NCBI GenBank assembly: GCA_964527115.1
Contig: CAZGPK010000003.1
Span: 13,189-77,188 of the forward strand
From: an uncultured Gammaproteobacteria bacterium
GTDB taxonomy: Bacteria > Patescibacteriota > Microgenomatia > UBA12405 > CAZGPK01
DNA length: 64,000 bases
Direction of reading: 5' to 3'
The first letter of the stretch is position 1; every line of letters begins with the position of its first letter. A program made the position numbers and the translations under genes. Below, piece by piece: positions 1-64,000 of the stretch. Below the pieces are notes generated by a model, which was given only the letters and a program-made list of their open reading frames with translations, was not told where the DNA came from and did not search any database.

Positions 1-525
1 AAGCCATTTTTTCATTTTAAAGATTTTGACGGAGTTTCTGGTTTGGGATTGGGGATCGGGAACAAGATAGTCAACTCCCATAACGGGAAAATCGGGACGG
101 AATCCCCCGGTGATTAGCTTTTTTTCTTCTTTGATTAAATTTTCACAGGCCAGGATGCTGTCGATAAATTTAGAAGTGGGAGATCGGATAACGTCAGTTT
201 GAACAAGAATGAAAGGCTCGTCGGGATCTTCTTTAAAAAGACGGGCAGCCATAAAGCCGGTGGCGGGGCCGTGGTTTCTTAACTCCGGCTCAAGAAAAAT
301 GTTTTGAATGGGGATATCAGGAGCGTTTTGTTTGACCAGGCCAGCTTGATCAACAGTAGTCTGAACATAGATTTGGTCGGGACGGAAAGCAGTAAGAAGG
401 GCCTGGTAATTTAGCTCAAAAAGAGATTGGCCTTTGACAAGGGGAAGAAAGTGCTTGGGGAGGGAGGAGCGGCTCATGGGCCACATTTTGCTACCGACTC
501 CTCCACAAATCATCACTGGCTTCAT
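1..525 (-). CDS. Sugar-phosphate nucleotidyltransferase, mannose-1-phosphate guanylyltransferase-like (N-terminal part only; gene runs off the window start)
   Basis: Absent from the ORF track because it is edge-truncated. My reverse-strand translation from the ATG at 525 reads MKPVMICGGVGSKMWPMSRSSLPKHFLPLVKGQSLFE..., matching the GGxGxR(L/M)WP.SR..PKxF nucleotidyltransferase N-terminus. Confidence 0.65.
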   Translation of the reverse strand, partial: MKPVMICGGVGSKMWPMSRSSLPKHFLPLVKGQSLFELNYQALLTAFRPDQIYVQTTVDQAGLVKQNAPDIPIQNIFLEPELRNHGPATGFMAARLFKEDPDEPFILVQTDVIRSPTSKFIDSILACENLIKEEKKLITGGFRPDFPVMGVDYLVPDPQSQTRNSVKIFKMKKWL

Positions 526-569
526 ATTTATAAGATTACAGATAAAAATAGCGGGGTGCCAGGGGAAGT

Positions 570-2402
570 TTAGGTTTTAGGACGGAAAGCCTGGCCAATT
601 TTATTTAGCAGCTTAGGAGATAAAACGTGGATCTGATCATAATCTTCCCCTATCCCCAGCTCAAAGGCAGAACAGAGCATGCCATGGGAATCTTCGCCTC
701 TGATTTTTACTTTTTTAACTTTGATTTTACCTCCTTCAAGAGAGTTAACCTGACCCCCGGGCAAAACCCAGACAACGAGTTGTCCTTTGGCAAGATTATC
801 GGCTCCGCAAACCACTTGCTGAGGTTCCCCCATGCCTTCCATTTGAAGCAGCCAGAGACGGTCAGCAAGGGGATGTTTTTTAAGACTTAAAACGCGACCA
901 ATAATGGTTTTTTGGATTTGGTCGACAGTTTGGTTAGTTTTTTTCTCTAGAGATTGGATTTTAGTTTTTTTAGGCTTGGCTTGCTCGAGGCGGGCAAAAA
1001 GTGGGGTTTTAACTGGCTTTACTTCCCCCAAAAAAATCTCTTCTATCTTTTTGACAGTGGCGGGAAGAAATGGTTTCAGGCTGGGGAGAGAGTGAAGCAG
1101 GGAAAGACAGAGATTTTGTAAAAGGAGCCGAGCTTTGTCGGAAGACATAGTCCAGGGCTTTTTTTCATTTAGTTCTTGGTTTATAGGATCAAGTTTTTTC
1201 TGCCAGATAAAGCTTAGAGCAGAGGGAAAATCTAGATTATCAAGAGCCTTGGCCACTTCCGGGAAAACTGAAGTTTGGGTGGGTGGATTTAAACTTAAAT
1301 TATTTTGAGAGGCCAGGGCGGCAAGGCGAGAGACAAGGTTACCTAAGTTATTGGCCAGATCAGCGTGGTAGCGCTGGTCAAACTTCTCCAAAGAAATAGA
1401 GACGTCATTCTCCACTGGGAAAAAGGCAGATAAGAGATAGCGGGTGGCATCAACTCCATAACGGTCAGTTAGCTCTTTGGGGGAAATGAGGCGACCTTTG
1501 GATTTGGAGATTTTTTGGTTGTCAAGCAAAGCGTAACTGTGGACAAAAATCTTTTTTGGTAAGGGGAGACCGGCTGACAAAAGAATAGCCTGCCAAATAA
1601 CAGCATGAAACCAGAGAATGTCTTTGGCTAAAAGATGAAGATCGGCTGGCCAGAAGTCTTTTTTGCCCCTTAGAAAAACGGTAGCGGAGTAGTAATTGAT
1701 GAGAGCTTCTACCCAAACGTAGATGACCTGGTCCTTGTCCCAGGGGACAGGAATACCCCAGGAGAGATTGGCCCGGGAGAAGGATTGATCCCGATTTTTT
1801 GTTTTGGTTTCCCTTAATTTAGCGAGAATTTCTTTTCTTTTGCCTTCGGGAAAAATGTAGTTAGTTTGATCATTTTCAATGAGTTTTATGAGGCGGGGAA
1901 TGTATTTGCTTAGGCGGAAAAACCAGTTTTCTTCCTTCTGATAAACTGTTTTTTCTGGAGGATGGAGGGGGCAGTGATTATCAACCAGATCTGTTTCAGT
2001 AAGAAACTTTTCACAACCGATACAGTAGAGTCCCTCATATTTGGCTTGGTAGAGATCAGCGTTATCGTAGAGTTTTTGTAAAAGATCGGCAGCTACCTTT
2101 TCATGACGAGGATCGGTGGTACGAATGAAGAAGTCTGGGGAAAAGTTTAGGTCTTTCCAGGCTTTTTGGAAACGGGGAGCAATTTGATCACAAAATTCCT
2201 GGGGAGAAAGTTTAAGTTTTGCAGCTTCATCAGCTATTTTTTGGCCATGTTCGTCAGTACCGGTTAGAAAGAAGACGTCTTCCCCTTTTTGGCGGTGAAA
2301 ACGGGCTAAAATATCGGCCGCAAGAGTGGTATAGGTGTGACCGATGTGAGGAACGTCATTAACGTAGTAGATGGGAGTGCTGAGATAGTATTTCTGGGTC
2401 AT
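570..2402 (-). CDS. metG: Methionyl-tRNA synthetase with C-terminal EMAP/Trbp111-like tRNA-binding domain
   Basis: Class I HIGH motif (PHIGHTYTT), KMSKS-type loop (KISKSKG) and Cys knuckles (CIGCEKF...HCPLH). C-terminal ADRLWLLQMEG...VVCGADN OB-fold-like tail. Start moved to M13 (MTQKYYLSTPIYY, ATG at 2402). Confidence 0.93.
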   Translation of the reverse strand: MTQKYYLSTPIYYVNDVPHIGHTYTTLAADILARFHRQKGEDVFFLTGTDEHGQKIADEAAKLKLSPQEFCDQIAPRFQKAWKDLNFSPDFFIRTTDPRHEKVAADLLQKLYDNADLYQAKYEGLYCIGCEKFLTETDLVDNHCPLHPPEKTVYQKEENWFFRLSKYIPRLIKLIENDQTNYIFPEGKRKEILAKLRETKTKNRDQSFSRANLSWGIPVPWDKDQVIYVWVEALINYYSATVFLRGKKDFWPADLHLLAKDILWFHAVIWQAILLSAGLPLPKKIFVHSYALLDNQKISKSKGRLISPKELTDRYGVDATRYLLSAFFPVENDVSISLEKFDQRYHADLANNLGNLVSRLAALASQNNLSLNPPTQTSVFPEVAKALDNLDFPSALSFIWQKKLDPINQELNEKKPWTMSSDKARLLLQNLCLSLLHSLPSLKPFLPATVKKIEEIFLGEVKPVKTPLFARLEQAKPKKTKIQSLEKKTNQTVDQIQKTIIGRVLSLKKHPLADRLWLLQMEGMGEPQQVVCGADNLAKGQLVVWVLPGGQVNSLEGGKIKVKKVKIRGEDSHGMLCSAFELGIGEDYDQIHVLSPKLLNKIGQAFRPKT

Positions 2403-2497
2403 GAGAATAGCCTTTATAATTCTAACCCGTAAAGGCAAGGAGAGGAAGGAGGTTTGGGGACCAAAGTCTTGGCTTTCTTCGGGTAGACGAGAAAAAA

Positions 2498-2863
2498 TTA
2501 GGACATTTTAGGCTTAGACTTGGCCTTGGCAGAAGAAGAAGTTTTTTTGACGGGAGATTTCTTGGTGGAGGTTTTCTTGACAGAAGCTTTAACTGAGCTT
2601 TTAGCAGCTGGTTTCTGGGTAGATGTCCTGGCCTTTAGCTTTTGAGAAAAAGATGATTTAAGACGAGCTGTTTTATGGGAATGAAAAATATTTAATTTGA
2701 CAGCCTTATCAAGAAGGGAAAAAAGCTCACTTAAAAGTTTGGGGGAGGGCTTTTCCAGAAATTTCTTGGTGTGGGCTTTGAGGCGCAGTTTAAAACGGCG
2801 ATTTCTTAGAGCCCGAGTTTTTGACTGGCGTAAAGCTTTTTTAGCAGAGCTTGTTTGAGGCAT
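2498..2863 (-). CDS. rpsT: Ribosomal protein S20 with Lys/Ser/Thr-rich C-terminal extension
   Basis: The N-terminus MPQTSSAKKALRQSKTRALRNRRFKLRLK is the typical S20 start. The 121 aa include a ~35-aa K/S/T/A low-complexity tail. Confidence 0.85.
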   Translation of the reverse strand: MPQTSSAKKALRQSKTRALRNRRFKLRLKAHTKKFLEKPSPKLLSELFSLLDKAVKLNIFHSHKTARLKSSFSQKLKARTSTQKPAAKSSVKASVKKTSTKKSPVKKTSSSAKAKSKPKMS

Positions 2864-2937
2864 GGCGTGATTTTAACAGCTTCTTGTGAGGCTGGCAAGC
2901 AACATGATAGACTTGGCCTAAATTTGAAGAGGAAAAA

Positions 2938-4602
2938 ATGTTTAAAATTATTTTAAGAAACAGTAGAAAGATAATCTTGGGGCGGCAGAAAACGGTGATG
3001 GGAGCAACTTTTGTAATTTTTGCGGCAACTTTAACTTCAGCCTTCTTGGGGATATGGCGAAACCGGGTTTTGTCAGGAGAATTTTATGCTTGCTGTACGG
3101 CCCAGTTGGATGTTTATACTAATGCTTTCCGAATCCCAGACATGCTCTTTAGCATGTTGGTAATGGGAGCATTTTCTGCGTCTTTTATCCCGGTTTTTGC
3201 CCGGGAATGGAGCCGGGGCAAAAAAGAGGCGTTTCAAATGGCGTCGACGGTAATAACGCTGGTTTTAAGTGGGTTTTTGGGAGTGACTCTTTTAGTGATG
3301 ATTTTTGCTAAACCATTGTCCATTTTGATTGCCCCAGGGTTTTCGGGAGAGCAAATAACTCTTATGGCCAGGTTGATGCGAATCATGATGATTTCGCAGA
3401 TATTCTTTTCAGTTAGTAATTTTGTGACGGCAATTTTACAGGCCAGGCAGAGATTTTTGGTATCGGCTTTTTCACCGGTGGTCTACAACATATCGATAAT
3501 TTTGGGAGCTAAGTTTTTATCCGGAACTTGGGGAATTTATGGTCCAACACTGGGGGTAGTATTGGGAGCTTTTCTGCACTTGCTGATCCAGTTGCCGGTA
3601 CTTTGGAAACTTGGGTTTCGATATGTCCCCTCTTTTGACATTAAACGCCGAGGAGTGGGGCAAATCGGGAAACTGATGTTACCGAGAAGTTTTTCTCTGG
3701 GGCTGGGACAGCTAGAAAATCTGATTGCCGCTACCATTGCCAGTACTTTGCCAGTGGGATCGGTTTTTATTTTCAACCTGGCTCAACAGTTGATGCAGTT
3801 GCCGACTCGCCTTTTTGGAGCAACGATTGGACAGGCGGCCTTACCAACCTTTGCCAGAAATGCGGCCTCGGGAAAGGGAAAGGAGTTGGATCGGATTGTT
3901 AGGCAAGTGTTAATACAGGGCTTTTATATTAGCTTTCCAGTTTCGGCGATTTTTCTGGTACTAAGGCTACCCTTGGTCCGGGTGGCTTTCGGAGCCCGAG
4001 AATTTCCTTGGGCGGCAACTTTAAAGACGGCGGAAACCTTGGCTTGGTTTGCTCCGGCTATTTTTGCCCAAACGGGAATACAGATTTTAGTGCGAGTTTA
4101 TTACGCTTTGCAGGACACGAAGACTCCCCTTTTTATTTCACTTTCAGCTCTTTTGACGACCATTCTGGTCAGCAGTGTACTGGTATTTGGCCAAGGTTGG
4201 GGAATAGCCGGATTGTCACTGGGAATTTCTGTTGGTGCCTTAATTCAGCTTTTACAGCTTTTGCTTTTTTTGAAGGGGAAAATGCCGACGTTTTCCTGGG
4301 AAAAGCTGGTTTCACCGATGATGAAAATTATTTACGGAAGTTCTCTGGCAGCAGCAAGTAGCTGGTTGGGAATGCACTACCTGGATCGATTTATCCTGAA
4401 CACAACACGGGCATTGCCCACAATTTCCTTAACTGCCCTGGCTGGAGCATTGGGTGGGGGAATTTATCTTTTAACTACTTCTTGGCTTGGAATGAGGATA
4501 TTGCCGCAAATTTTGGAAGTTGCTAAAAAACCTTTTTTAAATGGCAAAAGTAGAAAAAAGACCGAGGTGATGGGAATAGGTTCGGTGCCAATGGAAAACT
4601 AA
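2938..4602 (+). CDS. murJ: Lipid II flippase MurJ/MviN
   Basis: 554-aa polytopic protein. MviN-like N-terminus (GATFVIFAATLTSAFLGIWRNRVLSGEF), about 14 hydrophobic segments and a basic C-terminal tail. Confidence 0.85.
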   Translation: MFKIILRNSRKIILGRQKTVMGATFVIFAATLTSAFLGIWRNRVLSGEFYACCTAQLDVYTNAFRIPDMLFSMLVMGAFSASFIPVFAREWSRGKKEAFQMASTVITLVLSGFLGVTLLVMIFAKPLSILIAPGFSGEQITLMARLMRIMMISQIFFSVSNFVTAILQARQRFLVSAFSPVVYNISIILGAKFLSGTWGIYGPTLGVVLGAFLHLLIQLPVLWKLGFRYVPSFDIKRRGVGQIGKLMLPRSFSLGLGQLENLIAATIASTLPVGSVFIFNLAQQLMQLPTRLFGATIGQAALPTFARNAASGKGKELDRIVRQVLIQGFYISFPVSAIFLVLRLPLVRVAFGAREFPWAATLKTAETLAWFAPAIFAQTGIQILVRVYYALQDTKTPLFISLSALLTTILVSSVLVFGQGWGIAGLSLGISVGALIQLLQLLLFLKGKMPTFSWEKLVSPMMKIIYGSSLAAASSWLGMHYLDRFILNTTRALPTISLTALAGALGGGIYLLTTSWLGMRILPQILEVAKKPFLNGKSRKKTEVMGIGSVPMEN

Positions 4603-4650
4603 AGAAAAGACGGGTTGTTTTAGTAAAGCTTTTTGACTTATACTGAAAGG

Positions 4651-5241
4651 ATGACTGAGCCCAAGAGGAGAGTTTCGCTTTTACCGGGAGAGGAATTTCG
4701 AAGATCGGGTCTGGGGAAAATTATCTATTGGACGACAAGTACCGGACGTTATGTGGTGGTACTGGTGGAATTTATAGTGATTTTGGCTTTTTTGTCTCGG
4801 TTTTGGTTGGACCGGAAAAATGCTGATCTTTCTGAGGAGATAAGGCAAGAAAAGGCAATCATTGAAAGCGTGGGAGAGTTTGAGGAAGATTTTGCGGCGC
4901 TTCAAAAACAGCTAGGGCAGATAAAGCAAATGTTGGAGACTGAAGGGGCAGGAAAGGAAGCGCTGGAAACAGTGGTAAATTTGAGCTCGGGTGACGTTGT
5001 TTTTGAGTCAATTTCCCAGAGCTTGGGTGAGGATGGGTTGGGAATGGTATCGCTTGAGGCAACGGTTTATTCTGAAAGGGGGTTGGTTTCCTTTATCAAG
5101 GCTTTGTCAGAAAGCCCAAAAGTTTCAACTGTGAAAATTGACAATATTGGAAAAGACGCAAAAATAAGTGGATATCGTTTGGGTTTGCAGGTAGGAATAA
5201 ACAAAACGGTGAAGGAAAAGGAGGTAGCGGATGGTCAATAA
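4651..5241 (+). CDS. PilN-like type IV pilus assembly protein (single-pass membrane, coiled coil)
   Basis: N-terminal VSLLPGEE resembles the PilN INLLP motif. It is followed by one TM (YVVVLVEFIVILAFL) and a coiled-coil region. Start moved to the ATG at 4651, preceded by GAAAGG. Confidence 0.5.
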   Translation: MTEPKRRVSLLPGEEFRRSGLGKIIYWTTSTGRYVVVLVEFIVILAFLSRFWLDRKNADLSEEIRQEKAIIESVGEFEEDFAALQKQLGQIKQMLETEGAGKEALETVVNLSSGDVVFESISQSLGEDGLGMVSLEATVYSERGLVSFIKALSESPKVSTVKIDNIGKDAKISGYRLGLQVGINKTVKEKEVADGQ

Positions 5242-5944
5242 AACAAAAGTAAAGATCAAGGGGGCAATGGCGGGAATGATGCCAAAGTCGCTTAAAGGGA
5301 AAGGGCCGGGGGAAAAGAAGGCGAAGGTGGACTTGCACGAGCAATTTGGCAACCTCCAAGGGTATTTGCGTAAAAAAAGGGAAGACGAGCAATTTTGGTC
5401 TTATATTGAATTTACGGCAACTGTTTCTTTGGTGCTTGTTTTTTTGGTAGCGGCGATTCGGCCAACTGCTTTTACCATTGCCAAGCTCTTGGGAGATATA
5501 AGAAGCAAAGAGGAGGTAAGCGCTAAGATGAAGGGGAAAATTGGAGATCTTTTGGAAGCCCAGTCTCTTTTTATTGAGGCCCAAGACTCCTACGAAACAA
5601 TTGCTTCTTTTTTGCCGGAGAGAAAAAACATCAGCCAGGTAGTGGAGCAGGCGGTAGGCTCGGGGCAGAGAGCGGGGGTTAGAGTGAATAAAGTGAGTAT
5701 CAGCAAAGAAGGAAAGGAATCAGGAGAGAGCAAGGGAAATAAAGAGTTAAAACAAGCCTCTTTTGAAACTGGTACCGAGGCTGATTGGCGACAATTTTTA
5801 GCTTGGTTGGGATATTTAGAAAAAGCGAGAAGATATGTAACAATAGATCGAGTAGCGATTTACCAAAGCAGAGAAAAAAGGGATGAGGGAGGAAAGGCAA
5901 GAATGTCAGTATCCGGTCGTTTTTATTGGTGGGAGAAATTATGA
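5231..5944 (+). CDS. PilO-like pilus assembly protein (single-pass membrane, coiled coil)
   Basis: Basic N-terminus, one TM (ATVSLVLVFLVAAI), a coiled coil, then an IASFLPERKNISQVVEQ segment like the PilO LP.. motif. Overlaps the upstream gene by 11 nt. Exact start uncertain. Confidence 0.4.
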   Translation: MVNKTKVKIKGAMAGMMPKSLKGKGPGEKKAKVDLHEQFGNLQGYLRKKREDEQFWSYIEFTATVSLVLVFLVAAIRPTAFTIAKLLGDIRSKEEVSAKMKGKIGDLLEAQSLFIEAQDSYETIASFLPERKNISQVVEQAVGSGQRAGVRVNKVSISKEGKESGESKGNKELKQASFETGTEADWRQFLAWLGYLEKARRYVTIDRVAIYQSREKRDEGGKARMSVSGRFYWWEKL

Positions 5945-6360
5945 TACAAAAAACAGATAACTTGGAAATAGATGATCAGGCGATTCAAGAAAAAAAGGAG
6001 GGGGGAATGAGGGGACTGGCAAAAATAAGCAAGGTGCAGGTGTCTCAATATTTGCTTTTTTTGGGTATTTTTAGTTTAGTGACAGTTTTTATCTGGATCA
6101 GCTTGCAAAGCTACGGAGCGTTAATAAATCAAAAGGTAGATTCGGTAAAAAACATATCACTTAAACCGATTAATCCGCGCCTGGAGATTGAAGTTTTAGA
6201 GGAAATTTTAAAAAGAGAAAAATATGAGGCGGATTTAGATAGTCTGATACTGGTTTTACCAATAGAGGAGACGGCGACAGGGGCGGCACAGATAGTTGCC
6301 CTGGAAGAGCCAGAACCGACAGCAAGTGCGGCTGCCTTAGCAGGGGAAGGAGAAGAGTAA
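5941..6360 (+). CDS. Hypothetical single-pass membrane protein with acidic C-terminus
   Basis: The ATG at 5941 overlaps the upstream TGA (ATGA) and is preceded by GGGAG. One TM (YLLFLGIFSLVTVFIWI). Confidence 0.4.
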   Translation: MIQKTDNLEIDDQAIQEKKEGGMRGLAKISKVQVSQYLLFLGIFSLVTVFIWISLQSYGALINQKVDSVKNISLKPINPRLEIEVLEEILKREKYEADLDSLILVLPIEETATGAAQIVALEEPEPTASAAALAGEGEE

Positions 6361-6364
6361 AAAA

Positions 6365-7702
6365 ATGAAGGTAATGGCGACAAGACTAAAAAAGGAAGGA
6401 AAAATACCAACTTGGGTGGGATTGATTTTTTTAGTTGTTCTTCTGGGATTGACGGTTTGGGGTGTGGGGACAAAAGGAGACATGAGAAGCAGAGCAGGAG
6501 CTGATTGTGAGCCTAAATCCTTGCTGATAAGCAACGTCAATGAAAAGTCGTTCGCTGTTTCCTGGCTAAGTGACGGAGAATGTGAGGCGGCGATAACTTT
6601 AAAGCAGGATAGCCGACTTTTTTTTGACAAAAGAGGACAGGAATGGAAAGGAAAAAGCCATTTTGTGATAGTGGATAATTTGAAAGCAGAGACTCTCTAT
6701 GAGTTTTTAATAAACAGTAACGGAGAAAGTATGGAAACGGCGCAAATGAGGACAAGAACAGCCGGAATACCAAAAACAGGCATACCCGAGGCAGACTTAG
6801 CTTGGGGAAAAGTTTTAGTAAGTGAGGGGGTGCCGGCGGAAGGAGCAATTGTGTCAGTTGCCATTGCCGGGGCGGCGCCACTTTCTGCCCTGGTCTCATC
6901 AAACGGAAATTTTGCCATACCGCTTTCAGTGAGCTTTAACGAGAGCTTGACTGACTGGTTTGAAACTCCAAAGACGGCAGAAAGAGAAAGGATTTTAGTG
7001 ACGGATACGGAGGGAGAAAGATGGGAGTTTGAGGGTAGTACAGATGATAATACGCCCGTGCCAGACATTGTTTTGTCCCGGGGATCAGGTAGTCTGGTGA
7101 GGAAAGGGGCAGAGCCAACAACGGGAAGCCAAGATTCTTTTTTACAGGGCATGAACGAAGGCGGAGAAAAGACGACAGATAAGATAACATTGGAAAATCC
7201 AAAAGACGGGGAGATTATACATACAGATTTACCGGAATTTTTTGGCGAAGCACCAGCGGGAGTAACTTTGGAAATCAAAGTAGAGTCGCCTAGTCCCTAC
7301 GAAGGAGAGGTAGTATCGTCCGGGGACGGAAAATGGAGTTGGTCACCACCTGCAGGATTGGAACCTGGTGAACATAAAATAACAATAAGGGCAATCAATC
7401 CGACAAGCGGTGTCTTGGAAACTATTGTGAGAACTTTTGTGGTATCCGCAAAGGCAGCAGAGAGTGATCCTGCTTTTGTTTCTACTCCTTCAGCCAGTCT
7501 GTCCCCGAGTGAAATTCCAACTTTGGCTCCATCAGCAACAACTGCTCCAACTAAAGTCTTGGCAAGTCCAACAGATATCTACCGAGCGGCTCAGGTGGCA
7601 ACAGATACGGCAGTACCGGAATCGGGAATTGTTTTGCCAACAATTTTGACAGCAGTGGGTGGAATTATACTGGTGGTAATGGCGGGAATACTACTTTTTT
7701 AA
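6365..7702 (+). CDS. Secreted/anchored multidomain surface protein (FN3-like, CarboxypepD_reg-like, Ig-like; S/T/P linker; C-terminal TM)
   Basis: N-terminal TM. FN3-like segment (SLLISNVNEKSFAVSWLSD...LKAETLYEF) and beta-sandwich-like segments. The S/T/P-rich linker is followed by VPESG plus a hydrophobic C-terminus. Confidence 0.5.
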   Translation: MKVMATRLKKEGKIPTWVGLIFLVVLLGLTVWGVGTKGDMRSRAGADCEPKSLLISNVNEKSFAVSWLSDGECEAAITLKQDSRLFFDKRGQEWKGKSHFVIVDNLKAETLYEFLINSNGESMETAQMRTRTAGIPKTGIPEADLAWGKVLVSEGVPAEGAIVSVAIAGAAPLSALVSSNGNFAIPLSVSFNESLTDWFETPKTAERERILVTDTEGERWEFEGSTDDNTPVPDIVLSRGSGSLVRKGAEPTTGSQDSFLQGMNEGGEKTTDKITLENPKDGEIIHTDLPEFFGEAPAGVTLEIKVESPSPYEGEVVSSGDGKWSWSPPAGLEPGEHKITIRAINPTSGVLETIVRTFVVSAKAAESDPAFVSTPSASLSPSEIPTLAPSATTAPTKVLASPTDIYRAAQVATDTAVPESGIVLPTILTAVGGIILVVMAGILLF

Positions 7703-9157
7703 TAGTTTTTCCAAGATATCGCGAGCAAGTCCGGGGTTGGCTGAGCCAGCAGAGAGGCGCATAAGCTGCCCAACTAAAAAACCTATACTGTTGGGATTTT
7801 TAGCGTAATCTTTGAGCGCCTTGGGATTTTCAAGAAGAACTTTTTGGGCAAGTTCTTGGAGTTTGCCTTGGTCGGAAATTTGAGACAGGCCTTCTTTTTC
7901 AATAATCTCCTGAGGGGGGGTTTTTCTTTGATAGCTTTTTTGGGCAACGTCATAGGCAACGGTTGAAGAAATGGCTCCAGCTTCCATCGCCTGATAGAGA
8001 TAGGTGTAATGGTCGGGATTGATCCGATCCGCTCGGATAGCTTGCCAATTAGTGCCCAGGCTGCTGATAAGTTTCCCGGCAAAGAAATTGGCAATAAATT
8101 TGGCTTGCTTTGGTGAGGAACTGTGAGCAACTGCTTTTTCAAAAGCAAGAGCAGCGGAATGCTCTTGGGTAAGAAGGGTAGCGTCGTAGAGGGAAAGACC
8201 AAAAATTTTCATAAATTTTTCTTTTTTCTGGTCGGGGAGCTCGGGGAGATCTTTTTTGATTTCAGCAATTGTTTTTTTATCAAGATTTAAAGGAGGAATA
8301 TCTGGCTCAGGAAAATAGCGGTAATCGGCAGAGCCTTCTTTTTCCCGCTGGAGAAAGGTTTCACCCTTATCAGCGTCCCAACCACGAGTGCTTTTGTTGG
8401 TGGAGCTTTTGACTTCCCCCGTTTCTTGCCAAAGGGCGGCTTGGCGAGCAACTTCAAAGTCAATTGCTTGTTCAACTGCTTTTAAGGAGGCGATGTTTTT
8501 AATCTCGGCTAGAGGTGTATAAAAGGTTTTTCCATTTTCTTCGATTTTGACGTTAACAGTGGGCTCACAGCGCATGGAACCTTCTTCAATATTAGCGTCG
8601 GAAACGGCTAGATAGCGGATAAGTTGCTGGACTTTTTGGGCATAAATATGGGCTTCTTGACCACTTTGCATATCGGGATAAGAAACTATTTCTAAAAGAG
8701 GGACAGCGGCTTTGTTGAAATCTACTAAGGTGCAATCTTTTTCATGGAGGCTTTTGGCGGCATCCTCTTCCAGGTGGGCTTCGGCAATACGAATTATTTT
8801 TTCTTTCCCGTTTAGGTCTATTTTTACTTCCCCCCCCTTGATAAGGGGTTTGTAGAATTGGCTGATTTGGTAGCCCTTGGGAAGGTCGGGGTAAAAGTAG
8901 TTTTTGCGATCAAAGTGATTTTTGAAATTAATGTTTTTGCCGGTATGAGTGGGGTCAAGGGCAAGGCCAACCAGAATGGCCCGACGAACAAATTCTTCAT
9001 TTAAGGTGGGGAGGGCACCAGGGAGGCCCAAACAAACAGGACAGGTATGAGTATTAGGAGGATCAGCAAAATAGTCGGCAGAGCAGGGACAAAAAGCTTT
9101 AGTTTTTGTTTTTATCTGGATGTGAATTTCCAGGCCAATAATAGGGGTTATTTTCAT
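7691..9157 (-). CDS. gatB: Asp/Glu-tRNA amidotransferase subunit B
   Basis: The N-terminus IGLEIHIQIKTKTKAFCPC is the typical GatB start. 488 aa with a YqeY-like tail. Overlaps the gatA stop by 1 nt (TAATG). Confidence 0.93.
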   Translation of the reverse strand: MKITPIIGLEIHIQIKTKTKAFCPCSADYFADPPNTHTCPVCLGLPGALPTLNEEFVRRAILVGLALDPTHTGKNINFKNHFDRKNYFYPDLPKGYQISQFYKPLIKGGEVKIDLNGKEKIIRIAEAHLEEDAAKSLHEKDCTLVDFNKAAVPLLEIVSYPDMQSGQEAHIYAQKVQQLIRYLAVSDANIEEGSMRCEPTVNVKIEENGKTFYTPLAEIKNIASLKAVEQAIDFEVARQAALWQETGEVKSSTNKSTRGWDADKGETFLQREKEGSADYRYFPEPDIPPLNLDKKTIAEIKKDLPELPDQKKEKFMKIFGLSLYDATLLTQEHSAALAFEKAVAHSSSPKQAKFIANFFAGKLISSLGTNWQAIRADRINPDHYTYLYQAMEAGAISSTVAYDVAQKSYQRKTPPQEIIEKEGLSQISDQGKLQELAQKVLLENPKALKDYAKNPNSIGFLVGQLMRLSAGSANPGLARDILEKLLKK

Positions 9158-10617
9158 TAAAGTGGGGCATTTTTCAAATGATAATCAGTTTCTTGTTGGT
9201 ATTGGTGGCCAAGAGAGAATAGTTTGGCCTCTTCAAAGTAGTTGCCAATAAGCTGAAAGCCAATAGGGAGATCGTTAAATTGACAGGGCAAGGCAAGAGA
9301 GGGAAGACCAGTGATATTAACGGAGTTGGTGTAAATATCCATTAAGTACATTTTTAGAGGATCATTGACCTTCTCCCCTATCTTCCAGGCAGTAATCGGA
9401 GAAACTGGGGCCAAGAGGACATCAAACTCTTTTAAGAGTTTTTGATAGTCTTGTTTGAAGAGAGTGCGAGCCTTGGAGGCTTTTATGTAGTAAGCATCAA
9501 AATAGCCGGCAGAGAGAGCGTAAGTGCCAATCATAATGCGACGCTTCATTTCCGGCTCCATAAAAGCGCCGCGGGTCTCCAGATAATAGGAGAGCAGATC
9601 TTGATGGTCTTTTTTAGTTTGACCAAAGCGCAGGCCGTCGTAGCGGGCCATATTGGCAGAAATTTCACAGGGGACGAGAATGTAGTAGATGGCAATAGCA
9701 AGACGGGGGTCAGGAACAGAGACTTCTTTTAAAATGGCGCCATGGCTTTTAAACCAATGGGCGGCGCCTTGAACAGATTGTAATACTTTTTTGTCGGCAG
9801 AGGAGTCAAAAAATTCCTTAGGCAAACCAATTTTTAAGCCCTTAAGATTGGTTTTTTGAAGAAGGTCAAAATAGTCGGGAACAGAGACGGGGCTGGTAGT
9901 GGAATCGTTGGGGTCTTGGCCGGCGCTGATACTGGTAAGAAGAGCCAGATCAGCCACAGTTCTGGCGAAAGGACCAGGGCAGTCAAAAGAGCTGGCCATG
10001 GCAGTAATGCCATAACGAGAGTTTCTACCGTAGGTAGGCTTTAGACCGGAAATCCCACAAAGAGAAGCTGGTTGGCGAATAGATCCACCAGTATCGGTTC
10101 CCAGAGCAACAGGGACAAGGTCGGCGGCAACAGCAGCAGCGGAACCACCACTTGAGCCACCGGGAACGCGACTTTGGTCCCAGGGGTTATGAGTTGGACC
10201 AAAACCGGAGTTTTCAGTACTAACACCAAAGGCAAAGCAGTCAGTATTGGTTTTCCCAAGAAGGACAGCGTCTTCGTCCATCAGGCGCTGATAGACGGTG
10301 GAGCTGTACTGGGGAAGATAGCCTTTTAAGACCTTAGAGCCGGCAGTAGTTTCAATGCCTTCTGTTAGATAAATGTCTTTAACGGCTAAGGGGACAGCAG
10401 CTAAACGACCAAGTTTTTTGCCTGATTTTACTTTTTGGTCAATTTGTTTGGCTTTAGTAAGAGCTTCTTTTTCGGTAATTTTAAGAAAAGCGTTTAGATT
10501 GGGGTTTAGCTTTTTGACACGGGCTAGAAAAGCTTGGGTAATTTCCAGAGCAGAATATTTTTTTTGGGTGATAGCTTTGACAATTTCAAGAGCGGAAAGG
10601 TGGGTAAGGTCGGTCAT
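9157..10617 (-). CDS. gatA: Asp/Glu-tRNA amidotransferase subunit A
   Basis: Amidase signature [13 protein letters not shown] and [12 protein letters not shown]. 486 aa. 4-nt overlap with gatC. Confidence 0.93.
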
Positions 10618-10913
10618 TTTTTGAATATTTTCGGTACTTTTAAATAGCCGGAACGGGTAGAATTAGCGGTAGAAAGAGCTTGTTTTGAGTTAAGAGAGGG
10701 CCGGGGTTGGTCGGAACGAAAAACATTTTCCAAGTCAGTGACTTGATAGGTAGGATTAAGCTTATTAGTATTAACCTTTTTTAAAATCTCAAAGTAGTCA
10801 AGGACGGAGGAGAGCTGGGAGAGGAAAAGCTTTTCTTCTTGGGGGGTGAGGCTCAGGCGAGCTAGACGGGCAACGTGACGGAGAGTTTTTAAATCAAGAG
10901 AACCTTTAAGCAT
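10614..10913 (-). CDS. gatC: Asp/Glu-tRNA amidotransferase subunit C
   Basis: 99 aa. VARLARLSLTPQEEKLF...LSSVLDYFEIL is typical of GatC. Sits first in a gatC-gatA-gatB operon. Confidence 0.85.
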   Translation of the reverse strand: MLKGSLDLKTLRHVARLARLSLTPQEEKLFLSQLSSVLDYFEILKKVNTNKLNPTYQVTDLENVFRSDQPRPSLNSKQALSTANSTRSGYLKVPKIFKK

Positions 10914-10930
10914 GAGAGTATTTTAGCAAG

Positions 10931-11974
10931 TTAAACAAGATGAAGTTTTTTACGTAGATTTAAGAGGTGCCAACGGGAAGAATCAACTAAAGAATAGAGG
11001 CGGTAGAGAGAAGGCTTAAGAACCAAGTCCCAGGTACCAGTAAATTGAACCAGTTGTCCAGCATAGCCCATTTTGAAGCGGTGAAAACCGATCCAGGAAT
11101 TTTTGGGATCGGAATTGGGGCCTAAAGTGCCCCACATGTCAAAAGTTTTAAAGCCGAGGCGGCGACCCAAAAGAATGGCTTCCCACATGAGAAGGTTGCT
11201 GGCCATAACTTTTTTGTGAGCAGAGGAGCTGGCGCCGTAGGGGTAATACCAGGTATCAGACAGGCCGAAAAGGAGATAAGCAGCCAGAGTTTCATTTTGG
11301 TAGCGGGCCTGAAGAAGGTGAAGCATGCCGCTTGGCTTTAAAGTTTCCCAGAGAAGTTCGTGGTAGGCGCGAGTATGGAGATAAAAACCCTTGCGGCGGG
11401 TAAGATTGAAGGTGAGATCAAGGTAGGCCTTGAAACCCTGATCAGTAGTTTCCTCTACCACTTTCACCCCGTGGCGGGAGGCAAGGCTGATGTTGTAGCG
11501 GGTTTTGGGATGAAGAGCAGCTAAAAGCTCTTCCTCGGTTTGAGTGAGATCAATCAGGGCGGTATATGGAGAAAAAGCGTGGCGAGAAGAAGGGTAAAGA
11601 TCGGGAAAATTGGGAAGAGGGGTATCTTCTTTAAACGAAGTTTGATCGGGAGAAAAGCGACGATGGATACTGTTAGGCTCAAGTCTTATGAAAATGGCTT
11701 TCTGGTCGCGAGCAACAGAGCGAAGACTTTTTAACATTTCTTCGTCTGGTTGGGGACCACGAGGGAGGTAGCCGGCAAAATACGAAGTGTGGGGAATGGG
11801 ACTGAAGATGACTGAATAGGCAGAGAGCATTTTTTCATTTTCAAAAACTCCGAGGCGGACAACTTTTTTTCCTTGTTTTTCAGCAAACTCACCCCAGGCC
11901 CAAGTTTGTAAAGGATGATGAACGAGAGAGTCATAAATTGATCTTTCTTTTTCATAGAGAAGACGGGTAATCAT
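10931..11974 (-). CDS. FemAB-family peptidoglycan bridge-forming aminoacyltransferase
   Basis: 347 aa. The N-terminus HHPLQTWAWGEF is typical of FemX/FemAB (lipid II:aminoacyl-tRNA transferase family). Confidence 0.8.
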   Translation of the reverse strand: MITRLLYEKERSIYDSLVHHPLQTWAWGEFAEKQGKKVVRLGVFENEKMLSAYSVIFSPIPHTSYFAGYLPRGPQPDEEMLKSLRSVARDQKAIFIRLEPNSIHRRFSPDQTSFKEDTPLPNFPDLYPSSRHAFSPYTALIDLTQTEEELLAALHPKTRYNISLASRHGVKVVEETTDQGFKAYLDLTFNLTRRKGFYLHTRAYHELLWETLKPSGMLHLLQARYQNETLAAYLLFGLSDTWYYPYGASSSAHKKVMASNLLMWEAILLGRRLGFKTFDMWGTLGPNSDPKNSWIGFHRFKMGYAGQLVQFTGTWDLVLKPSLYRLYSLVDSSRWHLLNLRKKLHLV

Positions 11975-11987
11975 CGATATATTTTAA

Positions 11988-13310
11988 TTAATTTAGATAA
12001 TTCTTGTACCAGGCAAGATAATCTTCCAGATCAAGACTAATGGTTTTAGAAGAAGAAGTACAAGTAAAGTCTAGAGCCGTCATAAGACCGAGATCAGGAG
12101 GAGAAGAGCTGGTTTTAAGCTGCTGGTAAGTTGATTGCCAAGCAGAGAAGTCTGAAAGGTCAATTTTACTATCACAATTGGCATTGCCTTGAGACTTTAA
12201 GGGACGACCAGAAGAACAGAGGAAACAAAGGGTGGTGGGTTTGGTAGTGGGAATGGCCGTGGGTTTGACAGTGGGCTTGGCAGTGGGTTTGACAGTGGGC
12301 TTGGCAGTGGGTTTGACAGTGGGCTTGGCAGTGGGTTTGACAGTGGGCTTGGCAGTGGGCTGTAAGGTGTTGTGATTTTTTAATTGTTGGATAACAGAGT
12401 CAAAAATAATCGAACAATTTTCCATGTCAACTTTAAAGTCTGGTTTGCTATTTGGCCAAAAGGCGAAATAGCCAAAATTTTGGAAATTTTGATAGGCATC
12501 AACTGCCTTGGCGGCTTCTTCTTTATGTTTTAGAAATATTTCCACTTCAGGGTTTCGACATTTATCGTCTGCCCAAAAAGCCCGGACAATTCCCCAGAAA
12601 GGTTTTTTGAGTAGATTATTGCGACTTAGAGCTTTAAAATATTTCTTTTGTAATTCTAAATCGGTTGTATATTGGTCGATGAAGATAATATCCTGAGCAT
12701 TGGGGCTCATGTATCGTTGAATTTCAAGATCGGAAAGGGGGTCGGTGGGAGATTTTGGATTGTAAGCGGAATGAGCAATAACTACTGGACGATTAATTGA
12801 ATCAGGGTCTTTACTGCGAAGATAATTGTAAACATTTTCCTGGTATTTTTTACTGATTTGTTGATAGGCTGGTTCGTCAAAAGGGTAATAACCCACAAAA
12901 AGATCGGAGTTATTTTTGACAAGGTTAATTACGATGTCTAAAAAGCCTGTCGGAACAAAAGTTTGAAGGTCGCATTTGGGATTTTCCTGACATTGCTTGA
13001 AATAGTATTTAGTAGGAGCAATAAATGCGTAAAGGTAAGTAAACTTTGAAAGTACCGGATTTTCTCTGATAAATTTAATTTCAGGAGAGGCGTATCCGAG
13101 ATGGCCGTCAGCGTAGTCATTATGGAAAAATAGGGTACCAATACCAGCCTGGTAAAGTTTATTTAATTTATCAAGGTCTTGCTGGCTGTAGTTTTGAAAA
13201 AGAGGTCCCGTATAAACCATTCTGGGTGTGTTTTGGATTGCATGGGCTGGAGAAGGAAGGTGAAGAAAAAAGAGAGAGAAGAAAAGGAAAATTAAAAAAA
13301 AGCGTTTCAT
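11988..13310 (-). CDS. Secreted protein: TIM-barrel-like N-domain, (PTAKPTVK)n linker, Cys-containing dockerin-like C-terminal domain
   Basis: Signal peptide MKRFFLIFLFFSLFFLHLPSPAHA. Tandem PTAKPTVK repeats. C-terminal NCDSKIDLSDFSAW motif. Confidence 0.5.
   Translation of the reverse strand: MKRFFLIFLFFSLFFLHLPSPAHAIQNTPRMVYTGPLFQNYSQQDLDKLNKLYQAGIGTLFFHNDYADGHLGYASPEIKFIRENPVLSKFTYLYAFIAPTKYYFKQCQENPKCDLQTFVPTGFLDIVINLVKNNSDLFVGYYPFDEPAYQQISKKYQENVYNYLRSKDPDSINRPVVIAHSAYNPKSPTDPLSDLEIQRYMSPNAQDIIFIDQYTTDLELQKKYFKALSRNNLLKKPFWGIVRAFWADDKCRNPEVEIFLKHKEEAAKAVDAYQNFQNFGYFAFWPNSKPDFKVDMENCSIIFDSVIQQLKNHNTLQPTAKPTVKPTAKPTVKPTAKPTVKPTAKPTVKPTAIPTTKPTTLCFLCSSGRPLKSQGNANCDSKIDLSDFSAWQSTYQQLKTSSSPPDLGLMTALDFTCTSSSKTISLDLEDYLAWYKNYLN
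12232..12362. repeat. In-frame 24-bp tandem repeat (4 perfect units plus degenerate flanks)
   Basis: The unit gtgggtttgacagtgggcttggca occurs at 12259, 12283, 12307 and 12331. It encodes the PTAKPTVK repeats of the 11988..13310 protein. Confidence 0.9.
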
Positions 13311-13360
13311 CTTTTTTAAGTTTAACCTTAGAGGAGAGGTAGGGCAAGGAAGGAGGGAAT

Positions 13361-15274
13361 TTAAAGGTCGGAATCATCATAAATGAGGTCATCTCGAGAA
13401 CGGGCAAAGAGGCGTTTTAAGTCGGGATCACTTAAAAGAGAGTTGGAAAGAGGAGAGGAGGAAGAAAGGAAAGGGCGGGAAGAGGGGGTCAAATCTTCTC
13501 TTTTTTCCAAGAGGGACAGAGGGATATCAGAGAGGAAGCGAGAAGGCTGGGATTGGGAGCGATGACCAAAAAGGAGGCGGTGAATGGCAAAGCTTAAGAA
13601 AAGTTTTTCTTTAGTGCGGGTGATAGCAACATAAGCCAAGCGGCGCTCTTCTTCAAGGTTCATGCGGTCAAGGAGGCTGCGAGAGTGGGGTAAAATCCCC
13701 TCTTCCAGACCTGGCAGGAAAACAACCGGAAATTCCAGGCCCTTGGCAGAGTGAATAGTCATCAGGGAAATTGAGGGCTGGGAAGAGTCTTTTTGTTTTT
13801 CCTGTTGGGAATATTCTTGCTGAACTAGGGCGATGTTTTCTAGAAAATCAACAAGAGCTGGAAAAGAGCGGGCGACAGATTTTAGCTCTTCGATGTTTTC
13901 TAGGCGAGACTGGTCCTCTGGTTTTTTGTTATCAAATTTTTCTAAATAGCGGGAGTGGGTGATGATTTTTTCCAAGAGAATTAAGGTTTTAGGGATATTT
14001 TTAAGATTTTTTAAAAAATCATCAAAGGCTTGAAGACGGCGCTTGCCTAGAGCTTTTTGAGCTCTTTGGCGGGAAAGCTGATCAGAGGGAGAAAGACAGA
14101 GACGGAGAAGGGCGATGATGTCCTTTATTTCCGTCCGTTCGTAAAACTTGGTACCGCCTACTAAGATATAGGGCAAAGAGGCTCGGAGAAAGGCTTCTTC
14201 AATAACACGTGATTGGGCATTAGTGCGACAAAGGACAGCAAAATCAGACCAGGGGCGACCAGCTTCTAGAGCTAAGGCATGAATTTGGTCGGCAATAAAA
14301 GCGGCTTCCGATCTTTCGTTTTGAGCCTCATAAAGAGTGATTGGGGGACCGTTTTTTTCTTTGGTAAAAAGAGAGAGAATGGGGTGGTCAGTAGCTTGAG
14401 AAATAACGGCATTGGCAGCACTTAAAATATTTTGAGTGGAACGATAGTTTTGCTCAAGATTAATAACTTTTAAACGAGGGAAATTTTGATAATCGGCCCC
14501 GCGCCAGCTGTAAATGGACTGTGAGGCATCACCAACAACAGTTAAATGATCATGGGGGCCAGTGAGAAGCCGGGTAAGGAGGTATTGAACTTGATTGGTA
14601 TCCTGGTACTCATCAACAAGGATGTGAGCAAAGAGATTTTGGTAGCTTAAGAGAGTGGGAGGGTGTTTTTCAAAAAGGTTTAAGGCCTGTAAAAGAAGAT
14701 CGTCGAAATCTAGGGCTTGGTAACGGGCCATCTCCTGCTCGTAGCGGCGCCAAAGGCGAAGAGCCATTTCCTGCCAGTGACCGGAAGCAGAGCCAGCAAA
14801 AGAGATGGGGGTGAGGCCTTGGTTCTTGGCGTAGCTTATGGTGGACAAGAGACTTGAGGGACGGTAGATTTGGGGATCAAGGTCAAGCTCTTTCATAATA
14901 TTTTTGGCCAAAGAAAGCTGATCCTGGCTGTCAAAAATGGAAAAGCTGGGAGGAATACCGAGAATTTGGCCTTTTTTTCTTAAAATCCGGGCACAGAGAG
15001 AGTGGAAGGTACCAGCAAAGGGAGTGGCAGCAAGAGAGGTGGAAGAGAGAAGGTCTAAAAGGCGGGAGCGCATTTCTTCAGCGGCTTTGTTGGTAAAAGT
15101 AAGAAGAAGAAGCTGGTCAGGATTAATTTTTTGTTCCTTGACTAGCCAGGCGGCCCGATGGGTAAGAACGCGGGTCTTGCCGGAGCCGGCGCCGGCTAAG
15201 ATCATCAGGGGGCTACCCTCATGAGTAACAGCTTTTTTTTGGTTTGGGTTGAGACCGGTTAAAAGAGAGGACAT
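13361..15274 (-). CDS. uvrD: UvrD/PcrA-family ATP-dependent DNA helicase
   Basis: Walker A AGAGSGKTRVLTHR, motif II LVDEYQDTNQVQY, and the TIHSAKGLEF and VAITRTKEKL motifs. Confidence 0.88.
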   Translation of the reverse strand: MSSLLTGLNPNQKKAVTHEGSPLMILAGAGSGKTRVLTHRAAWLVKEQKINPDQLLLLTFTNKAAEEMRSRLLDLLSSTSLAATPFAGTFHSLCARILRKKGQILGIPPSFSIFDSQDQLSLAKNIMKELDLDPQIYRPSSLLSTISYAKNQGLTPISFAGSASGHWQEMALRLWRRYEQEMARYQALDFDDLLLQALNLFEKHPPTLLSYQNLFAHILVDEYQDTNQVQYLLTRLLTGPHDHLTVVGDASQSIYSWRGADYQNFPRLKVINLEQNYRSTQNILSAANAVISQATDHPILSLFTKEKNGPPITLYEAQNERSEAAFIADQIHALALEAGRPWSDFAVLCRTNAQSRVIEEAFLRASLPYILVGGTKFYERTEIKDIIALLRLCLSPSDQLSRQRAQKALGKRRLQAFDDFLKNLKNIPKTLILLEKIITHSRYLEKFDNKKPEDQSRLENIEELKSVARSFPALVDFLENIALVQQEYSQQEKQKDSSQPSISLMTIHSAKGLEFPVVFLPGLEEGILPHSRSLLDRMNLEEERRLAYVAITRTKEKLFLSFAIHRLLFGHRSQSQPSRFLSDIPLSLLEKREDLTPSSRPFLSSSSPLSNSLLSDPDLKRLFARSRDDLIYDDSDL

Positions 15275-15300
15275 AAAGAATTAAAAAAACTTAAACGAGC

Positions 15301-17442
15301 TTAAAATACCTGGTAGACGTTAGTGTCGCCGAAAGAAAGCAGAGGGGCGGCAAATTGTTCAATAACTTCTTCGTTAATATTCTCATATTTTTCGCGTTCT
15401 TTGGGGCCCAAAATGAGGTACTTCACTTGGTATTTTTGCAAGATAGAGCGAGCTTCCTCGGGAGCCTTGGCCTCATATATCTGGCGAACTTCTTCAGAGC
15501 GGGCACCTGGCTCATCCCAGCCACCGCGCCAGAGCCATTCGTGAACCAGCCAACCTTCAATAGTAGGAAGACCGGTGGCGGCAGAAATATGGTTGAAATC
15601 AGTGTAGCTATCCCCTGCCGCCTCAAGAATGACCGGTTGGCCTTTGATATTTTTCTGAAACCAATTAACTAGTTCATAGTTATCAGGGTAGCGTTGTTTG
15701 AGAAAGTTTAAGCCGTAGAGGCCTTGGTAATTTTTAAGGTTGCCATAGTAGGATTTGATGGCAAAGAAGGGATAGATAAGCTGGCCTATGAAGACAAGGA
15801 GAAAGACAGAAGAGACAAGGAGGCGAAGAGGAAGAAATTTCCTTTCTTTTTTAAGGGCTTGATTTAGACGGACAACGAGATAGCCAGAGATAAGAGCGTA
15901 GATGAGGAAAGACTGGTAGACAAGCTTAAACATAGTATTGGCGCGGCGATGTTCAAAGATGTAGATGTCTTTTAAATAGACAAGCTCGGGAATAATGATA
16001 AGAAGAGTGGCCAGGACAATTGAAGAAAGGACAAAATAGTCAGAAAGAGCAAGGGGCGGAGAAGCTTTTTTTTGGCGGCGTAGGAAAAGAAAGAGAGGGA
16101 AGTTTAAACAGAGAAGCCAGAAGCCGCCGTGAAGAACGAATAGCTGATAAAAGGGAGTGTGAGTGTCGGAAAGCTTAACTCCTTCGCCCAAGGGGGTAAA
16201 ATTTAGGGAGAAAGGGGTAACAAAAACAAGCCAGAAAAAGAGAGTGGTTAGGCCGGGAAGGATAACTTGGCGAAAAAGCTTAGAAAAGGAGAAAGGGAGG
16301 GGGCAGCGAAGAAAAAGAAAGAAAAGAAAAATGGCAAAGAAGAGGCCGTAGATAGCAAAATCCCAGGCATTGGTCATATACATAATGGCCAAGATAAAAC
16401 CAAAAAGAAGGGAAAAGGAGAGAGGAGGGTTTTTGGGTTTATCTGGTTTTTTGGGATCAAGGAAGAGAGAAAGAAGGGAAAAAAGAGAGGCTAAAAAGAA
16501 GATAACGACGGGAATATCGTTCATATGGCCATGAAGATCAGCGACAACAAAAGAGTAGAGGGGAAATTCGTGGATGGTTTTGTCAGTTGTTTCCGGGTCA
16601 AAGCCAATGAAGCGGGTGGCATCCGGATACCAATAGCGACTGGCGGCAGCAGGAAGAGAGCCGGTTTCCCGGTAGAGCAGGGAAAGTTTGTAGAGCGGGT
16701 GGAGATTGCCACCGAGAGAGAGAAAGAGGGCGGAGATAACTCCGGCGGCCAGGGCAAATTTGAGGGAGTTTTTTTGAATAAGGAGGTCTTTGGTCTTTTT
16801 AAAAAGAGAGTGAGCTAGTGCCGTGGAAAAGGAAAGGCCAAGGGTAAAGGTGAAGGCAAGGGCGGTGGCGATGGCAAGGTTGTAGGTAATGGCGGAGTCA
16901 AGACCAGTAAGGCGGGTAAGAACAGCGGTGAAAAGATGGCCGAAATAGTAGTAGTTGATGAAACCCCCGGCAAACCACATATCGCGAGGTGGCATCCAAG
17001 TGGTACGTAAAAGGGAGTTGACAAAGCCCCAGTCCATAAACTTTTCCAGGCCCTCAATGTCCGGAGCATGGGCGCGGATAAAGGACCAAAAAAGAAGAGC
17101 CAAAAAAAAGATGGATTCTAAAAGCAGAAAGCGGCGCCAAGACTTTTTAAAAATTTCAAACAGGTGTTTTCTTCTTTCTGGGAAACGGGAAAAAAAATAC
17201 CAGTTGGCAGCAAGAATTAAAAGAAGGAGGAGGAAAAGGGATTCTTGGAAAAAGGGTAAAACATGGAGAAAAGAGAAGAAGAAGGCCAGATAGGAGAGAA
17301 CAATAAGTCCCAGGATTTTGGCGAAAGGATAGCCGTGGTCCCAAAAGCGAGGGAAAAGAAAGCTGGTTAAAGGGAAAAAGAGAAGGCCCAAGGTAAAAAG
17401 AGAAAGCCACCAATAAAAGACGAAGAGAAAGTCGGAAAACAT
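15301..17442 (-). CDS. DUF2298/YYY-motif polytopic membrane protein (GT-C-like glycosyltransferase candidate)
   Basis: 713 aa with more than 15 TM segments. Diagnostic GGFINYYYFGH motif and a soluble C-terminal domain. Confidence 0.7.
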   Translation of the reverse strand: MFSDFLFVFYWWLSLFTLGLLFFPLTSFLFPRFWDHGYPFAKILGLIVLSYLAFFFSFLHVLPFFQESLFLLLLLILAANWYFFSRFPERRKHLFEIFKKSWRRFLLLESIFFLALLFWSFIRAHAPDIEGLEKFMDWGFVNSLLRTTWMPPRDMWFAGGFINYYYFGHLFTAVLTRLTGLDSAITYNLAIATALAFTFTLGLSFSTALAHSLFKKTKDLLIQKNSLKFALAAGVISALFLSLGGNLHPLYKLSLLYRETGSLPAAASRYWYPDATRFIGFDPETTDKTIHEFPLYSFVVADLHGHMNDIPVVIFFLASLFSLLSLFLDPKKPDKPKNPPLSFSLLFGFILAIMYMTNAWDFAIYGLFFAIFLFFLFLRCPLPFSFSKLFRQVILPGLTTLFFWLVFVTPFSLNFTPLGEGVKLSDTHTPFYQLFVLHGGFWLLCLNFPLFLFLRRQKKASPPLALSDYFVLSSIVLATLLIIIPELVYLKDIYIFEHRRANTMFKLVYQSFLIYALISGYLVVRLNQALKKERKFLPLRLLVSSVFLLVFIGQLIYPFFAIKSYYGNLKNYQGLYGLNFLKQRYPDNYELVNWFQKNIKGQPVILEAAGDSYTDFNHISAATGLPTIEGWLVHEWLWRGGWDEPGARSEEVRQIYEAKAPEEARSILQKYQVKYLILGPKEREKYENINEEVIEQFAAPLLSFGDTNVYQVF

Positions 17443-17448
17443 GTGGGT

Positions 17449-17976
17449 TTATTTTTTAGAAAGGCGGGAAATAATAAAGCGATAAAGGATAAGGCCAATA
17501 TAGCCAAAAAGAAGGCCCAGGGCAAGACCAGCCAAGATATCAACGGGATAGTGAAGGCCGGTGATGACACGAAAGAAGAGAAAGGGGAAAAGAAGGAAGA
17601 AAAGGAGGAAACGGAGTGGGCGAGAGGGACGGAAAAGAGCCAAGAGAAAGATAAAAAGAAGAGTTAGCTTTAGGGCATGACCAGAGGGGAAAGAGCCACC
17701 TGAATAGTGAGAAGAGAGAAGCGCAGGTGGAGTAGGCAGGGCCTGGTCAAGAAAGGGGCGGCGCCAGGGAGAAAGGGTGGCTTTTAAAAAGTTTTCAAAA
17801 AGCTCAGCTAGAGCTAAAGAAAAGAGAAAAAAGAAAGCTGAGAGGCGACTCTTTTGAAAAAAAAGAAGGAGGAAACCAAGGATTAGAAAAATCCAGGGAA
17901 GATAGTTAAAAAAGATCCAAATAAAAGGGGAAGGGGTGGGATAAACAGTTGGTTGCCAAAAAAGTATTTTATCCAT
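17449..17976 (-). CDS. PAP2-family (polyprenyl-)phosphate phosphatase
   Basis: PAP2 motifs K..SPWRRP, PSGH (SFPSGHAL) and R.....H...D (FRVITGLHYPVD). Confidence 0.65.
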   Translation of the reverse strand: MDKILFWQPTVYPTPSPFIWIFFNYLPWIFLILGFLLLFFQKSRLSAFFFLFSLALAELFENFLKATLSPWRRPFLDQALPTPPALLSSHYSGGSFPSGHALKLTLLFIFLLALFRPSRPLRFLLFFLLFPFLFFRVITGLHYPVDILAGLALGLLFGYIGLILYRFIISRLSKK

Positions 17977-18964
17977 TTGAGGAAAGAGATTGATTTTTAC
18001 ATTTTAGGAAAAAAAAGATGGCAAGGAGACCAATGCTGGTGCCAAACCAAAGGGTAGTGGCGCGAGAAAGGAGAGCAATGGTAATGGCTTGATCCCGAGA
18101 GAGGGTGAAGAGGAGAATAAGAAGACCGATGGTGGTGGGCTCGGCAACACCAATACCACCGGGCATGGGAACGGTAAAGCCGATGGCAGCTGAAAAAGTG
18201 AAAATGAAAGTAATGGTAAAGAGACCAGCAAGGCCGGCAAATTGAGGGTTAACCTGGGTAAGGATGAAATAGCCCCCGGAAATCTGGGCAAACCAGGCAA
18301 GGATAGCAAGAAGGGAACCAGCAAGGAGAGTGCTGGGATGGGTGAGACTGGAGGCGGAGCGAAAGAAATTGTCAGCCTTGGTAATGTATTTTTTGACCAG
18401 TGGCAAGCGGGAGAGAACTTTGAAAAACCAAGGCCAGAGTTGTTTCTTTTGAAAGAGGGTGACAAAGGCAAGGCAAACCAGGAAAGCGGAGCCAAAAACC
18501 CACCAACCTAAGCGAAAGGACATCACTCCCCAGAACATAAGGAAAAGCATGGCAAAGGCATCGGTCAGGCGCTCGATAAAGAAAAGGGGGGCGGTAGTGG
18601 AGAAGGAGATGCCGTGGCGGTCTTTTAAGAAGTAGGACTTGATAAGCTCCCCTCCCCGCATGGGGGTGATAGCCATACCAAGACCGGTAAGAAAGATAAG
18701 AAAAGAAGAAGAAAGGGAAACATTGCTGGCGACTTTTAAACGGGTCAAAAAAAACTGCCAGCGAAGGAAACGGAGACCGTAGTTTAAGAGACTTAAGGAA
18801 AGGGCGGTAAAGATGACAAGAGGACGGACATTTTTTATCTCGGCAAAAATTTGCTTTTGGTCCCCCCAGTGAAGAAGAAATAAAACCAGGATCAAGAAAA
18901 GAGCCAGGGGGGGGATAAGGCGAGAAAGAGAGGTGAAAGAATATTTTTTCTTTTGATTGGACAT
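17969..18964 (-). CDS. Flippase-like / LPG-synthase-TM (UPF0104) family membrane protein
   Basis: 331 aa, 8 TM. LNYGLRFLRWQFFL and MRGGELIKSYFL segments are typical of this family. 8-nt overlap with the PAP2 gene. Confidence 0.6.
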   Translation of the reverse strand: MSNQKKKYSFTSLSRLIPPLALFLILVLFLLHWGDQKQIFAEIKNVRPLVIFTALSLSLLNYGLRFLRWQFFLTRLKVASNVSLSSSFLIFLTGLGMAITPMRGGELIKSYFLKDRHGISFSTTAPLFFIERLTDAFAMLFLMFWGVMSFRLGWWVFGSAFLVCLAFVTLFQKKQLWPWFFKVLSRLPLVKKYITKADNFFRSASSLTHPSTLLAGSLLAILAWFAQISGGYFILTQVNPQFAGLAGLFTITFIFTFSAAIGFTVPMPGGIGVAEPTTIGLLILLFTLSRDQAITIALLSRATTLWFGTSIGLLAIFFFLKCKNQSLSSNG

Positions 18965-18985
18965 GATCTTTATGTATGATAGCCT

Positions 18986-20158
18986 ATGCTTATGGAAAAA
19001 GGGAAGATAAAAGAGAAGAAGGAGAAGCCCAGGGTTTTAGTTTCTTTGACGTATTTTTCCCCGAACGTTTCCGGAGTAACGATATATGCGGATATTCTGG
19101 CCCGGGAATTGGTAAAAAGAGGGTACGAGGTAGGGGTGATTTGCAGTCAAAACAAAAAAGATCTACCCAAACAAGAGACAATTGAAGGGGTAAAAATTTT
19201 TAGGGTAAGGGTCAATTTTGCCTTGGGAAAAGGGGTGTTGATGCTTGGCTTCCCAAAAGAGGCCTGGAAACAGGTAAAAATGGCAGATGTAGTTAATTGT
19301 CAGCTACCCCAGATAGAAAGCTTTGTCTTGGCCTTTTGGGCAAAGATCTTAAAAAAGAAACTAGTAATCACCCATCATTGTGAATTTGGGATAGACGGGC
19401 CATGGACAAATATAGTTACTGGAATTTTAAGCTATCCTTTTCACTTAATTTCTTATCTTTTGGCAGACAGAATTGTCTCCTATACAGAAGACTATGCAAA
19501 GCATTCCATTTTTTTAAGGCATTTTAAGAAAAAGACAGTTTTTGTTTTACCGCCGGTGCTGGTGGAGAAAACAGCCAAAGAGAAAGAGGTAGAGATTGGA
19601 GAAAAGATAGGCAGAGATAAGGATAGCAAGATAATTGGTTACGTAGGACGGGTCGCCTGGGAGAAAGGATTAAATTTTTTACTGGAGGCTTTGGAAAAAG
19701 TAAACCAAAAAATACCGGCAAAATTAGTGCTGGTTGGTCCGTATGAAGAAGTGCTGGGAGATAACTCTTACCAGAAACTTAAACCTCTTTTAGAAAAACA
19801 GAAAGATAAAGTAAAGCTTTTAGGTCCCCTGCCCCACAAAGAAATTGGGGCTTTTTTGAAAAATTGTGATTTGTTGGTTTTACCAAGCACTAATAACTTA
19901 GAAACGTTTGGAATTGTACAAGCTGAGGCAATGATTATGGGAGTACCAGTGGTAGCCAGCAATTTACCGGGAGTACGAGTGCCGCTGCAATTAACGGGAA
20001 TGGGAGAAATAGCTAAAGTTGGTGACAGTAATGATCTGGCAGAGAAAATTGTCAAGGTTTTAAAAACTTCTTACTCTCCACTATTTTCAAAAAAAGCTCG
20101 ATCTATCTTTTGCCTGGAGAGGTTTGTAGAAAATTACGAAGAAATACTAAGATCTTAG
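18986..20158 (+). CDS. GT4-family glycosyltransferase
   Basis: GT-B fold hallmarks: SGVTIYADILARELVKRGYEV at the N-terminus and the EX7E region ETFGIVQAEAMIMGVPVVAS. Confidence 0.8.
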   Translation: MLMEKGKIKEKKEKPRVLVSLTYFSPNVSGVTIYADILARELVKRGYEVGVICSQNKKDLPKQETIEGVKIFRVRVNFALGKGVLMLGFPKEAWKQVKMADVVNCQLPQIESFVLAFWAKILKKKLVITHHCEFGIDGPWTNIVTGILSYPFHLISYLLADRIVSYTEDYAKHSIFLRHFKKKTVFVLPPVLVEKTAKEKEVEIGEKIGRDKDSKIIGYVGRVAWEKGLNFLLEALEKVNQKIPAKLVLVGPYEEVLGDNSYQKLKPLLEKQKDKVKLLGPLPHKEIGAFLKNCDLLVLPSTNNLETFGIVQAEAMIMGVPVVASNLPGVRVPLQLTGMGEIAKVGDSNDLAEKIVKVLKTSYSPLFSKKARSIFCLERFVENYEEILRS

Positions 20159-20162
20159 CTTC

Positions 20163-20188
20163 CTAGTTCGAGTCCAGTGCGGGGAGCC
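20163..20188 (+). repeat. Island repeat copy 0 (tRNA T-arm-like, short variant)
   Basis: ctagttcgagtccagtgcggggagcc starts 5 nt after the GT4 stop codon. It aligns to copies 1 and 2 with a 5-nt gap. Confidence 0.6.
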
Positions 20189-20412
20189 CATAAAACATCC
20201 CGACTTTCTGGTTTACCGAAGACCCAAACTTTGACGAAATCATTAAAACGGACTCATAATACCATTTCTGTCCAAATCGCAATATTTATTCAAATTTTAG
20301 GTTGGGAAAATATATAAGGATGTTCACAGAAGAATACTTAGAGAAACCTAAAGTAAAATTAAGATTCAATGTGATAGTATGTAATGTGTTTAGCTGAAAA
20401 TACCCATAATAT

Positions 20413-20640
20413 ATGGTAAAATGCCTAATGCCAGCGAATTGTCCGGAATGCAAATTTGGTGAGTCGAATTATTGCTTGATAAAAAGAGTTTTTATTGATC
20501 GAAGAGGAGAAACAGTTAAAGAAGAATCTTTTGGAAGTCAGTCTCTCATAGTTTGTCGGCCTCCAGGAACTCGCTCTGGATTTCCATATCGTAATCGGAT
20601 TGCACCCCTTGGGTACTGTGAAAGTGGCGAAAAAAAGTAG
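20413..20640 (+). CDS. Small Cys-rich protein (possible Zn-binding; 75 aa)
   Basis: C4, C10-x2-C13 (CPEC) and C21, plus C48 and C69. Lies 12 nt upstream of the AlaRS-like gene on the same strand. No clear SD, so coding status is uncertain. Confidence 0.35.
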   Translation: MVKCLMPANCPECKFGESNYCLIKRVFIDRRGETVKEESFGSQSLIVCRPPGTRSGFPYRNRIAPLGYCESGEKK

Positions 20641-20652
20641 GAACTTAAGACT

Positions 20653-21837
20653 ATGCCAAGAAACGAGTTAGATCCCTTAACCAAATTTGTTGAAAATAAC
20701 AGCCTATGTCTTAATGGTGAATTTATTTATCCCAGAACAGTATCAAATCCAGACTTCTCCTTCAGGGAACCAATCACTCACGATGGGAGACATTTTAGGT
20801 TTCTCGAATCTCCTATAGATCAAAAAGGGGCAGAGTTACTATCAACACCCGACTTCTTTAATCAATTTTTTACTAAAAACGGTTTTGATGTAATATCACC
20901 AATTCCATTGGTTAATAAAAACGGTACAACCTTATTTATTTGTGCTGGAGTTCAAATTCTTGACTCTGTAATTCATCAAGAAGCTCCAATTCCCCAAAAA
21001 CCGTCATTTGTGGCTCAACCTGTTCTAAGAACTCAGTTTATAGACTATATCGGAGAAGGGACATCGACTAGCTTTATTAACGTATCAACCTGTCAACTAA
21101 ACCTCAGCCGTCAAGAACATTTTCAGCATTTACAAACTTGGGTAGATCTATTTTTACAACTAGGACTTAAGGAGACAGATTTATATTTCAAAATCAAACC
21201 CTATGAACAGCGATGGGGGGACAAAGTTGTAAAAAGCGAAAAAATCTTTATCATTTATGACGGATTAGAAATAGGAGATTCTTCCTATGTTGAGAATCTT
21301 CCTCAAAAAGGCAGACGCAATTTATCCTTAAGTGATATTGGTTTCGGGTTAGAAAGAATTAAATGGATTATGCAGGGAGGGTCATATTTTGACGTATTAG
21401 GCAATGGCAGAGTATCGGATAATATTGACAGAGTATCAGCTGTTTGCACCCACACCCTATCTCTATTAGCTGGTGAAGGTCTAAAACCATCCAACAAGGA
21501 ACAGGGTTATCGATTTAGGTTATTCTCCAAAAAATTAGTTTCAGATATTTTAGGCAACCACTTAGAAACCAATGAACAAGTTAGAAGCTATTATGATTAT
21601 TGGAAAATATGGACCAATTTATCACTTTCGGTAGATCAAGCATTACATGCAGTTACTCAAGAAAATACCAGAAATTTCAATCGAAATTTATTGGACAAAC
21701 TCTGTGAAAAATATCCAGATGTTGGGTTAGATATAAATCTGCCGACTACCGTTATTTTAAAACGATTAAAAGGTACTAGTGTAAAACCAGATTATTTATC
21801 ACAGGTGCTTTATGAATTAAAATACCAGAATGGATAG
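20653..21837 (+). CDS. Stand-alone class IIc aminoacyl-tRNA-synthetase catalytic core, AlaRS-like paralogue (no tRNA-recognition, editing or C-Ala domains)
   Basis: Colinear with the AlaRS N-domain. TTLFICAGVQ matches TLLFTNAGMNQF and QPVLRTQ matches QRCVRAGG. SDIGFGLERIKWIMQGG matches VDTGMGLERIAAVLQ and KPSNKEQGYRFR matches MPSNEGRGYVLRR. Only 394 aa. Confidence 0.75.
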   Translation: MPRNELDPLTKFVENNSLCLNGEFIYPRTVSNPDFSFREPITHDGRHFRFLESPIDQKGAELLSTPDFFNQFFTKNGFDVISPIPLVNKNGTTLFICAGVQILDSVIHQEAPIPQKPSFVAQPVLRTQFIDYIGEGTSTSFINVSTCQLNLSRQEHFQHLQTWVDLFLQLGLKETDLYFKIKPYEQRWGDKVVKSEKIFIIYDGLEIGDSSYVENLPQKGRRNLSLSDIGFGLERIKWIMQGGSYFDVLGNGRVSDNIDRVSAVCTHTLSLLAGEGLKPSNKEQGYRFRLFSKKLVSDILGNHLETNEQVRSYYDYWKIWTNLSLSVDQALHAVTQENTRNFNRNLLDKLCEKYPDVGLDINLPTTVILKRLKGTSVKPDYLSQVLYELKYQNG

Positions 21838-22534
21838 TGATATAAATACATCAATTGGTCAAATATTTCTTGGCGGTGGTGGTGGAGCGGAAGATAGTGT
21901 TTTGCTCGATAAAAGATTTCTTAATGCTCTAAAAAACAAAAAAATTGTATATATTCCAATTGCTTTAACACCAAAGTTAGGTGGTTATGAAAGTTGTTTT
22001 GATTGGATAACCTCCACTTTAACTAACGCATCGGATGATTTTATTGAAATTTCCATGTGGATAGATCTTAATAAAAAAAGCATAACTGATTTGGAAAACT
22101 ATGGCGGAATTTATATCGGAGGTGGTAATACTTACAAACTATTAAATCATGTATATAAGTCTGGATTTAGTGAAGTCCTAATTGAATTTTATAACCGGGG
22201 TGGGCTAATTTATGGTGGAAGTGCCGGAGCAGTTATTCTAGGCAAATCAATTTCAATAGTTTCCGAAGAAAATGACGCGAACTATAAATATGAGAATGGT
22301 CTCAATTTGTTGAATGATAAATCCGTACTATGTCATTTTGATAAAGACATTAAGATTACAGTTGAGCACTTCATAGAGAATAAAAGAGGGGATGTAATCG
22401 CGCTTACTGAGAAGTCAGGACTAATAATATCAAATAATAATTCGGTTGAATCGGTTGGTTTTGAACCAGTAACTATTTATACCCTTTCGGGTAAAGACGA
22501 ACAGTTAAACCCTGGAGAAAAGTCAAAAATTTAG
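21830..22534 (+). CDS. S51-family serine peptidase (peptidase E / cyanophycinase-like)
   Basis: GIYIGGGNTYKLLNHV...GGLIYGGSAGAVILGKSI matches PepE IVIVGGGNTFQLL...ALYIGWSAGANL. VLCHFD matches INPHF. 8-nt overlap with the upstream gene. Confidence 0.8.
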   Translation: MDSDINTSIGQIFLGGGGGAEDSVLLDKRFLNALKNKKIVYIPIALTPKLGGYESCFDWITSTLTNASDDFIEISMWIDLNKKSITDLENYGGIYIGGGNTYKLLNHVYKSGFSEVLIEFYNRGGLIYGGSAGAVILGKSISIVSEENDANYKYENGLNLLNDKSVLCHFDKDIKITVEHFIENKRGDVIALTEKSGLIISNNNSVESVGFEPVTIYTLSGKDEQLNPGEKSKI

Positions 22535-22556
22535 ATGTGGTGTTATAATATTACCC

Positions 22557-23513
22557 ATGGTATCGCTAAAAGAAATCGGCCTTGTTGACACAATTGATTG
22601 TCATACTCATTCTGGTGGTGTAGACCTTTACAATCTATATACTGGTGATTTACCTATGGCTCAGTCTGTTGACGATTTAGTTCTTAAAGCCAGATCTTCA
22701 GGCATTTCTAAAGTAGTAACCTTTCCTTTTCCAACTACCGGCTATTACAATGTTCACGAGCTGGTCACACGTAACGTAAGAATTCCCTCGGGGCAACAAG
22801 ATTTCCCCTATCAAGTTGAAAATATGGCTTTAATAAAAGGTTGTGAGAACTCCGACCTTCCACTCTTACCTTTTATGGCCATCGATCCATCAAATCATAT
22901 TCAGGAACAAGTAGATAGCCTCCGCCAAAATTATAAAAAAAGAAAATTCTATGGTTTAAAATTACATACTCTGGCAACAGGTTCTACTGCTGATAAACTA
23001 ATTGGTTCAGAAATTGTAGAATTTGCTCAGGAAAAAAATATACCAATAATAATTCACTCAGGTTTGGGTGACGAGCATTCACACCCTCAAAACATAGTTA
23101 AATTAGCCAAACAGTCTCCAAACCTGCGTGTTTGTGTGGCTCACCTTGCTTGGTTAGACGAAGATACAATTAAAAATGTGGCTAAAACGAACAACGTGTT
23201 TATTGACACTTGTCCGTTTCTCCAAATATGTAACCGTGTCAGAAAAGGAAGTAAAATGGTATTTTCACCAAATTTAATAGATCCCAACAAACCAGCCGAA
23301 TCTTTGTTTAATTATTATAAATTATTAAAAAATAATTTAATTTGGGGTACAGATGAACCTTGGACAAAATGCATAAGTGCGAGAGGAAATGTCTCCAGTA
23401 ATCATACTTATGGTGACGAAGCCCAGGTTATTTCGGATCTATTTCAAATCTCCCCTCAAGCTGCGCTGGACATTACTTCTCGGAACACTGAAAGATTTAT
23501 CTTTGGTTCATAA
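22557..23513 (+). CDS. Metal-dependent TIM-barrel amidohydrolase (amidohydrolase_2-like)
   Basis: N-terminal HxH (IDCHTHSGG), internal IIIHSG and CVAHLAW His residues, and the C-terminal WGTDEPW Asp motif. Confidence 0.7.
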   Translation: MVSLKEIGLVDTIDCHTHSGGVDLYNLYTGDLPMAQSVDDLVLKARSSGISKVVTFPFPTTGYYNVHELVTRNVRIPSGQQDFPYQVENMALIKGCENSDLPLLPFMAIDPSNHIQEQVDSLRQNYKKRKFYGLKLHTLATGSTADKLIGSEIVEFAQEKNIPIIIHSGLGDEHSHPQNIVKLAKQSPNLRVCVAHLAWLDEDTIKNVAKTNNVFIDTCPFLQICNRVRKGSKMVFSPNLIDPNKPAESLFNYYKLLKNNLIWGTDEPWTKCISARGNVSSNHTYGDEAQVISDLFQISPQAALDITSRNTERFIFGS

Positions 23514-24769
23514 ATCTTAATCTGTCCACTAACTATTTTATTAGTTATTTCACTGTGTTTTATAAGATTTTCTTCAACTATATTACTTATACTCATCCTT
23601 AATTCCTCGTCAATATCTTTCTGATATCCATCTAGTGCGATAGCGGCTTGCCAGGGATCATTCATATCTCTGCCCATTTGTGAAGTTAAGTAAACAGTGC
23701 TTTCAATACCTAACGTTTTAAATATTTCTTCGGCAATAATGTCGCCAATTACAGTAAATATTTTTCCAGTATGATAAACAGGATTTTTTCCGCAAGGTGC
23801 CTCTGAGCTCATGTTCCTTGTAAAAGGGATTATTCCATTCGACCTGTTCCCTCTACCTACCGCTCCTTCGTCTCCGCTCTCAACTGCGCTCCCAATGGCG
23901 GTTAGATATATATCTTGATTATCAAAATTATCACGGGTATTTAATATAATATCTATCGAATATGTCGGAAATTCCCTCTTTAGCATATTGATAAGCAATT
24001 CTTTTAGTTCGTTTAGTTTTTGAATATAGAAACCCTGGTCAGGTGTAAATTCTGCAATAAATGGGATACATAAGGTTAACTCAATATTCTTACTAACTCT
24101 TTTTCCCATTACTTTAATATCAGTCCCAACATATTGATGAGATTTTTTAAATTTAGCGTTGTCTAGTAATCCCTCGGAAATAATCACCATGTTCTCCAAA
24201 TCCGATAAAGGAAAATAGCTTACCGTAGTGGAAGTATCATTCGACCTAAATCCATTGCTATGATGTTTTATATACTTTTCATCAGACACTGAAAAGAATT
24301 GACTTCTTTCATTCTTAGTCGTGCCATCCTTATTGTAAACCACTCCCGGTCCTTGGGAAAAATGTGTATTATCGATAATTTTTAACCATTTATCTGTATC
24401 TAATAACGGAAAGATATTTTTAAAGTGATCTTTTACAACATTATTGACGATTTTCATATAGTCAATTTCTTCATCTAAAAAAATATGAGTAAATCTTCCA
24501 TTTAGCAATATTCTTATTGGAGAAGTCATTTCTCCCTGACCAAAACTTACCTTTGAAGAACCTCCAAGGACGGCAACCTTATCCACCATATGACGTAAAA
24601 TTACCCCATACTTATCAAGACAATAAGTTGAGTATGCCACCGAAATTTTCTCCGCTACCGCATCACATAAATTGTCTGGGTGGCCAATCCCTTTCCTTTC
24701 GACAACTTCATACTCTGTATCATTGATATTTGGCTTACCTGTCTTGAAAACGACAAAATTATTTAACAT
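23456..24769 (-). CDS. Archaeal-type S-adenosylmethionine synthetase (MAT)-like protein
   Basis: VVERKGIGHPDNLCD, SNDTSTTVSYFPLS, GTDIKVMG and YLTAIGSAVESGDEGAVGRGNRSNG...GKNPVYHTGKIF are colinear with M. jannaschii-type MAT motifs. The 3' end overlaps the amidohydrolase gene by 58 nt. Confidence 0.85.
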   Translation of the reverse strand: MLNNFVVFKTGKPNINDTEYEVVERKGIGHPDNLCDAVAEKISVAYSTYCLDKYGVILRHMVDKVAVLGGSSKVSFGQGEMTSPIRILLNGRFTHIFLDEEIDYMKIVNNVVKDHFKNIFPLLDTDKWLKIIDNTHFSQGPGVVYNKDGTTKNERSQFFSVSDEKYIKHHSNGFRSNDTSTTVSYFPLSDLENMVIISEGLLDNAKFKKSHQYVGTDIKVMGKRVSKNIELTLCIPFIAEFTPDQGFYIQKLNELKELLINMLKREFPTYSIDIILNTRDNFDNQDIYLTAIGSAVESGDEGAVGRGNRSNGIIPFTRNMSSEAPCGKNPVYHTGKIFTVIGDIIAEEIFKTLGIESTVYLTSQMGRDMNDPWQAAIALDGYQKDIDEELRMSISNIVEENLIKHSEITNKIVSGQIKIYEPKINLSVFREVMSSAA

Positions 24770-24870
24770 ATGTTTCTGATTATATCTCTACTATCAGCGT
24801 CAGTAAACAAAAACCCATATTATTTTTATAATCTAGGAACCCCCTTCTCATTTTTTGATAAAATTAACTG

Positions 24871-25395
24871 ATGAAAACATATATTCTCCCCGGATACTCT
24901 GACAAAAATAAGTTTTGGGTTGATGAAACCGTCGCTTTTTTAAAACCAGCAATTCCGGCAATTGGTCTTTACTGGAATCATTGGGATGGCAGTTCCACAG
25001 AAGATGGCTGGATTGAAGAAGAAGCTCGAAGAATTATAAATGACTCAAATAATGAGAAAATAAATATTGTCGCTAAATCTGTCGGGGCAATGGTTTGTAT
25101 GGCTGTACTAAAATTAAAGCCAGAATTAGTAAATAAAGTAATTTTGTGTGGAATCCCATTTAAAGACTTTCTTCCAGGTGATGAAAAGAGATATGAGTCT
25201 TTAAAATCTGTTATGCCAAATAATATTCTGCGTATCCAAAATGAGGAAGATAATTATGGATCATTTGAGAAGACGGAATCCTTTGTTCGTTCAATTAATC
25301 CCAACATTAAAGTAGTCTCAAAACCACGAAACGATCACTACTATCCCTACTCGGAAGATTTCAAGAATTTCTTAATCGAGAACAATAATCAATAA
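24871..25395 (+). CDS. Small alpha/beta serine hydrolase (YdeN/RBBP9-like)
   Basis: 174 aa. Nucleophile elbow IVAKSVGAMV, acidic NEEDNYGS and C-terminal NDHYYP His. Divergent from the MAT-like gene across a 101-bp spacer. Confidence 0.6.
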   Translation: MKTYILPGYSDKNKFWVDETVAFLKPAIPAIGLYWNHWDGSSTEDGWIEEEARRIINDSNNEKINIVAKSVGAMVCMAVLKLKPELVNKVILCGIPFKDFLPGDEKRYESLKSVMPNNILRIQNEEDNYGSFEKTESFVRSINPNIKVVSKPRNDHYYPYSEDFKNFLIENNNQ

Positions 25396-25679
25396 AGCTA
25401 ACTTATACAATCGAAGTTTGTAATCTCTTAATTTCTCTTAATCTATTCTCCATCACCTCCATATCCATCGCGTTGTTAAACGCCTTATTAATCCTATCTA
25501 ACGCTACTATAATATCTTTAGAGCTGGGGAGCTCTACAGTGTAGGCGGGATGGGGTAAATTAGATTTGAATCAGATTTAGAAGATACTGCCCTACTCTCT
25601 TTGATAAGTTTATGTTGTTTTTCTTAGGGGAATAATTGATTAAAGATTGTGAGAGCGTGATGTTTGATAGAATTGGTGG

Positions 25680-26333
25680 ATGACTACAGAAGAGCCTCTT
25701 GAGATTCAGAGTGGTGCAATCGAAGAGAGGTTTGCAGCAAACAGGGAATTGCCACATATACGGGTAGATGATTTAAAACCGTTTTGGGTAAGGGGAATTA
25801 TTGATCCAGAAGATCCCTGGAGCATCCAAACAGTTGAAGAAGTACCAGTTAGGCTGATAGCGGCAAGTTCTGTTTTGAGAGATTGGGGCGATATTCAAAG
25901 ACAGAGTGGAGAAAAATTAAAAAGAATAGTTGATGGTCTTCGTTCTGGAGAGCTTGTGCCCGACAGGGAGCCAGTTATTCTTTTTGAATATGGGGGAATT
26001 TACGGCATATATGATGGGCAAAAGCGAATGATGGCGGCAAAGGCGCTGGGGATGGAAACTTGGCCAGCAAGAATACAGAGAACTATGCCAACCACTTTGG
26101 AATTTTCAAGAGATACGGCTGCCTATCACGAGATAATGGGAGGAAGAATGGAAGGTGGGCTGTGGGAAGGGAAGCTTGAAGAGGTTGCGCTTGACGAGCA
26201 AGGAGGCTTAGTTTCTTCTAGATGGTCAATAGAAAGATATGATGGTTTATGGGTTTTTGCAAAGAAAATGGATCTGGCTCGAAGTGTGTATGAAAAACTT
26301 GGAGCAAATGGACAGGCTCCAAGCCTAATATGA
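25680..26333 (+). CDS. ParB/Srx-fold (ParB-like nuclease domain) protein
   Basis: IYDGQKRMMAAKALGMETWPARI matches the ParB N-domain core (DG..R..Aa..lG...ip). 217 aa with no recognisable HTH. Confidence 0.55.
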   Translation: MTTEEPLEIQSGAIEERFAANRELPHIRVDDLKPFWVRGIIDPEDPWSIQTVEEVPVRLIAASSVLRDWGDIQRQSGEKLKRIVDGLRSGELVPDREPVILFEYGGIYGIYDGQKRMMAAKALGMETWPARIQRTMPTTLEFSRDTAAYHEIMGGRMEGGLWEGKLEEVALDEQGGLVSSRWSIERYDGLWVFAKKMDLARSVYEKLGANGQAPSLI

Positions 26334-26364
26334 TCGACAGGGTGGCGTAAAGTTAGCCTCAAAA

Positions 26365-26395
26365 CTAGTTCGAACATAGTCCAATTGAGGGAGCC
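26365..26395 (+). repeat. Island repeat copy 1
   Basis: ctagttcgaacatagtccaattgagggagcc. A 23-nt stretch (aaaactagttcgaacatagtcca) is identical to copy 2. Contains the 8-bp palindrome GTTCGAAC. Confidence 0.85.
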
Positions 26396-26470
26396 AATGA
26401 TATATCTTACCTAAGGATAGGGTTATTATCGTTTGATGCGGTTTGGGACTATAATGAGGTAAAATTAGCT

Positions 26471-26776
26471 ATGGAGAGTGATACGTGGTTAGTTAGTCCA
26501 AAAGAGCTTCGTGTCTCTGGATCTGTTCCCGCCGATGAAAGTGTCGTCAAAGAATACGAAAGATTACCAGCAGACACGATTCCTCCCGTCCAGGTTGTCA
26601 GACATCCCGAAGATGGTTTTCTTTATGTGGTTGATGGACACCATACATTGGAATCAGCTCTTAAGAGAAAAGATGAGCAGATACCAGTACAACGCTTTAC
26701 TGAAAACAGAGAGTTAAACGACCAAGAAGCAGAAAAGAGACGATTAAGATGGATAAAAAGCCAAAAGGGTGATTAA
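26471..26776 (+). CDS. Small ParB/Srx-fold (ParB-like nuclease domain) protein
   Basis: PPVQVVRHPEDGFLYVVDGHHTLESALKRKDEQIPVQRF carries the DGHH(R/T) ParB-like core. 101 aa. Confidence 0.6.
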   Translation: MESDTWLVSPKELRVSGSVPADESVVKEYERLPADTIPPVQVVRHPEDGFLYVVDGHHTLESALKRKDEQIPVQRFTENRELNDQEAEKRRLRWIKSQKGD

Positions 26777-26788
26777 GTGATCTTAAAA

Positions 26789-26820
26789 CTAGTTCGAACA
26801 TAGTCCAGCCGGGGGAGGCC
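26789..26820 (+). repeat. Island repeat copy 2
   Basis: ctagttcgaacatagtccagccgggggaggcc lies 13 nt after the stop codon of ParB-like gene 2. Confidence 0.85.
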
Positions 26821-26914
26821 AGCCAAGTTGGCATTTGATTAAGATTAAACACGTGTACTTGTTATACTTTGAATATGGATGAGTATATAGTAAAGCAATA
26901 AAGATAGAAGAAAA

Positions 26915-28039
26915 ATGAAAAGAATATTTTCCATTATTTTATTCTCGTTGATTGCCTTTTTCGCTTTTAATACTTCTGTTTTAGCCCAGACAGAAATGGT
27001 TGATGAACCACTCAAAGAAGAAACCCTTGAGGCAGTTGTGGAAAAGATATTGGAGGAGAAGCAAATAAAGCCAATGGGTTCAGAGGAGCTCCAACTCTAC
27101 CAGAAATTAGAACTTTTGGTAACAAAGGGTTCTTTAAAAGATAAAAAGATTACTGTTGAGAACGGAGATGTTGCTGTTGCTAATAATTTGAAATACAAAG
27201 TAAATGATAAAGTGATAGTCATTTTTAGTAAAAATTTTGAGGGTGATGATTACTTTTACATTACTGATTACATCAGACGCGATTCTTTGGTTTGGCTGTT
27301 TATTATTTTTGTTGTATCAGCTGTAGTTATTGCCAAATGGCGGGGAATATTGTCACTGGTAGGAATGGGTATTTCTTTTCTGGTTATTTTTTCTTTTATC
27401 CTGCCAAAAATATTAGCAGGTTCAAACCCAGTTGAAATTGCCATTTTGGGTTCGCTGATAATAATTCCAGTTTCATTTTTTCTTTCCCATGGGTTTAACA
27501 AAAAAACAATAGTGGCCATAGCGGGAACACTTATCGCCTTGATAATTACAGGGGTACTGGCAAATGTCTTTGTTGAAGCGGCTAAACTAACAGGCTTTGC
27601 CTCAGAAGAAGCAGGGTTTTTACAGGTCGCCAGACAAGGAACAGTCAACATAAAGGGATTGCTTTTGGCAGGGATTATTATTGGTGTTTTGGGAGTATTA
27701 GACGATATTACAATTTCCCAATCAGCAATAGTATTTCAACTTAAGAAGGCAAACGAAAAATTGAAATTTAACGAACTTTATAAAAGAGCCATGAATATTG
27801 GGCGAGATCATATCTCTTCAATGATCAATACACTTGTCTTAGTTTATACAGGTGCCGCCCTACCGCTTCTTCTTCTTTTCATCGATAACCCTCACCCTTT
27901 TTCAGAAATTGCTAACTATGAAATTATTGCTGATGAGATAGTTAGAACTCTGGTTGGTAGTATTGGACTTATTTTGGCAGTTCCGATTACGACAGTAATT
28001 GCCTCATTAGTAGCGGAACAAAGCAAAACTGGTCACTGA
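26915..28039 (+). CDS. YibE/F-family membrane protein
   Basis: Signal/anchor, a ~100-aa extracytoplasmic domain, then multiple TMs. The GFASEEAGFLQ and DDITISQSA segments are typical of YibE/F. Confidence 0.65.
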   Translation: MKRIFSIILFSLIAFFAFNTSVLAQTEMVDEPLKEETLEAVVEKILEEKQIKPMGSEELQLYQKLELLVTKGSLKDKKITVENGDVAVANNLKYKVNDKVIVIFSKNFEGDDYFYITDYIRRDSLVWLFIIFVVSAVVIAKWRGILSLVGMGISFLVIFSFILPKILAGSNPVEIAILGSLIIIPVSFFLSHGFNKKTIVAIAGTLIALIITGVLANVFVEAAKLTGFASEEAGFLQVARQGTVNIKGLLLAGIIIGVLGVLDDITISQSAIVFQLKKANEKLKFNELYKRAMNIGRDHISSMINTLVLVYTGAALPLLLLFIDNPHPFSEIANYEIIADEIVRTLVGSIGLILAVPITTVIASLVAEQSKTGH

Positions 28040-28322
28040 CAATTCCGGGTGAGCAAAAGTAAGGGAAGGTTTTACTTTTTCTATCTCTTCCCTTGTCTGC
28101 TGAATGAATTTAAAATCTTTAAATGTCTTGAAGATACAAGCTAATTGAGTGGTTATATTAAGGTTATGATTCTCGAGCTCGTGAAACTTTATGATTTTTA
28201 TAAACTTGGGAAATTGATTTTATTTTGTTTCCAGTCTTGGTGCTAATCTATTTCTTTAAGTAGTTTGTAAAGGAAAGTTATACTGTATAGGATACAAGTA
28301 TATTATTTGATTAAATATAACA

Positions 28323-29729
28323 ATGAATTCTGAATACGACCCTGGCAATGAAGAATATCAGCATAAAGAAAAGACTGCTGAAAGATATCAAGTAGTAATT
28401 GTTGGTGGTGGTTTAAGTGGTATTGCTCTAGCAAGACATCTCGAGAGAGCAGGGGTAGACTACTGTATTCTTGACAGCGAGCCTCTTGCAAAATCCCAAA
28501 GTGTTCATTACTTAACAACAAAACAAGCAGCTCAGTCACTTGGTTTACAAAGTGAATACGAGAATCAAGTTCATACGAGAATCCCCATCACTGGTTATAC
28601 CAGATTTGATGCAAGAGAAGATGGTTTGCAGGTTCTCGAAGCCCTGAGCCCTGATAGTAGTCGAAGTGGTGGTTTTGTAACAGTTTCTAAGCAACAAATT
28701 AAAGATAGAGCTGCTTCTGATGGAATATCATTACTTGGAAGTAACCCGGTAATAGCAGCTACACAACGTCCCGATACCGTGGATTGGGAATTAACACTTC
28801 GAAATGGAAAAACTACTTCGGCAGAAATTATAATTGATGCAACCGGAGTAAGAACAAGGGTCGCTAGACTTGCGGGGTTGGTAGACAGAGAAATGTTAGA
28901 TAATCGTAAGGTTAGATATTGTTATGGGGCAGTTCTAGAATATTTAGGACCGGAGGATAGATTATTTTTTGCAGATAGATTTCCAGAACAAGCAGATCTT
29001 GGTATTAGAGAAGGCGCTGGCTGGATTATGCCATTGGGAAACAAAACTGCAGAGGTAGTTGTTGGATGGGAAGATCGCCTAGGGGAAGTTGGCAAATGGC
29101 AAATTGGCCACCCACGTACACTATTGCGACGTTATTGCGATTGGTTTGCTGAAAGAGGAATTATGGTGAATTTCAATCAAAGACTAGAAGTGGTTTCGGG
29201 AATTTTTAGTCAACAGCCACTTGATTACAGAGCTCTTGAACATAACTCAAATTTAATACTTTTTGGAGAGTCTTTAGGGTTGAATCAGCCTCTCAACGGA
29301 TATCTAATAGGTGACATAGATGGATATGCGAGGATCTTATGCGAAGAAATTGTAAATAGATTAAACGGACGAACATGGAGACCTTATGAGGCAATTTACG
29401 CTGATCATACGTTGTTTGGTCCCCAAGTAGTCCTTAGTGAGAGAAAAACGCGGAGTGTTCTTTCTGGTGTTGGCAGATCTGCTGCCACTGCAGATCTTCA
29501 AAAATTATTGGTTGCGTGTCTGTCTCCGGATGGATTATGGAGGGCAATTGATAGCGGGGTACCAATAAAGCAAATACTTATTGGAGTAGTTTCCAATCCG
29601 AAATACTTACCTGTGATCGCAAGAATGGGGGTAGAATATTTATCTTTAATGCTGAGAGATGATCTATATCAGCGTGAAGTATGGTTAAAAATAAAAAAAA
29701 GATTAGCAAACAAAAATAAAGATAAATAA
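28323..29729 (+). CDS. FAD-dependent oxidoreductase (geranylgeranyl-reductase / lycopene-cyclase-like Rossmann protein)
   Basis: Dinucleotide fold YQVVIVGGGLSGIALARHLERAGVDYCILD. Second motif AEIIIDATGVRTRVARLAG. Confidence 0.6.
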   Translation: MNSEYDPGNEEYQHKEKTAERYQVVIVGGGLSGIALARHLERAGVDYCILDSEPLAKSQSVHYLTTKQAAQSLGLQSEYENQVHTRIPITGYTRFDAREDGLQVLEALSPDSSRSGGFVTVSKQQIKDRAASDGISLLGSNPVIAATQRPDTVDWELTLRNGKTTSAEIIIDATGVRTRVARLAGLVDREMLDNRKVRYCYGAVLEYLGPEDRLFFADRFPEQADLGIREGAGWIMPLGNKTAEVVVGWEDRLGEVGKWQIGHPRTLLRRYCDWFAERGIMVNFNQRLEVVSGIFSQQPLDYRALEHNSNLILFGESLGLNQPLNGYLIGDIDGYARILCEEIVNRLNGRTWRPYEAIYADHTLFGPQVVLSERKTRSVLSGVGRSAATADLQKLLVACLSPDGLWRAIDSGVPIKQILIGVVSNPKYLPVIARMGVEYLSLMLRDDLYQREVWLKIKKRLANKNKDK

Positions 29730-29746
29730 GCTAATTTTTTAAAGCA

Positions 29747-29777
29747 GGGGTTCAAGTCTCGTCCGACACGGGGAGTC
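29747..29777 (+). repeat. Island repeat copy 3 (divergent)
   Basis: ggggttcaagtctcgtccgacacggggagtc lies 18 nt after the stop of the FAD protein gene. About 18/32 ungapped matches to copy 2, sharing the GTTC.A...GTCC...CGGGGAG skeleton. Confidence 0.4.
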
Positions 29778-29834
29778 AGTAATATTCTTATTCCAGAGAA
29801 GTGACTAATAATCACCGGTAATTTGAGAGTTAAT

Positions 29835-31421
29835 TTAATTTCTTGGGCTAGCCTGGTACCCCTGTAAAAGAATCTCATTGTGATTGTCTTTTATTAAAAA
29901 AACTTCCTGAAGAGAATGGTCAGATATTTGGTCAGGAGAGATAGATAGATTATCCCCCACTATTACCTGATCTGGGGATATATCATATTTCCAGTCGATA
30001 GGTTTCACTTTGACATTGGCAAAGTTGACGTTGGGATTAAAGGCTCTATCGGTGTAGTATTGGTCACTGTTTTGAGGATTTTCCTCTTGGAAACTGGCTG
30101 GTGGGTATTTTAAATAATAAAGGAGAAGAATGTATGGAACAGTCCGACTATTGTCGATGATAAATTCTTTTTGGGGATTTTCACTTATATAGCTGGACAA
30201 TTGTTTGTATCCATAATTCCAGGCCTTTGCCCTTTGTACTGGAAAAAGGAGGTAGTATGAGCGAAAGAGGAGAAGTAAAGAAAATAGTGAAAGCCCAATC
30301 AGTGCTGGGTATTTTATTGGCTTTTTTATTTTGTATAAAATCCGATCCATCCCAATGGTAATAATTAACGTGTAGGGCAAAAGTAATGGCAGGGCTCTCT
30401 GGGTAGAATAATTGGTATTGGCTAAGGCAGCGGGAACTGGGGCAAGTAGGATGAGACCAAATAGGTAACGATATATTTTATTTTTTCGGTTTGTATAAAG
30501 AGTATATAGACCAGTAATCCAGGGAATAAACATCCACGAATAAAATACAGCTAGCTTGGGAATTGATCTTTGCAAATCATAGTCCTGATTATTGAATAAA
30601 TTATTCGGGGAAAAATAGGACAGATATTGGCTAATAAATGAGGTGCTAAGACTATCACTTTTTACCCAAAACGCAGGCTTGGTCAACATCCATAGATTGG
30701 GAAGCTGAATGAGCAAGGCAATGACTATTGGCCAGGTCAAAGTTTTTTGGGGACGGCGTTTGGTGTGAAAAAGAACGAGGATTAGAGCGATCAGAAGTGG
30801 AGCCAGATAGCGTTGGGTATGAGCGGCATGGGTGGAAAGAGAGAGGAGGGGCAAGGATAGGTATGGCTTTCTGTATAGCAGAATTCCAAAAGATATTAGG
30901 GCAAAGGCAAAAGTAGTTTCGTATCCCAAGCGGGCATTAAAAACTGTCCAGGGACTAATTAAAAATATAAATACTCCGATAAGTTTTGAGCTTTTTGACT
31001 TTAGCAGATTCTCTTTGGTGAAAAAATAATATATTGCCAGGGCAACTGCTAACATTGAGACTGAGGATAAGAGTCTCAATGAAAAGTCGTTTAGACCAAG
31101 AAGGCGAATGATGATAGCTTGCAGATAGACATATAGACCGGGGGTATAGGAGCCGAAAAATTTAAAGTTTAATGGTAATAGTTGGCCATAATGGTCCCTT
31201 AATGTTTGGGAAATTGAGTAGGCATCATAAGCGGCAACTGCCTCATCAACATAAACTGCTGGAGGAATAGAGTCGAGGCGGTAAAGATAAAGAAAGAGAG
31301 CAAACGTTAGAACCAATAATAGGCAGATTTTACTTTTTAATAAGCGAAGCAAGACCATAGATGGAAGATAAAAATATAAAAGGGTAAAGGCTATAATTGT
31401 TGGAAATATTTTCTGGTCCAA
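29835..31421 (-). CDS. GT-C-type (GT39/GT83-like) polytopic glycosyltransferase
   Basis: The first extracytoplasmic loop has YVDEAVAAYDAYSI (the DE motif of PMT/ArnT-like enzymes). About 12 TM. The start is probably M22 (31358), and the N-terminus overlaps the upstream ORF. Confidence 0.6.
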   Translation of the reverse strand: MDQKIFPTIIAFTLLYFYLPSMVLLRLLKSKICLLLVLTFALFLYLYRLDSIPPAVYVDEAVAAYDAYSISQTLRDHYGQLLPLNFKFFGSYTPGLYVYLQAIIIRLLGLNDFSLRLLSSVSMLAVALAIYYFFTKENLLKSKSSKLIGVFIFLISPWTVFNARLGYETTFAFALISFGILLYRKPYLSLPLLSLSTHAAHTQRYLAPLLIALILVLFHTKRRPQKTLTWPIVIALLIQLPNLWMLTKPAFWVKSDSLSTSFISQYLSYFSPNNLFNNQDYDLQRSIPKLAVFYSWMFIPWITGLYTLYTNRKNKIYRYLFGLILLAPVPAALANTNYSTQRALPLLLPYTLIITIGMDRILYKIKKPIKYPALIGLSLFSLLLLFRSYYLLFPVQRAKAWNYGYKQLSSYISENPQKEFIIDNSRTVPYILLLYYLKYPPASFQEENPQNSDQYYTDRAFNPNVNFANVKVKPIDWKYDISPDQVIVGDNLSISPDQISDHSLQEVFLIKDNHNEILLQGYQASPRN

Positions 31422-31812
31422 AAAGGAGTGAAAACACTATTGGAATCAATAAAGTAATGGCAAGAAAAGCATGGTGTTTATCTTCAATAATTTTAAATAA
31501 ACCTAAAATAACAAGCGGGGTGATAAAAAAGGGAAGAGACTTCAAATCAATGACATTGAAAAACTTGCTCTGCAGTTTAAAAAAAATGCGGCTTTCAGGC
31601 CGTTCTTCGATGATATGGGCCAAGCGGTAATATCTGGGGGGGTAATCAATCATTCTTTGTCTCATTTCAACAAGTTCAATTTCTGATTGATATGTCAATG
31701 AATGATAGTTTGATCGGAAAATTTGGCGGACACTTAGAAATATTACTAAAAACAATAAAAAAGAGAGAAAAGATTTCTTTTTAAACATTGTGTATTGGTA
31801 GAATATTAGCAT
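31330..31812 (-). CDS. Hypothetical 4-TM membrane protein
   Basis: A 160-aa ORF with hydrophobic segments. Co-oriented with, and overlapping, the GT-C gene start. No recognisable motif. Confidence 0.35.
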   Translation of the reverse strand: MLIFYQYTMFKKKSFLSFLLFLVIFLSVRQIFRSNYHSLTYQSEIELVEMRQRMIDYPPRYYRLAHIIEERPESRIFFKLQSKFFNVIDLKSLPFFITPLVILGLFKIIEDKHHAFLAITLLIPIVFSLLFGPENISNNYSLYPFIFLSSIYGLASLIKK

Positions 31813-31816
31813 ATGA

Positions 31817-31847
31817 CTAGCTCGAACATATTTCAGTCGAGAGAGCT
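31817..31847 (+). repeat. Island repeat copy 4
   Basis: ctagctcgaacatatttcagtcgagagagct has 24/31 matches to copy 1. It sits directly upstream of the minus-strand gene start at 31812. Confidence 0.65.
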
Positions 31848-32064
31848 GGGGAAACTTAGTATTTATCTAGCCTGGGCTTTTACTTTTTCTTTGGGATTTT
31901 GGCTTGGCTGATAGAAGATACTACCCTACCCTTTTTTGTTTGACTTATGCTGTTTCTCTTGGAGAAGCAAAGTGAAGGGGTACCGGTCAAGAAAGATAAA
32001 TTGATTGGCCGTCTACAGCACTTAATTTTTAATATATACTGATAAATTGAAGGAGGTGATGAAT

Positions 32065-32469
32065 ATGAAAAAAATTATAACGTTGCTTTTTGTTCTGGCT
32101 GGTATTTTAGGTTTCACTTTTGTAAAAGGCACAATTGCACAAGCTGACATGTTGGTGTCTCCTGGTGTATGGGTGAAAGGTACAAGCGCAGTTGAGGAAA
32201 TTACCATCCATCTCGCTTATCCCCTTTCTGAAGCGACAGAAGGTGTTGACCTAAATATTTTAGACAAAAACTATGAACTATTTGAACCAATAGAGGAAGG
32301 GAGCTTTACAATGAGTGCAGACTCCAGGGGAGATCTGGTTATTAAGTTTGTCCCAGAGATTGGCAAATATACTATTGGTGATTCTTATATTGTAAGAGTG
32401 ACTATAGGTGAAAAGTCATGGGATTTTACGGTGACAATTAAGGAAGCAGGGGTTGTTGATTCTGAGTAG
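32065..32469 (+). CDS. Small secreted beta-rich protein
   Basis: AGGAGG at 32051-32056, 8 nt before the ATG at 32065. Signal peptide MKKIITLLFVLAGILGFTFVKGTIAQA. A strong terminator follows. Confidence 0.55.
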   Translation: MKKIITLLFVLAGILGFTFVKGTIAQADMLVSPGVWVKGTSAVEEITIHLAYPLSEATEGVDLNILDKNYELFEPIEEGSFTMSADSRGDLVIKFVPEIGKYTIGDSYIVRVTIGEKSWDFTVTIKEAGVVDSE

Positions 32470-32482
32470 TAGTCAGGGAACA

Positions 32483-32525
32483 AAAAATGCAGGGATGGGC
32501 CAGAAGGCTCCCTGCATTTTTTTTG
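32483..32525. terminator. Bidirectional intrinsic terminator
   Basis: The stem aaaaatgcaggga / tccctgcattttt has a 13-nt loop and is flanked by A- and T-runs. It lies between convergent genes. Confidence 0.8.
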
Positions 32526-32540
32526 TGGACTGTTTGTTTT

Positions 32541-33581
32541 TTAGCGGTAGATATTAAAACTTGAGACTATTTCGTTTATGTTTGCTGACATGTCTTGGTA
32601 TCGATCCCCTTCGCTCCCACTTAGGGGGTTATCAAGAGACTGGGTAAAGTAAAAAACTTTATCAGCGTCTCTTTCCAATTCTTTTCCATAAAAGATGGTA
32701 TTTTCTTCACTTTTTAAGGTTTCCCATTCTGACAAGCTTACTTTGTGGATAGTAAAAAGTTGATAGCTTATGCCGGCAGTTTGAAAATTAAAAATTGCCG
32801 TTTTCGGGGATAGCTCAACTTTGTAAAAATTAGACCATGAACTGGGGATTTTTAGACTAAAACCGAGCTGGCTGTTGAGGTAGTTATTTTCGTTTGGATT
32901 TGGGCGGTTGGTAAATTTAAAAGTTGAGAGTATCTGGTTTTTTATTTGCTCAAAACCTTGGTTCCCCGGGTCTGAAATTGAAAAGGTGATGTGAATAAAA
33001 GCTGAGTCTGATCCTTTTTCTAAGATAATGTGCTGGAAGGTCCCCAAACCTTCTTCTGTAAAAGTTAAGCCCTGGTAATTGTTGAGGGAAATACTTTTGG
33101 GATCTTCTGTGATCTCCACCATCCCCTGGTCTTCTATTCCCTTAATCAAGGAATTGGTGAAATTAGTTAAAGTGGTTGAGATTTCTCTGGGTTCAAAGCT
33201 TAGGGAAATTCCATCGTATAGCTCGGTACCCTCTTTCTGGGTTGGTCCCCACTTTTGCAAGATAGCGGTACTGGCTTCAGCTAAATGGAAAGTAAAGTCG
33301 GTTGGGTACTTAATTTCATAAGTTGAAGAGCTATGCGTTTTCCAGTCGGCGCTGGGGTCAACAGTGGGAAGCAAAGAAGGAGAGCTTGATGGAGGAGAGA
33401 GAGTGGGAATGGGAACTGAAGTTTCCTTTGTCTGAGTCTTTTTAAGGTTTAAATTCTGGTAAAGCAGAAAAGAAGTTACTCCCAGAAGAAGAAGAGGTAG
33501 AACTGCCAGGGTAATGGGCAAGAGTGGTTTTGATTTCTTTTTGAGGATAACTGGAGCTGTCTTAGCAGAAGAGATTGTCAC
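32541..33581 (-). CDS. Membrane-anchored extracytoplasmic protein, unknown function
   Basis: N-terminal TM (LLPITLAVLPLLLLGVTSFLLY), then an S/P-rich linker, then a soluble domain. Confidence 0.45.
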   Translation of the reverse strand: MTISSAKTAPVILKKKSKPLLPITLAVLPLLLLGVTSFLLYQNLNLKKTQTKETSVPIPTLSPPSSSPSLLPTVDPSADWKTHSSSTYEIKYPTDFTFHLAEASTAILQKWGPTQKEGTELYDGISLSFEPREISTTLTNFTNSLIKGIEDQGMVEITEDPKSISLNNYQGLTFTEEGLGTFQHIILEKGSDSAFIHITFSISDPGNQGFEQIKNQILSTFKFTNRPNPNENNYLNSQLGFSLKIPSSWSNFYKVELSPKTAIFNFQTAGISYQLFTIHKVSLSEWETLKSEENTIFYGKELERDADKVFYFTQSLDNPLSGSEGDRYQDMSANINEIVSSFNIYR

Positions 33582-33677
33582 AGGAAATTTATCGGATTGA
33601 TTTTTAATTTAATAGTTTTTAAGTTTAGCACAAAGGTTTGAGGCGTGATTTATCAGAACAAAACTTAGTTTTGGTTT

Positions 33678-34967
33678 TTAGGCAATTTTGTCTTTTAAGG
33701 CGTAGTAGAATTTTTCTAGATAGTCGCCGGCTAGAGCCCAATGCTCTTCACCCATGCCGGACTCAGCCATGCCCCTTTCCCTGTCAGCTAAGATTCTTAA
33801 CTGGGCCAATTTAATTGCTTGAAAATTGGAAATATTGTAGGTGTCGGCAAAAAGTTCCCTTGTTTCTTCCTCGGTGTTTTCCAGGTTTTTTTTGTTTTTC
33901 TTGTTTTCTGTTTCCTGCATTAATTTTATGCTGAAAAAGGCGACTATTTTGGGCTCAAGAGCCAAGCCCAATTCGTCTTTGACAAGGCGGCAAAATTTCC
34001 CTACTTTAGCTTTTGCTTTTTTCCAGTTTTTTCCATTGTTTCTTTCACTTAGTGCTTCCAGTAAATAATGGGCGGCTTCTTTGGCTAATTTTTTTGACAA
34101 ACCGAGCTGTTCTTTCAAGTGGTCAGCCGCATAGTCCAGGAAACGAACTCCTTCGGGAATATTGGCTAAACGCCACCAGGCAAGCTCTATCTTGGCCATT
34201 AATTCTGGTTTAAAGGTGAGATGTTTGACGGTGTCGTTGGCGCCAAATCTTCTCCTTCGGTGAGAATAGTCTAGAATTGCTTGCTTGAATTTGGCAGGAG
34301 TAAAATCGGGCAAGTGTGATTGTTCAAAGTAGTATTCGCTGTAGGTCATCTGCCAGGGTAAAAGACCACTGGTGCGCTGTTCTCCGGAGGTTCTGATAAA
34401 TAGGTCAGGGTAGGGATGGGGTTGGTTACCGGTATCTAAAAACGAGGCAAAAAGGTTTTCGTCAATTTTATCGACTGAAATACCCTGGTCAATAATCTTT
34501 TTTACTGTTCGCAGTATTTCGTCTCTGCCTCCATAATCAAGCGCTAAATTAAGGACATTGTTTTGGTACATTGAAGTGGATTCTTCAAGCTTGGCGATAG
34601 TTTTGGTAACCCGAGAAGGAAAACGGTCTTTTCTTCCCAGGTGGATAAGTCTTACTTTTTCTTTGTGGATTTCTCTGCCAATTTCACGAAGTCCGTCGTC
34701 AAGAAGTTTCATAACCTCATCGATTTCCTTTTTTGGCCTGTTCCAGTTTTCAGTAGAAAAGGCCCAAATGGTGAAAGTGTGTATTCCCAAATCCCTTGAG
34801 GCTTTGGCTAGCTTTAGTACCGCTTGGTAGCCGGCCCGATGGCCTTCCCAAGGCTTTAGGCCTCTGACCCTGGCCCAGCGGCGATTGCCGTCAAGGATAA
34901 GGGCGACATGGTCTGGCAACTTGGTTCCTTTGGGGAGAGTAAGTTTATTTTTATTTTTTTGATTCAT
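33678..34967 (-). CDS. uppS: Undecaprenyl-diphosphate synthase (cis-prenyltransferase) fused to a ~185-aa helical C-terminal extension
   Basis: HVALILDGNRRWA, FSTENWNRP and RTSGEQRTSGLLPWQ UPPS motifs lie in aa 1-245. The remaining residues are Lys/Glu-rich and helical, with no motif I recognise. Confidence 0.85.
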   Translation of the reverse strand: MNQKNKNKLTLPKGTKLPDHVALILDGNRRWARVRGLKPWEGHRAGYQAVLKLAKASRDLGIHTFTIWAFSTENWNRPKKEIDEVMKLLDDGLREIGREIHKEKVRLIHLGRKDRFPSRVTKTIAKLEESTSMYQNNVLNLALDYGGRDEILRTVKKIIDQGISVDKIDENLFASFLDTGNQPHPYPDLFIRTSGEQRTSGLLPWQMTYSEYYFEQSHLPDFTPAKFKQAILDYSHRRRRFGANDTVKHLTFKPELMAKIELAWWRLANIPEGVRFLDYAADHLKEQLGLSKKLAKEAAHYLLEALSERNNGKNWKKAKAKVGKFCRLVKDELGLALEPKIVAFFSIKLMQETENKKNKKNLENTEEETRELFADTYNISNFQAIKLAQLRILADRERGMAESGMGEEHWALAGDYLEKFYYALKDKIA

Positions 34968-35127
34968 GGGTTTTGGGACTGGCTTGATTCTTTTCTTAAT
35001 TATAGCCTTAATTTTGGCAAGAGACTTTTCTTGTTTGATATTTTTGATATTCTTTTTTGCTTGGTAGAAATAATTGGTAGAAATAAGATGAGTTGGCTGA
35101 GCTGGTTGGAAATACTTCTTTTGGAAA

Positions 35128-36222
35128 ATGTTATTGTATAATTTCTGGATGGAAGAATCATCTGGTGAGGCTGTGGCAATTTTAGCAGAATATAGAAAGA
35201 TTGTCTGGAAAGAGCTGAGTAAATATCTTAAAGAACCACGCTTTCCTCGGCAGTTTTCTCTCCCTTTAAAATTTTCGGATTCAAGTAAATTTCATTGGGA
35301 AATGGTGAGAGATTATCCGACAAGAAAGGGTAAGTACCTGAGGCCGACTCTGCTTTTGCTGGTTACAGAAGCCTTGGGATGTGAATACCAAAAGGCGCTA
35401 AAGACGGCGGTGGCAATGCAGCTTTCCGAGGAGTGGCTTCTCATTCACGATGACCTGGAGGATAATTCCTGTTCCAGAAGAGGAAAGCCGACTCTAAACA
35501 AGCTTCATGGGTTTGAATTGGCTACAAACGCCGGGGATACGCTTCATGTGATTATGTGGAAGGCGATTGCTGATATTGAAAAGCTGTTGCCGATTAAAAT
35601 TGCCCGCGAAGTAAGAGAAGAGTTTTTAAGAATATTATTTCGCACAACTGTAGGGCAAACAGCGGAACTGTTGTGGACCAAAAAAAACATATTAGATTTT
35701 AGCGACGAAGACTGGTTTTATATTGCTGACGGTAAAACCTCCTACTACACAATTGCCGGACCAATGAGATTGGGGGCAATTGTTGCCGGAGCTTCTAAAA
35801 AAGAGCTTGATAAGATAGCGGATTTTGGGCTTTTGGTAGGTAGATCATTTCAAATAACGGATGATATATTGGATCTTACCAGTGATTTTTGTGGCCTTAA
35901 GAAACAACAGTACAATGATCTTTATGAGGGGAAAAGAACAATAATTACGGGGCATTTATATCGGAAAGCGAAAAAGGGGGAAAGGGAGAAGATTAAAAAA
36001 ATATTTGCTAAAAAAAGAGAGGGGAAAAGTGAGAAGGAAATAAATTGGATAGTCCAAAAAATTAAGGAGTATGGCAGTATTCAATATGCGAAAAAGATTG
36101 CGCTTGAGCAGAAAAAAGAGGCAATGAAAATTTTTGAAAATGAGCTTAAGTTTTTAAAAGAGAGAAAGGCAAGGACAAAATTGCTCCTGCTTCTTAATTT
36201 CATAATTGAAAGAAAATACTAG
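35128..36222 (+). CDS. trans-Polyprenyl diphosphate synthase (GGPP/FPP synthase family)
   Basis: FARM LIHDDLED and SARM ITDDILD. The start may be M8 (35149). Divergent from uppS. Confidence 0.8.
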   Translation: MLLYNFWMEESSGEAVAILAEYRKIVWKELSKYLKEPRFPRQFSLPLKFSDSSKFHWEMVRDYPTRKGKYLRPTLLLLVTEALGCEYQKALKTAVAMQLSEEWLLIHDDLEDNSCSRRGKPTLNKLHGFELATNAGDTLHVIMWKAIADIEKLLPIKIAREVREEFLRILFRTTVGQTAELLWTKKNILDFSDEDWFYIADGKTSYYTIAGPMRLGAIVAGASKKELDKIADFGLLVGRSFQITDDILDLTSDFCGLKKQQYNDLYEGKRTIITGHLYRKAKKGEREKIKKIFAKKREGKSEKEINWIVQKIKEYGSIQYAKKIALEQKKEAMKIFENELKFLKERKARTKLLLLLNFIIERKY

Positions 36223-36277
36223 AATTTAGTCTTGCGGGAAAGGATGGGGAAAAAATGGATTGGGATTGGTCAAGCTA

Positions 36278-37996
36278 TTATTTTTTTTGGAAAACTAAAA
36301 CTTGGGGATGATCATAGACGCTAAAGGCTTCTTCGGCGGTATCATCACGAAAGTAAATTCCAGGAGAAGAACAGATTTGTTTGGCAAACCAGCTGTTTTT
36401 CTTCTCTTGGTAGGGGTAGTTGGTAGGGCCAAAATAGAAACAGTGGTGTAAAAAAGGCAAAGGAAAGCCGGGATAGGAATTTATTTCCACAATTTTTTTA
36501 AAACCGAGTTTTTCATCAAAAAGATCCTGGTAATAGCGGCTGGTAAGGGGGTAGCGATCGGGGACACGGGGAATGGAGGCCCAAAGACGATTGGAGCTTA
36601 GAAAGAGGTAGTCAAGAGAGCCTAACTGGGACCAAATAATTTGCCATTTTTGGGAGTTATCAGGTCCATACAATTCCAGAGCAGGGCCCTGATAGAAAGC
36701 GGCATTGTGGCCAGGTAAATGAAGAGGTAAAGGATCGTCCCAGTGTTCGTTGGCTAAAGAGGAGGCAGGGGGGATATTTTGATAGATCCAAAAAGAGGCA
36801 GTGACGCGGGAGTGAGGGCGAAGATAAAGAGTAAAAAAAGCCAAAGAATAAAGGAAAAGGGCGAAAAATAGTCCCAGACGAAGAGGGTGATTTTTGAGAC
36901 GGATAAGAGTGAAAAGCGCAGGGGCAGAGAGAAGGGCAAGAAAAGGGTAGAGGGGGAGAAAATAGCGCATAGTGGTAACCGGCTGTAGACCTTGAATCAA
37001 AAAAAGCGAGAGGGGGAAGAAAAAAGATAAAAAGAGAAGGGGGGAGTGATATTTTTTATTTTTGATAAGATGGAAAAAAGAGTAGAAAAGAAGAAGAGAA
37101 AGAGGAAGACCCAAGCCCCAGAGAATCAGGTTTTTAAGGGGAAAAAGAAGAGGAATACGGTTTAGCCACTGGACGCCTGGAGGAAACCAGGCGTTAGGAT
37201 TGTTAAAGGATTGAAGAGTTTGGAGATTTTCTAAAAATTTAGGATTGGGGGTAAAAAGAGTAGTGAAAGCGTAGGGCTGGAAAAAGCGAAAGGTGAAAAA
37301 AGAAAAGAAGGAGAAGAGGGAGACGGCCAGAAGAATGGCTTTGAAAGAAGGATGCTGTTTAAAAAGAAAAAACAGGAAAAAAAGGGCAAGGGTGGGGGCA
37401 AAATAGATGGCAGAAACCTTGCAGGACATGGCAAGGCCAAAGGAGAGGGAGGCGAGAAAGAGAGAGGAGGGGGATTTTTTTAAAAACCAGGAAGAGAGAG
37501 AAAAGAAGGTGGCAGTGAGGAAAAAGGTAAGAAAGGTGTCAACGACAAAGAAATGGGAGTGCTGGATAGGAAGAACAAAAAGGGTGTAAAGAAGGGGGGC
37601 AAGAAAGAATAGTTTCTTGGCTTGAGGAAAGAGAAGTTTGGCTAAGTGATATAGCAAAATGACGGTACCAAAATCAAAAAGGGCAGAGAGGGCACGGCCC
37701 AGAAGAGTAAGAGTAGAATAACTGTCCATTCCCAAAAGAACGGCGAGGGTTTTAGTAAGAAAAAGAGGGAAGGTGCCGTAAACGAAAAATTGGTACTGTG
37801 GGTAATTGTAGGGATTAAGAGGAGAGGTATCGCTGTTGAGATAATCCCCTACTGAAAGAGGGAGAGAAATGTCATTGGCAACCATGGTAAGGAAACGCTC
37901 GTCAGGATGAAGGTGTTGACCCTGGTCCCAATTTAGGCCAAAAAGACGAAGGAAAAGAGCTAAAAAAAGAATAAGGAAAAGAGGTTTGAATTTCAT
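36278..37996 (-). CDS. GT-C-type polytopic glycosyltransferase
   Basis: 572 aa. The first loop has HLHPDERFL. More than 12 TM and a C-terminal soluble domain. 4-nt overlap with the upstream paralogue. Confidence 0.65.
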   Translation of the reverse strand: MKFKPLFLILFLALFLRLFGLNWDQGQHLHPDERFLTMVANDISLPLSVGDYLNSDTSPLNPYNYPQYQFFVYGTFPLFLTKTLAVLLGMDSYSTLTLLGRALSALFDFGTVILLYHLAKLLFPQAKKLFFLAPLLYTLFVLPIQHSHFFVVDTFLTFFLTATFFSLSSWFLKKSPSSLFLASLSFGLAMSCKVSAIYFAPTLALFFLFFLFKQHPSFKAILLAVSLFSFFSFFTFRFFQPYAFTTLFTPNPKFLENLQTLQSFNNPNAWFPPGVQWLNRIPLLFPLKNLILWGLGLPLSLLLFYSFFHLIKNKKYHSPLLFLSFFFPLSLFLIQGLQPVTTMRYFLPLYPFLALLSAPALFTLIRLKNHPLRLGLFFALFLYSLAFFTLYLRPHSRVTASFWIYQNIPPASSLANEHWDDPLPLHLPGHNAAFYQGPALELYGPDNSQKWQIIWSQLGSLDYLFLSSNRLWASIPRVPDRYPLTSRYYQDLFDEKLGFKKIVEINSYPGFPLPFLHHCFYFGPTNYPYQEKKNSWFAKQICSSPGIYFRDDTAEEAFSVYDHPQVLVFQKK

Positions 37997-39681
37997 AAGT
38001 TTTGAGGGGAAAAGAGAATATTCTCATAAAATTCCAGGGGTTGATATTGGGTTTTTTGAAAAAGACGAACGACAGGGTGGTCAAAGACGGTCCAGGTCTC
38101 CTCTGCTTCTTCGTCGGGCGTTTCCCAAAGGACTTTTCCGGCTATTTTCAAACGAGGAAAGCTTTGAAAACGAGCCAGGGGAGTAAAACCAAGGCGACCT
38201 GAAAAAAGGGCGTCATAGTAGGCCGTAGAAAAAGGAAAATCGGGGCCTGTTTGATTCATAAACATGCGGCGGGAAGGAACAAGAAGGTAATCGGCTTCAA
38301 AAAGAAGAAGAGCGAGGTCTTGGGCAAGAACAGGGTCTTGATCAAGGCCGTAAAAGTCAAAGTTGTCAACTTCAAGGCTATGGGGTGGGAAGGGAAGGTT
38401 AATAACATTGCCAGCCTCAGAGAGAAGGCGGGTGCCTTCGGGAAGTGATTCTTTGAGCCAATCAGAGGCGACAAGGCGGGAATCAGGAGAGGCATAAATT
38501 TGAAAAAAGGAAAGAGCGGAGAAAAAGATAGGAAGAGAGAAAAAGATAAAAAGGGGAAGGCGAAAACGACTTGGGGAAAAATGAGAGAGGGCGCGAAAGA
38601 AAAAGAGGGAGAAGAAAAGGAGAAGAGGAAGAAGGGGGGTGTAAAACCTAATCCAGCGGGTAAAAAGATGATTTTGAGAGAGAAAATAGAGGAAGGAGAA
38701 GGAGAGGAAGATAAGAATAAAGGAACGGTGAATAATTTTCTTTTGAGAAAGTTGGCGACCGACAAGCAAGAGACCTAAAAAAGAAGTAAAGAGGGCCGGC
38801 CGACCAAGAGAATAGGGGAAAATTTTCTGGAAGGGGAAAAGAAGGTTTTTGCTTTGGAGAAATTGGCGAGTGTAAAAAACGGGTAAAGCAGCGGTGGCAA
38901 CAGATATTTCATAGCGCATACTGGAGATAAACTCGGAGTAAGAAAGGAAAGAGTGAGGTGTAAAAAGGAGAGTGAAAAGGAGGGAAAAAAAGGAAAAGAA
39001 AAAGAGAAGGGAAAGAAGTTTTTTAAAACTTAGGCGGCGGGAAAAGAAAAGGACAAGGAGAGAGAAAAGCGGGGGGAGGGCGCTAAAAAGACCAGTGAGT
39101 TTAGAGCCCAGGGCAAGACCAAAGGAAAGAGAAGAGAAAAGGACAAGGAGGCGAGTGGGGCGCTTGAGAAGGAGGAAGGAAAGATAAAGGGAAAAGAGGA
39201 AGGAAAAAACAAGAAGAGACTCGGTAGTACCAAAATGAGCAGCTTGAATAAGTCCGGGGCTTGAGGCTAAAAGAAAGGCAAAAAAAAGACCCCAAAAAGA
39301 GGAGGAAAAGAAGCGGCGAGCCAGGTTGTAGGCAATAAGAACGGTGAGAGAAGAAAAGCTGGCAGAAAGGAACCTTAGGGCAAAAACAGCTTGAGAAAAG
39401 GAGAGAGAGACAAAGAAATCTCCACGAAAGAGAAAAGAGAGAAGTTGAGAGAAAAAGAAGGAAAAGTAGAGAGGAAATTGGCCATAGGCAAAAAAGTGAG
39501 GATGGAGACTGGAAAAAGAGAGCTGGGAAAGGCTGCGGGCAAGGTTCGACTCATCCGGATGAAAAAAATAGCCCGCTCCCCAGTCAAGATAAGCAAAGCG
39601 GGTAAAAATAGTAAAGGCAAGAATAAAAAAGGCAAGAGAGAGAAAAACAGGACGGGAGAGAGGGGAGGCTTTAGAAAACAT
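37993..39681 (-). CDS. GT-C-type polytopic glycosyltransferase (paralogue of 36278..37996)
   Basis: 562 aa. The first loop has FFHPDESNL. Extremely F/L/S-rich TMs. The C-terminal domain resembles its neighbour's (...VFDHPVVRLFQK versus ...VYDHPQVLVFQK). Confidence 0.65.
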   Translation of the reverse strand: MFSKASPLSRPVFLSLAFFILAFTIFTRFAYLDWGAGYFFHPDESNLARSLSQLSFSSLHPHFFAYGQFPLYFSFFFSQLLSFLFRGDFFVSLSFSQAVFALRFLSASFSSLTVLIAYNLARRFFSSSFWGLFFAFLLASSPGLIQAAHFGTTESLLVFSFLFSLYLSFLLLKRPTRLLVLFSSLSFGLALGSKLTGLFSALPPLFSLLVLFFSRRLSFKKLLSLLFFFSFFSLLFTLLFTPHSFLSYSEFISSMRYEISVATAALPVFYTRQFLQSKNLLFPFQKIFPYSLGRPALFTSFLGLLLVGRQLSQKKIIHRSFILIFLSFSFLYFLSQNHLFTRWIRFYTPLLPLLLFFSLFFFRALSHFSPSRFRLPLFIFFSLPIFFSALSFFQIYASPDSRLVASDWLKESLPEGTRLLSEAGNVINLPFPPHSLEVDNFDFYGLDQDPVLAQDLALLLFEADYLLVPSRRMFMNQTGPDFPFSTAYYDALFSGRLGFTPLARFQSFPRLKIAGKVLWETPDEEAEETWTVFDHPVVRLFQKTQYQPLEFYENILFSPQNL

Positions 39682-40612
39682 AGATAAAGGCGATCGTCAT
39701 GGCCCCCCAAAGAAACACAGAAAGGGCCAGAGGAATATCTGAGGCAATCATTCTTTCTGGACGTTCGCCCTCAGTGGTTTCGAAAATGATCTGGCCGTAA
39801 CGCATGATGCCAAAGATAACGGGGCCGAGGGTAATCATCATTAGTTTGCGATTCATAAGATCAGGAAAGTTTTGGAGGATAAAGGAGCGGAAATAGCCCT
39901 GGAAAGAGACAGGTTGGCTGGAAAAGGTAAAAAGAGCGTAGGCAATGATGGTAGAGACGGCGAAGATGGAAGTATAGAAGTTAAGAAGGGATTTTTGGTA
40001 ACGGCGCAGAGCAGGGCGAGCAGTGGCTTTGGTAGGGCCAACAAGTTCACTTCTTCTTTTACCGGTGGCAATAAAAAGAGCGAGGAAAATTAGGGAAAAA
40101 AGGAGCCAGACCGGCATGTGGAAACCGGTGGCCGTTTCCCCTGCCAGAGCACGAATAATAAAGGAGGCAGCAATACCAAGAATATCGTAGATTGCTTTCT
40201 TTTTTAAAATGAAGGAATAGGCATAGTGAGTGAAAATAAAAAGCAAACAGGTGAAAACAAAGCCAAAACCCAGAGAAAAGGCCAAGGTTAAGGAAAAAAG
40301 AGCTAAGATCAGGGAGAGAAAAATAGCCAAGGGTATGGGTAACTCACCTTTGGCAATGGGGCGGTTTTTTTTGACCGGATGGAGACGGTCCAGAGGAGCA
40401 TCAATGGTGTCATTGATGAGGTAGGAAGAAGAAGAGAGAAGACAGAAGATAAAGAAAGCCAGGAGGCTATGCTGAAAATGAAGGGGGTGGAAAAGTTCAC
40501 CAGTAAAAATAATGGCGGCAAAAACGGAAAGATTTTTGATCCACTGGCTGGGCCGAAAAGAGATTAAAATTGCGATAGGGAGAGATCTTTCCCGAGGTTT
40601 TTTTTGTTTCAT
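39671..40612 (-). CDS. UbiA-family prenyltransferase, decaprenyl-phosphate phosphoribosyltransferase (DPPR synthase)-like
   Basis: NDTIDAPLDRLHPVKKNRPIAKGEL matches the ND..D...DR.HP.K..RPIA.G signature of the Rv3806c-type UbiA subgroup. 8-9 TM. Confidence 0.75.
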   Translation of the reverse strand: MKQKKPRERSLPIAILISFRPSQWIKNLSVFAAIIFTGELFHPLHFQHSLLAFFIFCLLSSSSYLINDTIDAPLDRLHPVKKNRPIAKGELPIPLAIFLSLILALFSLTLAFSLGFGFVFTCLLFIFTHYAYSFILKKKAIYDILGIAASFIIRALAGETATGFHMPVWLLFSLIFLALFIATGKRRSELVGPTKATARPALRRYQKSLLNFYTSIFAVSTIIAYALFTFSSQPVSFQGYFRSFILQNFPDLMNRKLMMITLGPVIFGIMRYGQIIFETTEGERPERMIASDIPLALSVFLWGAMTIAFIYVF

Positions 40613-41913
40613 GAGAGTTTTAAATCTTCTCTTATGATTTTAACAGTTTTTAGAGCTTGAAGAACGGAGTAGTTAAGACCGCGATCCCAGGGGAAAATAT
40701 GGGACATATTGGCCCAGTAAATAAAGGGGCGAGAGGTACGAGGAGTGGGAACTTGAGGGCGATGGTTGACGGCAGTTAGGGGCTGGGCATAAGGAGCAGT
40801 AAAAAGATGGGTTTGGCAAATATCGGTGCGTTTCAGCTGGGGAGAGATTTTTTGTAAGTATGGCCAAAATTTTTCAAGGATTTGAGAGGAATTAAGGCGG
40901 TAATAGGGGTGGGAGGCAGGATAATAGCCTCCTAAATAAAGCAGGTGACGCTTGCTTGGGAGAGGTGAATTTGAAGAGGAAAAAAGATTGTTTTGCTCAA
41001 CGGCAACCAAGAAGGGGGCAGAGGAGTCGTGAATGTTTAACCAGTAAATATTGTCCGGCAAGGCGGGGCGGGAAAGCTCGAGGATAAGGGTAAGAGCACC
41101 CAGATATTTTAGAGGGGGATAAATTTGAGGAGAAAGAAGCTCAAGAGACTTGGGGTAGGGGGTGCTAAGTAAAACGGCGTCATAGGGACCAAAGGTTTTA
41201 TCTTTAACTTTGAGAAAATGCTTCTGTCCTTGAGAGATAATTTTTTCAACCGGAGAGGATGGATAAAGATTGGCTTTTTGTTTTTTAATGTTTTTCAAAA
41301 GTGAATTAGTCAAAAGAGAAAAACCGCCGGAAGGATAGCCAAGAACAGCAGTTCTAGACTTAAGACGAGCCCAGAGCCAGGAAAAGGAAACCTGTGAAAA
41401 ATCTTTGGCAAACTTGCCCTTTAAAAGAGGCTGCCAAATGATTTTGGTTGCCTGAGAGCCAAAGATAAGATTTGAAGCTTTAATGGCCGAGACGGAGTCG
41501 AAAAGGGAAAAGTAGGGCAAGAATTTAACTAGGGCAATCCCCGCTCCCAAGCGCAGACGTGAGAAAAAACTAAGAGGAGTAAAGCGCAAAACAGAAAGAG
41601 GAGAATCAAGCTGGTGAAAACGGGAATTGTAGAAACTTGAGGTTTTGGGCCGGTAAAATTTGAGACGGGAAGAAATTTTAAGATCTTGAAAAAGGGCAAG
41701 AAGAGCCCGGTCGGAGTGGAAAAAATGATGGTAAAAGATCTCCAGCGGCCAGGGCCAGGAAGAGGGGCGAAAGGTCCGGAGAAAACCGCCAAAGCCGGGT
41801 GTTGACTCAAAAAGATCAATTTGGACCTGAGACGAAAGCTGATAGGCGGAAACGAGACCGGTAAGACCAGCTCCGACCACAGCTATTTTCAAGTTTTTTG
41901 GGTTATCTTTCAC
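40609..41913 (-). CDS. FAD/NAD(P)-dependent oxidoreductase (amine-oxidase / protoporphyrinogen-oxidase-like fold)
   Basis: N-terminal KIAVVGAGLTGLVSAY...LFES..GFGG dinucleotide motif. First gene of a 4-gene overlapping operon. Confidence 0.7.
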   Translation of the reverse strand: MKDNPKNLKIAVVGAGLTGLVSAYQLSSQVQIDLFESTPGFGGFLRTFRPSSWPWPLEIFYHHFFHSDRALLALFQDLKISSRLKFYRPKTSSFYNSRFHQLDSPLSVLRFTPLSFFSRLRLGAGIALVKFLPYFSLFDSVSAIKASNLIFGSQATKIIWQPLLKGKFAKDFSQVSFSWLWARLKSRTAVLGYPSGGFSLLTNSLLKNIKKQKANLYPSSPVEKIISQGQKHFLKVKDKTFGPYDAVLLSTPYPKSLELLSPQIYPPLKYLGALTLILELSRPALPDNIYWLNIHDSSAPFLVAVEQNNLFSSSNSPLPSKRHLLYLGGYYPASHPYYRLNSSQILEKFWPYLQKISPQLKRTDICQTHLFTAPYAQPLTAVNHRPQVPTPRTSRPFIYWANMSHIFPWDRGLNYSVLQALKTVKIIREDLKLS

Positions 41914-41933
41914 TAAAACAATCCTTTGGGGAA

Positions 41934-42941
41934 TTATAGCAGGAGGAAAAGACCAAGAAGAGTGAGGATAGCTCCAGAAATAGTGATCAGTTGGGTCGGT
42001 ATCTCAAAACCAGCTGCCGGTAATTCCTCTCTGGTGGGAGCAGCGGTGGGAGGTGGAGAGGTGGGAGCAGGACAGCGACATTGACTATCTTGGTCCGCCG
42101 GTGGACAAGAATCAGAAAGACAATAATTCTGATCCTGATAGCGTTGACAGGTTAAGCCGTTAGTACAGGTACTATCATCTGACTGACAGGTACCCCAACA
42201 ACCAGGAATGGGAGTGGGGGTATTGGTCGGAGTATTGGTCGGGGTGGGAGTGGGGGTATTGGTCGGAGTATTGGTCGGGGTGAGGGTACCAGTAGGAGTA
42301 GGTGAAGGAGTGAGAGTATTAGTCGGGGTGGGAGTGAGAGTATTGGTAGGAGTTGGAGAGAGGGTGCCAGTAGGAGTAGGTGAAGGAGTGAGAGTATTAG
42401 TCGGGGTGGGAGTGAAAGTAGGAGTAGGGGTAGTCTCCTCGGAGCAGGGGCCGGTGCAATTGGAAACTTTTGTGCCAAAAATAATAGTACCGGGACTATC
42501 AGGTTCGTACTTTTTGTTTAAACAATCAAGCTGACCAATCGAACAGGGAGGGAGAGTAGCGGTAAAAGAACAACTTCCTGAAGCATCAACCCGACAAGAA
42601 CCGAGATCAATACATTCAGCCGTTTTACCACAGGTGACCAGGTCGCCAACCTGTCGCGAAATACATTCATCGTTGTTACAGTCTTGGCACTGATCAACAG
42701 TTGGATATTTGTGAAGCATAAGGAGTCCGTAGTAAATATCTCCTTTTTCTCCAAAACAAATGACTGTTTTTTCTTTGGGGACCGCTTGTCTTCTAGTTTC
42801 CTGACTTTGTTTAACGAGAATATAGGCAACAGAAAGAGAGAGACCCAGAAAAATTAAAACAAGGAAAGGAATTATCTTTTTGAAGGGAAAACCTGTTTTA
42901 GGGTTGCCTGTTTCGACGTGAGCGGGAATGAATTTTACCAT
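41934..42941 (-). CDS. Anchored Cys-rich surface protein with Thr/Pro repeat linker
   Basis: N-terminal TM, about 20 Cys in two modules and a ([18 protein letters not shown])n linker. The C-terminus has LPAAG plus a hydrophobic tail. Confidence 0.5.
42205..42425. repeat. Nested in-frame tandem repeats encoding the T/P-rich linker
   Basis: gggagtgggggtattggtcggagtattggtcgggg occurs twice, and gtaggtgaaggagtgagagtattagtcggggtgggagtga occurs twice (about 42298 and 42376). Confidence 0.8.
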
Positions 42942-42956
42942 GGTGCTAACTTAAAG

Positions 42957-44057
42957 CTAAACAGTTCTAGCTCTTTTGTCAACCTTTTTGGAAGAAATAG
43001 GGAGGCTTACAAAATTGGTTTCCCGAGATAAAAGATGATGGTCTTCTTTTTGACTGCTGGTTAGGAAAAGCTGGGAAGAGCGGAAAAGAGTGAGGATAAG
43101 ATTTTGGTTTTCTGGATCAAGTTCTGAAAAAATATCGTCCAAAAGAATTAGGGGATGGCTTTTGGTTTTAAGAAAAAAAAGATGGGCTTCGGCAGTTTTA
43201 AAAGCTAAAACCGCCAAGCGTTGCTGACCCCGACTCCCCCAATGGGCAAGGTTTGGGTCAGGAGAGGAAAGATCTTTTTTGGTAAAGACAAAATCATCTC
43301 GGTGGGGACCGTAATGAGTAGCGGCAAAATTTATATCTCTGGCAAGAGAGCGGGCTAAAATGGATGAGTTTAGATTGCTTGGTTGATAAACAAAAGCGTA
43401 GGGACGGAGAAATTTAGCCGGGTGAGAGGATAAGTATTGAGTCAGTTCGGCAAAAAATGATTGACGTTGCTCTTGGATAATTTGACCATTTTTTAAAAGA
43501 GATTGGTCCCAGAAATAGAGCTCTTGGGAAGAGGCCTGCTGAGCACGAATTTGCAAAAGAAGGCGGTTTCTTTGGAGGAGGGAACGCTGATAACGGTAGA
43601 GACTTCTTTGATACTCGGGGTTAAGTTTTCCTAAAACCTGATCGAGAAATTGGCGGCGGCGGGAGGGAGAGCCAGCAACAAGATTTAGATCCGAGGGACG
43701 AAAGAGGACGGCGGCGATAGTGGAAAGATAGTCGGAGCGAAGACGGGGAGCTTTGTTGATGAAAAAGCTTTTTTTAACCCTTGTTTGGGGAGGAAGAGGG
43801 TCTTTAATAAGTTGAACCTGCCAAGAAGTAGTTGTAGAAGAGCCAGAGACAAAAGCTTGGTTTTCCCCCCAGGTAAAAAGCTGATCGAGACGGGTGGCAC
43901 GGAAACTTTGAGCGGTGGCGAGAAAATAGAGGGCTTCAATAAGATTGGTTTTACCACTGGCGTTGGGACCTAAAATGAGGTTTAGGCCGGGAGTAAAACG
44001 AAAGCTTTGCTTTTTGAAGTTACGGAATTGGTAGAGGGTGAGGGAGTTAAGGCGCAT
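42957..44057 (-). CDS. recF: DNA replication/repair protein RecF
   Basis: The N-terminus LTLYQFRNF....F.PGLNLILGPNASGKTNLIEALYFLA carries Walker A. The C-terminal LLDDIFSELD carries Walker B. Confidence 0.88.
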   Translation of the reverse strand: MRLNSLTLYQFRNFKKQSFRFTPGLNLILGPNASGKTNLIEALYFLATAQSFRATRLDQLFTWGENQAFVSGSSTTTSWQVQLIKDPLPPQTRVKKSFFINKAPRLRSDYLSTIAAVLFRPSDLNLVAGSPSRRRQFLDQVLGKLNPEYQRSLYRYQRSLLQRNRLLLQIRAQQASSQELYFWDQSLLKNGQIIQEQRQSFFAELTQYLSSHPAKFLRPYAFVYQPSNLNSSILARSLARDINFAATHYGPHRDDFVFTKKDLSSPDPNLAHWGSRGQQRLAVLAFKTAEAHLFFLKTKSHPLILLDDIFSELDPENQNLILTLFRSSQLFLTSSQKEDHHLLSRETNFVSLPISSKKVDKRARTV

Positions 44058-44076
44058 GGATAAAGAGAATATACGA

Positions 44077-44116
44077 CGAAAAACCCCGATAGTTTAAACG
44101 GGATTTTTCGTTTTTT
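44077..44116. terminator. Hairpin/terminator between the small basic protein gene and recF
   Basis: cgaaaaaccccg / cgggatttttcg forms a 12-bp stem with 1 mismatch and a 10-nt loop, followed by T6 on the plus strand. Confidence 0.45.
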
Positions 44117-44131
44117 GGACAAGACAAAAAG

Positions 44132-44317
44132 TTACACTTCCTGGACAGAAGCAGAACGGTAGTCTGCTTCGGAAACGAACTTGGTGAGGTTTCGACCATC
44201 AGAGGTCTTACCTTTCAGGGCGTAACGAGTACGACCCTTAACTGTGTATTGGGTTTTACCAACTACTTCTGCGTCGACTTTTTGACGAAGTTTAACGTCG
44301 TAAAATGTTGATTTCAT
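44132..44317 (-). CDS. Small basic protein (61 aa), unknown function
   Basis: A perfect SD AGGAGGTG lies 8 nt upstream of the ATG at 44317. MKSTFYDVKLRQKVDAEVVGKTQYTVKGRTRYALKGKTSDGRNLTKFVS is beta-rich and basic. The longer track ORF start was rejected. Confidence 0.55.
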   Translation of the reverse strand: MKSTFYDVKLRQKVDAEVVGKTQYTVKGRTRYALKGKTSDGRNLTKFVSEADYRSASVQEV

Positions 44318-44424
44318 TCTAAGCTCACCTCCTTCGTGGTTTATAAATCTTAAACGCAAGCCATAAGAGCAGTTTTTTGTTTTTAGGCTAGCTAAGCTAA
44401 AAATATAGGTAAAGCTGAAGCTTG

Positions 44425-45318
44425 TCAAGGAAGCTTGGGTAATGGCTGACAGAAGGGGCAATAAAAGGTAGAGCGTCCTCCCAGCTTATAATTTTTGATT
44501 TTGGCCGAACATTTCTTACATTTTTTGCCTTCCCGATGATAAACATAGGCTTTTTTCTGATAAGTCCCCTTTTCCCCATTTGGAAGAATATAGGCTTCGT
44601 CGGCGGCAGAAGTGCCTTGAGCTAAGATTGCAGCTTGTACGACGTCTTTAAGTGAGTGATGAAGTTTTTTTACTTGTAAAAGGCTTAGAGTGTTGGCAGG
44701 AGTGCTGGGATGAATATCGGCCAGGAAAAGGGCTTCGGAAACATAGATGTTGCCAATACCGGCGACTTTAGTTTGATCAAGGAGAAGAATTTTAATGGGA
44801 CGCTTGGAGGCGGCGAGGATAAGAAATAAGGCTTGAACAGTGAGGCTGTCCCCCGCCCAGTCAGGCCCTAAAGAGGAAATGAGCTTTTCATGGGTTTTAG
44901 AAGAAATGATTTTTGCCCAGCCAAACTTGCGAAGATCGTTAAAAAATAAAGTATCAGCACTTGAAAAGCGAAAAATGATCCGGGTGTAGCGGTTGGGAAG
45001 GAAAGAGACATCCCAAACAGGGTGAGGAGAAGAAAGGTCGGGCGGAGTCTTGGATTTTTGCTGATTAAGGGAAGCGGCCGATTTAAAAAGAAGCTGACCG
45101 GTCATTTTTAGGTGAAAGTGCAGGAGGGATCCGCCAGATAGGTGGAGAAAGAGATTTTTGCCGTGACGGGAAGTGGAGACTATTTTCTGACCAAGGACTT
45201 TAGCCGGTGAATTGGGAAATTGTTTTTTTGATAAAACTTCTACCTCTTTAAAAGTCTGGCCTTCTAAAAGAGGAGCAAGATAGGAGCGAATAGTTTCGAC
45301 TTCAGGAAGTTCTGGCAT
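44425..45318 (-). CDS. mutM: Formamidopyrimidine-DNA glycosylase (Fpg/Nei family)
   Basis: The MPELPEVETIR N-terminus carries the catalytic Pro2/Glu3. C-terminal zinc finger CKKC...CPFCQ. Confidence 0.88.
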   Translation of the reverse strand: MPELPEVETIRSYLAPLLEGQTFKEVEVLSKKQFPNSPAKVLGQKIVSTSRHGKNLFLHLSGGSLLHFHLKMTGQLLFKSAASLNQQKSKTPPDLSSPHPVWDVSFLPNRYTRIIFRFSSADTLFFNDLRKFGWAKIISSKTHEKLISSLGPDWAGDSLTVQALFLILAASKRPIKILLLDQTKVAGIGNIYVSEALFLADIHPSTPANTLSLLQVKKLHHSLKDVVQAAILAQGTSAADEAYILPNGEKGTYQKKAYVYHREGKKCKKCSAKIKNYKLGGRSTFYCPFCQPLPKLP

Positions 45319-45345
45319 GGGCTAATTATATGACATTCCAATTGG

Positions 45346-46719
45346 TCAAAATTTTTCCGGATTCCACTTGATCCTCCACTGGTTGCCCTCTTTGATTGTT
45401 TCTACTTGATTAATGAGATTTTCTTTTTGAAAATTGAGATTGGTTAAACTAGATTGCCATTGGTCCTCAGTAATTTCTTTTTTGTCAGACTGGCTTAAGA
45501 TTTGGTAGGCGTCGCGATAGCGCCCTGATAAAAGCAATTGGGAAAAATTTTCGATAGTTGGTTTAGGGTCAGGGGAAAAAATAGGGAGCAAAAAAGGGAG
45601 ATAGCTTAAAAGAAGGAGGTAGAGAAGCCAGCTTTTGTTTTTAAAAAGATGGGTGGTAGTTAAAATTAAAAGTGGTACAAGGGGAACTAGATAACGAGGC
45701 CAGACATCAACTAAAGAATTGGAGAAAAGGTAAACCAGAGAGAGAAAAGCTAGATAAAGCCAAGATAAATTTTTCTTTGGTTTTGATTTTTTAAAAAGAA
45801 TGAAAAGAGACGAAATGGTTCCCAAGGGAAAAACGGCCGACCATTCAGTCATTTTCATTTTGACAAAACTTGCCTTTAACAAGCCTTTAAATTGGCCCAA
45901 GAAAATCATAGTAAAAATATTTAGAGGATAGTGACTGCCAGCGTGACCTTTTTGAAAATCAATTATTTTTTGGTGAAGTCTTAGCCAGGGAATGGGATTG
46001 GGGTGGCGAAAAAAATAGCAAAAGTAAGAGGCTAAGTAACCGCCAATAATAGTCGGTAAAAAGAGAAAACAGGAAGTGAGGCCTTTAATTCGCCAGATGA
46101 ACCAGAGATCAACTAAGGCAATAAAAGGGATATAGAAGGGTGGCTTGATACCAGCCATCAATCCCAAAAAGAAACCAGAAAGGAGAAGATCTTGGCTTTT
46201 CTTGTTTTTTCCAAATTGCAAAGTAAAGAGGAGGTGGGCCAGAAAGGCGATAAGGAGAGGTAAGTCCAGCATGGTTTGGGAGATTTGGACTACTATTAAA
46301 GGATTTAAGACAAAAAGATACAAAGATGGGTAGCTGATTTTTTTGTCCGGGAAAAGCAGGCGGGCAAGAGAGTTAAAAAGAAGAATAGCCAAGAGATAGA
46401 GAGTGAAGCTAGTGAGATAGGGATTAGTAAGATATTTGGCTCCTAGTCCGTATAGATATTTGCCGAAAGGAGGAACCCAATAATCAACATTAAAGGGATT
46501 TTCTCCGTTAACCAGGCGGTAACCGATATAGCGATAAACGCCCTCGTCTGAAATTTCCCTTTGGCTATTGGGGACATTCCACTGTGATTCGTAATAGTAA
46601 TTTTCCCAATAATCAGGTTCAAATTTAAACAGAAAAATATGGCGGTTAAAATAGGCAACAAAGGCAACGAAAATCAAAAGAAGAATTGGAAAAAATTTAT
46701 TGGTCGTTGGGCGGATCAT
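45346..46719 (-). CDS. Polytopic membrane protein, GT-C-like candidate
   Basis: The first loop has SDEGVYRYIGYRLVNGENPF...VPPFGKYLYG (a DE-type motif). About 11 TM and a small soluble C-terminal domain. Confidence 0.45.
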   Translation of the reverse strand: MIRPTTNKFFPILLLIFVAFVAYFNRHIFLFKFEPDYWENYYYESQWNVPNSQREISDEGVYRYIGYRLVNGENPFNVDYWVPPFGKYLYGLGAKYLTNPYLTSFTLYLLAILLFNSLARLLFPDKKISYPSLYLFVLNPLIVVQISQTMLDLPLLIAFLAHLLFTLQFGKNKKSQDLLLSGFFLGLMAGIKPPFYIPFIALVDLWFIWRIKGLTSCFLFLPTIIGGYLASYFCYFFRHPNPIPWLRLHQKIIDFQKGHAGSHYPLNIFTMIFLGQFKGLLKASFVKMKMTEWSAVFPLGTISSLFILFKKSKPKKNLSWLYLAFLSLVYLFSNSLVDVWPRYLVPLVPLLILTTTHLFKNKSWLLYLLLLSYLPFLLPIFSPDPKPTIENFSQLLLSGRYRDAYQILSQSDKKEITEDQWQSSLTNLNFQKENLINQVETIKEGNQWRIKWNPEKF

Positions 46720-46957
46720 TCTTGTTTTTTGCTTTGGAAATTTGGGGAAAAATTAGATCTAATAGAACAGAATAGTGGGAATAATGATTATGTTTAGTAT
46801 ATTAGTATTAGTATTAGTATAAGTTAAATAAGGGAAAAGATTTTGTTGATTTAATTTTTATTAAATTGCTTGATCGAAGTATAAAGCTGAAGTAGATAGA
46901 ATGAATTTACAGAAGAGTGGGGAGGATGAATTCTCTGGGTGGTGGTAAAATGAGAAA

Positions 46958-47896
46958 ATGGAAAGATTTGATTTGGTAGTAGTGGGAAGCGGACCAGCAG
47001 GATATACAGCAGGGATTTATGCGGCCCGGGCAGAGAGAAAGACAGCTATTGTGACGGGAATAAGTCTGGGGGGGCAATTAACGGAAACTAGCTTTGTAGA
47101 AAATTATCCGGGCTTCCCTCAAAAAATTTTGGGGCAGGAATTGATGGCAGCGATGAGAAAGCAGGCGGAGAACTTAGGCGCAAAGCTTTTCTTGGGAAAA
47201 GTAAAGGGAATTGAAAAAGACGGAGAGGGTTTTAAACTTGTTTTGGAGGAAGGAGAGGGGCTTTTGACCAGAGCGGTGATTGTAGCGGTGGGGGCGGCGG
47301 CCAGATGGCTTCAAGTGCCAGGAGAAGAGGAATTTAAGGGAAAGGGAGTGTCGGGGTGTGCCGTTTGTGATGGAGCTTTTTTCCGAGACCGGATAGTGGC
47401 AGTGGTGGGAGGAGGAGACTCAGCTGTAGAAGACGCCAGTTATGCGGCTAAATTTGCTAAAAAAGTGTATCTTATTCACCGAAGAGATGAACTTAGAGCA
47501 GGGGCGGCAGAGCAAAAAAGAGTGAAAGAGAATCCGAAAATTGAGATCTTGTGGAACAGCCAGGTGAAGGAGATAAAAGGGAAGGAGCGGGTAGAGGGTG
47601 TGGTTTTAGATATTTTGGGAGAAGAGAAAGAATTGGCATTGGACGGGGTATTTGTGGCGATTGGCCGGATACCGGCAACTGACTTTTTGAGAGGATTTTT
47701 AGAGCTTGGGGAGGCGGGACATATTGTAACTGGCAAAGGGAAGCTTTTAACAATGAGCAGTGTAGCGGGGGTATTTGCGGCCGGAGACTGTGTGGACCGA
47801 ATTTTCAGACAGGCAGTGGTGGCAGCCGGAGAGGGATGCAAGGCAGCAATGGAGGTAGAAAAGTGGCTGGACGAAAAAAAAGATAGAAGTGCTTAA
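46958..47896 (+). CDS. trxB: Thioredoxin reductase
   Basis: FAD motif VVGSGPAGYTAGIYAARA, redox centre CAVCDG and NADPH motif VVGGGDSAVEDA. Confidence 0.9.
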   Translation: MERFDLVVVGSGPAGYTAGIYAARAERKTAIVTGISLGGQLTETSFVENYPGFPQKILGQELMAAMRKQAENLGAKLFLGKVKGIEKDGEGFKLVLEEGEGLLTRAVIVAVGAAARWLQVPGEEEFKGKGVSGCAVCDGAFFRDRIVAVVGGGDSAVEDASYAAKFAKKVYLIHRRDELRAGAAEQKRVKENPKIEILWNSQVKEIKGKERVEGVVLDILGEEKELALDGVFVAIGRIPATDFLRGFLELGEAGHIVTGKGKLLTMSSVAGVFAAGDCVDRIFRQAVVAAGEGCKAAMEVEKWLDEKKDRSA

Positions 47897-49041
47897 GAAT
47901 AGACGGAGAGGATAAAGTTTTTAATTTTTTCTTGGAAGGCTTGAGGAGTGTAGTTGCGGGCGTGAGCACGGCAGGCAGAGGAGGAAATTTTTAAGCCTTG
48001 GAGACGGCGCAGAGCAGAGGCAACAGAGGAGGCAGTCATCTTAGGAAAGAGAACACCTGTTTGAGCATCCAGGACCGTCTCCCCTCCTCCACCTATGGCA
48101 GAGGCGACAACAGGAGCGCCACAAGCCTGGGCTTCTAGAGAGACAATACCAAAGTCTTCATTGTCAGAAGTAAAAAGATAGGCTTTACAGGTAGAAAAAA
48201 GTTCTTTTTTCTTTTGGTTTGAGATTTCGCCTAAGAATTCTACTTGAGGGCCGGCTAGGCTTTCCAGTTCTTTTTGGTAGCCGGCAAAGTCACGTCCAAA
48301 GATTTTTAAGGGTAGATTAAGCTTAGAACAGGCTTTTATGGCCAGATCATAACGCTTGGCACGAGCAAGGCGGCCGCCAGCCAAGTAAAAGGATTCCCTT
48401 TTAAGGTTTAGAGGCTTGGTGCTGGCCAAGGGAACGGGGGGGTTAATAATAACTGCTTTTTTCCCGTAGAAACGGTGAATGCGATCGGCAACTGTTTGAG
48501 AGTTGGCGATAAAATAATCAACCTTTTGGGCGGAGAGGTAGTCAAGACGGCGCAGGAAAAAGTTGATAAAAGTAGCCAAAGAATTTAAGAGAGGGTATTT
48601 TTTTAAGCTTCTGGCAGTAGGGAGACCGTAAAGATAACGGGGGGGGGTGTGACAGTAACAGAGATGAAGAGGTTTTTTAGCGGGGCCACGGCTTCTTATC
48701 AGGTTGGGGAAGTAGGCACCGGTAGCAGAGGTAATAAGCAGGTCATAGGCGGAAAAATCCCAGAGAAGGAAAGCCAGAGGAGAAAGAAGACGAAGAGGAG
48801 AAATAAGTTTGCGGGCAAGGGGGATTTTTTGAAAGAAACTAGTTTGGATGCGGCCCTGCCATTTTTTCTGAAGGCGAGCAGCATGAGGGCCTAAAAAGGA
48901 AGGAAGGTAAAGGGTAGTATAGATTTTTGAGGAAGGGAAAAGGTCGGAGAGATTTTCTAAAACAAGCTCGGCCCCACCCCACTCTTTTAAGTAATCGTGA
49001 ACTAGGGCAACTTTGAGGCTAGTAAGGCTTTTTTTAGGCAC
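47893..49041 (-). CDS. GT4-family glycosyltransferase
   Basis: EX7E region EDFGIVSLEAQACGAPVVAS. N-terminal VALVHDYLKEWGGAE. Confidence 0.8.
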   Translation of the reverse strand: MPKKSLTSLKVALVHDYLKEWGGAELVLENLSDLFPSSKIYTTLYLPSFLGPHAARLQKKWQGRIQTSFFQKIPLARKLISPLRLLSPLAFLLWDFSAYDLLITSATGAYFPNLIRSRGPAKKPLHLCYCHTPPRYLYGLPTARSLKKYPLLNSLATFINFFLRRLDYLSAQKVDYFIANSQTVADRIHRFYGKKAVIINPPVPLASTKPLNLKRESFYLAGGRLARAKRYDLAIKACSKLNLPLKIFGRDFAGYQKELESLAGPQVEFLGEISNQKKKELFSTCKAYLFTSDNEDFGIVSLEAQACGAPVVASAIGGGGETVLDAQTGVLFPKMTASSVASALRRLQGLKISSSACRAHARNYTPQAFQEKIKNFILSVYS

Positions 49042-49196
49042 TGGGAATTAATTTTCTTTTTTAAAAAGTAAGGTGCTTTATTATAACCTAAGCAACTTTT
49101 AGGGAGATGGCAACTTGCACTGAGCTTTTAGATACTTTTTTGGATCTTTCCTCCAAGCTTTCTTTTTTGAGAAAATCTGGTAAGAGGTGGAAAAAC

Positions 49197-49225
49197 TTGA
49201 CAAATTTGGATAATTTTGATATATT
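49197..49225 (+). promoter_or_regulatory. Near-consensus sigma70-type promoter
   Basis: TTGACA (49197-49202), a 17-nt spacer, then TATATT (49220-49225). Confidence 0.6.
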
Positions 49226-49232
49226 ATGGGCC

Positions 49233-49294
49233 AGGAATATGGTTTAATCCATATTCTTTTTATGGTTCTCCGCTAAGGGCGGAGAATTTTTTTT
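49233..49294 (+). promoter_or_regulatory. Leader with two consecutive terminator-like hairpins (attenuator or short sRNA)
   Basis: Hairpin 1 is gaatatgg/ccatattc (49235-49256) followed by T5. Hairpin 2 is ttctccgc/gcggagaa (49266-49286) with a 5-nt loop, followed by T8. Confidence 0.55.
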
Positions 49295-49323
49295 GGAGAC
49301 TTAGAAAGATAAAAGAATTAAAA

Positions 49324-50040
49324 ATGAAATTGAAAATAAAAATGAAAATGAAAATGAAAAAATTAGAGTCGAAGAAAATAAGGAAATGGCTTCTGAAAAC
49401 CCAGAGGCAGGTCGGGGTTTGGGGTAAAAAATCTTTAATGGTTTTGAAAAAAACTGAGATTTTGGGAAAGACACTGCGCTGTCGTGAAGGAAGCAAGGTA
49501 AGTCGTTTCTTCAGAGTTTTGCTGGAGGGACAAGCTTTGGGTAAACAGAAGGCGAGAATTTGGCTCATGGTAGCTGGATTGTGGCTGGCGGGAGTGCCAC
49601 TGTCACGAAATGCTAGTATTGCTAAAATTGAGCCTAATTTGGCGATTGAAGCGGTGACAGTAACGGAAAGCAGCTTCCAAAATCCTTTGGGGTTAGCCCA
49701 GTACCAAAAAAGCCAACATTTTGGCTTTTTGCACCCGGGGGTGGACATGGCCGCCGATAAGGGAACAGCTGTTTGGGCAGTGGCCCAAGGAGAGGTGGTG
49801 GAGGTGAAAACCGGAGGTTGGAGTGGATATGGGAATGTGGTTTGGGTGGAACACTATCCTGGACAGGTTTCACTGTACGCCCACTTGGACAAAGTGCTGG
49901 TAAAAGAAGGACAGGAAGTGGATAAGGGAAGTGTCCTGGGGACTGTGGGAGACACGGGTTGGTCAACAGGAAACCACTTGCACTTTCAGATTTCAGAAAA
50001 CGGGGTATGGATGAATCCGGAAAGACTGATAAGTCTTTAA
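49324..50040 (+). CDS. M23-family peptidoglycan metalloendopeptidase
   Basis: HPGVDMAA (H...D) and GWSTGNHLHFQI (HxH). Start moved to M37 (ATG 49324) because the track start lies inside the promoter. The N-terminus is MKLKIKMKMKMKK. Confidence 0.8.
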   Translation: MKLKIKMKMKMKKLESKKIRKWLLKTQRQVGVWGKKSLMVLKKTEILGKTLRCREGSKVSRFFRVLLEGQALGKQKARIWLMVAGLWLAGVPLSRNASIAKIEPNLAIEAVTVTESSFQNPLGLAQYQKSQHFGFLHPGVDMAADKGTAVWAVAQGEVVEVKTGGWSGYGNVVWVEHYPGQVSLYAHLDKVLVKEGQEVDKGSVLGTVGDTGWSTGNHLHFQISENGVWMNPERLISL

Positions 50041-50053
50041 GGGGCTTTCAAAT

Positions 50054-50080
50054 AAAACCCCCGGGAAACCGGGGGTTTTT
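50054..50080. terminator. Bidirectional intrinsic terminator
   Basis: In aaaa-cccccgg-gaaa-ccggggg-ttttt the 7-bp GC stem has a GAAA loop. It lies between the convergent M23 and groEL genes. Confidence 0.85.
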
Positions 50081-50115
50081 GATGACTCTTAAATGTATGT
50101 AAATAAACGAAAGAT

Positions 50116-51753
50116 TTAGTAACCCATACCGCCAGACATAGGAGCGGTTTGTTTTTCCTCTTTTTCGGGAATCTCGGTGACGAGAACGTCGGTGGTAAGA
50201 ATCATGGCACCGATAGAGGTAGCATTTTCCAAAGCGGAACGGGTAACTTTGGCGGGGTCAAGAATGCCAGCCTTGGCCATGGACTCAAGCTCACCCGTGA
50301 GGGCATTGTAGCCAATATCGGTCTGAGGGCTTTCCTTTAGGGCAGCTTGGACCTGGCGAAGAATCGCGCCGGCATCTTCGTCACAGTTGCTGGCAATTTG
50401 GCGAAGCGGTTGCTCCAAAGCGTAGCGCATAATATCAACACCGACTTGCTGATCTTGGTTTTCCATCTTGAGATTGTCCAAGACTTTGGCGGCCTTAAGA
50501 AGAGCAACTCCTCCGCCTGGCAAAACACCTTCGGCAGCGGCAGCTTGAGTGGCTCCAACAGCGTCTTTTACTCGTTCTTGGCGCTCTTTTAGCTCGACTT
50601 CGGTGGCAGCACCAACTTCAATGACAGCCACACCGCCGGCAAGCTTAGCGAGGCGCTCTTGAAGTTTTTCCTTGTCGTAGTCAGAAGTGCAACGATCAAT
50701 TTCCTTTTTAATCTGGGCTACGCGAGAGGCAATCAGATCGGCACGACCAACACCACCTATAATTTGACAGCTGTCTTTGTCGGCAATAACACGAGCAGCT
50801 CGACCACAGTCTTCTAAAGTAACGGATTTTAGCTCACGACCAGCATCTTCGGAGATAACGGTACCGCCGGTGAGAATGGCGATATCAGCGAGCATGTCTT
50901 GGCGACGATCACCAAAGCCCGGGGCCTTAACAGCTAGGACATTGAAGGCACCACGCATTTTGTTGACAACAAGAGTGGCTAAGGCTTCAGCCTCAATATC
51001 ATCGGCGATGATGACAAAATTTTTGGTTGTTTTAACGGCGTTTTCCAGAAAGGGAACAATTTCCTGGACGGAGGAAATTTTCTTGTCAGTGATAAGAATG
51101 AAAGGATCTTCTATTTCCGCTTCCATCCGGTCGGGATTGGTAACGAAGTAGGCAGAAACGTAACCTTGATCAAATTCCATCCCTTGGGTGTATTTGATAT
51201 CAAGTTCCAGTCCTCGGCCTTCTTCAACGGTAATAACGCCATTTTTACCAACTTTTTTCATAGCTTCGGCAATTTTTTTACCAATTTCCTCGTCAGAGGC
51301 AGAAATGGTGGCTACTTGAGCAAATTCTTCTTGGTCTTTAATAGGCTTGGCCATTTTCTTAAGTTCAGCAAGGACAGCAGAGAGAGCTTTTTCCAGGCCT
51401 TTTTTAATTTGCATGGGATTGGCTCCAGCGGTGATATTTTTGATACCACGGGTAACAATTGCCTGGGCTAAAAGGGTAGCAGTAGTAGTACCGTCGCCAA
51501 CTTTATCATTGGTTTGAGAGGCGGCCTCTTTAACAAGTTGGGCACCCATATTGGCAAAGGGCTCTTCCAGATCAATTTCTTTGGCAACGGAGACACCGTC
51601 ATGAAGAATACTGGGAGCACCCCATTTCTTGTCAATACCAACGTTTCTGCCTTTGGGGCCCATGGTAGTGACCACCGCTTTAGCTAAAATATCAACACCT
51701 TTAAGCAGGGCTTGGCGAACTTCATCGCCGAAAATTATTTGTTTGGCGGTCAT
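50116..51753 (-). CDS. groL: Chaperonin GroEL
   Basis: 545 aa with GPKGRNV and [10 protein letters not shown] motifs and a C-terminal GGM-type tail (SGGMGY). Confidence 0.97.
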
Positions 51754-51832
51754 TTTTTTGTCCTTTTAAAAAATATTATTTAAATTTTAATTTTTGATCC
51801 TTGTTTGATCTTTGGTAAAGCAAAAATAAAGC

Positions 51833-52135
51833 TTATCCAATAACGGCAACGATATCTTCAAACTTAACAAAGAGAAGGTCTTCCTGGCCAATACCTTGGG
51901 AAAACTCGGTACCGCCCCATTTTTTATAGATAACTTTTTGGCCTTTGGCGGCCGGGCTTTTTACTTCTTGGCCATCATCGTAAATGGCGGCACCGGTGAC
52001 TAAAACTTCACCAATTTGAGATTTGTTCTCGTGGGAGTCGGGTAGATAGATACCGGACTGGGTTTTTTTGGCTTCGTCGCTTGGCTTTATTAAAAGATAG
52101 CCAGGGGCGGGCTTTATTTTTTTAAGATCGATCAT
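51833..52135 (-). CDS. groS: Co-chaperonin GroES
   Basis: 100 aa. IKPAPGYLLIKP...GEVLVTG...KVIYKKWGGTEF is typical of Cpn10. Sits upstream of groEL. Confidence 0.95.
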   Translation of the reverse strand: MIDLKKIKPAPGYLLIKPSDEAKKTQSGIYLPDSHENKSQIGEVLVTGAAIYDDGQEVKSPAAKGQKVIYKKWGGTEFSQGIGQEDLLFVKFEDIVAVIG

Positions 52136-52191
52136 GGGTTGCTTCCTTTTTGATATTTTTAAAAAGAATAATAATTTTTAAGGCTAAAACT

Positions 52192-52218
52192 TTAGCAGTC
52201 TAATGTTTAGTCTGATAA
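52192..52218 (-). promoter_or_regulatory. CIRCE-like inverted repeat (putative HrcA operator)
   Basis: The minus strand reads TTATCAGAC-N9-GACTGCTAA, against the consensus TTAGCACTC-N9-GAGTGCTAA (6/9 and 8/9 matches). It lies immediately downstream of the promoter. Confidence 0.5.
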
Positions 52219-52219
52219 A

Positions 52220-52247
52220 AATATATCACAGGCGTCAAGAGTGTCAA
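52220..52247 (-). promoter_or_regulatory. groES-groEL promoter
   Basis: The minus strand reads TTGACA (52247-52242), a 16-nt spacer, then TATATT (52225-52220). Confidence 0.55.
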
Positions 52248-53119
52248 GGCGCTAGGTTGAAAAAGGCAAAATGATGAGCAACTTCCTCCCCTGCTCTTTT
52301 TTTGGGGAAAAGATAAAGATATTGGAGAATAAAAGCAAAAAAATTTACAAATGAGAGGAAAAAATTTATGGAGAAATGTCTGGTAGTTGCTGAGAAGTGG
52401 GCCATAAAATGGGAGTAAAACTCAGGGTAAAAGGTAGACAACCAGGGGTTAGCTTTTAAGAAAAGGGGCCAGATTTTCTGGGGATCGTAGATAATTTTTG
52501 CCAAAACAATGTCAGTGGCAACAGAGAGGCTTTGACGAGAGGGGGGAAGAGAAAGAGAGGCTGTTTCCAGAAAAAGATTGGGGCAGAGATCATTGGGCCG
52601 AGGGGAATGGCGCGCGCGACGAAGAGGGATTTTGTGAAGAGAGGCACTAAAGCGAAGAAAAAGGCGAGTAAGCCAGAGAGAGTGGGGGCGGGAGATAAAG
52701 AAAAGATCAATGTCATCGGCCGGGTGGGCAAGGCCGGTAGCAACAGAACCACTGACACCAACCAAAAGAAGACCCGGGAGAGTGGGCCAAAGAGATTTAA
52801 AATTGATAAGAGATTTTAGTTTTTTTTGGGCAGTTTGTTGGCGAGCTTTCCAGATGGCGGGGCGAAGAGCAAGTGAAGGCGGATAAAGATAGGGGCCTTT
52901 TTGACAGAGAAGATTTTGGGATTTTAATTTAAGAATGAGAGAGTGAGGTTTAAACGGGGGAGGGAAAAAGAGGGAAAGGGTAGAGAGAAAAAGAGGTGAG
53001 CGATGACGAGCAAACAAGGCAAGAAGATTAAGGAAAGGTTCTGGTTTGGAATTTGTACTGGGAGACATAAAGATTTCGGGTATAATACCTGATAAGTATT
53101 TTAACCTCTTTGTTTTCAA
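52244..53119 (-). CDS. Pol-beta-superfamily nucleotidyltransferase-domain protein
   Basis: VGVSGSVATGLAHPADDIDLFFI matches the GS.a.G.....SDIDL minimal NTase motif. The start may be M18 (53068). Confidence 0.5.
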   Translation of the reverse strand: MKTKRLKYLSGIIPEIFMSPSTNSKPEPFLNLLALFARHRSPLFLSTLSLFFPPPFKPHSLILKLKSQNLLCQKGPYLYPPSLALRPAIWKARQQTAQKKLKSLINFKSLWPTLPGLLLVGVSGSVATGLAHPADDIDLFFISRPHSLWLTRLFLRFSASLHKIPLRRARHSPRPNDLCPNLFLETASLSLPPSRQSLSVATDIVLAKIIYDPQKIWPLFLKANPWLSTFYPEFYSHFMAHFSATTRHFSINFFLSFVNFFAFILQYLYLFPKKRAGEEVAHHFAFFNLAP

Positions 53120-53122
53120 GAA

Positions 53123-54643
53123 GTGATGATAAAAAAAATTTGGAGTAATCCAGAAAAACGAAAAAGGCTTTGGGAGATTTTACCTGGGGTTTTGACTTGG
53201 AACGTAATTTTGTTTCCTCTGTGGGGGGCGTTTGTAGTACCCCGGGCAGTTGCCTATTTCATGATCGCTTTTTTGGTTTACTGGATGTATCGCTCTTTTA
53301 AGTCGGCTCTTTTGGCGGTTTTAGGTTACTATAAAATCCGGGCGGCAGAAAAAACGAACTGGAGAAAAAAGTTTGCCAGAGACTACAGAAAGGGGTGGCT
53401 GAAGTGGAAAGAGGTGGGGCATGTCATTATTATTGCCTCCTATAAGGAACCAATTTTGGTAATTGAGGAGCTGGTGGAAAGCTTGGCAAAACAAAAACAG
53501 ATTGATTTAAAGAGTTTGTCGGTGATTCTGGCCCAGGAAAAAAGAGCAGGAGAAGAGAATAACCGAAAAACAGAGGCTTATTTTAAAAAGAAATACGAGG
53601 GGATATTTGGAAGACTGATGTTTACCGAGCATCCCCCGGACTTGCCGGGAGAGATAAAGGGGAAAGCGTCTAATGAGACTTGGGCGGCTAAAGAATTTAC
53701 CAAGGAAGTGATAAAGAAAATTGGTTTGGATATGAAAAAGCTTACCTTAACGACAACTGACGTCGACACAGTATTTCACCCTTTATATTTTGCCGCATTG
53801 ACATATCATTTTTGCCGGGATGAGGATCGCTATATCCGCTTTTGGCAGGCTCCCCTTCTCTGGCATACCAATATTAGACGGGTACCGGCTCCAATTAGAG
53901 TAGTGGGAGTGATGGGCAACATGATGCACGTCGGAGACGTTCAGGAGCCGGATGGATTAATTTTTAATTATTCCTGCTACTCGAGCAGTTACCGATTAAT
54001 CGACTCGGTGGGTTACTGGGATACAAATATTATCCCCGAAGACTGGCATATATTTTTACAGACTTTTTTTGGAACAGGGGGACAGGTAGAGGTGAAAGCA
54101 TTATTTTTGCCCAATCGAGTAGGAGCACCTGACGGGGAAAGTTATGTGGCGGCTTTGAAAAATAGGTATAGCCAGACAGTGCGACACGCTTGGGGAGCAA
54201 CGGATATAAGCTACATGATCGAAAACTCAATAGAGCATAAAGAGATCCCCTGGCTCAGAAAACTACCCAGAATTTATCGTCTTTTTAAAACTCATTTAAT
54301 TTGGTCTAGTAACTGGTTTATCTTGACACTGGGGGCCAGCTTACCGGTGACTTTAAACCGAGAATTTTTTCAGACAACAATCGGGTTTAACCTGCCGAGA
54401 TTTTCTCAGACGATTTTGACTATCTGTCTTTTACCGCTTTTTGTTTTGATTGTCTTGGATTGGAAGCTTAGACCTGAAGAGGTAAGACCAAAAGGGATAA
54501 AGGAGATATTTTTTAATATTGCCCAGTGGCCTTTAATGCCATTGGCAACGCTTTTTATGGCGGCATTGCCGGGATTGGATTCTCATACTAAACTAATGAT
54601 GGGAAAAAGAATTGACTATGTCACAACTAAGAAAAAAGCTTAA
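53123..54643 (+). CDS. Membrane-embedded GT2-like glycosyltransferase (synthase-type)
   Basis: N-terminal TMs. VIIIASYKEP, TTTDVDTVF and IIPEDWHIF segments and a Q..RW-like YSQTVRHAWG. C-terminal TMs. Confidence 0.55.
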   Translation: MMIKKIWSNPEKRKRLWEILPGVLTWNVILFPLWGAFVVPRAVAYFMIAFLVYWMYRSFKSALLAVLGYYKIRAAEKTNWRKKFARDYRKGWLKWKEVGHVIIIASYKEPILVIEELVESLAKQKQIDLKSLSVILAQEKRAGEENNRKTEAYFKKKYEGIFGRLMFTEHPPDLPGEIKGKASNETWAAKEFTKEVIKKIGLDMKKLTLTTTDVDTVFHPLYFAALTYHFCRDEDRYIRFWQAPLLWHTNIRRVPAPIRVVGVMGNMMHVGDVQEPDGLIFNYSCYSSSYRLIDSVGYWDTNIIPEDWHIFLQTFFGTGGQVEVKALFLPNRVGAPDGESYVAALKNRYSQTVRHAWGATDISYMIENSIEHKEIPWLRKLPRIYRLFKTHLIWSSNWFILTLGASLPVTLNREFFQTTIGFNLPRFSQTILTICLLPLFVLIVLDWKLRPEEVRPKGIKEIFFNIAQWPLMPLATLFMAALPGLDSHTKLMMGKRIDYVTTKKKA

Positions 54644-56108
54644 GGAAAAAAGGGGCTGGTGGCTGTGGGGGTTGTGGCTCGTTTCTTTTTTTCTGTTGCG
54701 CTTGCCAAGTTTGTTTGAGCCTTACTGGTATGGAGATGAGGGGATATATTTAACACTGGGAGCGGGAATTAGGAAGGGCGTGGCTTTGTATCAAGAAATA
54801 CATGACAATAAACCGCCGCTTCTTTATATTTTGGCGGCTATGGGGAAAACTGTTTTCGGGTTTAGACTCTTGCTTTCGGTTTGGATGCTCACAAGTTATG
54901 CAATCGCCTACCAATTGTTTTTGAAAGTTTTTGGTAAAAGAGCGGTGGCAGTTGTTTTAACTTGGCTTTTTTTGGCAGTAAGCTCAGTGCCTTTTCTGGA
55001 GGGAAATATTGCCAATAGCGAAATTTTTATGTTGGGGCCAAGCTTGGCGGCAGCTTGGCTTTTGTGGCCAATAGAAAAACTTAAAGAAAAACAAAGCTTC
55101 CGGGCAGGAATTTTTTTGGGAATAGCTCTTATTTTAAAAATGCCAGCTCTTTTTAGTTTGGCGGCTTTGGCCTTTTGGGTAGCAAGTGAAGAGAATCTTT
55201 CTTTAAAAAAGAGGGTTAGTCTTTTGTTTTGGCTGGGGGTGGGGGTGTTTATTCCTTTATTTTTGACAATTATTTGGTTTTTACTAAGTGGAGGTTTAGG
55301 AGCCTATTTGGCGGCGGCCTGGGGACAGAACATAGGGTACCTTTCCTCTTGGAGTACGGGGAGTCATGGTGGGGGGATGGGAAACGGGGTGAAGTTTCGG
55401 GCAATTGCTCTAGTCCTTTTTTGGATTGGGGCGTGGATTTTTAAAAAAAGATGGGGGAAGGGACTGTGGGCAGGAATGATATGGCTTTCGGCAGAGATGT
55501 TTGGAGCGGCTTTGTCGGGGCGGCCCTATCCGCATTACCTGATTGGGTCGCTACTGCCTAGTTTTTGGATACTGGGATGGCTTTGGGTGGGAAAAGACTC
55601 GGGGAAAGAAAAATTGGCAATTTTAGCCTTGTCTCTGGGACTTTGGATTGGAGTAATTAAAGCTTTTGATTTTTATTTTTACCCGGTAGAGAGTTATTAT
55701 CAAAATTTTTATGGTTGGATGGGGGGTAAAAAAAGCAGAGAGGAATACAGGAAGTATTTTGGGGAGCAAATCTTGGAAAATGACAGAATTGTGGAGATTA
55801 TTAAAAAGGAAACAGAAGAAGAAGAGAGAATATTTGTCTGGGCAGACCGGCCCTATCTTTATGCTGAAAGCGGGCGCTTGCCGGCTTCGCGTTTCACGGT
55901 GGCCTATCACATAGTGGATTTTGGGGGCCAAGAGGAGCTTTTGCGGGCATTGAGAGAAGAATGGCCAAAGTTGGTGGTATGGGAGGAAAAAGAAAACAGA
56001 AAGTTTGAGGAGCTGAAAAAGATTCTTGATAATTATTATTCACCTATATATGGTGCGGGGAAGATAATAATCTATAAATTAAACGAGGGGGAAGTGGGAA
56101 TAATTTAA
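54612..56108 (+). CDS. GT-C-type (ArnT/PMT-like) polytopic glycosyltransferase
   Basis: The first loop has YWYGDEGIYLTLGAG...DNKPPLLYIL. About 12 TM and a C-terminal soluble domain. The likely start is the ATG at 54618. Confidence 0.6.
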   Translation: MTMSQLRKKLKEKRGWWLWGLWLVSFFLLRLPSLFEPYWYGDEGIYLTLGAGIRKGVALYQEIHDNKPPLLYILAAMGKTVFGFRLLLSVWMLTSYAIAYQLFLKVFGKRAVAVVLTWLFLAVSSVPFLEGNIANSEIFMLGPSLAAAWLLWPIEKLKEKQSFRAGIFLGIALILKMPALFSLAALAFWVASEENLSLKKRVSLLFWLGVGVFIPLFLTIIWFLLSGGLGAYLAAAWGQNIGYLSSWSTGSHGGGMGNGVKFRAIALVLFWIGAWIFKKRWGKGLWAGMIWLSAEMFGAALSGRPYPHYLIGSLLPSFWILGWLWVGKDSGKEKLAILALSLGLWIGVIKAFDFYFYPVESYYQNFYGWMGGKKSREEYRKYFGEQILENDRIVEIIKKETEEEERIFVWADRPYLYAESGRLPASRFTVAYHIVDFGGQEELLRALREEWPKLVVWEEKENRKFEELKKILDNYYSPIYGAGKIIIYKLNEGEVGII

Positions 56109-56483
56109 ATGTCAACAAAGTTAGCGCGCTTTTTGGGAAGATTGGGAGTGGTTTGGGAAGACAAATGGCTTATCTCCTGGTGGGTAATGTCAACGGTCCT
56201 GATTGTGCTGCAGTTTGCCTTAATTGCTTATTTTTACCAAGGCCTGCCGGGCAAGGTGCCTCTATTTTATAGCTTAAGATGGGGAGAGGGGCAATTAGTA
56301 TCACCGCTTAGTCTTTTTTTAGTACCAAGTTTTGCTTTTTTAGTGCTTTTTTTGAACATTTTTCTTTTGGCTCCGGTGGTGAAAAATAAGAAGTTTTTGG
56401 TAATGCTTTTGGGTATTTTTTGTTTTTTGGTTTCTTTTTTAGGGACAATTGCGGTGGCAAAAATTATTTCTCTGGTAGTTTAA
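56109..56483 (+). CDS. Small 4-TM membrane protein, unknown function
   Basis: 124 aa. Its start abuts the upstream stop codon (TAAATG). Hydrophobic segments only. Confidence 0.4.
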   Translation: MSTKLARFLGRLGVVWEDKWLISWWVMSTVLIVLQFALIAYFYQGLPGKVPLFYSLRWGEGQLVSPLSLFLVPSFAFLVLFLNIFLLAPVVKNKKFLVMLLGIFCFLVSFLGTIAVAKIISLVV

Positions 56484-56486
56484 AAA

Positions 56487-57548
56487 ATGCTGGCTGTTTT
56501 TTGGAAACCGTTTTTAATTGCCGGAATAGTGAGTTTGGGAGTACAGCCTGCAGTAATTTGGTTTTTCAGAAAAAAGGGGTGGATGGAGAATATAAAAGAA
56601 AAGCAGAGAAAGCTGGGGAATGTGACAGCAATAAAACCGGTACCAAGAGGAGCGGGATTGGGGATATTTCTGGGGGTAACGCTGGCCCTGACAGTAAGCC
56701 TGAAACTTGATAAACACATGGCAGGGGTGATATGGGGGGCTTTACTGCTTTTGATAGTGGGTTTAAGAGATGATGTACGTGACGTTAGTCCAAAAATTAG
56801 ATTGTTAGCTAATTTCCTGGCTGCAGGATTGGTAGTAGCCAGTGGAATCGGGATTGCGCTGGTGAGCAATCCCCTGGGTGGGGTGATTGATCTTTCCTGG
56901 CCCAGATGGCAATTTTTTTTGGCCGGGCGGGGGCATGAGGTGTGGTTTTTGGCTGATTTTCTGGCAGTAGTTTGGATAGTTTACTGCACTAATGCCGTGG
57001 GCTGGGCTACCGGGGTCCAAGGACAGCTGCCAGGATTTGCCATTATTTCAGCACTGGTGATTGGGATTTTAGGGCTTAAATTTTCACAGGACATTACCCA
57101 ATGGCCGGTAATTATCCTGGCCGGGGCGGTAGCGGGGGCTTATACCGGTTTTCTGCCTTATAATTTCTTCCCACAAAAAATGCAGCCGGGTTATTCTGGG
57201 AAAAGTTTGGCCGGATATTTTTTGGCGGTTTTGGCAATACTATCGGGGGCAAAGCTGGCAACGGTAATTTTGGTGCTGGGAATTCCTGTTTTGGACGCAG
57301 CTTACGTGGGGCTGGGGCGACTTAAAAAAAGAAAGGTTCCCTGGAAAGGAGGGGCAGAGCATTTCCATCACCTGCTTTTAAAAACAGGATGGAGCCAGAA
57401 GAAAGTAACGCTTTTTTATTGGGCGGTTTCGGCGGGACTGGGAGCGGTGGCGCTTTGCTTAAACAGTCGGCAAAAATTCTATACTTTAATTGGCCTGGGG
57501 TTGGTATTGGGATACGGAATTGATCGGCTCAATAGAGTAAAAACTTAA
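56487..57548 (+). CDS. Polyprenyl-phosphate N-acetylhexosamine-1-phosphate transferase (MraY/WecA family)
   Basis: LLIVGLRDDVRDVSPKIRLLANF (DD motif), 10-11 TM and a C-terminal HFHH motif (AEHFHHLLLKTG). Confidence 0.75.
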   Translation: MLAVFWKPFLIAGIVSLGVQPAVIWFFRKKGWMENIKEKQRKLGNVTAIKPVPRGAGLGIFLGVTLALTVSLKLDKHMAGVIWGALLLLIVGLRDDVRDVSPKIRLLANFLAAGLVVASGIGIALVSNPLGGVIDLSWPRWQFFLAGRGHEVWFLADFLAVVWIVYCTNAVGWATGVQGQLPGFAIISALVIGILGLKFSQDITQWPVIILAGAVAGAYTGFLPYNFFPQKMQPGYSGKSLAGYFLAVLAILSGAKLATVILVLGIPVLDAAYVGLGRLKKRKVPWKGGAEHFHHLLLKTGWSQKKVTLFYWAVSAGLGAVALCLNSRQKFYTLIGLGLVLGYGIDRLNRVKT

Positions 57549-57584
57549 TCAGAGTAAAAACTTAATCAGAGTAAAAACTTAATC
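57534..57584. repeat. Perfect 17-bp x3 tandem repeat overlapping the stop codon of the WecA-like gene
   Basis: agagtaaaaacttaatc occurs at 57534, 57551 and 57568. Unit 1 encodes ...RVKT-stop. Confidence 0.95.
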
Positions 57585-57601
57585 GCATTAGTTGGGGAAA
57601 G

Positions 57602-58432
57602 CTATTCGGTGGGGGTGGGGGTGATTTTTTTGGCGTATCGACCAGAGATCCAGCCTTTGCTGCCGTCTTCTAGCTCAATTTGATACCAGTCATTTTCTTC
57701 TCCTAAAAAAGGAAAGATGTCGCCAGGGTCAATTTTGGCAGTTTCTGAGGCGGTGGTGGCAGGACCGGAGCGGACACGAAGCCAACCGGTAGGAGTATCA
57801 AGAATTTCAACCTGTTCTGAGGTGGTGGTGGCAGAGGCTGAGGCCGAGTCCTGTCCAGAAAGATCGGAGGCAGGAAGATCGTCGTGGGCGAGCTTAACTT
57901 CAGCTACCAGGCGAAATGATTTGATGGGGCGGGCGAGAATTTCTTCAGTTTGATAGCCGGGGAAGGAGAGCATTATTTGGGTGTCTTGCTCGGGGAGATT
58001 TTCTAAGGGAAGCGGAGTAATCCCCTTCATCTGGCCGTCAATGGAAATACTGGCGCCGTCAGGACGGGAAGTGATAATGAGGCTGGCTTCGTCTTTTTTA
58101 CTAGATTTTTCAAAATAGAGGAGTTGACTACTGTCTTTATCTAAAACTGCAGAAAATTCATAGGAGACGATAGTGGTAGTACCTCGATTCAAAATGAGCT
58201 TACGGGACCATTCAGTGAGAGAGGGATCTTGGGGAACCAGGCGAAGAGTAAGTTCTCCTGGCTTAAGATCGGTTTTTTTAAAGGGGGTAGTGCCTAAATC
58301 CTCGTCATCTAAGAAAACTTTAGCTTGGGGATAAGAGCTTATTTCAAGACCAGCCTTTTGACCAGAAAGGGAACAGCCTCCCAAAAGGAGGGGAATGGAG
58401 ATAAGAGCGGTGAAAAAAGAAAGCTTCTTCAT
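57602..58432 (-). CDS. Lipoprotein with two PEGA domains and a C-terminal SH3b domain
   Basis: Lipobox LLLGGC after MKKLSFFTALISIP (start at M80 of the track ORF). PEGA-like ISSYPQAKVFLDDEDLGTTP and ITSRPDGASISIDGQMKGITP. SH3b-like GWLRVRSGP...WYQIEL. Confidence 0.65.
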   Translation of the reverse strand: MKKLSFFTALISIPLLLGGCSLSGQKAGLEISSYPQAKVFLDDEDLGTTPFKKTDLKPGELTLRLVPQDPSLTEWSRKLILNRGTTTIVSYEFSAVLDKDSSQLLYFEKSSKKDEASLIITSRPDGASISIDGQMKGITPLPLENLPEQDTQIMLSFPGYQTEEILARPIKSFRLVAEVKLAHDDLPASDLSGQDSASASATTTSEQVEILDTPTGWLRVRSGPATTASETAKIDPGDIFPFLGEENDWYQIELEDGSKGWISGRYAKKITPTPTE

Positions 58433-58493
58433 GTGTTCATAGTTTACAAAGTAAAGAACTCTTTGGCAAGGTTGGCGATTTACGTTTATACTA

Positions 58494-58874
58494 ATGAGAA
58501 TGATAGCTGGTTCCCCAGAAAGACTAGGAGAGAAAGAGAGAGAGAAACAAGCCCCACAGGAAGGGGTGGTGGATTTAATTTTACGGCAGGAGGCGGAAGA
58601 AGTAGAAATACCAAAAGAGGTAGAGAGTTGGCTTGAGAAAATAGAGAAAAAGGAGGCAAAGGTGCCCAAAGTGACAGATGATCAGGGGCAAATGATAATC
58701 AAAGCGGCAGAAGAGGAGGAGATAAAAGTAGTTTTACCCATGAGCAAAAAACAGTTTGCAATGGGGCTTAAGGAGAAAACCGGAAAGGCAACAAGGTGGC
58801 TGGCAGAGCAGTGCTTCAGATTAATAAAGATATATAAGGGAAAGGTGCGCTTTAAAAAAGGAGAGACAGAATGA
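58494..58874 (+). CDS. Hypothetical charged protein, translationally coupled to the downstream ATPase
   Basis: 126 aa, Glu/Lys-rich. ATGA overlap with the 58871 start. No motif recognised. Confidence 0.35.
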   Translation: MRMIAGSPERLGEKEREKQAPQEGVVDLILRQEAEEVEIPKEVESWLEKIEKKEAKVPKVTDDQGQMIIKAAEEEEIKVVLPMSKKQFAMGLKEKTGKATRWLAEQCFRLIKIYKGKVRFKKGETE

Positions 58875-61198
58875 ATAGTTTGGGAAATTTAATCAGCAGT
58901 ATTTTGATTGCTGCTATCCTGCTTTTGGCGGCAGCAGCATTGTTGGGGATACTTGGATATTTGGCAGTTTTATGGCTTAGATGGAAAGACCGGGAAAAGA
59001 AATCGTTGGAATTTTTACTTTTACAAATTTCAGTACCTCACGAGAACGAAGTGAAGATTGACGCAATGGAACAGATTCTGGGATCTTTGACCTCTCTTTA
59101 TTCGGGACCAAAATTTAAATTCTTAAAAATTTTTCATATACAAAGCTATCTTTCACTGGAGATTGTGGCAACTTGTGAGGATATTCGCTTCTATGTTGCC
59201 TGCCACAGGAAAAACAAGGAATTAGTGGAAAGGCTGGTGCATGGAGTCTATAACGGAGCGGAGGTACAGGAAGTGGAGGAACATAATATATTCAGCTCGG
59301 GTGGAGCAGTGGCTTATGCCTGGTTGGGACTTAAAAAAGAGAATCACTATCCCTTGAAGACGTATAAGGAGATGGCAACTGACCCATTGGCGGCATTGGC
59401 GGCCGCGATGGGAAAGGTGCAAGAGGGAGAAGGGGTGGCAATACAGTTTTTAATTCAGCCGGCGGGGGACAAGTGGAAAAAGCAAGGAAGGGGTTTCGTG
59501 TCCTCCACCAAAAAGAGTGAATCTAACCCCGAGGAGGCCAGCTTTAAAGTAGATGCCAGACAGCTTGAGGCAATAGAAAACAAACTGGGGAAAGCGGGAT
59601 TTGATACCGCAATCCGAATTGTGGTCTGCGCCAAAACACGAGAAATCGCCAAAGCCCAGCTTTCCGACATTAAAGCAGTTTTTTCACAGTTTGACTCTCC
59701 TTGGAATAGCTTAAAGGGCAGAAAAATCAGAATCCCTTATAGTTTTATGACTGACTATATTTATCGCTATCCCCCATTCTCCTGGAAACAGGGAGAGAGC
59801 GTCTTAAGCTCTGATGAGTTGGCCTCTCTTTATCACTTTCCAAATAAGACAATAGAAGCACCTAATATCCACTGGTTAAAGTCAAAGAGGGCAGTAATGC
59901 CAGTAATGGCGCCGACTTCCGGCCTTTACGTGGGAGACAATATTTATCGTGGGGCAAGCCGAAAATTTTACATGGGCGAAGATGACAGGCAAAGGCATTT
60001 CTATATTGTAGGACAGACAGGAGTGGGAAAAAGCTGGCTTTTGGCCGATATGGCCCTGCAGGACATAAAGGCGGGGAAAGGGGTTTGTTTTATTGATCCG
60101 CACGATACTTTTGAGGCAGTGTTGGCCAGAATCCCCCCAGAGAGAGCTGAGGACGTCATCTATTTTGACCCCTCACAGACAGATAGACCAATGGGTTTAA
60201 ACATTATGGAGACTGAGACAGAAGACCAAAAACACTTTGTAGCCAGCTCGATTATAAATTTGATGTACAAGCTTTATGACCCCTATAAAACAGGGATTGT
60301 GGGTCCACGTTTTGAGCATGCTATCCGCAATGCCATGCTGACGGTGATGACAGAGCCGGGGAGTACTTTTGTGGAGGTGGTACGCTGTCTGACTGACCCC
60401 AAGTATGTGCAAGAGCTCTTGCCCAAGGTAGATGACCCAATGGTGCGGCGCTATTGGACAGACCAGATAGCGCAGACTGCTGATTTTCATAAATCAGAGA
60501 CCTTGGACTATATCGTATCTAAATTTGGGCGCTTTGTGACCAATAAAATGATGCGAAACATTATCGGGCAATCAAAAAGTGCCTTTGATTTTAGAAAAGT
60601 GATGGACGAGGGAAAGATTTTGGTTATTAATTTGGCCAAGGGGAGTATTGGAGAGGAAAATTCAAGCTTTCTGGGGCTTCTGCTTATCCCTAAAATTTTA
60701 ATGGCGGCGATGAGCCGGCAAAATGTACCGGAAGAGCAGAGACGTGATTTTTACCTTTACGTAGATGAGTTTCAAAACTTTGCCACTCAAGACTTTGCCC
60801 AAATTTTGTCGGAGGCAAGAAAATTTCACCTTAATCTGACAGTAGCTAACCAGTTTATCTCGCAGATGGAAGATGAGGTAAAAAATGCTGTTTTTGGAAA
60901 TGTGGGAACAATCTGTACTTTTAGAGTGGGAATTTCCGATGCAAACTTTTTAATAAGGCAGTACCAGCCAACCTTTAGTGAGCATGACCTTTTAAATTTG
61001 GAAATGGCCAATGCCTACATGAAGACGATTATAAACGGGACACCGGTTGACCCTTTTTCGGTAAAAATTGCCGCCGAAGAAAGAAAGGTTCCCGGAAATC
61101 CAAAAGTGGCAGAAATGGTGAAAAAGCTAAGCTCACTTAAATATGGACAGCCAAGAATTGTGGTTGAGGCAGAGATTGCCAGAAGAGCAAGACTTTAG
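58871..61198 (+). CDS. Membrane-anchored VirD4/TraD/TraG-like (type IV coupling-protein-like) P-loop ATPase
   Basis: N-terminal TM pair. Walker A IVGQTGVGKSW and Walker B FYLYVDEFQNF. The HLNLTVANQ arrangement is typical of T4SS-DNA-transfer ATPases. Confidence 0.7.
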   Translation: MNSLGNLISSILIAAILLLAAAALLGILGYLAVLWLRWKDREKKSLEFLLLQISVPHENEVKIDAMEQILGSLTSLYSGPKFKFLKIFHIQSYLSLEIVATCEDIRFYVACHRKNKELVERLVHGVYNGAEVQEVEEHNIFSSGGAVAYAWLGLKKENHYPLKTYKEMATDPLAALAAAMGKVQEGEGVAIQFLIQPAGDKWKKQGRGFVSSTKKSESNPEEASFKVDARQLEAIENKLGKAGFDTAIRIVVCAKTREIAKAQLSDIKAVFSQFDSPWNSLKGRKIRIPYSFMTDYIYRYPPFSWKQGESVLSSDELASLYHFPNKTIEAPNIHWLKSKRAVMPVMAPTSGLYVGDNIYRGASRKFYMGEDDRQRHFYIVGQTGVGKSWLLADMALQDIKAGKGVCFIDPHDTFEAVLARIPPERAEDVIYFDPSQTDRPMGLNIMETETEDQKHFVASSIINLMYKLYDPYKTGIVGPRFEHAIRNAMLTVMTEPGSTFVEVVRCLTDPKYVQELLPKVDDPMVRRYWTDQIAQTADFHKSETLDYIVSKFGRFVTNKMMRNIIGQSKSAFDFRKVMDEGKILVINLAKGSIGEENSSFLGLLLIPKILMAAMSRQNVPEEQRRDFYLYVDEFQNFATQDFAQILSEARKFHLNLTVANQFISQMEDEVKNAVFGNVGTICTFRVGISDANFLIRQYQPTFSEHDLLNLEMANAYMKTIINGTPVDPFSVKIAAEERKVPGNPKVAEMVKKLSSLKYGQPRIVVEAEIARRARL

Positions 61199-62079
61199 AG
61201 TTCTTTAAGTTTAATACCCAGGGCCTGACTGGTACCGCTGGTAAGGGAAAGATATTTTTCAGTGGTGGAGATACGCTTGTGGCCGACGACGCGGGAGACA
61301 ATGTCAATGGGAACACCTGATTCAAGCTGAAAAACGATGAAGGTGTTGCGCAGGTCGTTGACCTTAACATCTTTAATATCAGCTCGGGAAAAATAGCGAT
61401 TCAAGAGGCTTCTTATGTTTCTCACCAAAAGAGGGCGGCCGGTTTTGGTAACAAAGACGCTTTTATTTTTGGAGTCTTGGCGCTCTTCCTGAATATAGCG
61501 GCGGAGAGCGGCGCGGGCTGATTGATTTAAGGGGACGCCTCGCTCAAAATGGGATTCGTAGGCTTTGATGAAAAGTTCGTTGTCTTTGATATCTTCCAAG
61601 TGTAAATCGGCAATTTCACTGATGCGCAGACCGCATTGAAGCATAAGCTCAACTAAGGCGGTCGCACGCAGATCATGGCGACAGGCGTCGCGAAGAGCCC
61701 GGTATTCCATGGGTTTTAAAATATTGGGAATACTAGTTTTGTACTGGGGGTGTTTAATTTCACGAGAAGGGTCATCAGTAACGACGCCTTCTTTTTGGAG
61801 AAAGGAGAAGAAGTTTTTAATGGAATTTAGTTTACGAGAGACCGACTTGGCAGTATAGTTGTTTTTGGAGAGATTTTTCTTAAAATCTTCAATTTGCTGT
61901 TGGGTTATTTCAGGAATGCTTTTGATGCCGACCGATTGAAGATATTTAACTAGTTGGGAAATATCTCCCTTGTAGGCGATAATGGTATTGGAAGAACGGC
62001 CAATACTTTCCAGATGTGAAGTAAAAAGGGCTAAAGATTTGTCAAGATCAAGCATGTTTAAGGAGTTTTGGTCGCTCAT
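61195..62079 (-). CDS. Tyrosine recombinase (XerC/XerD-like integrase)
   Basis: SAM-like N-domain. Catalytic region with GLRISEI (Arg) and VVGHKRISTTEKYLSL (H..R...Y). Confidence 0.85.
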   Translation of the reverse strand: MSDQNSLNMLDLDKSLALFTSHLESIGRSSNTIIAYKGDISQLVKYLQSVGIKSIPEITQQQIEDFKKNLSKNNYTAKSVSRKLNSIKNFFSFLQKEGVVTDDPSREIKHPQYKTSIPNILKPMEYRALRDACRHDLRATALVELMLQCGLRISEIADLHLEDIKDNELFIKAYESHFERGVPLNQSARAALRRYIQEERQDSKNKSVFVTKTGRPLLVRNIRSLLNRYFSRADIKDVKVNDLRNTFIVFQLESGVPIDIVSRVVGHKRISTTEKYLSLTSGTSQALGIKLKEL

Positions 62080-62165
62080 TTGAATGAACTTATAATATCA
62101 CGGGTAAGGATAAAAAGCAATTTGAGGTAAAATGAATTATTTGATAAATTTTACAAAAGAAAATC

Positions 62166-62519
62166 ATGATTTTTAAGGGAGGATTAAGGCGCTGGTGGTG
62201 GGTTTTGTTGGCAGTACTTTTGCTGCAATCGGCAGGGAAGCTACAAAAAACTTGGCAAGTAAAAAGATATGTGCAAAAGCAGGAGGAAAAAGTGCTTTTG
62301 CTAGAAGAAGAATTGGCTCAGCAAAGAGAAAAGCAAATGTTTATCGGCGAAGAAGGCTACTGGGACAGGGAAGCAAAGAGTAAGCTGGGACTGGGAAGGG
62401 AAGAAGATAGGCTGTTGATCCTGCCGGAGGAGGTAAAGGTGGAAAAGGAATTTTGGAAGGAAAGCGGGGAAGGAGAAGCAGAAAATTGGGAGAAGTGGGT
62501 GAAGGTTTTTGTTTATTAA
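62166..62519 (+). CDS. FtsB/DivIC-like septum formation initiator candidate
   Basis: One N-terminal TM (WWWVLLAVLLL), a coiled coil, then REAKSKLGLGREEDRLLILP, resembling the conserved ar..Lgl..pgE tail. Confidence 0.45.
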   Translation: MIFKGGLRRWWWVLLAVLLLQSAGKLQKTWQVKRYVQKQEEKVLLLEEELAQQREKQMFIGEEGYWDREAKSKLGLGREEDRLLILPEEVKVEKEFWKESGEGEAENWEKWVKVFVY

Positions 62520-62528
62520 AATAAAAAG

Positions 62529-62602
62529 TAGCAGGGGACGGAATCGAACCGTCGACCTCGGGGTTATGACTCCCGTGCTCTAACCAACTGAGCTACCCTG
62601 CC
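62529..62602 (-). tRNA. tRNA with anticodon CAU (Met, fMet or Ile2 not distinguishable)
   Basis: Hand-folded 74-nt cloverleaf: acceptor GGCAGGG/CCCTGCT (G1-U72), D arm GCTC-AGTTGGTTA-GAGC, T arm GACGG-TTCGATT-CCGTC. The anticodon loop is GTCATAA with an A31-C39 mismatch. Confidence 0.85.
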
Positions 62603-62626
62603 AAGGGAAGTTGATAGGTAGATTTT

Positions 62627-62650
62627 AACAAAAATCCCGCTGGGGCGGGA
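62627..62650 (-). terminator. Small hairpin plus U-run between the two minus-strand tRNAs
   Basis: tcccgc-tggg-gcggga is followed on the minus strand by TTTTTGTT. Confidence 0.4.
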
Positions 62651-62660
62651 CTTTAAAATT

Positions 62661-62733
62661 TGGTTGCGGGGCCGGGAGTTGAACCCGGTCTGTGAGATTA
62701 TGAGCCTCACGTGCAGCCGTACACTACCCCGCA
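62661..62733 (-). tRNA. tRNA with anticodon CAU, CCA encoded (initiator-like acceptor end)
   Basis: Acceptor TGCGGGG/CCCCGCA followed by A and CCA. Short D arm GTGT-ACGGCT-GCAC. Anticodon arm TGAGG-CTCATAA-TCTCA. T arm CCGGG-TTCAACT-CCCGG. Confidence 0.8.
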
Positions 62734-62829
62734 CGCTTTGAAAACTTTAAGGAACAGGCTATTCTACCAAGCCTGCCTCAAGAAGACAAGGAAGCGGAAG
62801 GGAGTATTTTGGGGTAAAATATCGCCAGG

Positions 62830-62903
62830 GGGCGTGTAGCTCAGTTGGTCAGAGCGCCGATCTTATACATCGGTGGTCGATGGTTCAAATCCATCCACGC
62901 CCA
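62830..62903 (+). tRNA. tRNA-Ile with anticodon UAU
   Basis: Perfect cloverleaf: acceptor GGGCGTG/CACGCCC, D arm GCTC-AGTTGGTCA-GAGC, T arm GATGG-TTCAAAT-CCATC. The anticodon arm is CCGAT-CTTATAC-ATCGG. Confidence 0.85.
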
Positions 62904-62948
62904 CAAAATATGCATTTTAAAAGGTGGTAAAGAAAGACAAGAAACGGT

Positions 62949-63635
62949 TTAGGAGCTAAGGCTTAGACAATGGACTTGATGGGCACCTGCTTTTTTTAAG
63001 GCACGGGCGGCTTCAAGAAGAGTAGTGCCGGTAGTAGAAACATCATCAAAGACGAGAAGGTTCTGGTTTTTTAGAGGATAGAGGGGATTGGCCAGAAGGG
63101 CTAAGTGAAGGTTTTTAAGACGGGAGGAAGAAGAAAGTTTGGCTTGGGATTTGGTATAGCGACGGCGCAGGAGAAGGTCTGGTAAAAGTTTGAGTTTAAG
63201 ACTAACAGCCAGTTCTTCCGCCAAAAGAGCAGACTGGTTGAAACCACGCCAAGAGGTACGAAGAGGATGGAGAGGAATGGGAGCAAGAATAAAGTCGTGG
63301 CGCCAATTTTTCAAAAGCTCGGGGAATTTTAAAGAAATTTCCTGGGTGGCCAAAGAAGCCAGAGCCTGTGCTAGAGAGGAGACAAAGCGGTATTTGAGAC
63401 GCCAAATGGCTTTTTTTATGGGACCGGTATATGGAAAGAGAGAGATGAAAACTTCAGGAACAAGAGGAGAGAGACAGGGGCGATGGGTAAAACCTAGGGA
63501 GCTTGGACGGTGACAGATAGGGCAATACTGAACGGAGTGAGGAGGAAAGGCATGACGGCAATCGGGGCAGAGAAGGCTTCCTGGGCGCTGGCAGGCAAAG
63601 CAGGAGGGGGGAAACAAAAGGTCAGCCAGACTCAT
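62949..63635 (-). CDS. comFC: ComF-family phosphoribosyltransferase-domain protein (ComFC)
   Basis: N-terminal double Cys knuckles CFAC...CPDC...CPIC. C-terminal PRTase motif LLVFDDVSTTGTTL. Confidence 0.8.
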   Translation of the reverse strand: MSLADLLFPPSCFACQRPGSLLCPDCRHAFPPHSVQYCPICHRPSSLGFTHRPCLSPLVPEVFISLFPYTGPIKKAIWRLKYRFVSSLAQALASLATQEISLKFPELLKNWRHDFILAPIPLHPLRTSWRGFNQSALLAEELAVSLKLKLLPDLLLRRRYTKSQAKLSSSSRLKNLHLALLANPLYPLKNQNLLVFDDVSTTGTTLLEAARALKKAGAHQVHCLSLSS

Positions 63636-63899
63636 GTGGCGGAGATGCTCGGGAATGATCCGAGGTCCGAACTTAAAACGAAAACAAACGTCGACAAGCT
63701 TGGTTAGTTTAGCTTAATCCCCTACTTTTAAACTAACAAAAGAAGAAGGGAGGTTGGCTTTTTGTCCCAAAGGACTCTTTTCCCCTGCCCAAACCAAGAA
63801 AGCAGAAGAGCAGTTCAGATAAAGTTGACACCCGTGGCGGTTTCCCTGAACGGAAGCCGAACGGATGGTGTTTAAGCTAAAGCGAAAACCGGACTTGGG

Positions 63900-63918
63900 T
63901 TGACAGAAAAACTGTCAA
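63900..63918. promoter_or_regulatory. Perfect 7-bp inverted repeat (operator-like)
   Basis: TTGACAG-aaaaa-CTGTCAA. Further TTGACA/TGTCAA hexamers occur at 63825, 63946 and 63960. Confidence 0.4.
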
Positions 63919-63959
63919 CATCAAGGGCTACGTTCGCAAAAACACTGTCAAATTTTTGT

Positions 63960-63988
63960 TTGACATTATTTTTCAACTGCGATATATT
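63960..63988 (+). promoter_or_regulatory. Near-consensus sigma70-type promoter firing toward the window end
   Basis: TTGACA (63960-63965), a 17-nt spacer, then TATATT (63983-63988). Same architecture as the promoter at 49197. Confidence 0.5.
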
Positions 63989-64000
63989 TTATCCGCTGGA

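Follow-up and report, generated by a model that had tools for sequence, protein, structure and literature searches.

Gene content and direct repeats

The window analysed here is a 64,000-nt stretch of a groundwater Shapirobacteria-like (CPR) genome, for which an earlier note had proposed a low-GC accessory island at positions 20160-31850. The region is flanked on the left by a GT4 glycosyltransferase gene (18986..20158, plus strand; Pfam Glycos_transf_1 and Glyco_transf_4), and its right syntenic flank is a GT-C glycosyltransferase gene of the PMT_2 type (36278..37996, minus strand; Pfam). The left 4.4-5 kb of the island consist of a five-gene enzyme cassette whose first gene (20413..20640, plus strand) encodes a Cys-rich product of 75 aa, which is found at the same place and with 71-77% identity in three other genomic contexts of the cassette (L096, L108 and L109), and which gave no Pfam, PHROG or PADLOC match. 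It is followed by genes for a stand-alone protein resembling an AlaRS catalytic fragment (20653..21837, plus strand), a PepE/cyanophycinase-like Peptidase_S51 protein (21830..22534, plus strand; Pfam 81 bits, with weak NCBIfam matches to PepE and cyanophycinase) and an Amidohydro_2 metal-dependent hydrolase (22557..23513, plus strand; Pfam 37.7 bits), and by a divergently transcribed gene for a methionine adenosyltransferase (MAT) of the PF01941 type (23456..24769, minus strand; 437 aa, Pfam AdoMet_Synthase, 340 bits). The cassette-linked MATs form a subgroup with 74-89% identity, and the common Patescibacteria MAT, of about 419 aa, is 53-57% identical. This is probably an amino-acid-activating, SAM-linked small-molecule cassette.

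The AlaRS-like protein most closely resembles archaeal AlaRS (2ztg, E=1.7e-9 by sequence); its AF2 model has a pLDDT of 92.8, with AlaRS catalytic fragments as top Foldseek matches (E=2e-17), and the QPxxR and DxGFGxxR motifs are invariant across 52 homologues. A truncated AlaRS-like enzyme, AcmF, is encoded in an accessory cluster for ascamycin biosynthesis that acts on an adenosine-derived molecule; AcmF relies on Ala-tRNA and has lost most of the residues for activating ATP and alanine (PMC12945691). Going by description, the two proteins are alike in being stand-alone N-terminal AlaRS fragments (the aminoacylation and tRNA-recognition part), whereas the protein encoded here is set apart by invariantly keeping the motif-2 Arg and DxGFGLER, by its S51, amidohydrolase and MAT partners, and by being most like the archaeal enzyme.

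Downstream of the cassette lie genes for a small alpha/beta hydrolase (24871..25395, plus strand; weak Pfam Abhydrolase matches), of which a truncated copy occurs in L096 only, a 217-aa ORF that is weakly ParB/Srx-like (25680..26333, plus strand; PHROG ParB-like E=0.004, SbnI E=0.16), a 101-aa ORF with a ParB-like nuclease domain (26471..26776, plus strand; PHROG ParB-like E=1.9e-7, Pfam ParBc_2 E=1.6e-4, under the cut-off), a YibE/F membrane protein (26915..28039, plus strand; Pfam YibE_F, 259 bits), and an FAD flavoprotein that is distantly geranylgeranyl-reductase-like (28323..29729, plus strand; Pfam and NCBIfam) and belongs to a small family, whose 15 members have unrelated gene contexts. 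Next comes a 528-aa membrane glycosyltransferase of the GT-C type (29835..31421, minus strand; 507 aa at 29835-31358 in public gene calls). This ORF has no direct Pfam match and is PMT_2-like by transitive homology (PMT_2 match in 32 of 52 homologues, with D59/E60/D76 conserved), which bears out the extra GT-C listed in the earlier note. The rest of that gene list mostly stood as well (AlaRS-like, YibE/F, FAD and 101-aa ParB-like proteins), the 217-aa ORF being only weakly ParB-like. The two ParB-like ORFs and the YibE/F, flavoprotein and GT-C genes have a patchy distribution. A membrane ORF of about 151-160 aa with no family assigned (31330..31812, minus strand) is followed by a segment that is extra DNA by synteny and intermediate in composition (32047..36222), containing 140-aa and 346-aa ORFs, a UppS gene whose product is extended by about 190 aa at the C-terminus (33678-34967, minus strand) and a gene for a polyprenyl synthase (35128-36222, plus strand), the last two assigned by Pfam.

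A 36-nt direct repeat occurs in four copies within the 64 kb, all on the plus strand and only in the island and at its two proposed borders, with spacings of 6.2, 0.4 and 5.0 kb. Copy 1 (20160..20195, short form) begins 2 nt past the GT4 stop codon, and a block of about 35 nt, with a 21/21 core (one R position), is common to it and to L099, beside the same cassette. Copies 2 and 3 are of a long form, copy 2 (26358..26393) lying 25 nt past the stop codon of the 217-aa ORF and copy 3 (26782..26817) being followed by a hairpin at 26818-26832. Copy 4 (31810..31845), the most diverged, lies at the proposed right border. The repeats carry no folding signal (z-scores -0.3 to +0.7), and none was found beside the cassette in L096, L097, L108, L109 or L122. 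The repeat is most simply, though unproven, read as a recombination scar or site marking module junctions.

As the earlier note had it, no recombinase, integrase or transposase gene was detected in 17.4-36.3 kb (Pfam, PHROGs and NCBIfam), nor was a tRNA gene near the island (ARAGORN). The window as a whole has no such gene and no recognisable element end, and a T-loop-like motif at the border had no Rfam tRNA match even at E<=10. Searches for prophage genes revealed no structural, packaging or lysis functions, the only PHROG matches being ParB-like, and IMG/VR scans gave either no viral relatives or weak ones at 34% identity. Moreover, no relaxase, coupling protein, type IV secretion or integrase domains of an ICE or IME were found, and PADLOC gave no anti-phage defence match for the ten proteins scanned. 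An integron cassette array was also considered and rejected, given the lack of a tyrosine recombinase, the absence of a folding signal in the repeats and their spacings.

Base composition and strand imprint

The abrupt drop in GC described previously was confirmed: GC is 0.369 at 20160-31850 versus 0.442 at 1-20159 and 0.438 at 33600-64000, the 11.7-kb interval of lowest GC in the 64 kb begins at 20201, and 1-kb windows inside and outside the island differ significantly (Mann-Whitney p=8e-7). A two-breakpoint likelihood fit on raw GC favours a wider segment (18.9-36.5 kb; 0.379 vs 0.443), and raw GC is therefore low past both of the proposed borders. GC3 of the 10 genes at 20413-29729 (mean 0.289, range 0.243-0.335) does not overlap with that of 38 core genes (mean 0.431, range 0.363-0.524; p=1.5e-6), and the genes at 29835-36222 have a mean of 0.384. 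After normalisation for base composition, every 4-kb window of the core has a tetranucleotide correlation of 0.88-0.955 with the core; across the windows at 19-32 kb it is 0.57-0.77, and by 31-35 kb it is back above 0.90.

Third-position G/C skew, taken with the plus strand as reference, is +0.50 +/- 0.12 in core genes, whichever strand they are on, compared with +0.04 for the genes at 20413-29729 and +0.34 for those at 29835-36222. Within the block it is heterogeneous, that is, near -0.1 in the cassette, 0.56 in the 217-aa ORF, which is host-like (GC 0.443), and 0.33 in the GT-C gene at 29835-31421 (GC3 0.38). The genes at 32047-36222 have a GC3 of 0.34-0.45 and a skew of 0.32-0.47, and the flanking GT4 gene is itself slightly atypical (GC3 0.38, skew 0.32). 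By four independent measures (GC, GC3, tetranucleotides and GC3 strand skew) the break is large and significant, and the region deviates from its host as a genomic island does. Since the genes at 20413-29729 are without the host's strand-specific G>C mutational imprint, in addition to being deviant in GC, GC3 and tetranucleotides, they have therefore been resident in this chromosome for a short time only. The genes at 29.8-36.2 kb, of intermediate composition, are older residents or relocated host genes; UppS and polyprenyl synthase have housekeeping functions, and relocation fits better than import. One argument made previously for foreignness, a scarcity of Shine-Dalgarno sequences in the island compared with the core, proved invalid, because SD-like motifs precede only 9 of 39 core genes versus 3 of 10 island genes (and 0 of 6 genes at 29.8-36.2 kb).

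Synteny, strain variants and other copies of the cassette

Related loci were collected by a DUF2298 scan with one genome per species, yielding 80 loci that were then mapped by tblastn. Gene order in the relatives is g39671-g37993-g36278-(GT4)-DUF2298-g13361. A homologue of the left-flank GT4 (31-55% identity) adjoins DUF2298 in 42 relatives and lies at most 160 bp from the g36278 homologue in 11 loci, and the homologue of the right-flank PMT_2 GT-C gene abuts GT4 or DUF2298 in 60 relatives. The left-flank GT4 is vertically inherited. The slot between DUF2298 and the GT-C gene measures 0.6-6.7 kb in 60 related Shapirobacteria species versus 18.8 kb here, and none of the genes of 20413-36222 was found in any of these 60 slots, even at E<=0.01; the nearest sequenced relatives have about 50% amino-acid identity in DUF2298, so that this comparison covers long periods and gives no date for the insertion. 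What the relatives carry in the slot instead are GT-C genes, GT4, methyltransferases, an epimerase and an LPG synthase. Together with composition, the synteny test supports the earlier description of an accessory island between core envelope genes, neither having given the outcome that the earlier note named as refuting it, and its right border, already regarded as soft, is indeed so: by synteny the extra DNA reaches 36277, while the part that is clearly foreign in composition ends near 29.8-32 kb.

Variants of the region co-occur with it. L113 is identical over 24859-26947, diverges by about 12% in YibE/F from 26948 onwards and then carries different genes, homology stopping at 28179; the flavoprotein is absent from the L113/L115 variant. 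Its breakpoint lies about 130 nt beyond repeat copy 3, not within it. A further variant (L093) shows 41 SNPs in 27.5-28.0 kb, again in YibE/F, a hot spot of allelic difference among co-occurring strains.

The cassette was found in seven contexts, namely the window, L096, L097/L098, L099, L108, L109 and L122. The six other CPR contexts share 73-85% DNA identity with it at unrelated sites, with sharp homology edges, the homology being limited to 20392/20670-24784/25064 of the window. Cassette proteins are 63-82% identical versus 46-60% (L099) or 48% (L109) for neighbouring core genes, a difference that could partly reflect slower-evolving enzymes. In L097/L098 the start of the cassette and the 566-aa gene preceding it, which has the domains Resolvase, Recombinase and Zn_ribbon_recom, are 4 bp apart; the low-GC segment that holds this gene also contains a second resolvase fragment. 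Another copy adjoins an IS (rve transposase), and one lies between 46-nt direct repeats, the right-hand repeat falling within a histidine kinase gene, at its 3′ end. In L122, a 30%-GC Shapirobacteria MAG, the cassette lies among core genes and has native composition, so that vertical inheritance may apply to a part of the lineage.

Origin of the region

Taken together, these observations make it likely that the stretch of about 10-12 kb is foreign DNA, an accessory island of composite make-up that was acquired horizontally, lying in a species-variable slot of the Shapirobacteria envelope-glycosylation neighbourhood. Improbable by comparison is the reading as one degraded integrative element, that is, insertion of 20160-31850 in a single site-specific event, with the outer 36-nt repeats as attL/attR and the integrase deleted later. 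Copies of one repeat family do lie exactly at both compositional borders, ParB-like genes are common in mobile elements, and the cassette of L097/L098 comes immediately after a large serine recombinase, a feature shared with integrative elements of that class. However, the copy in the window has no such recombinase, and the two flanking MgsA_C ORFs in L097 are distinct copies rather than the two parts of an interrupted gene. Furthermore, a single event is difficult to reconcile with the heterogeneous skew within the block, with the two additional repeat copies inside it and the low match of copy 4 (72%) to the reference copy, and with the lack of phage, conjugation or relaxase genes. Elsewhere the 4.4-5 kb cassette travels alone, the flavoprotein homologues have unrelated neighbours, and a close variant swaps genes after YibE/F; cassette, YibE/F, flavoprotein and GT-C in differing combinations among close relatives have been partly seen.

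Somewhat less probable still is a native, vertically inherited surface-glycan locus, variable in content, whose low GC would stem from relaxed or diversifying selection as in O-antigen and capsule loci. With such loci the region shares a conserved envelope-gene slot with species-specific sets of glycosyltransferases, methyltransferases or epimerases (variable GT-C, GT4, methyltransferase and epimerase genes occupy the slot of relatives), low GC, the lack of an integrase, and exchange that probably proceeds by homologous recombination in the flanks; the genes for GT-C, UppS and polyprenyl synthase suit the theme, and raw GC is mildly low all the way from 18.9 to 36.5 kb, the syntenic GT4 included. 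However, about half of the cargo is non-glycan: only the GT-C gene is of glycan type, with the flavoprotein, UppS and polyprenyl synthase as arguable additions, as opposed to the AlaRS-like/MAT cassette, the ParB-like ORFs and YibE/F, and the glycosyltransferases here are GT-C enzymes with no substrate assigned. Moreover, the most deviant genes (AlaRS-like, S51, amidohydrolase and MAT) are not glycan genes and reappear together at unrelated loci with the DNA identity given above, the cassette is without a strand-bias imprint that affects silent sites regardless of gene function, and the tetranucleotide signature deviates even after normalisation. A chimera of two organisms' DNA from metagenomic assembly is very improbable: several assemblies do break near 19.6-19.7 kb and 26.23 kb and Scaffold_713 has N gaps, but at least nine contigs from different samples and assemblers span the left junction identically, and the ranges 14484-31837, 18173-31168, 26116-31330 and 31586-36436 are covered at 99.9-100% identity by independent assemblies of several samples.

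The composite island is not one element but a mosaic whose pieces were acquired separately. The cassette would have entered by site-specific or transpositional recombination, through a recombinase from which it has since been separated; elsewhere it lies beside a serine recombinase or an rve transposase, or between 46-nt repeats. The two ParB-like ORFs, YibE/F, the flavoprotein and the GT-C gene may have been added piecemeal, and the pieces would now spread and reshuffle in the aquifer population by homologous recombination. With classical genomic islands and regions of genome plasticity the region shares deviant composition, absence in relatives between conserved flanks, patchy cargo and mosaic structure, and the short repeats at its borders may be flanking direct repeats of the same sort; it differs in having no integrase, tRNA insertion site or mobility genes, and in a CPR host whose genome-wide strand G/C disparity provides an unusual extra marker of foreignness. 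Islands of this kind are already well documented, and the present one is ordinary in this respect. It adds envelope and isoprenoid-related genes to a slot that is hypervariable across the whole family and is bounded by DUF2298/PAP2(/GT4) on one side and by two GT-C genes of the PMT_2 type on the other.

Compositional profile and gene content of the island

The island had been proposed in the earlier note as a low-GC block at 20160-31850, and the drop was confirmed: GC is 0.369 within these borders versus 0.442 to the left and 0.438 past 33.6 kb, the 11.7-kb window of lowest GC in the 64 kb begins at 20201, and 1-kb windows inside and outside the island differ in GC (p=8e-7). Likelihood segmentation of raw GC favoured 18.9-36.5 kb, that is, raw GC is mildly depressed past both borders. 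Codon-usage log-odds (island versus core genes) were dropped as a test, since they merely sorted + strand from - strand genes, misled by the strong strand bias of the host. They were replaced by two strand-symmetric measures, third-position GC content (GC3) and a tetranucleotide signature, and by explicit GC3 skew. Mean GC3 is 0.289 (0.243-0.335) for the ten genes at 20413-29729 and 0.431 (0.363-0.524) for 38 core genes, with no overlap between the two sets (p=1.5e-6), and is intermediate (mean 0.384) for the six genes at 29835-36222. After strand-symmetrisation and correction for base composition, the tetranucleotide signature correlated with the core at 0.88-0.955 in all core windows and at 0.57-0.77 over 19-32 kb, and had recovered by 31-35 kb.

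The most telling compositional measure is the silent-site G/C skew. In core genes it is +0.50 +/- 0.12 relative to the + strand, whichever strand encodes the gene (+0.48 for + strand and +0.51 for - strand genes), and is thus the mutational imprint of the chromosome strand, a disparity that confounds ordinary codon-usage comparisons. AT3 skew is also mostly positive in core genes. Complete Microgenomates genomes are reported to have a similar disparity between strands (PMC7143001). The genes at 20413-29729 have a mean GC3 skew of +0.04, with values of -0.23, -0.24 and -0.11 for the alanyl-tRNA synthetase (AlaRS)-like, amidohydrolase and methionine adenosyltransferase (MAT) genes, respectively; a 217-aa ORF is the exception (0.56). 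Being near zero, the skew indicates that the genes at 20.4-29.7 kb have not long been exposed to the bias of this chromosome. For the genes at 29835-36222 the mean is +0.34, close to the value of the left-flanking GT4 gene (18986-20158, + strand; 0.32), and these 6.4 kb have been exposed for longer than the genes at 20.4-29.7 kb. The clearly foreign core runs from 20160 to ~29800; the extension to 31850 is compositionally intermediate, with the tetranucleotide signature still recovering, and the surplus DNA on to 36277 is host-like.

The left part of the island (20413-25395) encodes a 75-aa Cys-rich ORF, a 394-aa AlaRS-like protein, an S51 peptidase-like protein, an Amidohydro_2 protein, a divergent PF01941 MAT and a small alpha/beta hydrolase. 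It is followed by the 217-aa ORF with weak ParB/Srx-like similarity, a 101-aa ParB-like ORF (PHROG E=2e-7), YibE/F, an FAD protein that is a remote relative of the geranylgeranyl reductases (57 bits; cut-off 159), a 528-aa membrane protein and a membrane ORF of ~155 aa. The flavoprotein belongs to a family of 15 proteins; its best match other than itself is 60% identical, and its homologues in a metagenome-assembled genome (MAG; L100) and a Gottesmanbacteria genome (L101) have unrelated neighbours. The 528-aa protein had no Pfam match of its own, and a single-sequence AlphaFold model was unusable (pLDDT 41), so that its homologues were classified by Pfam instead. An all-against-all HMMER search gave 6332 representative homologues, PMT_2 was matched by 32 of the 52 sampled, which upholds the assignment of this gene as an extra GT-C, and the first loop has conserved D59, E60 and D76. 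Domain searches and ARAGORN bore out the absence of recombinase, transposase and tRNA genes from the island. No phage, conjugation or known defence proteins were found among the island proteins, and a phage, plasmid-like or defence origin was unsupported by the searches. The claimed contrast in Shine-Dalgarno sequences did not hold up, SD-like motifs preceding 9 of 39 core genes, 3 of 10 genes at 20.4-29.7 kb and none of 6 at 29.8-36.2 kb. Such motifs are rare altogether (12 of 55 genes), and TATAAT-like hexamers lie ~5-25 nt before many starts (e.g. 20403-20412, 22541-22556, 24770-24790 and 26450-26470); this organism may often produce transcripts with short leaders or none.

A hypervariable envelope-gene slot and its variants

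Envelope genes are dense around the island, with DUF2298, PAP2, LPG_synthase_TM and GT4 to the left and UppS, polyprenyl synthase and two PMT_2-type GT-C genes to the right (Pfam). In the UppS-domain protein (33678-34967, - strand) the domain covers residues 24-242 of 429 aa, and the C-terminal extension of ~190 aa had no family match. Further right, a tRNA cluster at 62528-62904 comprises a tRNA-Ile whose anticodon, TAT, is uncommon in bacteria, together with two tRNA-Met (CAT) genes. Using the 713-aa DUF2298 protein (15301-17442) as query, with one genome per species, we retrieved 80 loci, most of them labelled Candidatus Shapirobacteria, Woesebacteria or Patescibacteria, at 45-55% identity. 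The window accordingly stems from a Shapirobacteria-like member of the Microgenomates (CPR), a species not represented among the genomes scanned. With window genes named by their start (g), the order in these relatives is g39671, g37993, g36278 (all GT-C or associated), an optional GT4, PAP2, DUF2298 and g13361. Both anchors, DUF2298 and g36278, are present in 60 loci. In the 31 of these that have GT4, the gap between it and the g36278 homologue is -8 to 2695 bp (<160 bp in 11), and in the 29 loci without GT4, 582-6742 bp separate the g36278 homologue from DUF2298. In the window the distance between these anchors is 18.8 kb. None of the genes of 20413-36222 was found in the 80 loci (E<=0.01), except for one GT-C ORF match over 97 residues (E=6e-4). 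The surplus defined by synteny, 20159-36277, is wider than the compositional island. Cargo between the anchors varies among the relatives (extra GT-C-like proteins, SAM methyltransferases, an NAD-dependent epimerase and LPG synthase), indicating that the slot is a family-wide hypervariable envelope-glycosylation locus. The whole block 7691-40612, from g7691 to g39671, has the opposite orientation to that in 40 or more related species, where the genes of 2938-7702 are directly followed by the g39671 homologue. The ends of the inversion lie near 7.70 and 40.61 kb.

An assembly chimera is very unlikely. Independent assemblies cover 14484-31837, 18173-31168, 26116-31330 and 31586-36436 at 99.9-100% identity, and proteins of the window occur, unchanged in sequence and gene order, on contigs from several groundwater metagenomes of the Rifle aquifer (PRJNA268031, with later re-assemblies). 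Three independent assemblies stop at nearly the same spots, 19595-19729 in GT4 and 26228-26230 in the 217-aa ORF, and these shared contig ends near 19.6-19.7 and 26.23 kb hint at population heterogeneity, i.e. branch points. Two variant contigs, L113 and L115, come from a different Rifle sample and from an NCBI MAG. Over 24859-26947 they match the window at 100% identity, and from 26948 through YibE/F they are ~12% diverged, with similarity ending at 28179; after YibE/F (3313-5277 in L113) a GIY-YIG nuclease, a histidine phosphatase family protein and a Cys-rich secreted ORF replace the flavoprotein and GT-C genes. This mosaic suggests ongoing exchange of island segments among co-occurring genomes that have diverged. 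A further variant, scaffold_713, holds the island and is otherwise 99.7-100% identical to the window, with differences concentrated at 27.5-28.0 (41 per 500 bp), 30.0-30.5 (20) and 38.0-38.5 kb (24); some of these patches adjoin scaffold gaps, and an apparent break at 26229-26413 proved to be a run of Ns. No island-less variant, i.e. presence/absence polymorphism of the whole island, was found among the public Rifle assemblies.

A recurrent cassette with an AlaRS-like protein

The AlaRS-like family is small (69 proteins) and lies nearly entirely on CPR/Microgenomates-type contigs. Homologues at 87, 81, 79, 69, 69 and 49% identity are each time accompanied by the same genes in the same order and orientation, the constant set of four being AlaRS-like, S51, Amidohydro_2 and reverse-strand MAT, in surroundings that are unrelated between loci. 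DNA homology to the window (73-85%) occurs only within 20392/20670-24784/25064 and ends abruptly. The cassette neighbours are CYTH and histidine kinase genes in locus L096, a SocA antitoxin and LOG/DHH in L099, IF-2B and an rve-type transposase in L108 (where MAT and amidohydrolase are truncated), a polyprenyl synthase in L109, and SerRS, RelA and NrdD in L122, a 30%-GC Shapirobacteria MAG to which the cassette GC is native. In L097/L098 the cassette begins 4 bp after a 566-aa large serine recombinase, with a resolvase fragment upstream. In L096 it lies between two copies of a 46-nt direct repeat (93% identity, spacing 4809 bp), the right one being the 3′ end of the histidine kinase gene, which is the pattern of integration into a gene end. 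Furthermore, the cassette proteins of L099 and L109 are 63-82% identical to those of the window, the adjacent core genes being 46-60% (L099) and 48% (L109) identical. The recombinase-linked cassette of L097 adjoins a type I restriction-modification system (HsdS, HsdR) and a YgjP-like gene (1-5100), a setting that looks like a defence or mobile region. The reading that the L097 element splits an mgsA gene was withdrawn, as both MgsA_C ORFs cover the same Pfam profile positions and hence are two separate copies. No account of this cassette or island was found in the literature.

The AlaRS-like protein aligns with archaeal AlaRS over residues 47-264 and 334-373 (E=1.7e-9); a model built from 52 homologues (pLDDT 92.8) has AlaRS catalytic fragments as its closest structural matches (E=2e-17), and QPxxR, containing the motif-2 arginine, and DxGFGxxR are invariant in the family. 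The protein has probably kept the ability to form an aminoacyl adenylate. AcmF, the known truncated AlaRS-like enzyme, uses Ala-tRNA and has lost those motif residues (PMC12945691), whereas the cassette protein keeps them. PF01941-type MATs are ordinary in Patescibacteria (1238 matches, ~419 aa, 53-57% identity), and that of the cassette belongs to a distinct 437-aa subgroup. As a tentative scheme we propose that the cassette would activate an amino acid and transfer it either to an acceptor derived from adenosyl or SAM or to the small Cys-rich protein, and that S51 and the amidohydrolase might process the product.

The border repeat and possible modular assembly of the island

Within the 64 kb, a family of 36-nt direct repeats is represented by exactly four + strand copies, none of which lies outside the island. 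The first (20160-20195), a short form without ACATA, starts 2 nt past the GT4 stop codon, the second and third (26358-26393 and 26782-26817) directly follow one ParB-like ORF each, and the fourth (31810-31845), 72% identical to the reference copy, lies at the right border set in the earlier note. A pattern spanning three of the copies had an expectation of 0.00 in shuffles. In L099 a ~35-nt block including GAGTTCGAGTCCAATGCGGGGAG is present in inverted orientation on the outer side of the cassette; the motif was not found in the loci of the 80 relatives, nor in L096, L097, L108, L109 or L122. The repeat is a candidate recombination scar or site marking module junctions. Alternatively, it could be a 3′-end regulatory element. 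An RNA-structure reading of the repeats gave no folding signal. A tRNA fragment, suggested by eye from the border motif (GTTCGAGTCC...GGGGAGCCCA, as T-arm and acceptor end), was rejected since only 3 of 5 T-stem pairs form and neither ARAGORN nor Rfam, even at E<=10, gave a tRNA match there. Copy 3 was likewise rejected as the exact recombination breakpoint of L113, the first mismatch (26948) being 130 nt downstream of the copy. A metagenome-wide scan with the border 21-mer returned the source population and four unrelated sequences (GC 43-64%, no tRNA), by our own estimate about the chance number for this database size. On an unrelated 52%-GC metagenome contig (L104, 2560-2660) the 21-mer is followed by its own inverted partner (GTTCGAGTCC...GGACTCGAAC), probably by coincidence.

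Returning to a recombination site, we consider it rather unlikely that the repeat is used in trans and, linked with this, that the cassette, with a catalytically intact AlaRS fragment and a dedicated MAT, encodes an undescribed aaRS-paralogue pathway. If the repeat did act in trans, recombinase-less modules would be stacked successively in one chromosomal slot of CPR bacteria, a modular, satellite-like way of island building; the pathway, if real, could synthesise or recycle an aminoacylated compound derived from adenosyl or SAM, or could attach an amino acid to the small Cys-rich protein. Both the recurrent AlaRS-fragment cassette and the border repeat are worth following up.

Taken together, the analysis supports the earlier observation and its interpretation as a composite genomic island without recombinase, located in a CPR genome at a hypervariable slot among envelope genes. 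CPR/Patescibacteria genomes are tiny, and how they gain genes has been little documented locus by locus. The island leaves current concepts unchanged and adds a well-characterised instance, that is, a clean, multiply supported case of recent import into a defined hypervariable envelope slot. It has also allowed a small, recurrent, recombinase-associated cassette to be isolated, centred on a stand-alone AlaRS catalytic fragment and with testable chemistry, and the extreme strand-specific silent-site bias of the host can be used as a built-in clock of gene residence time.

Follow-up and report, generated by a model that had tools for sequence, protein, structure and literature searches.

What is a short motif that resembles the T arm of a tRNA doing at five places, always in the same orientation, within a single stretch of bacterial DNA? 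In the 64-kb stretch analysed here (the window), all five copies (c0 to c4) are present on the plus strand, where the first-pass annotation had placed them. We described the family by the consensus TAGTTCGA-[N5]-GTCCA-N4-GGGGAGCCA, which has 22 fixed positions, and took the chance level from 200 Markov shuffles of the window. Three copies are far beyond chance, none being expected at four or fewer mismatches: c0 (20164-20189; TAGTTCGAGTCCAGTGCGGGGAGCCC), which indeed lacks the nucleotides ACATA and has 1 mismatch in this no-insert register, c1 (26366-26396; TAGTTCGA-ACATA-GTCCA-ATTG-AGGGAGCCA) with 1, and c2 (26790-26820) with 2. The 23 identical nucleotides reported for c1 and c2 form the exact common block AAAACTAGTTCGAACATAGTCCA. 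The significance of c0, c3 and c4 had been named as a point to check. Of the latter two, c3 (29748-29778; GGGTTCAA-GTCTC-GTCCG-ACAC-GGGGAGTCA), a decayed copy, is marginal, departing from the insert-register consensus at 5 positions (0.025 such matches expected per window), and c4 (31818-31848), strongly diverged with 7 mismatches to the general consensus (2.3 copies expected), stands out only against c1 and c2, with which it falls into one repeat family. A leave-one-out nhmmer search with a c1+c2 model recovered c4 at E=3e-4, gave c0 as its top non-training match at only E~0.3, and did not recover c3 (E=80). No further copies of the family consensus were found elsewhere in the 64 kb. Four copies lie 5 (c0, directly behind a glycosyltransferase gene), 32, 13 and 18 nt downstream of plus-strand stop codons, confirming the spacing noted earlier, and c4 adjoins the start of a minus-strand ORF.

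The reading that we consider likely is that the motif is a half-site (arm) of the att sites of a family of large serine recombinases (LSRs), which have the tRNA-Asn 3' end as their model target, and that the copies are joints left by serial integration. Scars of serial integration at a tRNA- or tmRNA-derived target had been among the possibilities offered by the first-pass annotation, and it is this one that our analysis supports and specifies, through a synteny break with an LSR gene in one relative, an LSR-tRNA overlap in another, a 5-bp register shift and two arrays at other loci.

In a close relative (L115), window positions 9058-20187 are matched at 95.4% identity, with a GT4 protein 96% identical, and the match then ceases. 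The homology ends at 20187/20188, the right edge of c0, after ..GGGGAGC|, where the window continues with CCATAAAACATCC... The next gene in L115 lies on the opposite strand and encodes a Resolvase+Recombinase protein of 518 aa whose frame runs across the arm (..TNLLPALDSNHEAK..; ..RIRTNLLPALDSNHEAKILEF..*). As judged from this alignment, c0 is shown to be a site truly used by such a recombinase in the close relative; in the window itself it looks unoccupied or re-emptied. An LSR is likewise associated with the site at tRNA-Asn in L117 and in L011 and L038, and in L117 the homologous LSR gene overlaps the tRNA-Asn(GTT) gene by 42 nt in antisense. The likeness of c0 to tRNA-Asn covers only the last ~23 nt, from T-loop to acceptor 3' end, and lies outside any tRNA or tmRNA gene: ARAGORN and Rfam RF00005 detected no cloverleaf at any copy in the window. 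Across the window and more than 70 related loci, ARAGORN and Rfam found tRNA-Asn genes truly present at the motif only in L061, L078 and L117. In these three loci, but not at c0, the target lies at the 3' end of such a conserved, single-copy gene.

The five-nucleotide difference between c0 and the other copies would follow from the same reading. Both c0 and real tRNA-Asn have TTCGA-GTCC, and c1 to c4 together with ~55 metagenome loci have TTCGA-N5-GTCC, with N5 variable; on these sequences, the ACATA difference noted earlier appears to be a 5-bp attP/attB register shift. Two boxes make up the arm, one proximal (GTCCA-N4-GGGG, followed by GAGCCA at the crossover region) and one distal ((T)AGTTCGA). 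They abut in c0, the attB-type register, just as in the T-loop and acceptor end of real tRNA-Asn, and stand 5 bp farther apart in c1 to c4, the attP-type register, with the distal box outward. At the att sites of the Listeria A118-type integrase, each half-site combines a region for the recombinase domain with a distal motif for the zinc-ribbon domain, and attB holds this motif 5 bp nearer the crossover than attP does (Rutherford et al. 2013, PMC3783163); the shift of the distal box seen here agrees with this rule. The crossover can be placed only to within or next to GGG|GAGCCA; counted from there, the boxes lie at ~8-12 and 18-25 (attP-type) or 13-20 (attB-type), near the published 9-11 and 16-24 / 11-19 (PMC3783163). 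Phage serine-integrase sites usually occur singly within protein genes and have approximate dyad symmetry, whereas the right half-sites here appear to have no clear dyad symmetry with the arms. A recombinase-side box, CTTAYTCTAAC, occurs with 0-2 mismatches in L115, L117 and L119. In the window, the right flank of c3 holds a weak P'-like box (CTTATTCCAGA, p~0.045), and no recognisable recombinase-side arm was found right of c1, c2 or c4.

In this reading, the gene of the recombinase is normally found immediately to the right of the joint, with a frame that runs leftward over it, so that the antisense strand of the arm encodes the end of the enzyme. This end is ..N-W/L-L | P-x-x-D-S-N.. where the arm is attB-type and, where it is attP-type, ..| P-x-x-D-x-x-R-T followed by a tail. 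The antisense strand of the motif does encode W-L-P-x-x-D-x-x-R-T, which by its sequence we take to be the tail of an LSR reading frame crossing its own att site. Across ~49 distinct metagenome loci with the insert-type motif, variation falls on third codon positions, a stop codon is conserved ~33 codons past the W codon, the frame is closed just ahead of W, and the DNA past GGAGCCA is unrelated from locus to locus. Fragments carry ..RRLLNFVLSNCTWxDGEL..FRQPFDLLAE.. upstream of the tail, and their longer relatives contain the Pfam domains Recombinase, Zn_ribbon_recom or Resolvase. One such protein (P0231) has the C-terminus WLPGLDSN, and of 120 homologues of the L115 enzyme (mostly from Patescibacteria) 31 end in ..[WL]LP.[LQV]DSN.., which reads as the antisense of a tRNA T-arm and acceptor end. 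Among 120 tails of a soil subfamily, 85 have a length of 33 aa and 69 end in ..AA, resembling a degradation tag; the tails at Patescibacteria loci, c1 and c2 included, lack this ending. A query of recombinase C-terminus plus tail (P0047) was matched by 2,119 cluster representatives; the tail peptides were not recognised by Pfam or NCBIfam, and tblastn of the tail against plasmids gave no match. In the window, c1 is crossed on the minus strand by a relic recombinase tail (26325-26396; WLPQLDYVRTSFEANFTPPCRSY*) with neither a start codon nor a recombinase body upstream, and c2 by a similarly placed peptide (26773-26820, minus strand; GLPRLDYVRTSFKIT*). The antisense of c3 reads *LPVSDET*T, with two stop codons, and that of c4 reads QLSRLKYVRAS, which retains none of the invariant residues W, P, D and T.

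Arrays of the same kind exist elsewhere: in locus L078 tRNA-Asn is followed by six attP-type arms, and in L061 by three, each array in one orientation, without an LSR gene and with small, gene-sized modules as in the window. At attB-type arms of metagenome loci the left and right flanks are shuffled, breaking at the arm edge (as among L037, L038 and L011, and between L106 and L102), with or without an LSR reading in. The exact 19-mer had only 4 matches among 185,579 species genomes, one a true homologue (L007) and the other three probably due to chance, and the viral contigs scanned for the motif contained none.

The first-pass annotation also proposed that the copies delimit modules. The copies probably do mark joints, but the list was incomplete: two further joints, at ~25.5 kb and ~28.1 kb, split modules 1 and 3 each in two. 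The first (x; 25498-25645, plus strand) is a very degenerate arm (~25498-25530) with a ~125-nt flank, paralogous by repeat search and pairwise alignment to c4 and its right flank (31818-31965); both c4 and x are too diverged to be assigned independently of c1 and c2. The second is marked by the remnant of an LSR C-terminal tail of a different type (28073-28177, minus strand; LENHNLNITTQLACIFKTFKDFKFIQQTREEIEKV), which matches residues 493-527 of P0397 by tblastn (E=7e-11, 71% identity over 35 aa) and places a joint at ~28178-28183, separating the YibE/F gene from the FAD-protein gene. No other recombinase pseudogene was found right of any arm, and the 64-kb window contains no LSR gene, whole or fragmentary, besides the tail remnants. 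All joints fall in a composite block of ~16 kb (20188-36277) with a GC content of 0.35-0.42, against 0.44-0.46 outside. The block is missing between the GT4 and PMT genes of a more distant relative (L116), whose synteny skips from window position ~20146 to ~36284. It is thus absent from a relative, deviant in composition and partitioned by same-orientation repeats, as an accreted island should be; at its far border (~36.2 kb) a consensus scan found no arm. Its modules hold 1-7 genes each, on both strands.

One may picture the history of the block as follows. The copies c1 to c4, x and the 28.1-kb tail remnant would be the distal ends of successively inserted elements, which would have accreted in tandem, the newest adjoining c0, and later lost their recombinase genes, leaving a 16-kb mosaic of cargo modules parted by same-orientation scars. 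Arms that show where inserted modules end would be expected to lie behind stop codons, as the copies do. As no LSR gene occurs in the window, the copies within the block are probably inert scars; most of these arms are decayed and probably no longer serve as substrates. Canonical serine integrases are not known to carry out attL x attP recombination, so that tandem accretion needs relaxed site choice, which we infer by analogy with Ccr and DsiB. This need counts against the reading, as do the missing LSR gene, the position of c0 outside any tRNA gene, the missing arm at the far border, the poor symmetry of the right half-sites, the uniform arrangement of the population contigs and the divergence of c4 and x.

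Among published systems, the tandem ssrA islands of Dehalococcoides come closest; they are low in GC and lie downstream of a tRNA-like 3' end (McMurdie et al. 2011, PMC3146451). Each is bounded by a same-orientation ~20-bp repeat together with a further conserved motif that cannot be aligned to the target gene; next to attL, on the reverse strand, lies the gene of a CcrB-like serine recombinase of ~540 aa, its frame overlapping attL and stop-less inside the island; the integration module includes a ParB-domain gene; and many islands have no recombinase, which was read as accretion or cis-mobilisation (PMC3146451). All these features are likenesses to the present case, whose architecture is thus of a kind known since 2011, which it extends without opening a new one. 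The target differs, being the tmRNA gene in Dehalococcoides, tRNA-Asn in the relatives studied here, and in the window itself a tRNA-Asn-like 26-mer that stands alone behind a glycosyltransferase gene. Moreover, the host here is taken as Patescibacteria, no second small recombinase (DsiA-like) was seen, and the modules are much smaller. In staphylococci, the Ccr serine-recombinase elements SCC and SCCmec likewise insert at one chromosomal site and stack in tandem, parted by direct-repeat integration sites, with some units lacking ccr genes (as cited in PMC3146451). Unlike here, they enter a protein-coding gene (rlmH/orfX) at its 3' end, integration usually takes both CcrA and CcrB, and the ccr genes lie away from the joint. 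A replaced C-terminal tail is known from the integration-dependent immunity of mycobacteriophages, in which attP lies inside a gene (PMC3694055 and related papers); there the split gene is a repressor and the integrase a tyrosine recombinase, and a degron role of the tails described here is putative.

An unexplained repeat thereby becomes a readable map, each copy marking the end of one piece of foreign DNA, in a genome taken as Patescibacteria, a group whose mobile-element biology is poorly charted. Many environmental lineages have serine recombinases that target tRNA-Asn with a frame running across the enzyme's own att site, and the natural arrays display the 5-bp attB/attP register rule originally derived from one phage enzyme. 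The rule offers a simple sequence signature for finding att sites in metagenomes, which could supply candidate attB/attP pairs for genome-engineering recombinases.

One may also speculate that the arms are still in use, with serine recombinases of several phyla running a trans cassette platform at tRNA-Asn-type sites and a swap of the enzyme's C-terminal tail upon integration (attP-encoded, often ..LAA, versus tRNA-antisense) acting as a switch of its stability or directionality; we regard this broad proposal as rather unlikely. For the window, it would mean that the internal arms are live and that the recombinase-less modules are cassettes or cis-mobilisable elements moved in trans by a recombinase encoded elsewhere, in the genome or the community, on an integron-like serine-recombinase platform. 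The near-intact consensus of c1 and c2 (1-2 mismatches), the small gene-sized modules of the window, L078 and L061, the combinatorial flanks at attB-type arms in other metagenomes and the cis-mobilisable islands proposed for Dehalococcoides (PMC3146451) are all consistent with live arms. But c3, c4 and x show decay in the form of stop codons and missing invariant positions, recombinase-side arms are unrecognisable right of c1, c2 and c4, and the 64 kb contain no recombinase. All 12 contigs that carry the locus have the same arrangement, without population variants, and so give no direct sign of current mobility. Live arms in this island are quite improbable. Integron attC sites and cassettes proper were rejected as candidates, since there is no significant hairpin, the recombinase is a serine enzyme and the modules have 1-7 genes on both strands.

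It is very unlikely that the copies are direct repeats made by a tRNA-gene-targeting tyrosine integrase through a duplicated tRNA 3' segment, even though c0 is similar to the tRNA-Asn 3' end and the no-insert metagenome loci L023, L029 and L111 look like tRNA-Asn 3' halves from the anticodon loop on, the form in which tyrosine integrases leave them. Tyrosine-integrase repeats are exact copies of a tRNA segment, whereas c1 to c4 have a 5-bp register shift and a variable spacer; the island has no integrase gene, and in the close relative the c0 site is occupied by a serine recombinase gene.

A plus-strand functional RNA serving the upstream genes, whether a terminator or a tRNA-like signal for processing or stability of the 3' UTR, would fit the post-stop positions of four copies and the T-arm-like sequence but is extremely unlikely, as no copy has a tRNA or Rfam match, the folds of the five copies are no better than shuffles (z-scores -0.7 to +0.8) and differ among copies, and the changes seen among more than 100 loci keep the period of codons on the other strand and are not compensatory. 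A larger RNA upstream of the insert-type motif, for which a 5' acceptor strand was sought, was dropped on account of the same periodicity.

We give next to no probability to a parS-like site for the neighbouring ParB-like proteins, proposed since c1 and c2 flank such genes and contain GTTCGAAC: the palindrome, which arises where the conserved box ..GTTCGA meets a copy-specific spacer, is missing in c0, c3 and c4 (2 of 5 copies have it), the conserved box recurs in more than 100 metagenome loci with other spacers, beside unrelated genes across many phyla, the two proteins are mutually unrelated, and ParB-domain genes are typical cargo or integration-module genes of such islands (PMC3146451). 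ParB-1 is as unrelated to the 140-aa ORF after the repeated flank as it is to ParB-2, and the neighbouring ParB-like proteins are 101 aa and 217 aa long.

All five copies of the ~30-nt motif were confirmed on the plus strand, at ~20164-20189 (c0), 26366-26396 (c1), 26790-26820 (c2), 29748-29778 (c3) and 31818-31848 (c4), as were the exact 23-nt block shared by c1 and c2 and the reported spacing of 5, 32, 13 and 18 nt past plus-strand stop codons; c4 adjoins the start codon of a minus-strand gene. Repeat comparison within the window clusters c4 with c1 and c2 as one family. In a leave-one-out search a model of c1 and c2 finds c4 at E=3e-4, c0 is the top match but below significance, and c3 is not recovered. 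Against a general consensus derived later from a wider set of loci (TAGTTCGA-[N5]-GTCCA-N4-GGGGAGCCA), the mismatch count is 1-2 for c0, c1 and c2, where chance would give no site at ≤4; it is 5 for c3 (0.025 expected per window) and 7 for c4 (2.3 expected per window). The motif observation therefore holds, c3 and c4 being its decayed members.

The nature of the motif emerges from other genomes. Among species genomes, an exact-match scan turned up one true homologue, likewise 30 nt past a gene, and a metagenome scan allowing a variable spacer gave 104 loci, 42 without a spacer and ~55 with a 5-nt spacer of nearly any sequence, which span a wide range of GC content and neighbour genes and almost never fall inside a tRNA gene. 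Two loci, L061 and L078, have a genuine tRNA-Asn on the same strand upstream of the motif; the 3' end of this tRNA (GGTTCGAGTCC....CGGGGAGCCA) has the no-spacer form. Six spacer-type arms follow the tRNA-Asn in L078 and three in L061, with no large serine recombinase (LSR) gene at either array; c0 followed by c1-c4 shows the same layout. At L050 1611-1687, a tRNA-Asn-like gene (ARAGORN: tRNA-???, anticodon gtta) has an anticodon loop of 8 nt and carries a TAG variant of the motif in its T-stem.

Between-locus variation sits at the third codon positions of TGG CTC CCC NNN NTG GAC NNN NNT CGA ACT on the antisense strand, where the spacer form encodes W-L-P-x-(V/L)-D-x-x-R-T. This frame continues for 13-60 further codons to a stop (about 20-23 in the best-conserved subfamily, whose entire tail is about 33 aa counted from W) and is frequently closed directly before the W codon; the DNA past ..GGAGCCA is unrelated from locus to locus. 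A profile of the tail peptides retrieved 175 short ORFs, in which the tail is always C-terminal (among the 120 listed). In most of them the rest of the protein is unrelated, truncated xth, dnaJ and ClC channel genes being among the N-terminal partners; these ORFs are therefore junction fragments. A subset extends upstream into ..RRLLNFVLSNCTW.DGEL..FRQPFDLLAE.., and a search with one of this subset (P0047) gave 2,119 cluster representatives, the longer of which carry the Pfam domains Recombinase, Zn_ribbon_recom or Resolvase. The C-terminus of another (P0231), ..WLPGLDSN, is the antisense of the no-spacer form. Given this antisense coding and the recombinase-domain homologues, we read the motif as the point where an LSR reading frame crosses its own attachment site. 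In the soil-type subfamily of metagenome ORFs (P0001-P0120) the tail is 33 aa in 85 of 120 and ends in ..AA in 69 (e.g. ..VRAMQLAA); this attP-encoded end resembles an ssrA-like degradation tag, which integration would remove.

A published rule for serine integrases (PMC3783163) puts the distal zinc-ribbon-domain motif of attB 5 bp closer to the crossover than that of attP. By this rule the no-spacer form is an attB-type arm and the spacer form an attP-type arm. The homologue P0154 departs directly after ..NWL, and homologues of the LSR in L115, a close relative of the window, are mostly from Patescibacteria, share ..(T/S)N(W/L)L and diverge beyond it; these divergence points place the crossover at about GGG|GAGCCA, from which the box positions are near the published ones. 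Eight loci (L011, L012, L037, L038, L106, L102, L035 and L020) have attB-type arms outside tRNA genes and join two left to four right flanks in varied combinations, every break being at the arm edge; a recombinase reads into the arm in some combinations only. Occupied and empty states of several sites appear to be sampled among them.

Names on homologues of the glycosyltransferase gene upstream of c0 (GT4) place the organism in Patescibacteria, near Shapirobacteria. L115 (ENA ERZ27293400, k141_350643), whose GT4 protein is 96% identical, aligns collinearly to window 9058-20187 (95.4%) up to the edge of c0, where homology stops. The gene that follows in L115 encodes an LSR of 518 aa on the opposite strand, whose frame crosses the arm as ..RIRTNLLPALDSNHEAK.. 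and enters the antisense of GT4, covering 56 nt antisense to its 3' end before the stop codon (L115 11112-11167); in the window arm at c0, TAG (from CTAG) would close the frame directly after ..DSN. In the more distant L116, the PMT/UbiA genes, at 36.28-40.6 kb in the window, directly follow GT4, so that the 16-kb low-GC block of the window is an insertion. In L117, a homologous LSR overlaps tRNA-Asn(GTT) by 42 nt, antisense. Among homologues of the L115 LSR, the tRNA-antisense peptide ..LP.[LQV]DSN.. forms the end of 31 out of 120, others having attP-type tails (..WDDFRT..) or a longer conserved tail. L117 1-9750 holds a tRNA-Asn-integrated recombinase element of a Patescibacteria-like genome, whose cargo includes a Shedu (SduA) defence gene and a type I restriction-modification system; the far end of the element, >10 kb away, was not located.

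No LSR gene occurs within the window. The antisense of c0 reads GLPALDSN*, and because its right flank (CCATAAAACATCC..) does not encode a recombinase end, c0 appears to be an attB that is unoccupied or was emptied again. The antisense peptides of c1 (WLPQLDYVRTSFEANFTPPCRSY*), c2 (GLPRLDYVRTSFKIT*), c3 (*LPVSDET*T) and c4 (QLSRLKYVRAS..) read as relic tails in progressive decay. A ~150-nt repeat, in which a degenerate arm is joined to a flank of 125 nt (TAGAAGATACTRCCCTAC..TTATGYTGTTT..), occurs at 25498-25645 and, on the c4 side, at 31818-31965, the arm at ~25.5 kb being a very degenerate paralogue of c4; the repeat could be a recombinase-side arm or a promoter. The genes after its two copies are unrelated to each other. 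At 28073-28177 on the minus strand, between the YibE/F and FAD-protein genes, tblastn against the recombinase homologue P0397 found an LSR C-terminal tail remnant (LENHNLNIT..REEIEKV; 35 aa, 71% identical to its long tail type, E=7e-11), an additional module boundary without the tRNA-like motif. With these two further joints the island has at least seven. Module 1 (20413-25395) encodes a 394-aa protein with a weak alanyl-tRNA-synthetase-core match only, an S51 peptidase, an amidohydrolase, an archaeal-type SAM synthetase and a small hydrolase, and could be cargo for the biosynthesis of a small molecule or an aminoacyl-derived compound.

The first-pass annotation had offered att-site scars of serial integration at a tRNA/tmRNA-derived target as one reading, and the finding is real and explained in these terms: by sequence comparison the arms are LSR att half-sites, c0 has served as an insertion site and the 16-kb block is foreign DNA. 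As to the serial insertion itself, the internal arms are probably distal ends of elements inserted one by one beside the attB-type arm, each new insertion pushing older elements rightward, with later loss of their recombinase genes. This would need an enzyme that accepts an already occupied site, as has been proposed for Ccr and DsiB. According to this model, an attP-type arm is predicted to close the L115 element, with the CCATAAAACATCC.. flank of the window after it, and the attP of its recombinase (P0390) would be the arm plus GAGCAAGTTAGTCCTTATTCTAAC... No population variants of the arrangement were seen among the contigs found, and right half-sites have no recognisable conservation.

The Dehalococcoides ssrA islands (PMC3146451) agree with this picture in nearly every respect: they stand in tandem at a tRNA-like 3' end and carry same-orientation repeats, next to which lies a motif not alignable to the target. 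They have a reverse-strand CcrB-like serine recombinase at attL whose frame overlaps attL without a stop codon within the island, and an integration module including a ParB-domain gene; some islands lack a recombinase. The window differs in its tRNA-Asn-type target, host phylum, free-standing pseudo-target and small modules.

Another of the suggestions, an RNA element, is not supported: the only real tRNAs that ARAGORN and Rfam detect in the window are three at 62.5 kb, none at the motif copies, and predicted folds of the copies are no better than those of shuffled sequence and differ from copy to copy. The stretch at 62.5-62.9 kb holds a tRNA-Ile(TAT) and two tRNA-Met genes. Along window 1-64000 the GC skew stays strongly positive (0.2-0.45), falling to near zero only at 20-26 kb and around 50 kb.

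Follow-up and report, generated by a model that had tools for sequence, protein, structure and literature searches.

A six-gene cassette in the 64,000-nucleotide stretch of DNA analysed here (the window) reads best as a compact and horizontally mobile form of an undescribed but widespread small-molecule pathway of the ascamycin/albomycin-like nucleoside type, with a putative product that is possibly adenomycin-like; we put the probability of this reading at about 45%. Only three of the six genes, or four if an amidohydrolase is counted, make up the conserved unit, and the relatives of the cassette in ultra-small bacteria and archaea and in actinomycetes look like an undescribed route to a predicted seryl-sugar-inositol-adenosine (adenomycin-like) compound.

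Layout and mobility of the cassette

The segment and its genes are as follows:

20391..25063, no strand: minimal mobile segment in this lineage, the DNA common to the window and its 87%-identical relative (L155)
20413-20640, + strand: small Cys-rich ORF, 75 aa
20653-21837, + strand: ARL, truncated AlaRS-like enzyme, 394 aa; core gene
21830-22534, + strand: S51-family Ser-His-Glu hydrolase, 234 aa; core gene in CPR, Bacilli and DPANN clusters
22557-23513, + strand: Amidohydro_2 metal-dependent TIM-barrel hydrolase, 318 aa; accessory
23456-24769, - strand: LL-MAT, long-loop archaeal-type MAT homologue, clade I, 437 aa; core gene
24871-25395, + strand: small α/β-fold serine hydrolase, 174 aa; lineage-specific accessory

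All six ORFs of a preliminary description of this DNA were confirmed with their coordinates, gaps and overlaps, and all six are also called as genes in independent assemblies. The Cys-rich ORF is followed after 12 nt by ARL, which overlaps the S51 gene by 8 nt; a further 22 nt lead to the amidohydrolase gene, which is convergent with LL-MAT and overlaps it by 58 nt, and LL-MAT and the α/β-hydrolase gene diverge from a 101-nt gap. The previously described low-GC island is present at 20-25 kb of the window (GC 0.34-0.36, GC skew ~0; upstream, GC 0.40-0.47 and skew +0.25 to +0.42), although its right-hand edge is soft because DNA to ~33 kb is also fairly AT-rich. Comparison with the 87%-identical relative gave dN/dS values of 0.11 for ARL, 0.075 for the MAT homologue and 0.27 for the Cys-rich ORF, one of the signs that the ORFs are not chance readings.

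The cassette is horizontally mobile. Alignment of window positions 19800-25700 to L155 by blastn returned three pieces of 79-85% identity set in unrelated flanks, and the DNA shared with a 69%-identical copy (L156), which has a serine recombinase directly upstream, is limited to 20669-24783. In three further loci (L032, L065 and L077) the module has recombinase homologues nearby.

A conserved three-gene core

A single peptide pattern identified ARL loci in 55 of ~185,000 species genomes. Of the 55 loci, 44 have a MAT gene no more than 5 kb from ARL, as do 23/23 of those with at least 4 kb of flank on both sides; S51 likewise accompanies ARL in 44/55 loci plus one fusion, and in 22 of the 23 with sufficient flank. 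The trio occurs in Patescibacteria (CPR), small-genome Bacilli and DPANN archaea, and in cultured Actinobacteria the MAT-like protein and ARL co-occur without S51. Tiny symbiont genomes are atypical as antibiotic producers, which we count against the preferred reading. When searched from the MAT side, ARL and S51 adjoined long-loop MATs only: they flank every clade-I LL-MAT with enough surrounding sequence and none of the 12 short-loop MATs scanned. Identity matrices of the three core proteins are correlated (pairwise r = 0.76, 0.91 and 0.73; Mantel p<=0.001), and natural fusions join ARL to S51 (P0178), S51 to a glycosyltransferase (GT; L024 and L025) and ARL to a methyltransferase. LL-MAT and ARL are an invariant pair inherited together; in CPR, DPANN and Bacilli, S51 accompanies them. 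The module has no conserved exporter, regulator or sulfotransferase among its neighbours, another point against the preferred reading. The co-occurrence of the AlaRS-core paralogue with S51 and MAT-like genes, proposed as a check in the preliminary description, is strong; of the six-gene set envisaged there as a unit, the ARL, S51 and MAT genes are syntenic, the amidohydrolase is occasional and the other two genes are lineage-specific.

This distribution bears on whether the adjacency is accidental, with ARL and LL-MAT serving as sole, degenerate alaS and metK, or with the cluster acting as a peptide or nucleoside salvage-detoxification set. The hosts do have reduced genomes, MAT and SerRS are usually housekeeping enzymes, and S51 enzymes are dipeptidases. 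However, the family is sporadic and mobile, the MAT-like protein and ARL are also found in actinomycete genomes of 8-11 Mb, ARL has neither the editing nor the C-Ala domain, core-trio synteny outlasts rearrangement of gene order across three superphyla, and the Bacilli loci carry no S-box or T-box leaders. We consider this explanation extremely improbable; salvage or detoxification, raised earlier, gained no positive support.

ARL retains a class II catalytic core

ARL consists of an aminoacylation core and a helical tRNA-recognition domain. Its match to Pfam tRNA-synt_2c (E 1.9e-5, 23.8 bits) falls short of the gathering score of 30.3; the AF2 model (pLDDT 93.3) has A. fulgidus AlaRS (2ztg/3wqy, E 2e-16) as its top Foldseek matches, and phmmer against 2ztg gave 1.7e-9. 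The family comprises 284 clusters at E<=1e-30. ARL retains the class II catalytic core, with T93, Q101, Q122, P123, R126, F141, N143, G208, D228, G230, G232 and R235 invariant and D209 nearly so (44/46). This last, substrate-side position is Asn in AlaRS and Gln in AcmF, the truncated AlaRS-like aminoacyl transferase of ascamycin biosynthesis (PMC12945691); the preliminary description was right to name AlaRS-like enzymes for that pathway. AcmF has reportedly lost most of its ATP- and alanine-activation residues, whereas ARL keeps both ATP-binding arginines, R126 and R235; on this evidence it may act as a ligase and not as an aminoacyl-tRNA transferase, which we count against the preferred reading.

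LL-MAT and the fate of the methionine site

The window LL-MAT scores 340 bits against AdoMet_Synthase (PF01941), which upholds its description as MAT-like, and 281-311 bits against NCBIfam MAT models with cut-offs of 435-577. The ARL-linked MAT-like proteins form a separate long-loop class, all at 300-340 bits and below every NCBIfam MAT cut-off. In PfMAT and TkMAT, SAM is contacted by H30, H59, N61, D141, L142, D198, Y268 and D280 (PMC8727953, PMC3853416, PMC9298006). H30, D198, Y268 and D280 are kept in all LL-MATs (H29, D216, Y287 and D299 in the window protein), and the D141-L142 dyad is absent from all of them; in the window protein a segment longer by 16-18 residues stands in place of this gating-loop motif. 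In the same protein R58 and M60 take the positions of H59 and N61, the ligands of the methionine carboxylate, and the window clade shares these H59→R and N61→M changes. Judged from these alignments, LL-MAT keeps all the residues predicted to hold adenosine and to support attack on C5' of ATP, and the window clade has lost those predicted to hold methionine; the protein probably binds no methionine in the canonical manner, and to this extent the MAT-like label needs qualification.

A true, if divergent, SAM synthetase is an unlikely alternative role. SAM would then be a building block or cofactor: ARL might aminoacylate it to N-aminoacyl-SAM, with S51 removing the aminoacyl group, or ligate its carboxylate to an amine, or the MAT might merely feed radical-SAM enzymes and methyltransferases. 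The strong PF01941 match with intact catalytic motifs, the ARL::methyltransferase fusion, radical-SAM genes abutting MAT in eight loci (L057, L072, L073, L106, L109, L113, L115 and L116) and a presumed likeness in shape between aminoacyl-adenylate and SAM all favour this role, as does the retention of H59 and N61 in clade II, the LL-MAT clade most tightly tied to MIPS. Such retention fits amino-acid carboxylate binding and weakens a simple model with inositol as the nucleophile. Against a SAM synthetase stand the lost ligands of the window clade, the missing dyad and sub-threshold NCBIfam scores of every LL-MAT, and the lack of any SAM-using enzyme in most clade-I clusters and in the Kitasatospora operon described below.

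Fuller clusters in relatives

Fuller clusters add genes for inositol-phosphate synthase or phosphatase, glycosyltransferase, a dedicated SerRS, kinases and radical-SAM enzymes, as exemplified by a five-gene operon, MIPS>MAT>ARL>S51>GT (L093 and L097), and by a locus with a radical-SAM enzyme, an aminotransferase and a methyltransferase (L144). SerRS adjoins the module in 25/55 loci from three superphyla, and tRNA-Ser genes do so in L018, L019 and L065; with D209 of ARL, these neighbours point to serine. LL-MATs without ARL neighbour MIPS, Gfo/Idh/MocA dehydrogenases, IolE/IolI-like TIM barrels, DegT and GT, which like the MIPS operon suggests a tie to cyclitols. The Kitasatospora purpeofusca chromosome carries the operon LL-MAT>APH(6)-like kinase>His phosphatase>SerRS>GT>ARL, in which the absence of a SAM-using enzyme makes a second MAT hard to account for as SAM supply, and in Catenulispora GT, ARL, APH and inositol monophosphatase genes lie beside a TrwC relaxase. 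The window cassette has no GT, MIPS or SerRS, and within the 64 kb only unrelated GT4 genes were found.

The recurrence of MIPS, a GT-B glycosyltransferase, a hydrolase and an aaRS-paralogue ligase as a set could also indicate a mycothiol- or bacillithiol-like protective glycoside, in which inositol phosphate would be glycosylated, the glycosyl-inositol deacetylated and an amino acid added by the aaRS-like ligase, yielding a low-molecular-weight thiol, an osmolyte or a cell-surface head group with MAT only peripheral. The GT-S51 and S51-ARL fusions fit the step order GT, deacylase, ligase; MshC is a CysRS paralogue; and envelope genes (GT4, LPG_synthase_TM and DUF2298) adjoin the window cassette. 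Yet MAT is linked more tightly than GT or MIPS, conserved Cys or His residues that could form a thiol- or Zn-type cysteine site are missing from ARL, and actinomycetes, already mycothiol makers, carry the cluster on mobile or defence-type DNA, so that we regard such a glycoside as distinctly unlikely.

That genomic setting, together with mobile cargo adjoining a serine recombinase, would suit a module for anti-phage or inter-microbial conflict, which might defend chemically or pair a toxin with an antidote hydrolase and would target aminoacylation or SAM pools: Dcm/Vsr, AIPR, DUF4420 and Z1 genes border the Kitasatospora copy, and a STAND NTPase is adjacent to the Catenulispora copy. However, PADLOC returned 0 matches in the eight proteins scanned, searches of viral contigs and phage records turned up no copy, and the synthase, ligase, GT, kinases and phosphatases give the clusters a biosynthetic-looking content. 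We judge a conflict module very unlikely, and the defence or toxin role suggested earlier found no positive support; chemical defence is a possible use of the preferred explanation, not an alternative to it.

Hydrolases and lineage-specific genes

The S51 protein matches Pfam Peptidase_S51 (81 bits), with S131 and H169 present in 48/48 members of its family and E194 in 44/48. Its role is purely inferential and the enzyme is missing from actinomycete clusters, both of which we count against the preferred reading. The microcin C immunity peptidase mentioned in the preliminary description, MccF, is a member of family S66, not S51 (PMC8323819).

The amidohydrolase (Amidohydro_2, PF04909, 37.7 bits) has invariant residues H16, H18, H167, H196 and D266, and its AF2 model (pLDDT 95.9) is closest to LigI-like lactonase, LigJ hydratase and IDCase folds (TM ~0.6). 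It occurs in a minority of clusters (window-type cassettes, L011, L018, L019, L075, L115 and L156) and is dispensable, since an 87-nt deletion disrupts it in L155.

The Cys-rich ORF, which likely starts at M6 (position 20428), has no Pfam, NCBIfam or PADLOC match. A 70-aa homologue (77% aa identity, C10/C13/C21/C69 conserved) occupies the same position in L155, and none is found upstream of ARL in L156 or any more distant locus. The α/β-hydrolase, with weak Pfam matches (Abhydrolase_1, 25.3 bits; Abhydrolase_11, 25 bits; Ser_hydrolase), is seen only in contigs of this strain, L155 retaining just a 5' remnant. Both genes are lineage-specific add-ons.

Proposed pathway and comparison with known systems

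In the preferred nucleoside pathway, LL-MAT would use ATP as the donor of a 5'-deoxyadenosyl group whose nucleophilic acceptor is not canonical methionine; in the fuller clusters the acceptor is most plausibly an inositol derivative, attacking through a hydroxyl. Next, ARL would couple a small amino acid to an amine on this intermediate, with serine the probable choice and either ARL's own adenylate or aminoacyl-tRNA as the source, much as AcmF acts on an adenosine sulfamate in ascamycin biosynthesis. S51 may act on a neighbouring step, either freeing the amine, for example by N-deacetylation of a GlcNAc-type sugar, or reversing aminoacylation for self-protection; the window's amidohydrolase and α/β-hydrolase could play comparable parts. 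Where relatives encode a SerRS, as many do, the enzyme would provide Ser-tRNA or Ser-AMP, make the host self-resistant, or do both, in the manner of AbmK for albomycin. Because the window lacks sugar, inositol and SerRS genes, its version would make a shorter adenosyl-aminoacyl product or depend on genes elsewhere in the genome, and the adenomycin-type reading therefore fits the relatives, not this locus directly. Of the three hypotheses in the preliminary description, that of an adenosyl- or aminoacyl-type aaRS inhibitor is the best supported, in broad outline only.

Adenomycin probably contains serine and sulfate, an assignment that formula arithmetic supports. The full set of inositol-phosphate synthase/phosphatase, LL-MAT, GT, S51, ARL and SerRS would correspond one for one to its building blocks, which include a C5'-O-inositol ether of adenosine and an L-gulosamine glycoside (PMC6540904). 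Further precedents for individual steps are AcmD and AcmE of the ascamycin pathway (PMC12945691), and AbmK and AbmF of the albomycin pathway (PMC8323819).

The cassette and its setting

An ORF check of the window recovered all six genes of the preliminary description at the positions claimed for them:

20413–20640, plus strand: Cys-rich ORF
20653–21837, plus strand: truncated AlaRS-like protein (ARL)
21830–22534, plus strand: S51-family peptidase homologue (S51)
22557–23513, plus strand: amidohydrolase
23456–24769, minus strand: long-loop archaeal-type MAT homologue (LL-MAT)
24871–25395, plus strand: small α/β-hydrolase

The claimed spacings were likewise borne out (12-nt gap, 8-nt overlap, 22-nt gap, 58-nt convergent overlap and 101-nt divergent gap), and the domain calls proved right in kind when scored against Pfam and NCBIfam profiles. 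The MAT-like protein matches the archaeal-type AdoMet_Synthase profile (PF01941) at 340 bits, the S51 protein the Pfam S51 profile at 81 bits, and the amidohydrolase Amidohydro_2 (PF04909) at 37.7 bits. The match of ARL to the AlaRS core (PF01411) is weak, at 23.8 bits and under the gathering score of 30.3; profile matches of the α/β-hydrolase are also weak, and the 75-aa Cys-rich ORF has no domain match in Pfam or NCBIfam. The low-GC island is present as described, with a GC content of 0.34–0.36 at 20–25 kb, where the strong positive GC skew of the surrounding window disappears. Because the cassette genes were also called on about 10 independent assemblies from Rifle-type groundwater metagenomes, the host is a groundwater bacterium; the nearest relatives of these genes belong to Microgenomates or Shapirobacteria, i.e. 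to CPR. Rfam models returned no S-box, T-box or other leader from 17–29 kb of the window and 11 Bacilli-type loci, and promoter and terminator scans did not rise above shuffled expectation.

GC and AT skew are strongly positive (up to +0.52 and +0.51) at window 16001–19000 and 36001–41000, which are runs of minus-strand membrane-protein genes, and the cassette is nearly without skew. Farther along, two tRNA-Met (CAT) genes and a divergent tRNA-Ile with anticodon TAT occupy window 62528–62904.

A conserved unit of MAT, ARL and S51

Among 1.84 billion representatives, the ARL profile retrieved 284 clusters (50% identity) at E ≤ 1e-30, and a single peptide pattern located ARL in 55 species genomes. 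The hosts in the pattern set are Patescibacteria of many classes, small-genome Bacilli (Mycoplasma sp. CAG:776, Candidatus Aphodocola and Bulleidia) and DPANN archaea (Woese-, Nano- and Micrarchaeota); ARL was also found in cultured Actinobacteria. In 44 of the 55 loci, and in 23/23 of those with at least 4 kb on each side, ARL has an archaeal-type MAT homologue within 5 kb, and an S51 gene lies within 3 kb in 44/55, plus one fusion, and in 22/23 of the better-flanked loci. This linkage persists despite lineage differences in gene order and orientation, and the pairwise identities of MAT, ARL and S51 co-vary (r = 0.76, 0.91 and 0.73; Mantel p ≤ 0.001). Conserved co-occurrence of these three genes, proposed earlier as a check, held. 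The other three are less constant: the amidohydrolase is limited to a handful of lineages, and an 87-nt deletion disrupts it in the 87%-identical relative (locus L155), the Cys-rich ORF is conserved in L155 only (77% identity, dN/dS 0.27), and the α/β-hydrolase is there a remnant only. The Cys-rich ORF is probably a real, lineage-specific gene. No report of the gene combination was found in the literature.

A reading of ARL as restricted to reduced genomes, and hence housekeeping, was dropped once the gene had been found in actinomycetes with large genomes as well as on an integrase-borne island. The plasmid records searched for ARL returned only a distant 280-aa "alanine--tRNA ligase-related protein" from Rhizobium (~26% identical to the ARL core), encoded on Rhizobium leguminosarum pRlX3 (L157 7989–8831) and 44 more plasmids. 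It belongs to a different AlaRS-core family, and its context, an isolated gene beside a RES-Xre toxin–antitoxin pair, is uninformative.

Mobility of the cassette

The cassette is mobile. DNA similarity with L155 covers window 20391–25063, and the genes on either side are unrelated. In a second relative (L156), whose ARL is 69% identical, the block ARL–S51–amidohydrolase–<MAT lies directly 3′ of genes for a serine recombinase of 566 aa and a small resolvase. Two ORFs of this locus (1474–2073 and 11317–11760) both match MgsA_C and bracket a 9-kb stretch in which the ARL cassette is accompanied by an HTH gene, two serine recombinases and small ORFs; this stretch looks like an integrative element inserted in mgsA/rarA. 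Serine-recombinase homologues occur near the module in three further loci, and the composition anomaly in the window agrees with the mobility evidence from all of these relatives. Chance adjacency of degenerate housekeeping genes, or a salvage function, is highly improbable, being contradicted by the distribution of the unit, its mobility and the actinomycete copies.

No convincing att-like repeats were found bounding the island. An upstream GT4 glycosyltransferase gene in the window (18986–20158) was rejected as a cluster member, since it falls outside the shared segment and, at E 1e-4, shows no homology to the GT family linked to the clusters. Two ORFs 3′ of the cassette (window 25680–26333 and 26471–26776) may belong to the mobile element. 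The latter weakly matches a ParB-like nuclease (ParBc_2, 22.3 bits) and lies between the two copies of a 36-nt direct repeat of 86% identity (26358–26393 and 26782–26817); the former, of 217 aa, is missing in one strain contig (L003).

ARL, a truncated AlaRS-like enzyme family

The AlphaFold model of ARL (pLDDT 93.3) has its best fold match in archaeal AlaRS (2ztg/3wqy, E 2e-16), followed by bacterial and human AlaRS catalytic fragments. At 394 aa, the protein comprises the aminoacylation core and, as its last part, the helical tRNA-recognition domain; it lacks editing and C-Ala domains and has no PF07973 match, and the scores fall under the NCBIfam alaS equivalog cut-offs (42.5 vs 744.7 and 29.9 vs 457). 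Conserved core residues are T93, Q101, Q122-P123-x-x-R126 (motif 2), F141, N143, W188, G208-D209 and D228-x-G230-x-G232-L-E-R235 (motif 3), which are kept from CPR to Actinobacteria and archaea. An AlaRS-type class II core is thereby present, with R126 of motif 2 and S227-D228-I-G230-F-G232-L-E-R235 of motif 3 invariant or nearly so. Judged from sequence, the ARLs are one enzyme family with one chemistry.

D209 replaces the substrate-side Asn of AlaRS, aligning with E. coli N212 and with Q219 of AcmF, an enzyme of ascamycin biosynthesis. The Asn of the "PSN" segment (N281) aligns with the G3:U70-reading Asn of Archaeoglobus (A. fulgidus) AlaRS, whose Asp partner was not located in ARL; N281 is kept in 41/46 CPR and Bacilli members, but not in actinomycete or archaeal members. 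R126, R235 and D228 are invariant in the family, such that the ATP-binding and activation residues have not been lost, and because both ATP-binding arginines are kept, ARL may adenylate its own amino acid.

Many ARLs start with a CxxC...C...C zinc-ribbon-like motif (e.g. L059 7749–7900, L057 7785–7930, L038 and L060). The N-terminus of the window ARL (20653–20800) is without these cysteines, and the separate Cys-rich ORF lies 12 nt upstream; no sequence similarity is evident between that ORF and the zinc-ribbon-like motif.

A long-loop class of MAT homologues

MATs from a MAT-side metagenome scan, together with the earlier loci and three crystallised archaeal MATs, were sorted by the length of the stretch that separates the "(N/S)GR(F/A)T" strand from the "NDTS" motif. 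The short-loop, canonical class (63–72 residues, motif IG(Q/K)GSxDLVxxF) includes all three crystallised enzymes, and the long-loop class, LL-MAT, has 81–87 residues and the motif (S/G)PG...R..(W/F)F. In the MAT-side scan, ARL and S51 adjoin LL-MATs only, and all clade-I LL-MATs with enough flank have both. LL-MAT has the same fold as archaeal MATs (PF01941; PfMAT 6S81/6S83, MjMAT 7P83, SsMAT 4HPV and TkMAT 4L4Q), with ~40% identity over the full length (E 1e-67), but differs in the longer, differently conserved segment that replaces the gating-loop motif and in the ARL linkage, which in bacteria is constant for clade-I LL-MATs with enough flank. It also falls under all curated equivalog cut-offs: the window protein scores 281–311 bits against cut-offs of 435–577 for five NCBIfam MAT models, and 11/11 LL-MATs tested (window and 10 others) score 300–340 bits, under every NCBIfam MAT cut-off.

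The active site was compared with that of PfMAT, in which H30 serves as catalytic acid, the ribose is held by D198 and D280 (the latter also binds the methionine amino group), Y268 stacks against adenine, H59 and N61 are methionine-carboxylate ligands, and D141 and L142 of the gating loop touch adenine N6 and the methionine side chain (PMC8727953, PMC3853416, PMC9298006). When 24 module MATs are aligned with the Kitasatospora copy and the three crystal sequences, the catalytic His, both ribose Asp and the adenine-stacking Tyr (H30, D198, D280 and Y268 in PfMAT numbering) are invariant, including in 24/24 module MATs, whereas the D141-L142 dyad is missing from all LL-MATs. The window clade further substitutes both methionine ligands, with Arg for H59 and Met for N61; in the window protein these are R58 and M60, and there is no alignable D-L dyad. 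On the alignment evidence, LL-MAT is shown to retain what is needed to displace triphosphate from C5′ of ATP and to have lost the residues that position methionine, from which we infer a nucleophile other than methionine. Because H59 and N61 are retained in clade II LL-MATs, no one simple answer should be assumed for the whole class.

The hydrolases

The predicted S51 triad is well conserved, with S131 and H169 present in 48/48 family members and E194 in 44/48. The Ser-His-Glu triad and the class-I-amidotransferase-like fold are common to PepE and cyanophycinase, but the window protein scores under the equivalog cut-offs of both (40.2 vs 156 and 31.1 vs 126.6, respectively). Natural fusions join S51 to ARL (protein P0178, 568 aa) and to a GT-B glycosyltransferase (L024 and L025, in genomes labelled Gammaproteobacteria and Saccharibacteria); neither type has a described counterpart. 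Because it is fused to each in nature, S51 is placed next to both the ARL and GT steps. A GATase-like "amidotransferase pair" of S51 and ARL was set aside, the nucleophile being an invariant Ser and not Cys. MccF, which confers microcin C immunity, is a serine peptidase able to detoxify an aminoacyl-nucleotide and belongs to family S66 (PMC8323819), unlike the window protein, which is S51.

In the amidohydrolase, the HxH/H/H/D metal ligands H16, H18, H167, H196 and D266 are invariant. Its TIM-barrel model (pLDDT 95.9) gave only generic fold matches, to LigI, LigJ and decarboxylase-type (IDCase) enzymes at TM ~0.6, and a sequence search returned no PDB match. A 38%-identical homologue elsewhere (L160 4991–9118) adjoins a 666-aa protein in which glutamyl-tRNA reductase domains (GlutR_N, Shikimate_DH) are fused to a class II aaRS core (tRNA-synt_2), followed by AAA_18 kinase and NUDIX genes; this is a second, different tie between the amidohydrolase family and aaRS-like enzymes.

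Fuller clusters in relatives

SerRS adjoins the module in 25/55 loci, bacterial and archaeal alike, and tRNA-Ser genes lie beside it in three, although no dedicated tRNA accompanies it generally. A specific GT-B family, which is confined to relatives of the window cassette and weakly resembles small-molecule GT-B enzymes, is found 3′ of S51 or ARL in at least 12 species. Myo-inositol-1-phosphate synthase (MIPS) is immediately 5′ of MAT in many loci, and two (L093 and L097) carry the complete operon MIPS>MAT>ARL>S51>GT. LL-MATs without ARL have as neighbours MIPS, several Gfo/Idh/MocA dehydrogenases, IolE/IolI-like TIM barrels, a ketohexokinase-like kinase, DegT and GT, and one such high-GC contig also has an NRPS-like A-T didomain. 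CYTH (triphosphate tunnel metalloenzyme) genes lie by the module in three unrelated loci (L011 13060–13677, L155 1814–2389 and L122 12629–13099) and would be consistent with a MAT-like enzyme that releases inorganic triphosphate. No SerRS, MIPS or cluster-type GT was found in the 64-kb window.

Actinomycetes carry the module in a further form. The Kitasatospora purpeofusca chromosome (CP108110) has, at about 4.97–4.98 Mb, the operon LL-MAT>APH(6)-like kinase>histidine phosphatase>SerRS>GT>ARL, in which SerRS is a full bacterial-type enzyme (447 bits vs 2dq3); in Catenulispora yoronensis, APH, GT, ARL, APH and inositol monophosphatase adjoin a TrwC relaxase; and on a 205-kb soil contig the module is joined by genes for a radical-SAM enzyme, an aminotransferase and a methyltransferase. 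Large actinomycete genomes generally have their own metK, alaS and serS, so the cluster copies of MAT and aaRS would be dedicated ones. It is possible, though on balance unlikely, that LL-MAT is a true SAM synthetase whose SAM serves as building block or cofactor, a reading supported by the H59 and N61 of clade II and by the radical-SAM genes that abut MAT in a third clade; the Kitasatospora operon, however, encodes no SAM-consuming enzyme for a private SAM synthetase to supply.

The same operon is followed by a DNA cytosine methylase (Dcm), Vsr, AIPR, DUF4420 and Z1 (L158 13409–21047), a neighbourhood that appears defence-island-like. Such contexts, and mobility itself, are suggestive of a defence or toxin module, an explanation that we nevertheless find very unlikely: PADLOC-DB 2.0 gave no defence-system match at E ≤ 0.1 for eight proteins (all cluster proteins and two neighbours), and ARL was absent from the viral contigs and phage records searched.

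In L011 (4013–8026) a NodU/TobZ-type carbamoyltransferase overlaps the ARL start, with homologues flanking the module in L064 and L065, and nearby PfkB kinase, NUDIX and AAA_18 kinase genes suggest further nucleoside-type tailoring. In L073 (11497–16977; also L074), a second nest of aaRS paralogues lies ~2 kb 3′ of the ARL::S51 fusion. Its ProRS clears the TIGR00409 cut-off but falls short of those of the remaining ProRS models, and overlapping it is a 389-aa ProRS paralogue that reaches no cut-off; the nest also encodes a methyltransferase, an AsnA/AsnRS-like core of 373 aa and a peptidase of family S66 (MccF/LdcA).

A proposed nucleoside-type pathway

We tentatively propose, with a probability of about 45%, that the cassette family encodes a nucleoside-type small-molecule pathway. 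Four building blocks would be involved: an adenosyl donor step by LL-MAT; a cyclitol from MIPS or inositol monophosphatase, dehydrogenases and isomerases; a sugar added by GT, with S51 as candidate N-deacylase where the host is without one; and serine supplied via SerRS and ARL. Phosphorylation and dephosphorylation, which are typical of aminocyclitol pathways, would accompany them. A MAT-type SN2 loss of triphosphate to a hydroxyl nucleophile would give a C5′-O ether. In its most specific form, which we consider rather unlikely, the proposal has LL-MAT forming an adenosine–cyclitol C5′-O ether and the truncated AlaRS-like protein acting with SerRS as a seryl transferase or ligase, in an adenomycin-like pathway spread by mobile elements; this pathway would extend across actinomycetes, CPR bacteria, small gut Bacilli and DPANN archaea. 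The window version has only an LL-MAT of the clade with the most altered Met site, ARL, S51, the amidohydrolase, the α/β-hydrolase and the small Cys protein, and might make a shorter adenosyl-aminoacyl compound or depend on genes elsewhere.

If the adenomycin-like form is true, ultra-small symbionts would gain a bioactive nucleoside, possibly aaRS-targeting, and LL-MATs would be the first SAM-synthetase-fold members to use a nucleophile other than the methionine sulfur. Adenosylation of an oxygen nucleophile would be new chemistry in a highly conserved fold and a new route to nucleoside analogues. The proposal gives a testable job to the AlaRS-like family (about 300–500 clusters at 50% identity) and to the whole "methionine adenosyltransferase" clade, which is annotated as SAM synthetase despite the loss of the Met site, in the window clade at least. 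It could also supply the missing genetics of the orphan antibiotic adenomycin, and could show CPR and DPANN, usually seen as metabolically minimal, carrying and exchanging a secondary-metabolite pathway. Since the cluster occurs in cultured, genetically tractable actinomycetes (K. purpeofusca and C. yoronensis), it is testable now.

Comparison with known pathways

The closest described protein to ARL is AcmF of ascamycin biosynthesis (AcmF/AcmD/AcmE, Streptomyces sp. 80H647), the likeness being drawn through the published description of AcmF. AcmF is AlaRS-like, cut to the aminoacylation and tRNA-recognition domains and with Gln at the active-site Asn position; it holds 5′-O-sulfamoyl-adenosine in the adenylate site and moves Ala, Gly or Ser from an aminoacyl-tRNA, which is charged by the cluster AlaRS homologue AcmD, and the α/β-hydrolase AcmE is proposed to reverse the aminoacylation step (PMC12945691). 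ARL is also AlaRS-derived and reduced to the same two domains, the substrate-side Asn is substituted in both (Gln in AcmF, Asp in ARL), each is accompanied by a dedicated full-length aaRS, and the window too has an α/β-hydrolase. The AcmF acceptor is thus a 5′-modified adenosine occupying the adenylate site. ARL differs in keeping both ATP-binding arginines and the α-amino-holding Asp, whereas AcmF is reported to be without most activation residues; moreover, the partner aaRS in ARL clusters is SerRS, not AlaRS, and there are no sulfamate genes.

The seryl group and dedicated SerRS would parallel albomycin, in which AbmK furnishes the seryl donor used in forming an amide bond and also gives self-resistance (PMC8323819). 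A functional second SerRS lies inside that nucleoside cluster, as a full SerRS lies between LL-MAT and GT-ARL in Kitasatospora. ARL clusters are without the thiosugar, siderophore and NRPS genes, and the seryl-transferring enzyme would be AlaRS-like, not AbmF-like.

Another possible product is a mycothiol-like aminoacyl-glycosyl-inositol. The logic of inositol-phosphate synthase, GT-B glycosyltransferase, deacylase and aaRS-paralogue ligase is common to this cluster and the mycothiol pathway (Ino1, MshA, MshB and MshC), but the ligase here is AlaRS- and not CysRS-derived, the hydrolase is S51 and not LmbE, a MAT-like protein is obligatory and there is no acetyltransferase. Mycothiol or bacillithiol synthesis would call for an MshA/BshA GT4, an LmbE deacetylase and a CysRS-derived or BshC ligase, and the GT here is confined to relatives and only weakly like small-molecule GT-B enzymes. 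We judge such a product quite improbable.

Adenomycin, the C19-97 substance of Streptomyces griseoflavus, has adenosine linked via C5′-O to C3 of L-chiro-inositol, with L-gulosamine on the inositol (PMC6540904). By formula arithmetic, C25H39N7O18S equals adenosine, inositol, an aminohexose, serine and SO3, less 3 H2O. The compound also carries an L-seryl group and a sulfate. The match is one of composition only; to our knowledge, no adenomycin gene cluster has been described, no sulfotransferase was found with the module, and the window cassette is without sugar and inositol genes. Across the fuller clusters, the adenosine, inositol, sugar and serine parts map respectively to LL-MAT, to MIPS or inositol monophosphatase with inositol dehydrogenases and isomerases, to GT with or without a deacylase, and to ARL with SerRS, and adenomycin is a described natural product with this composition.
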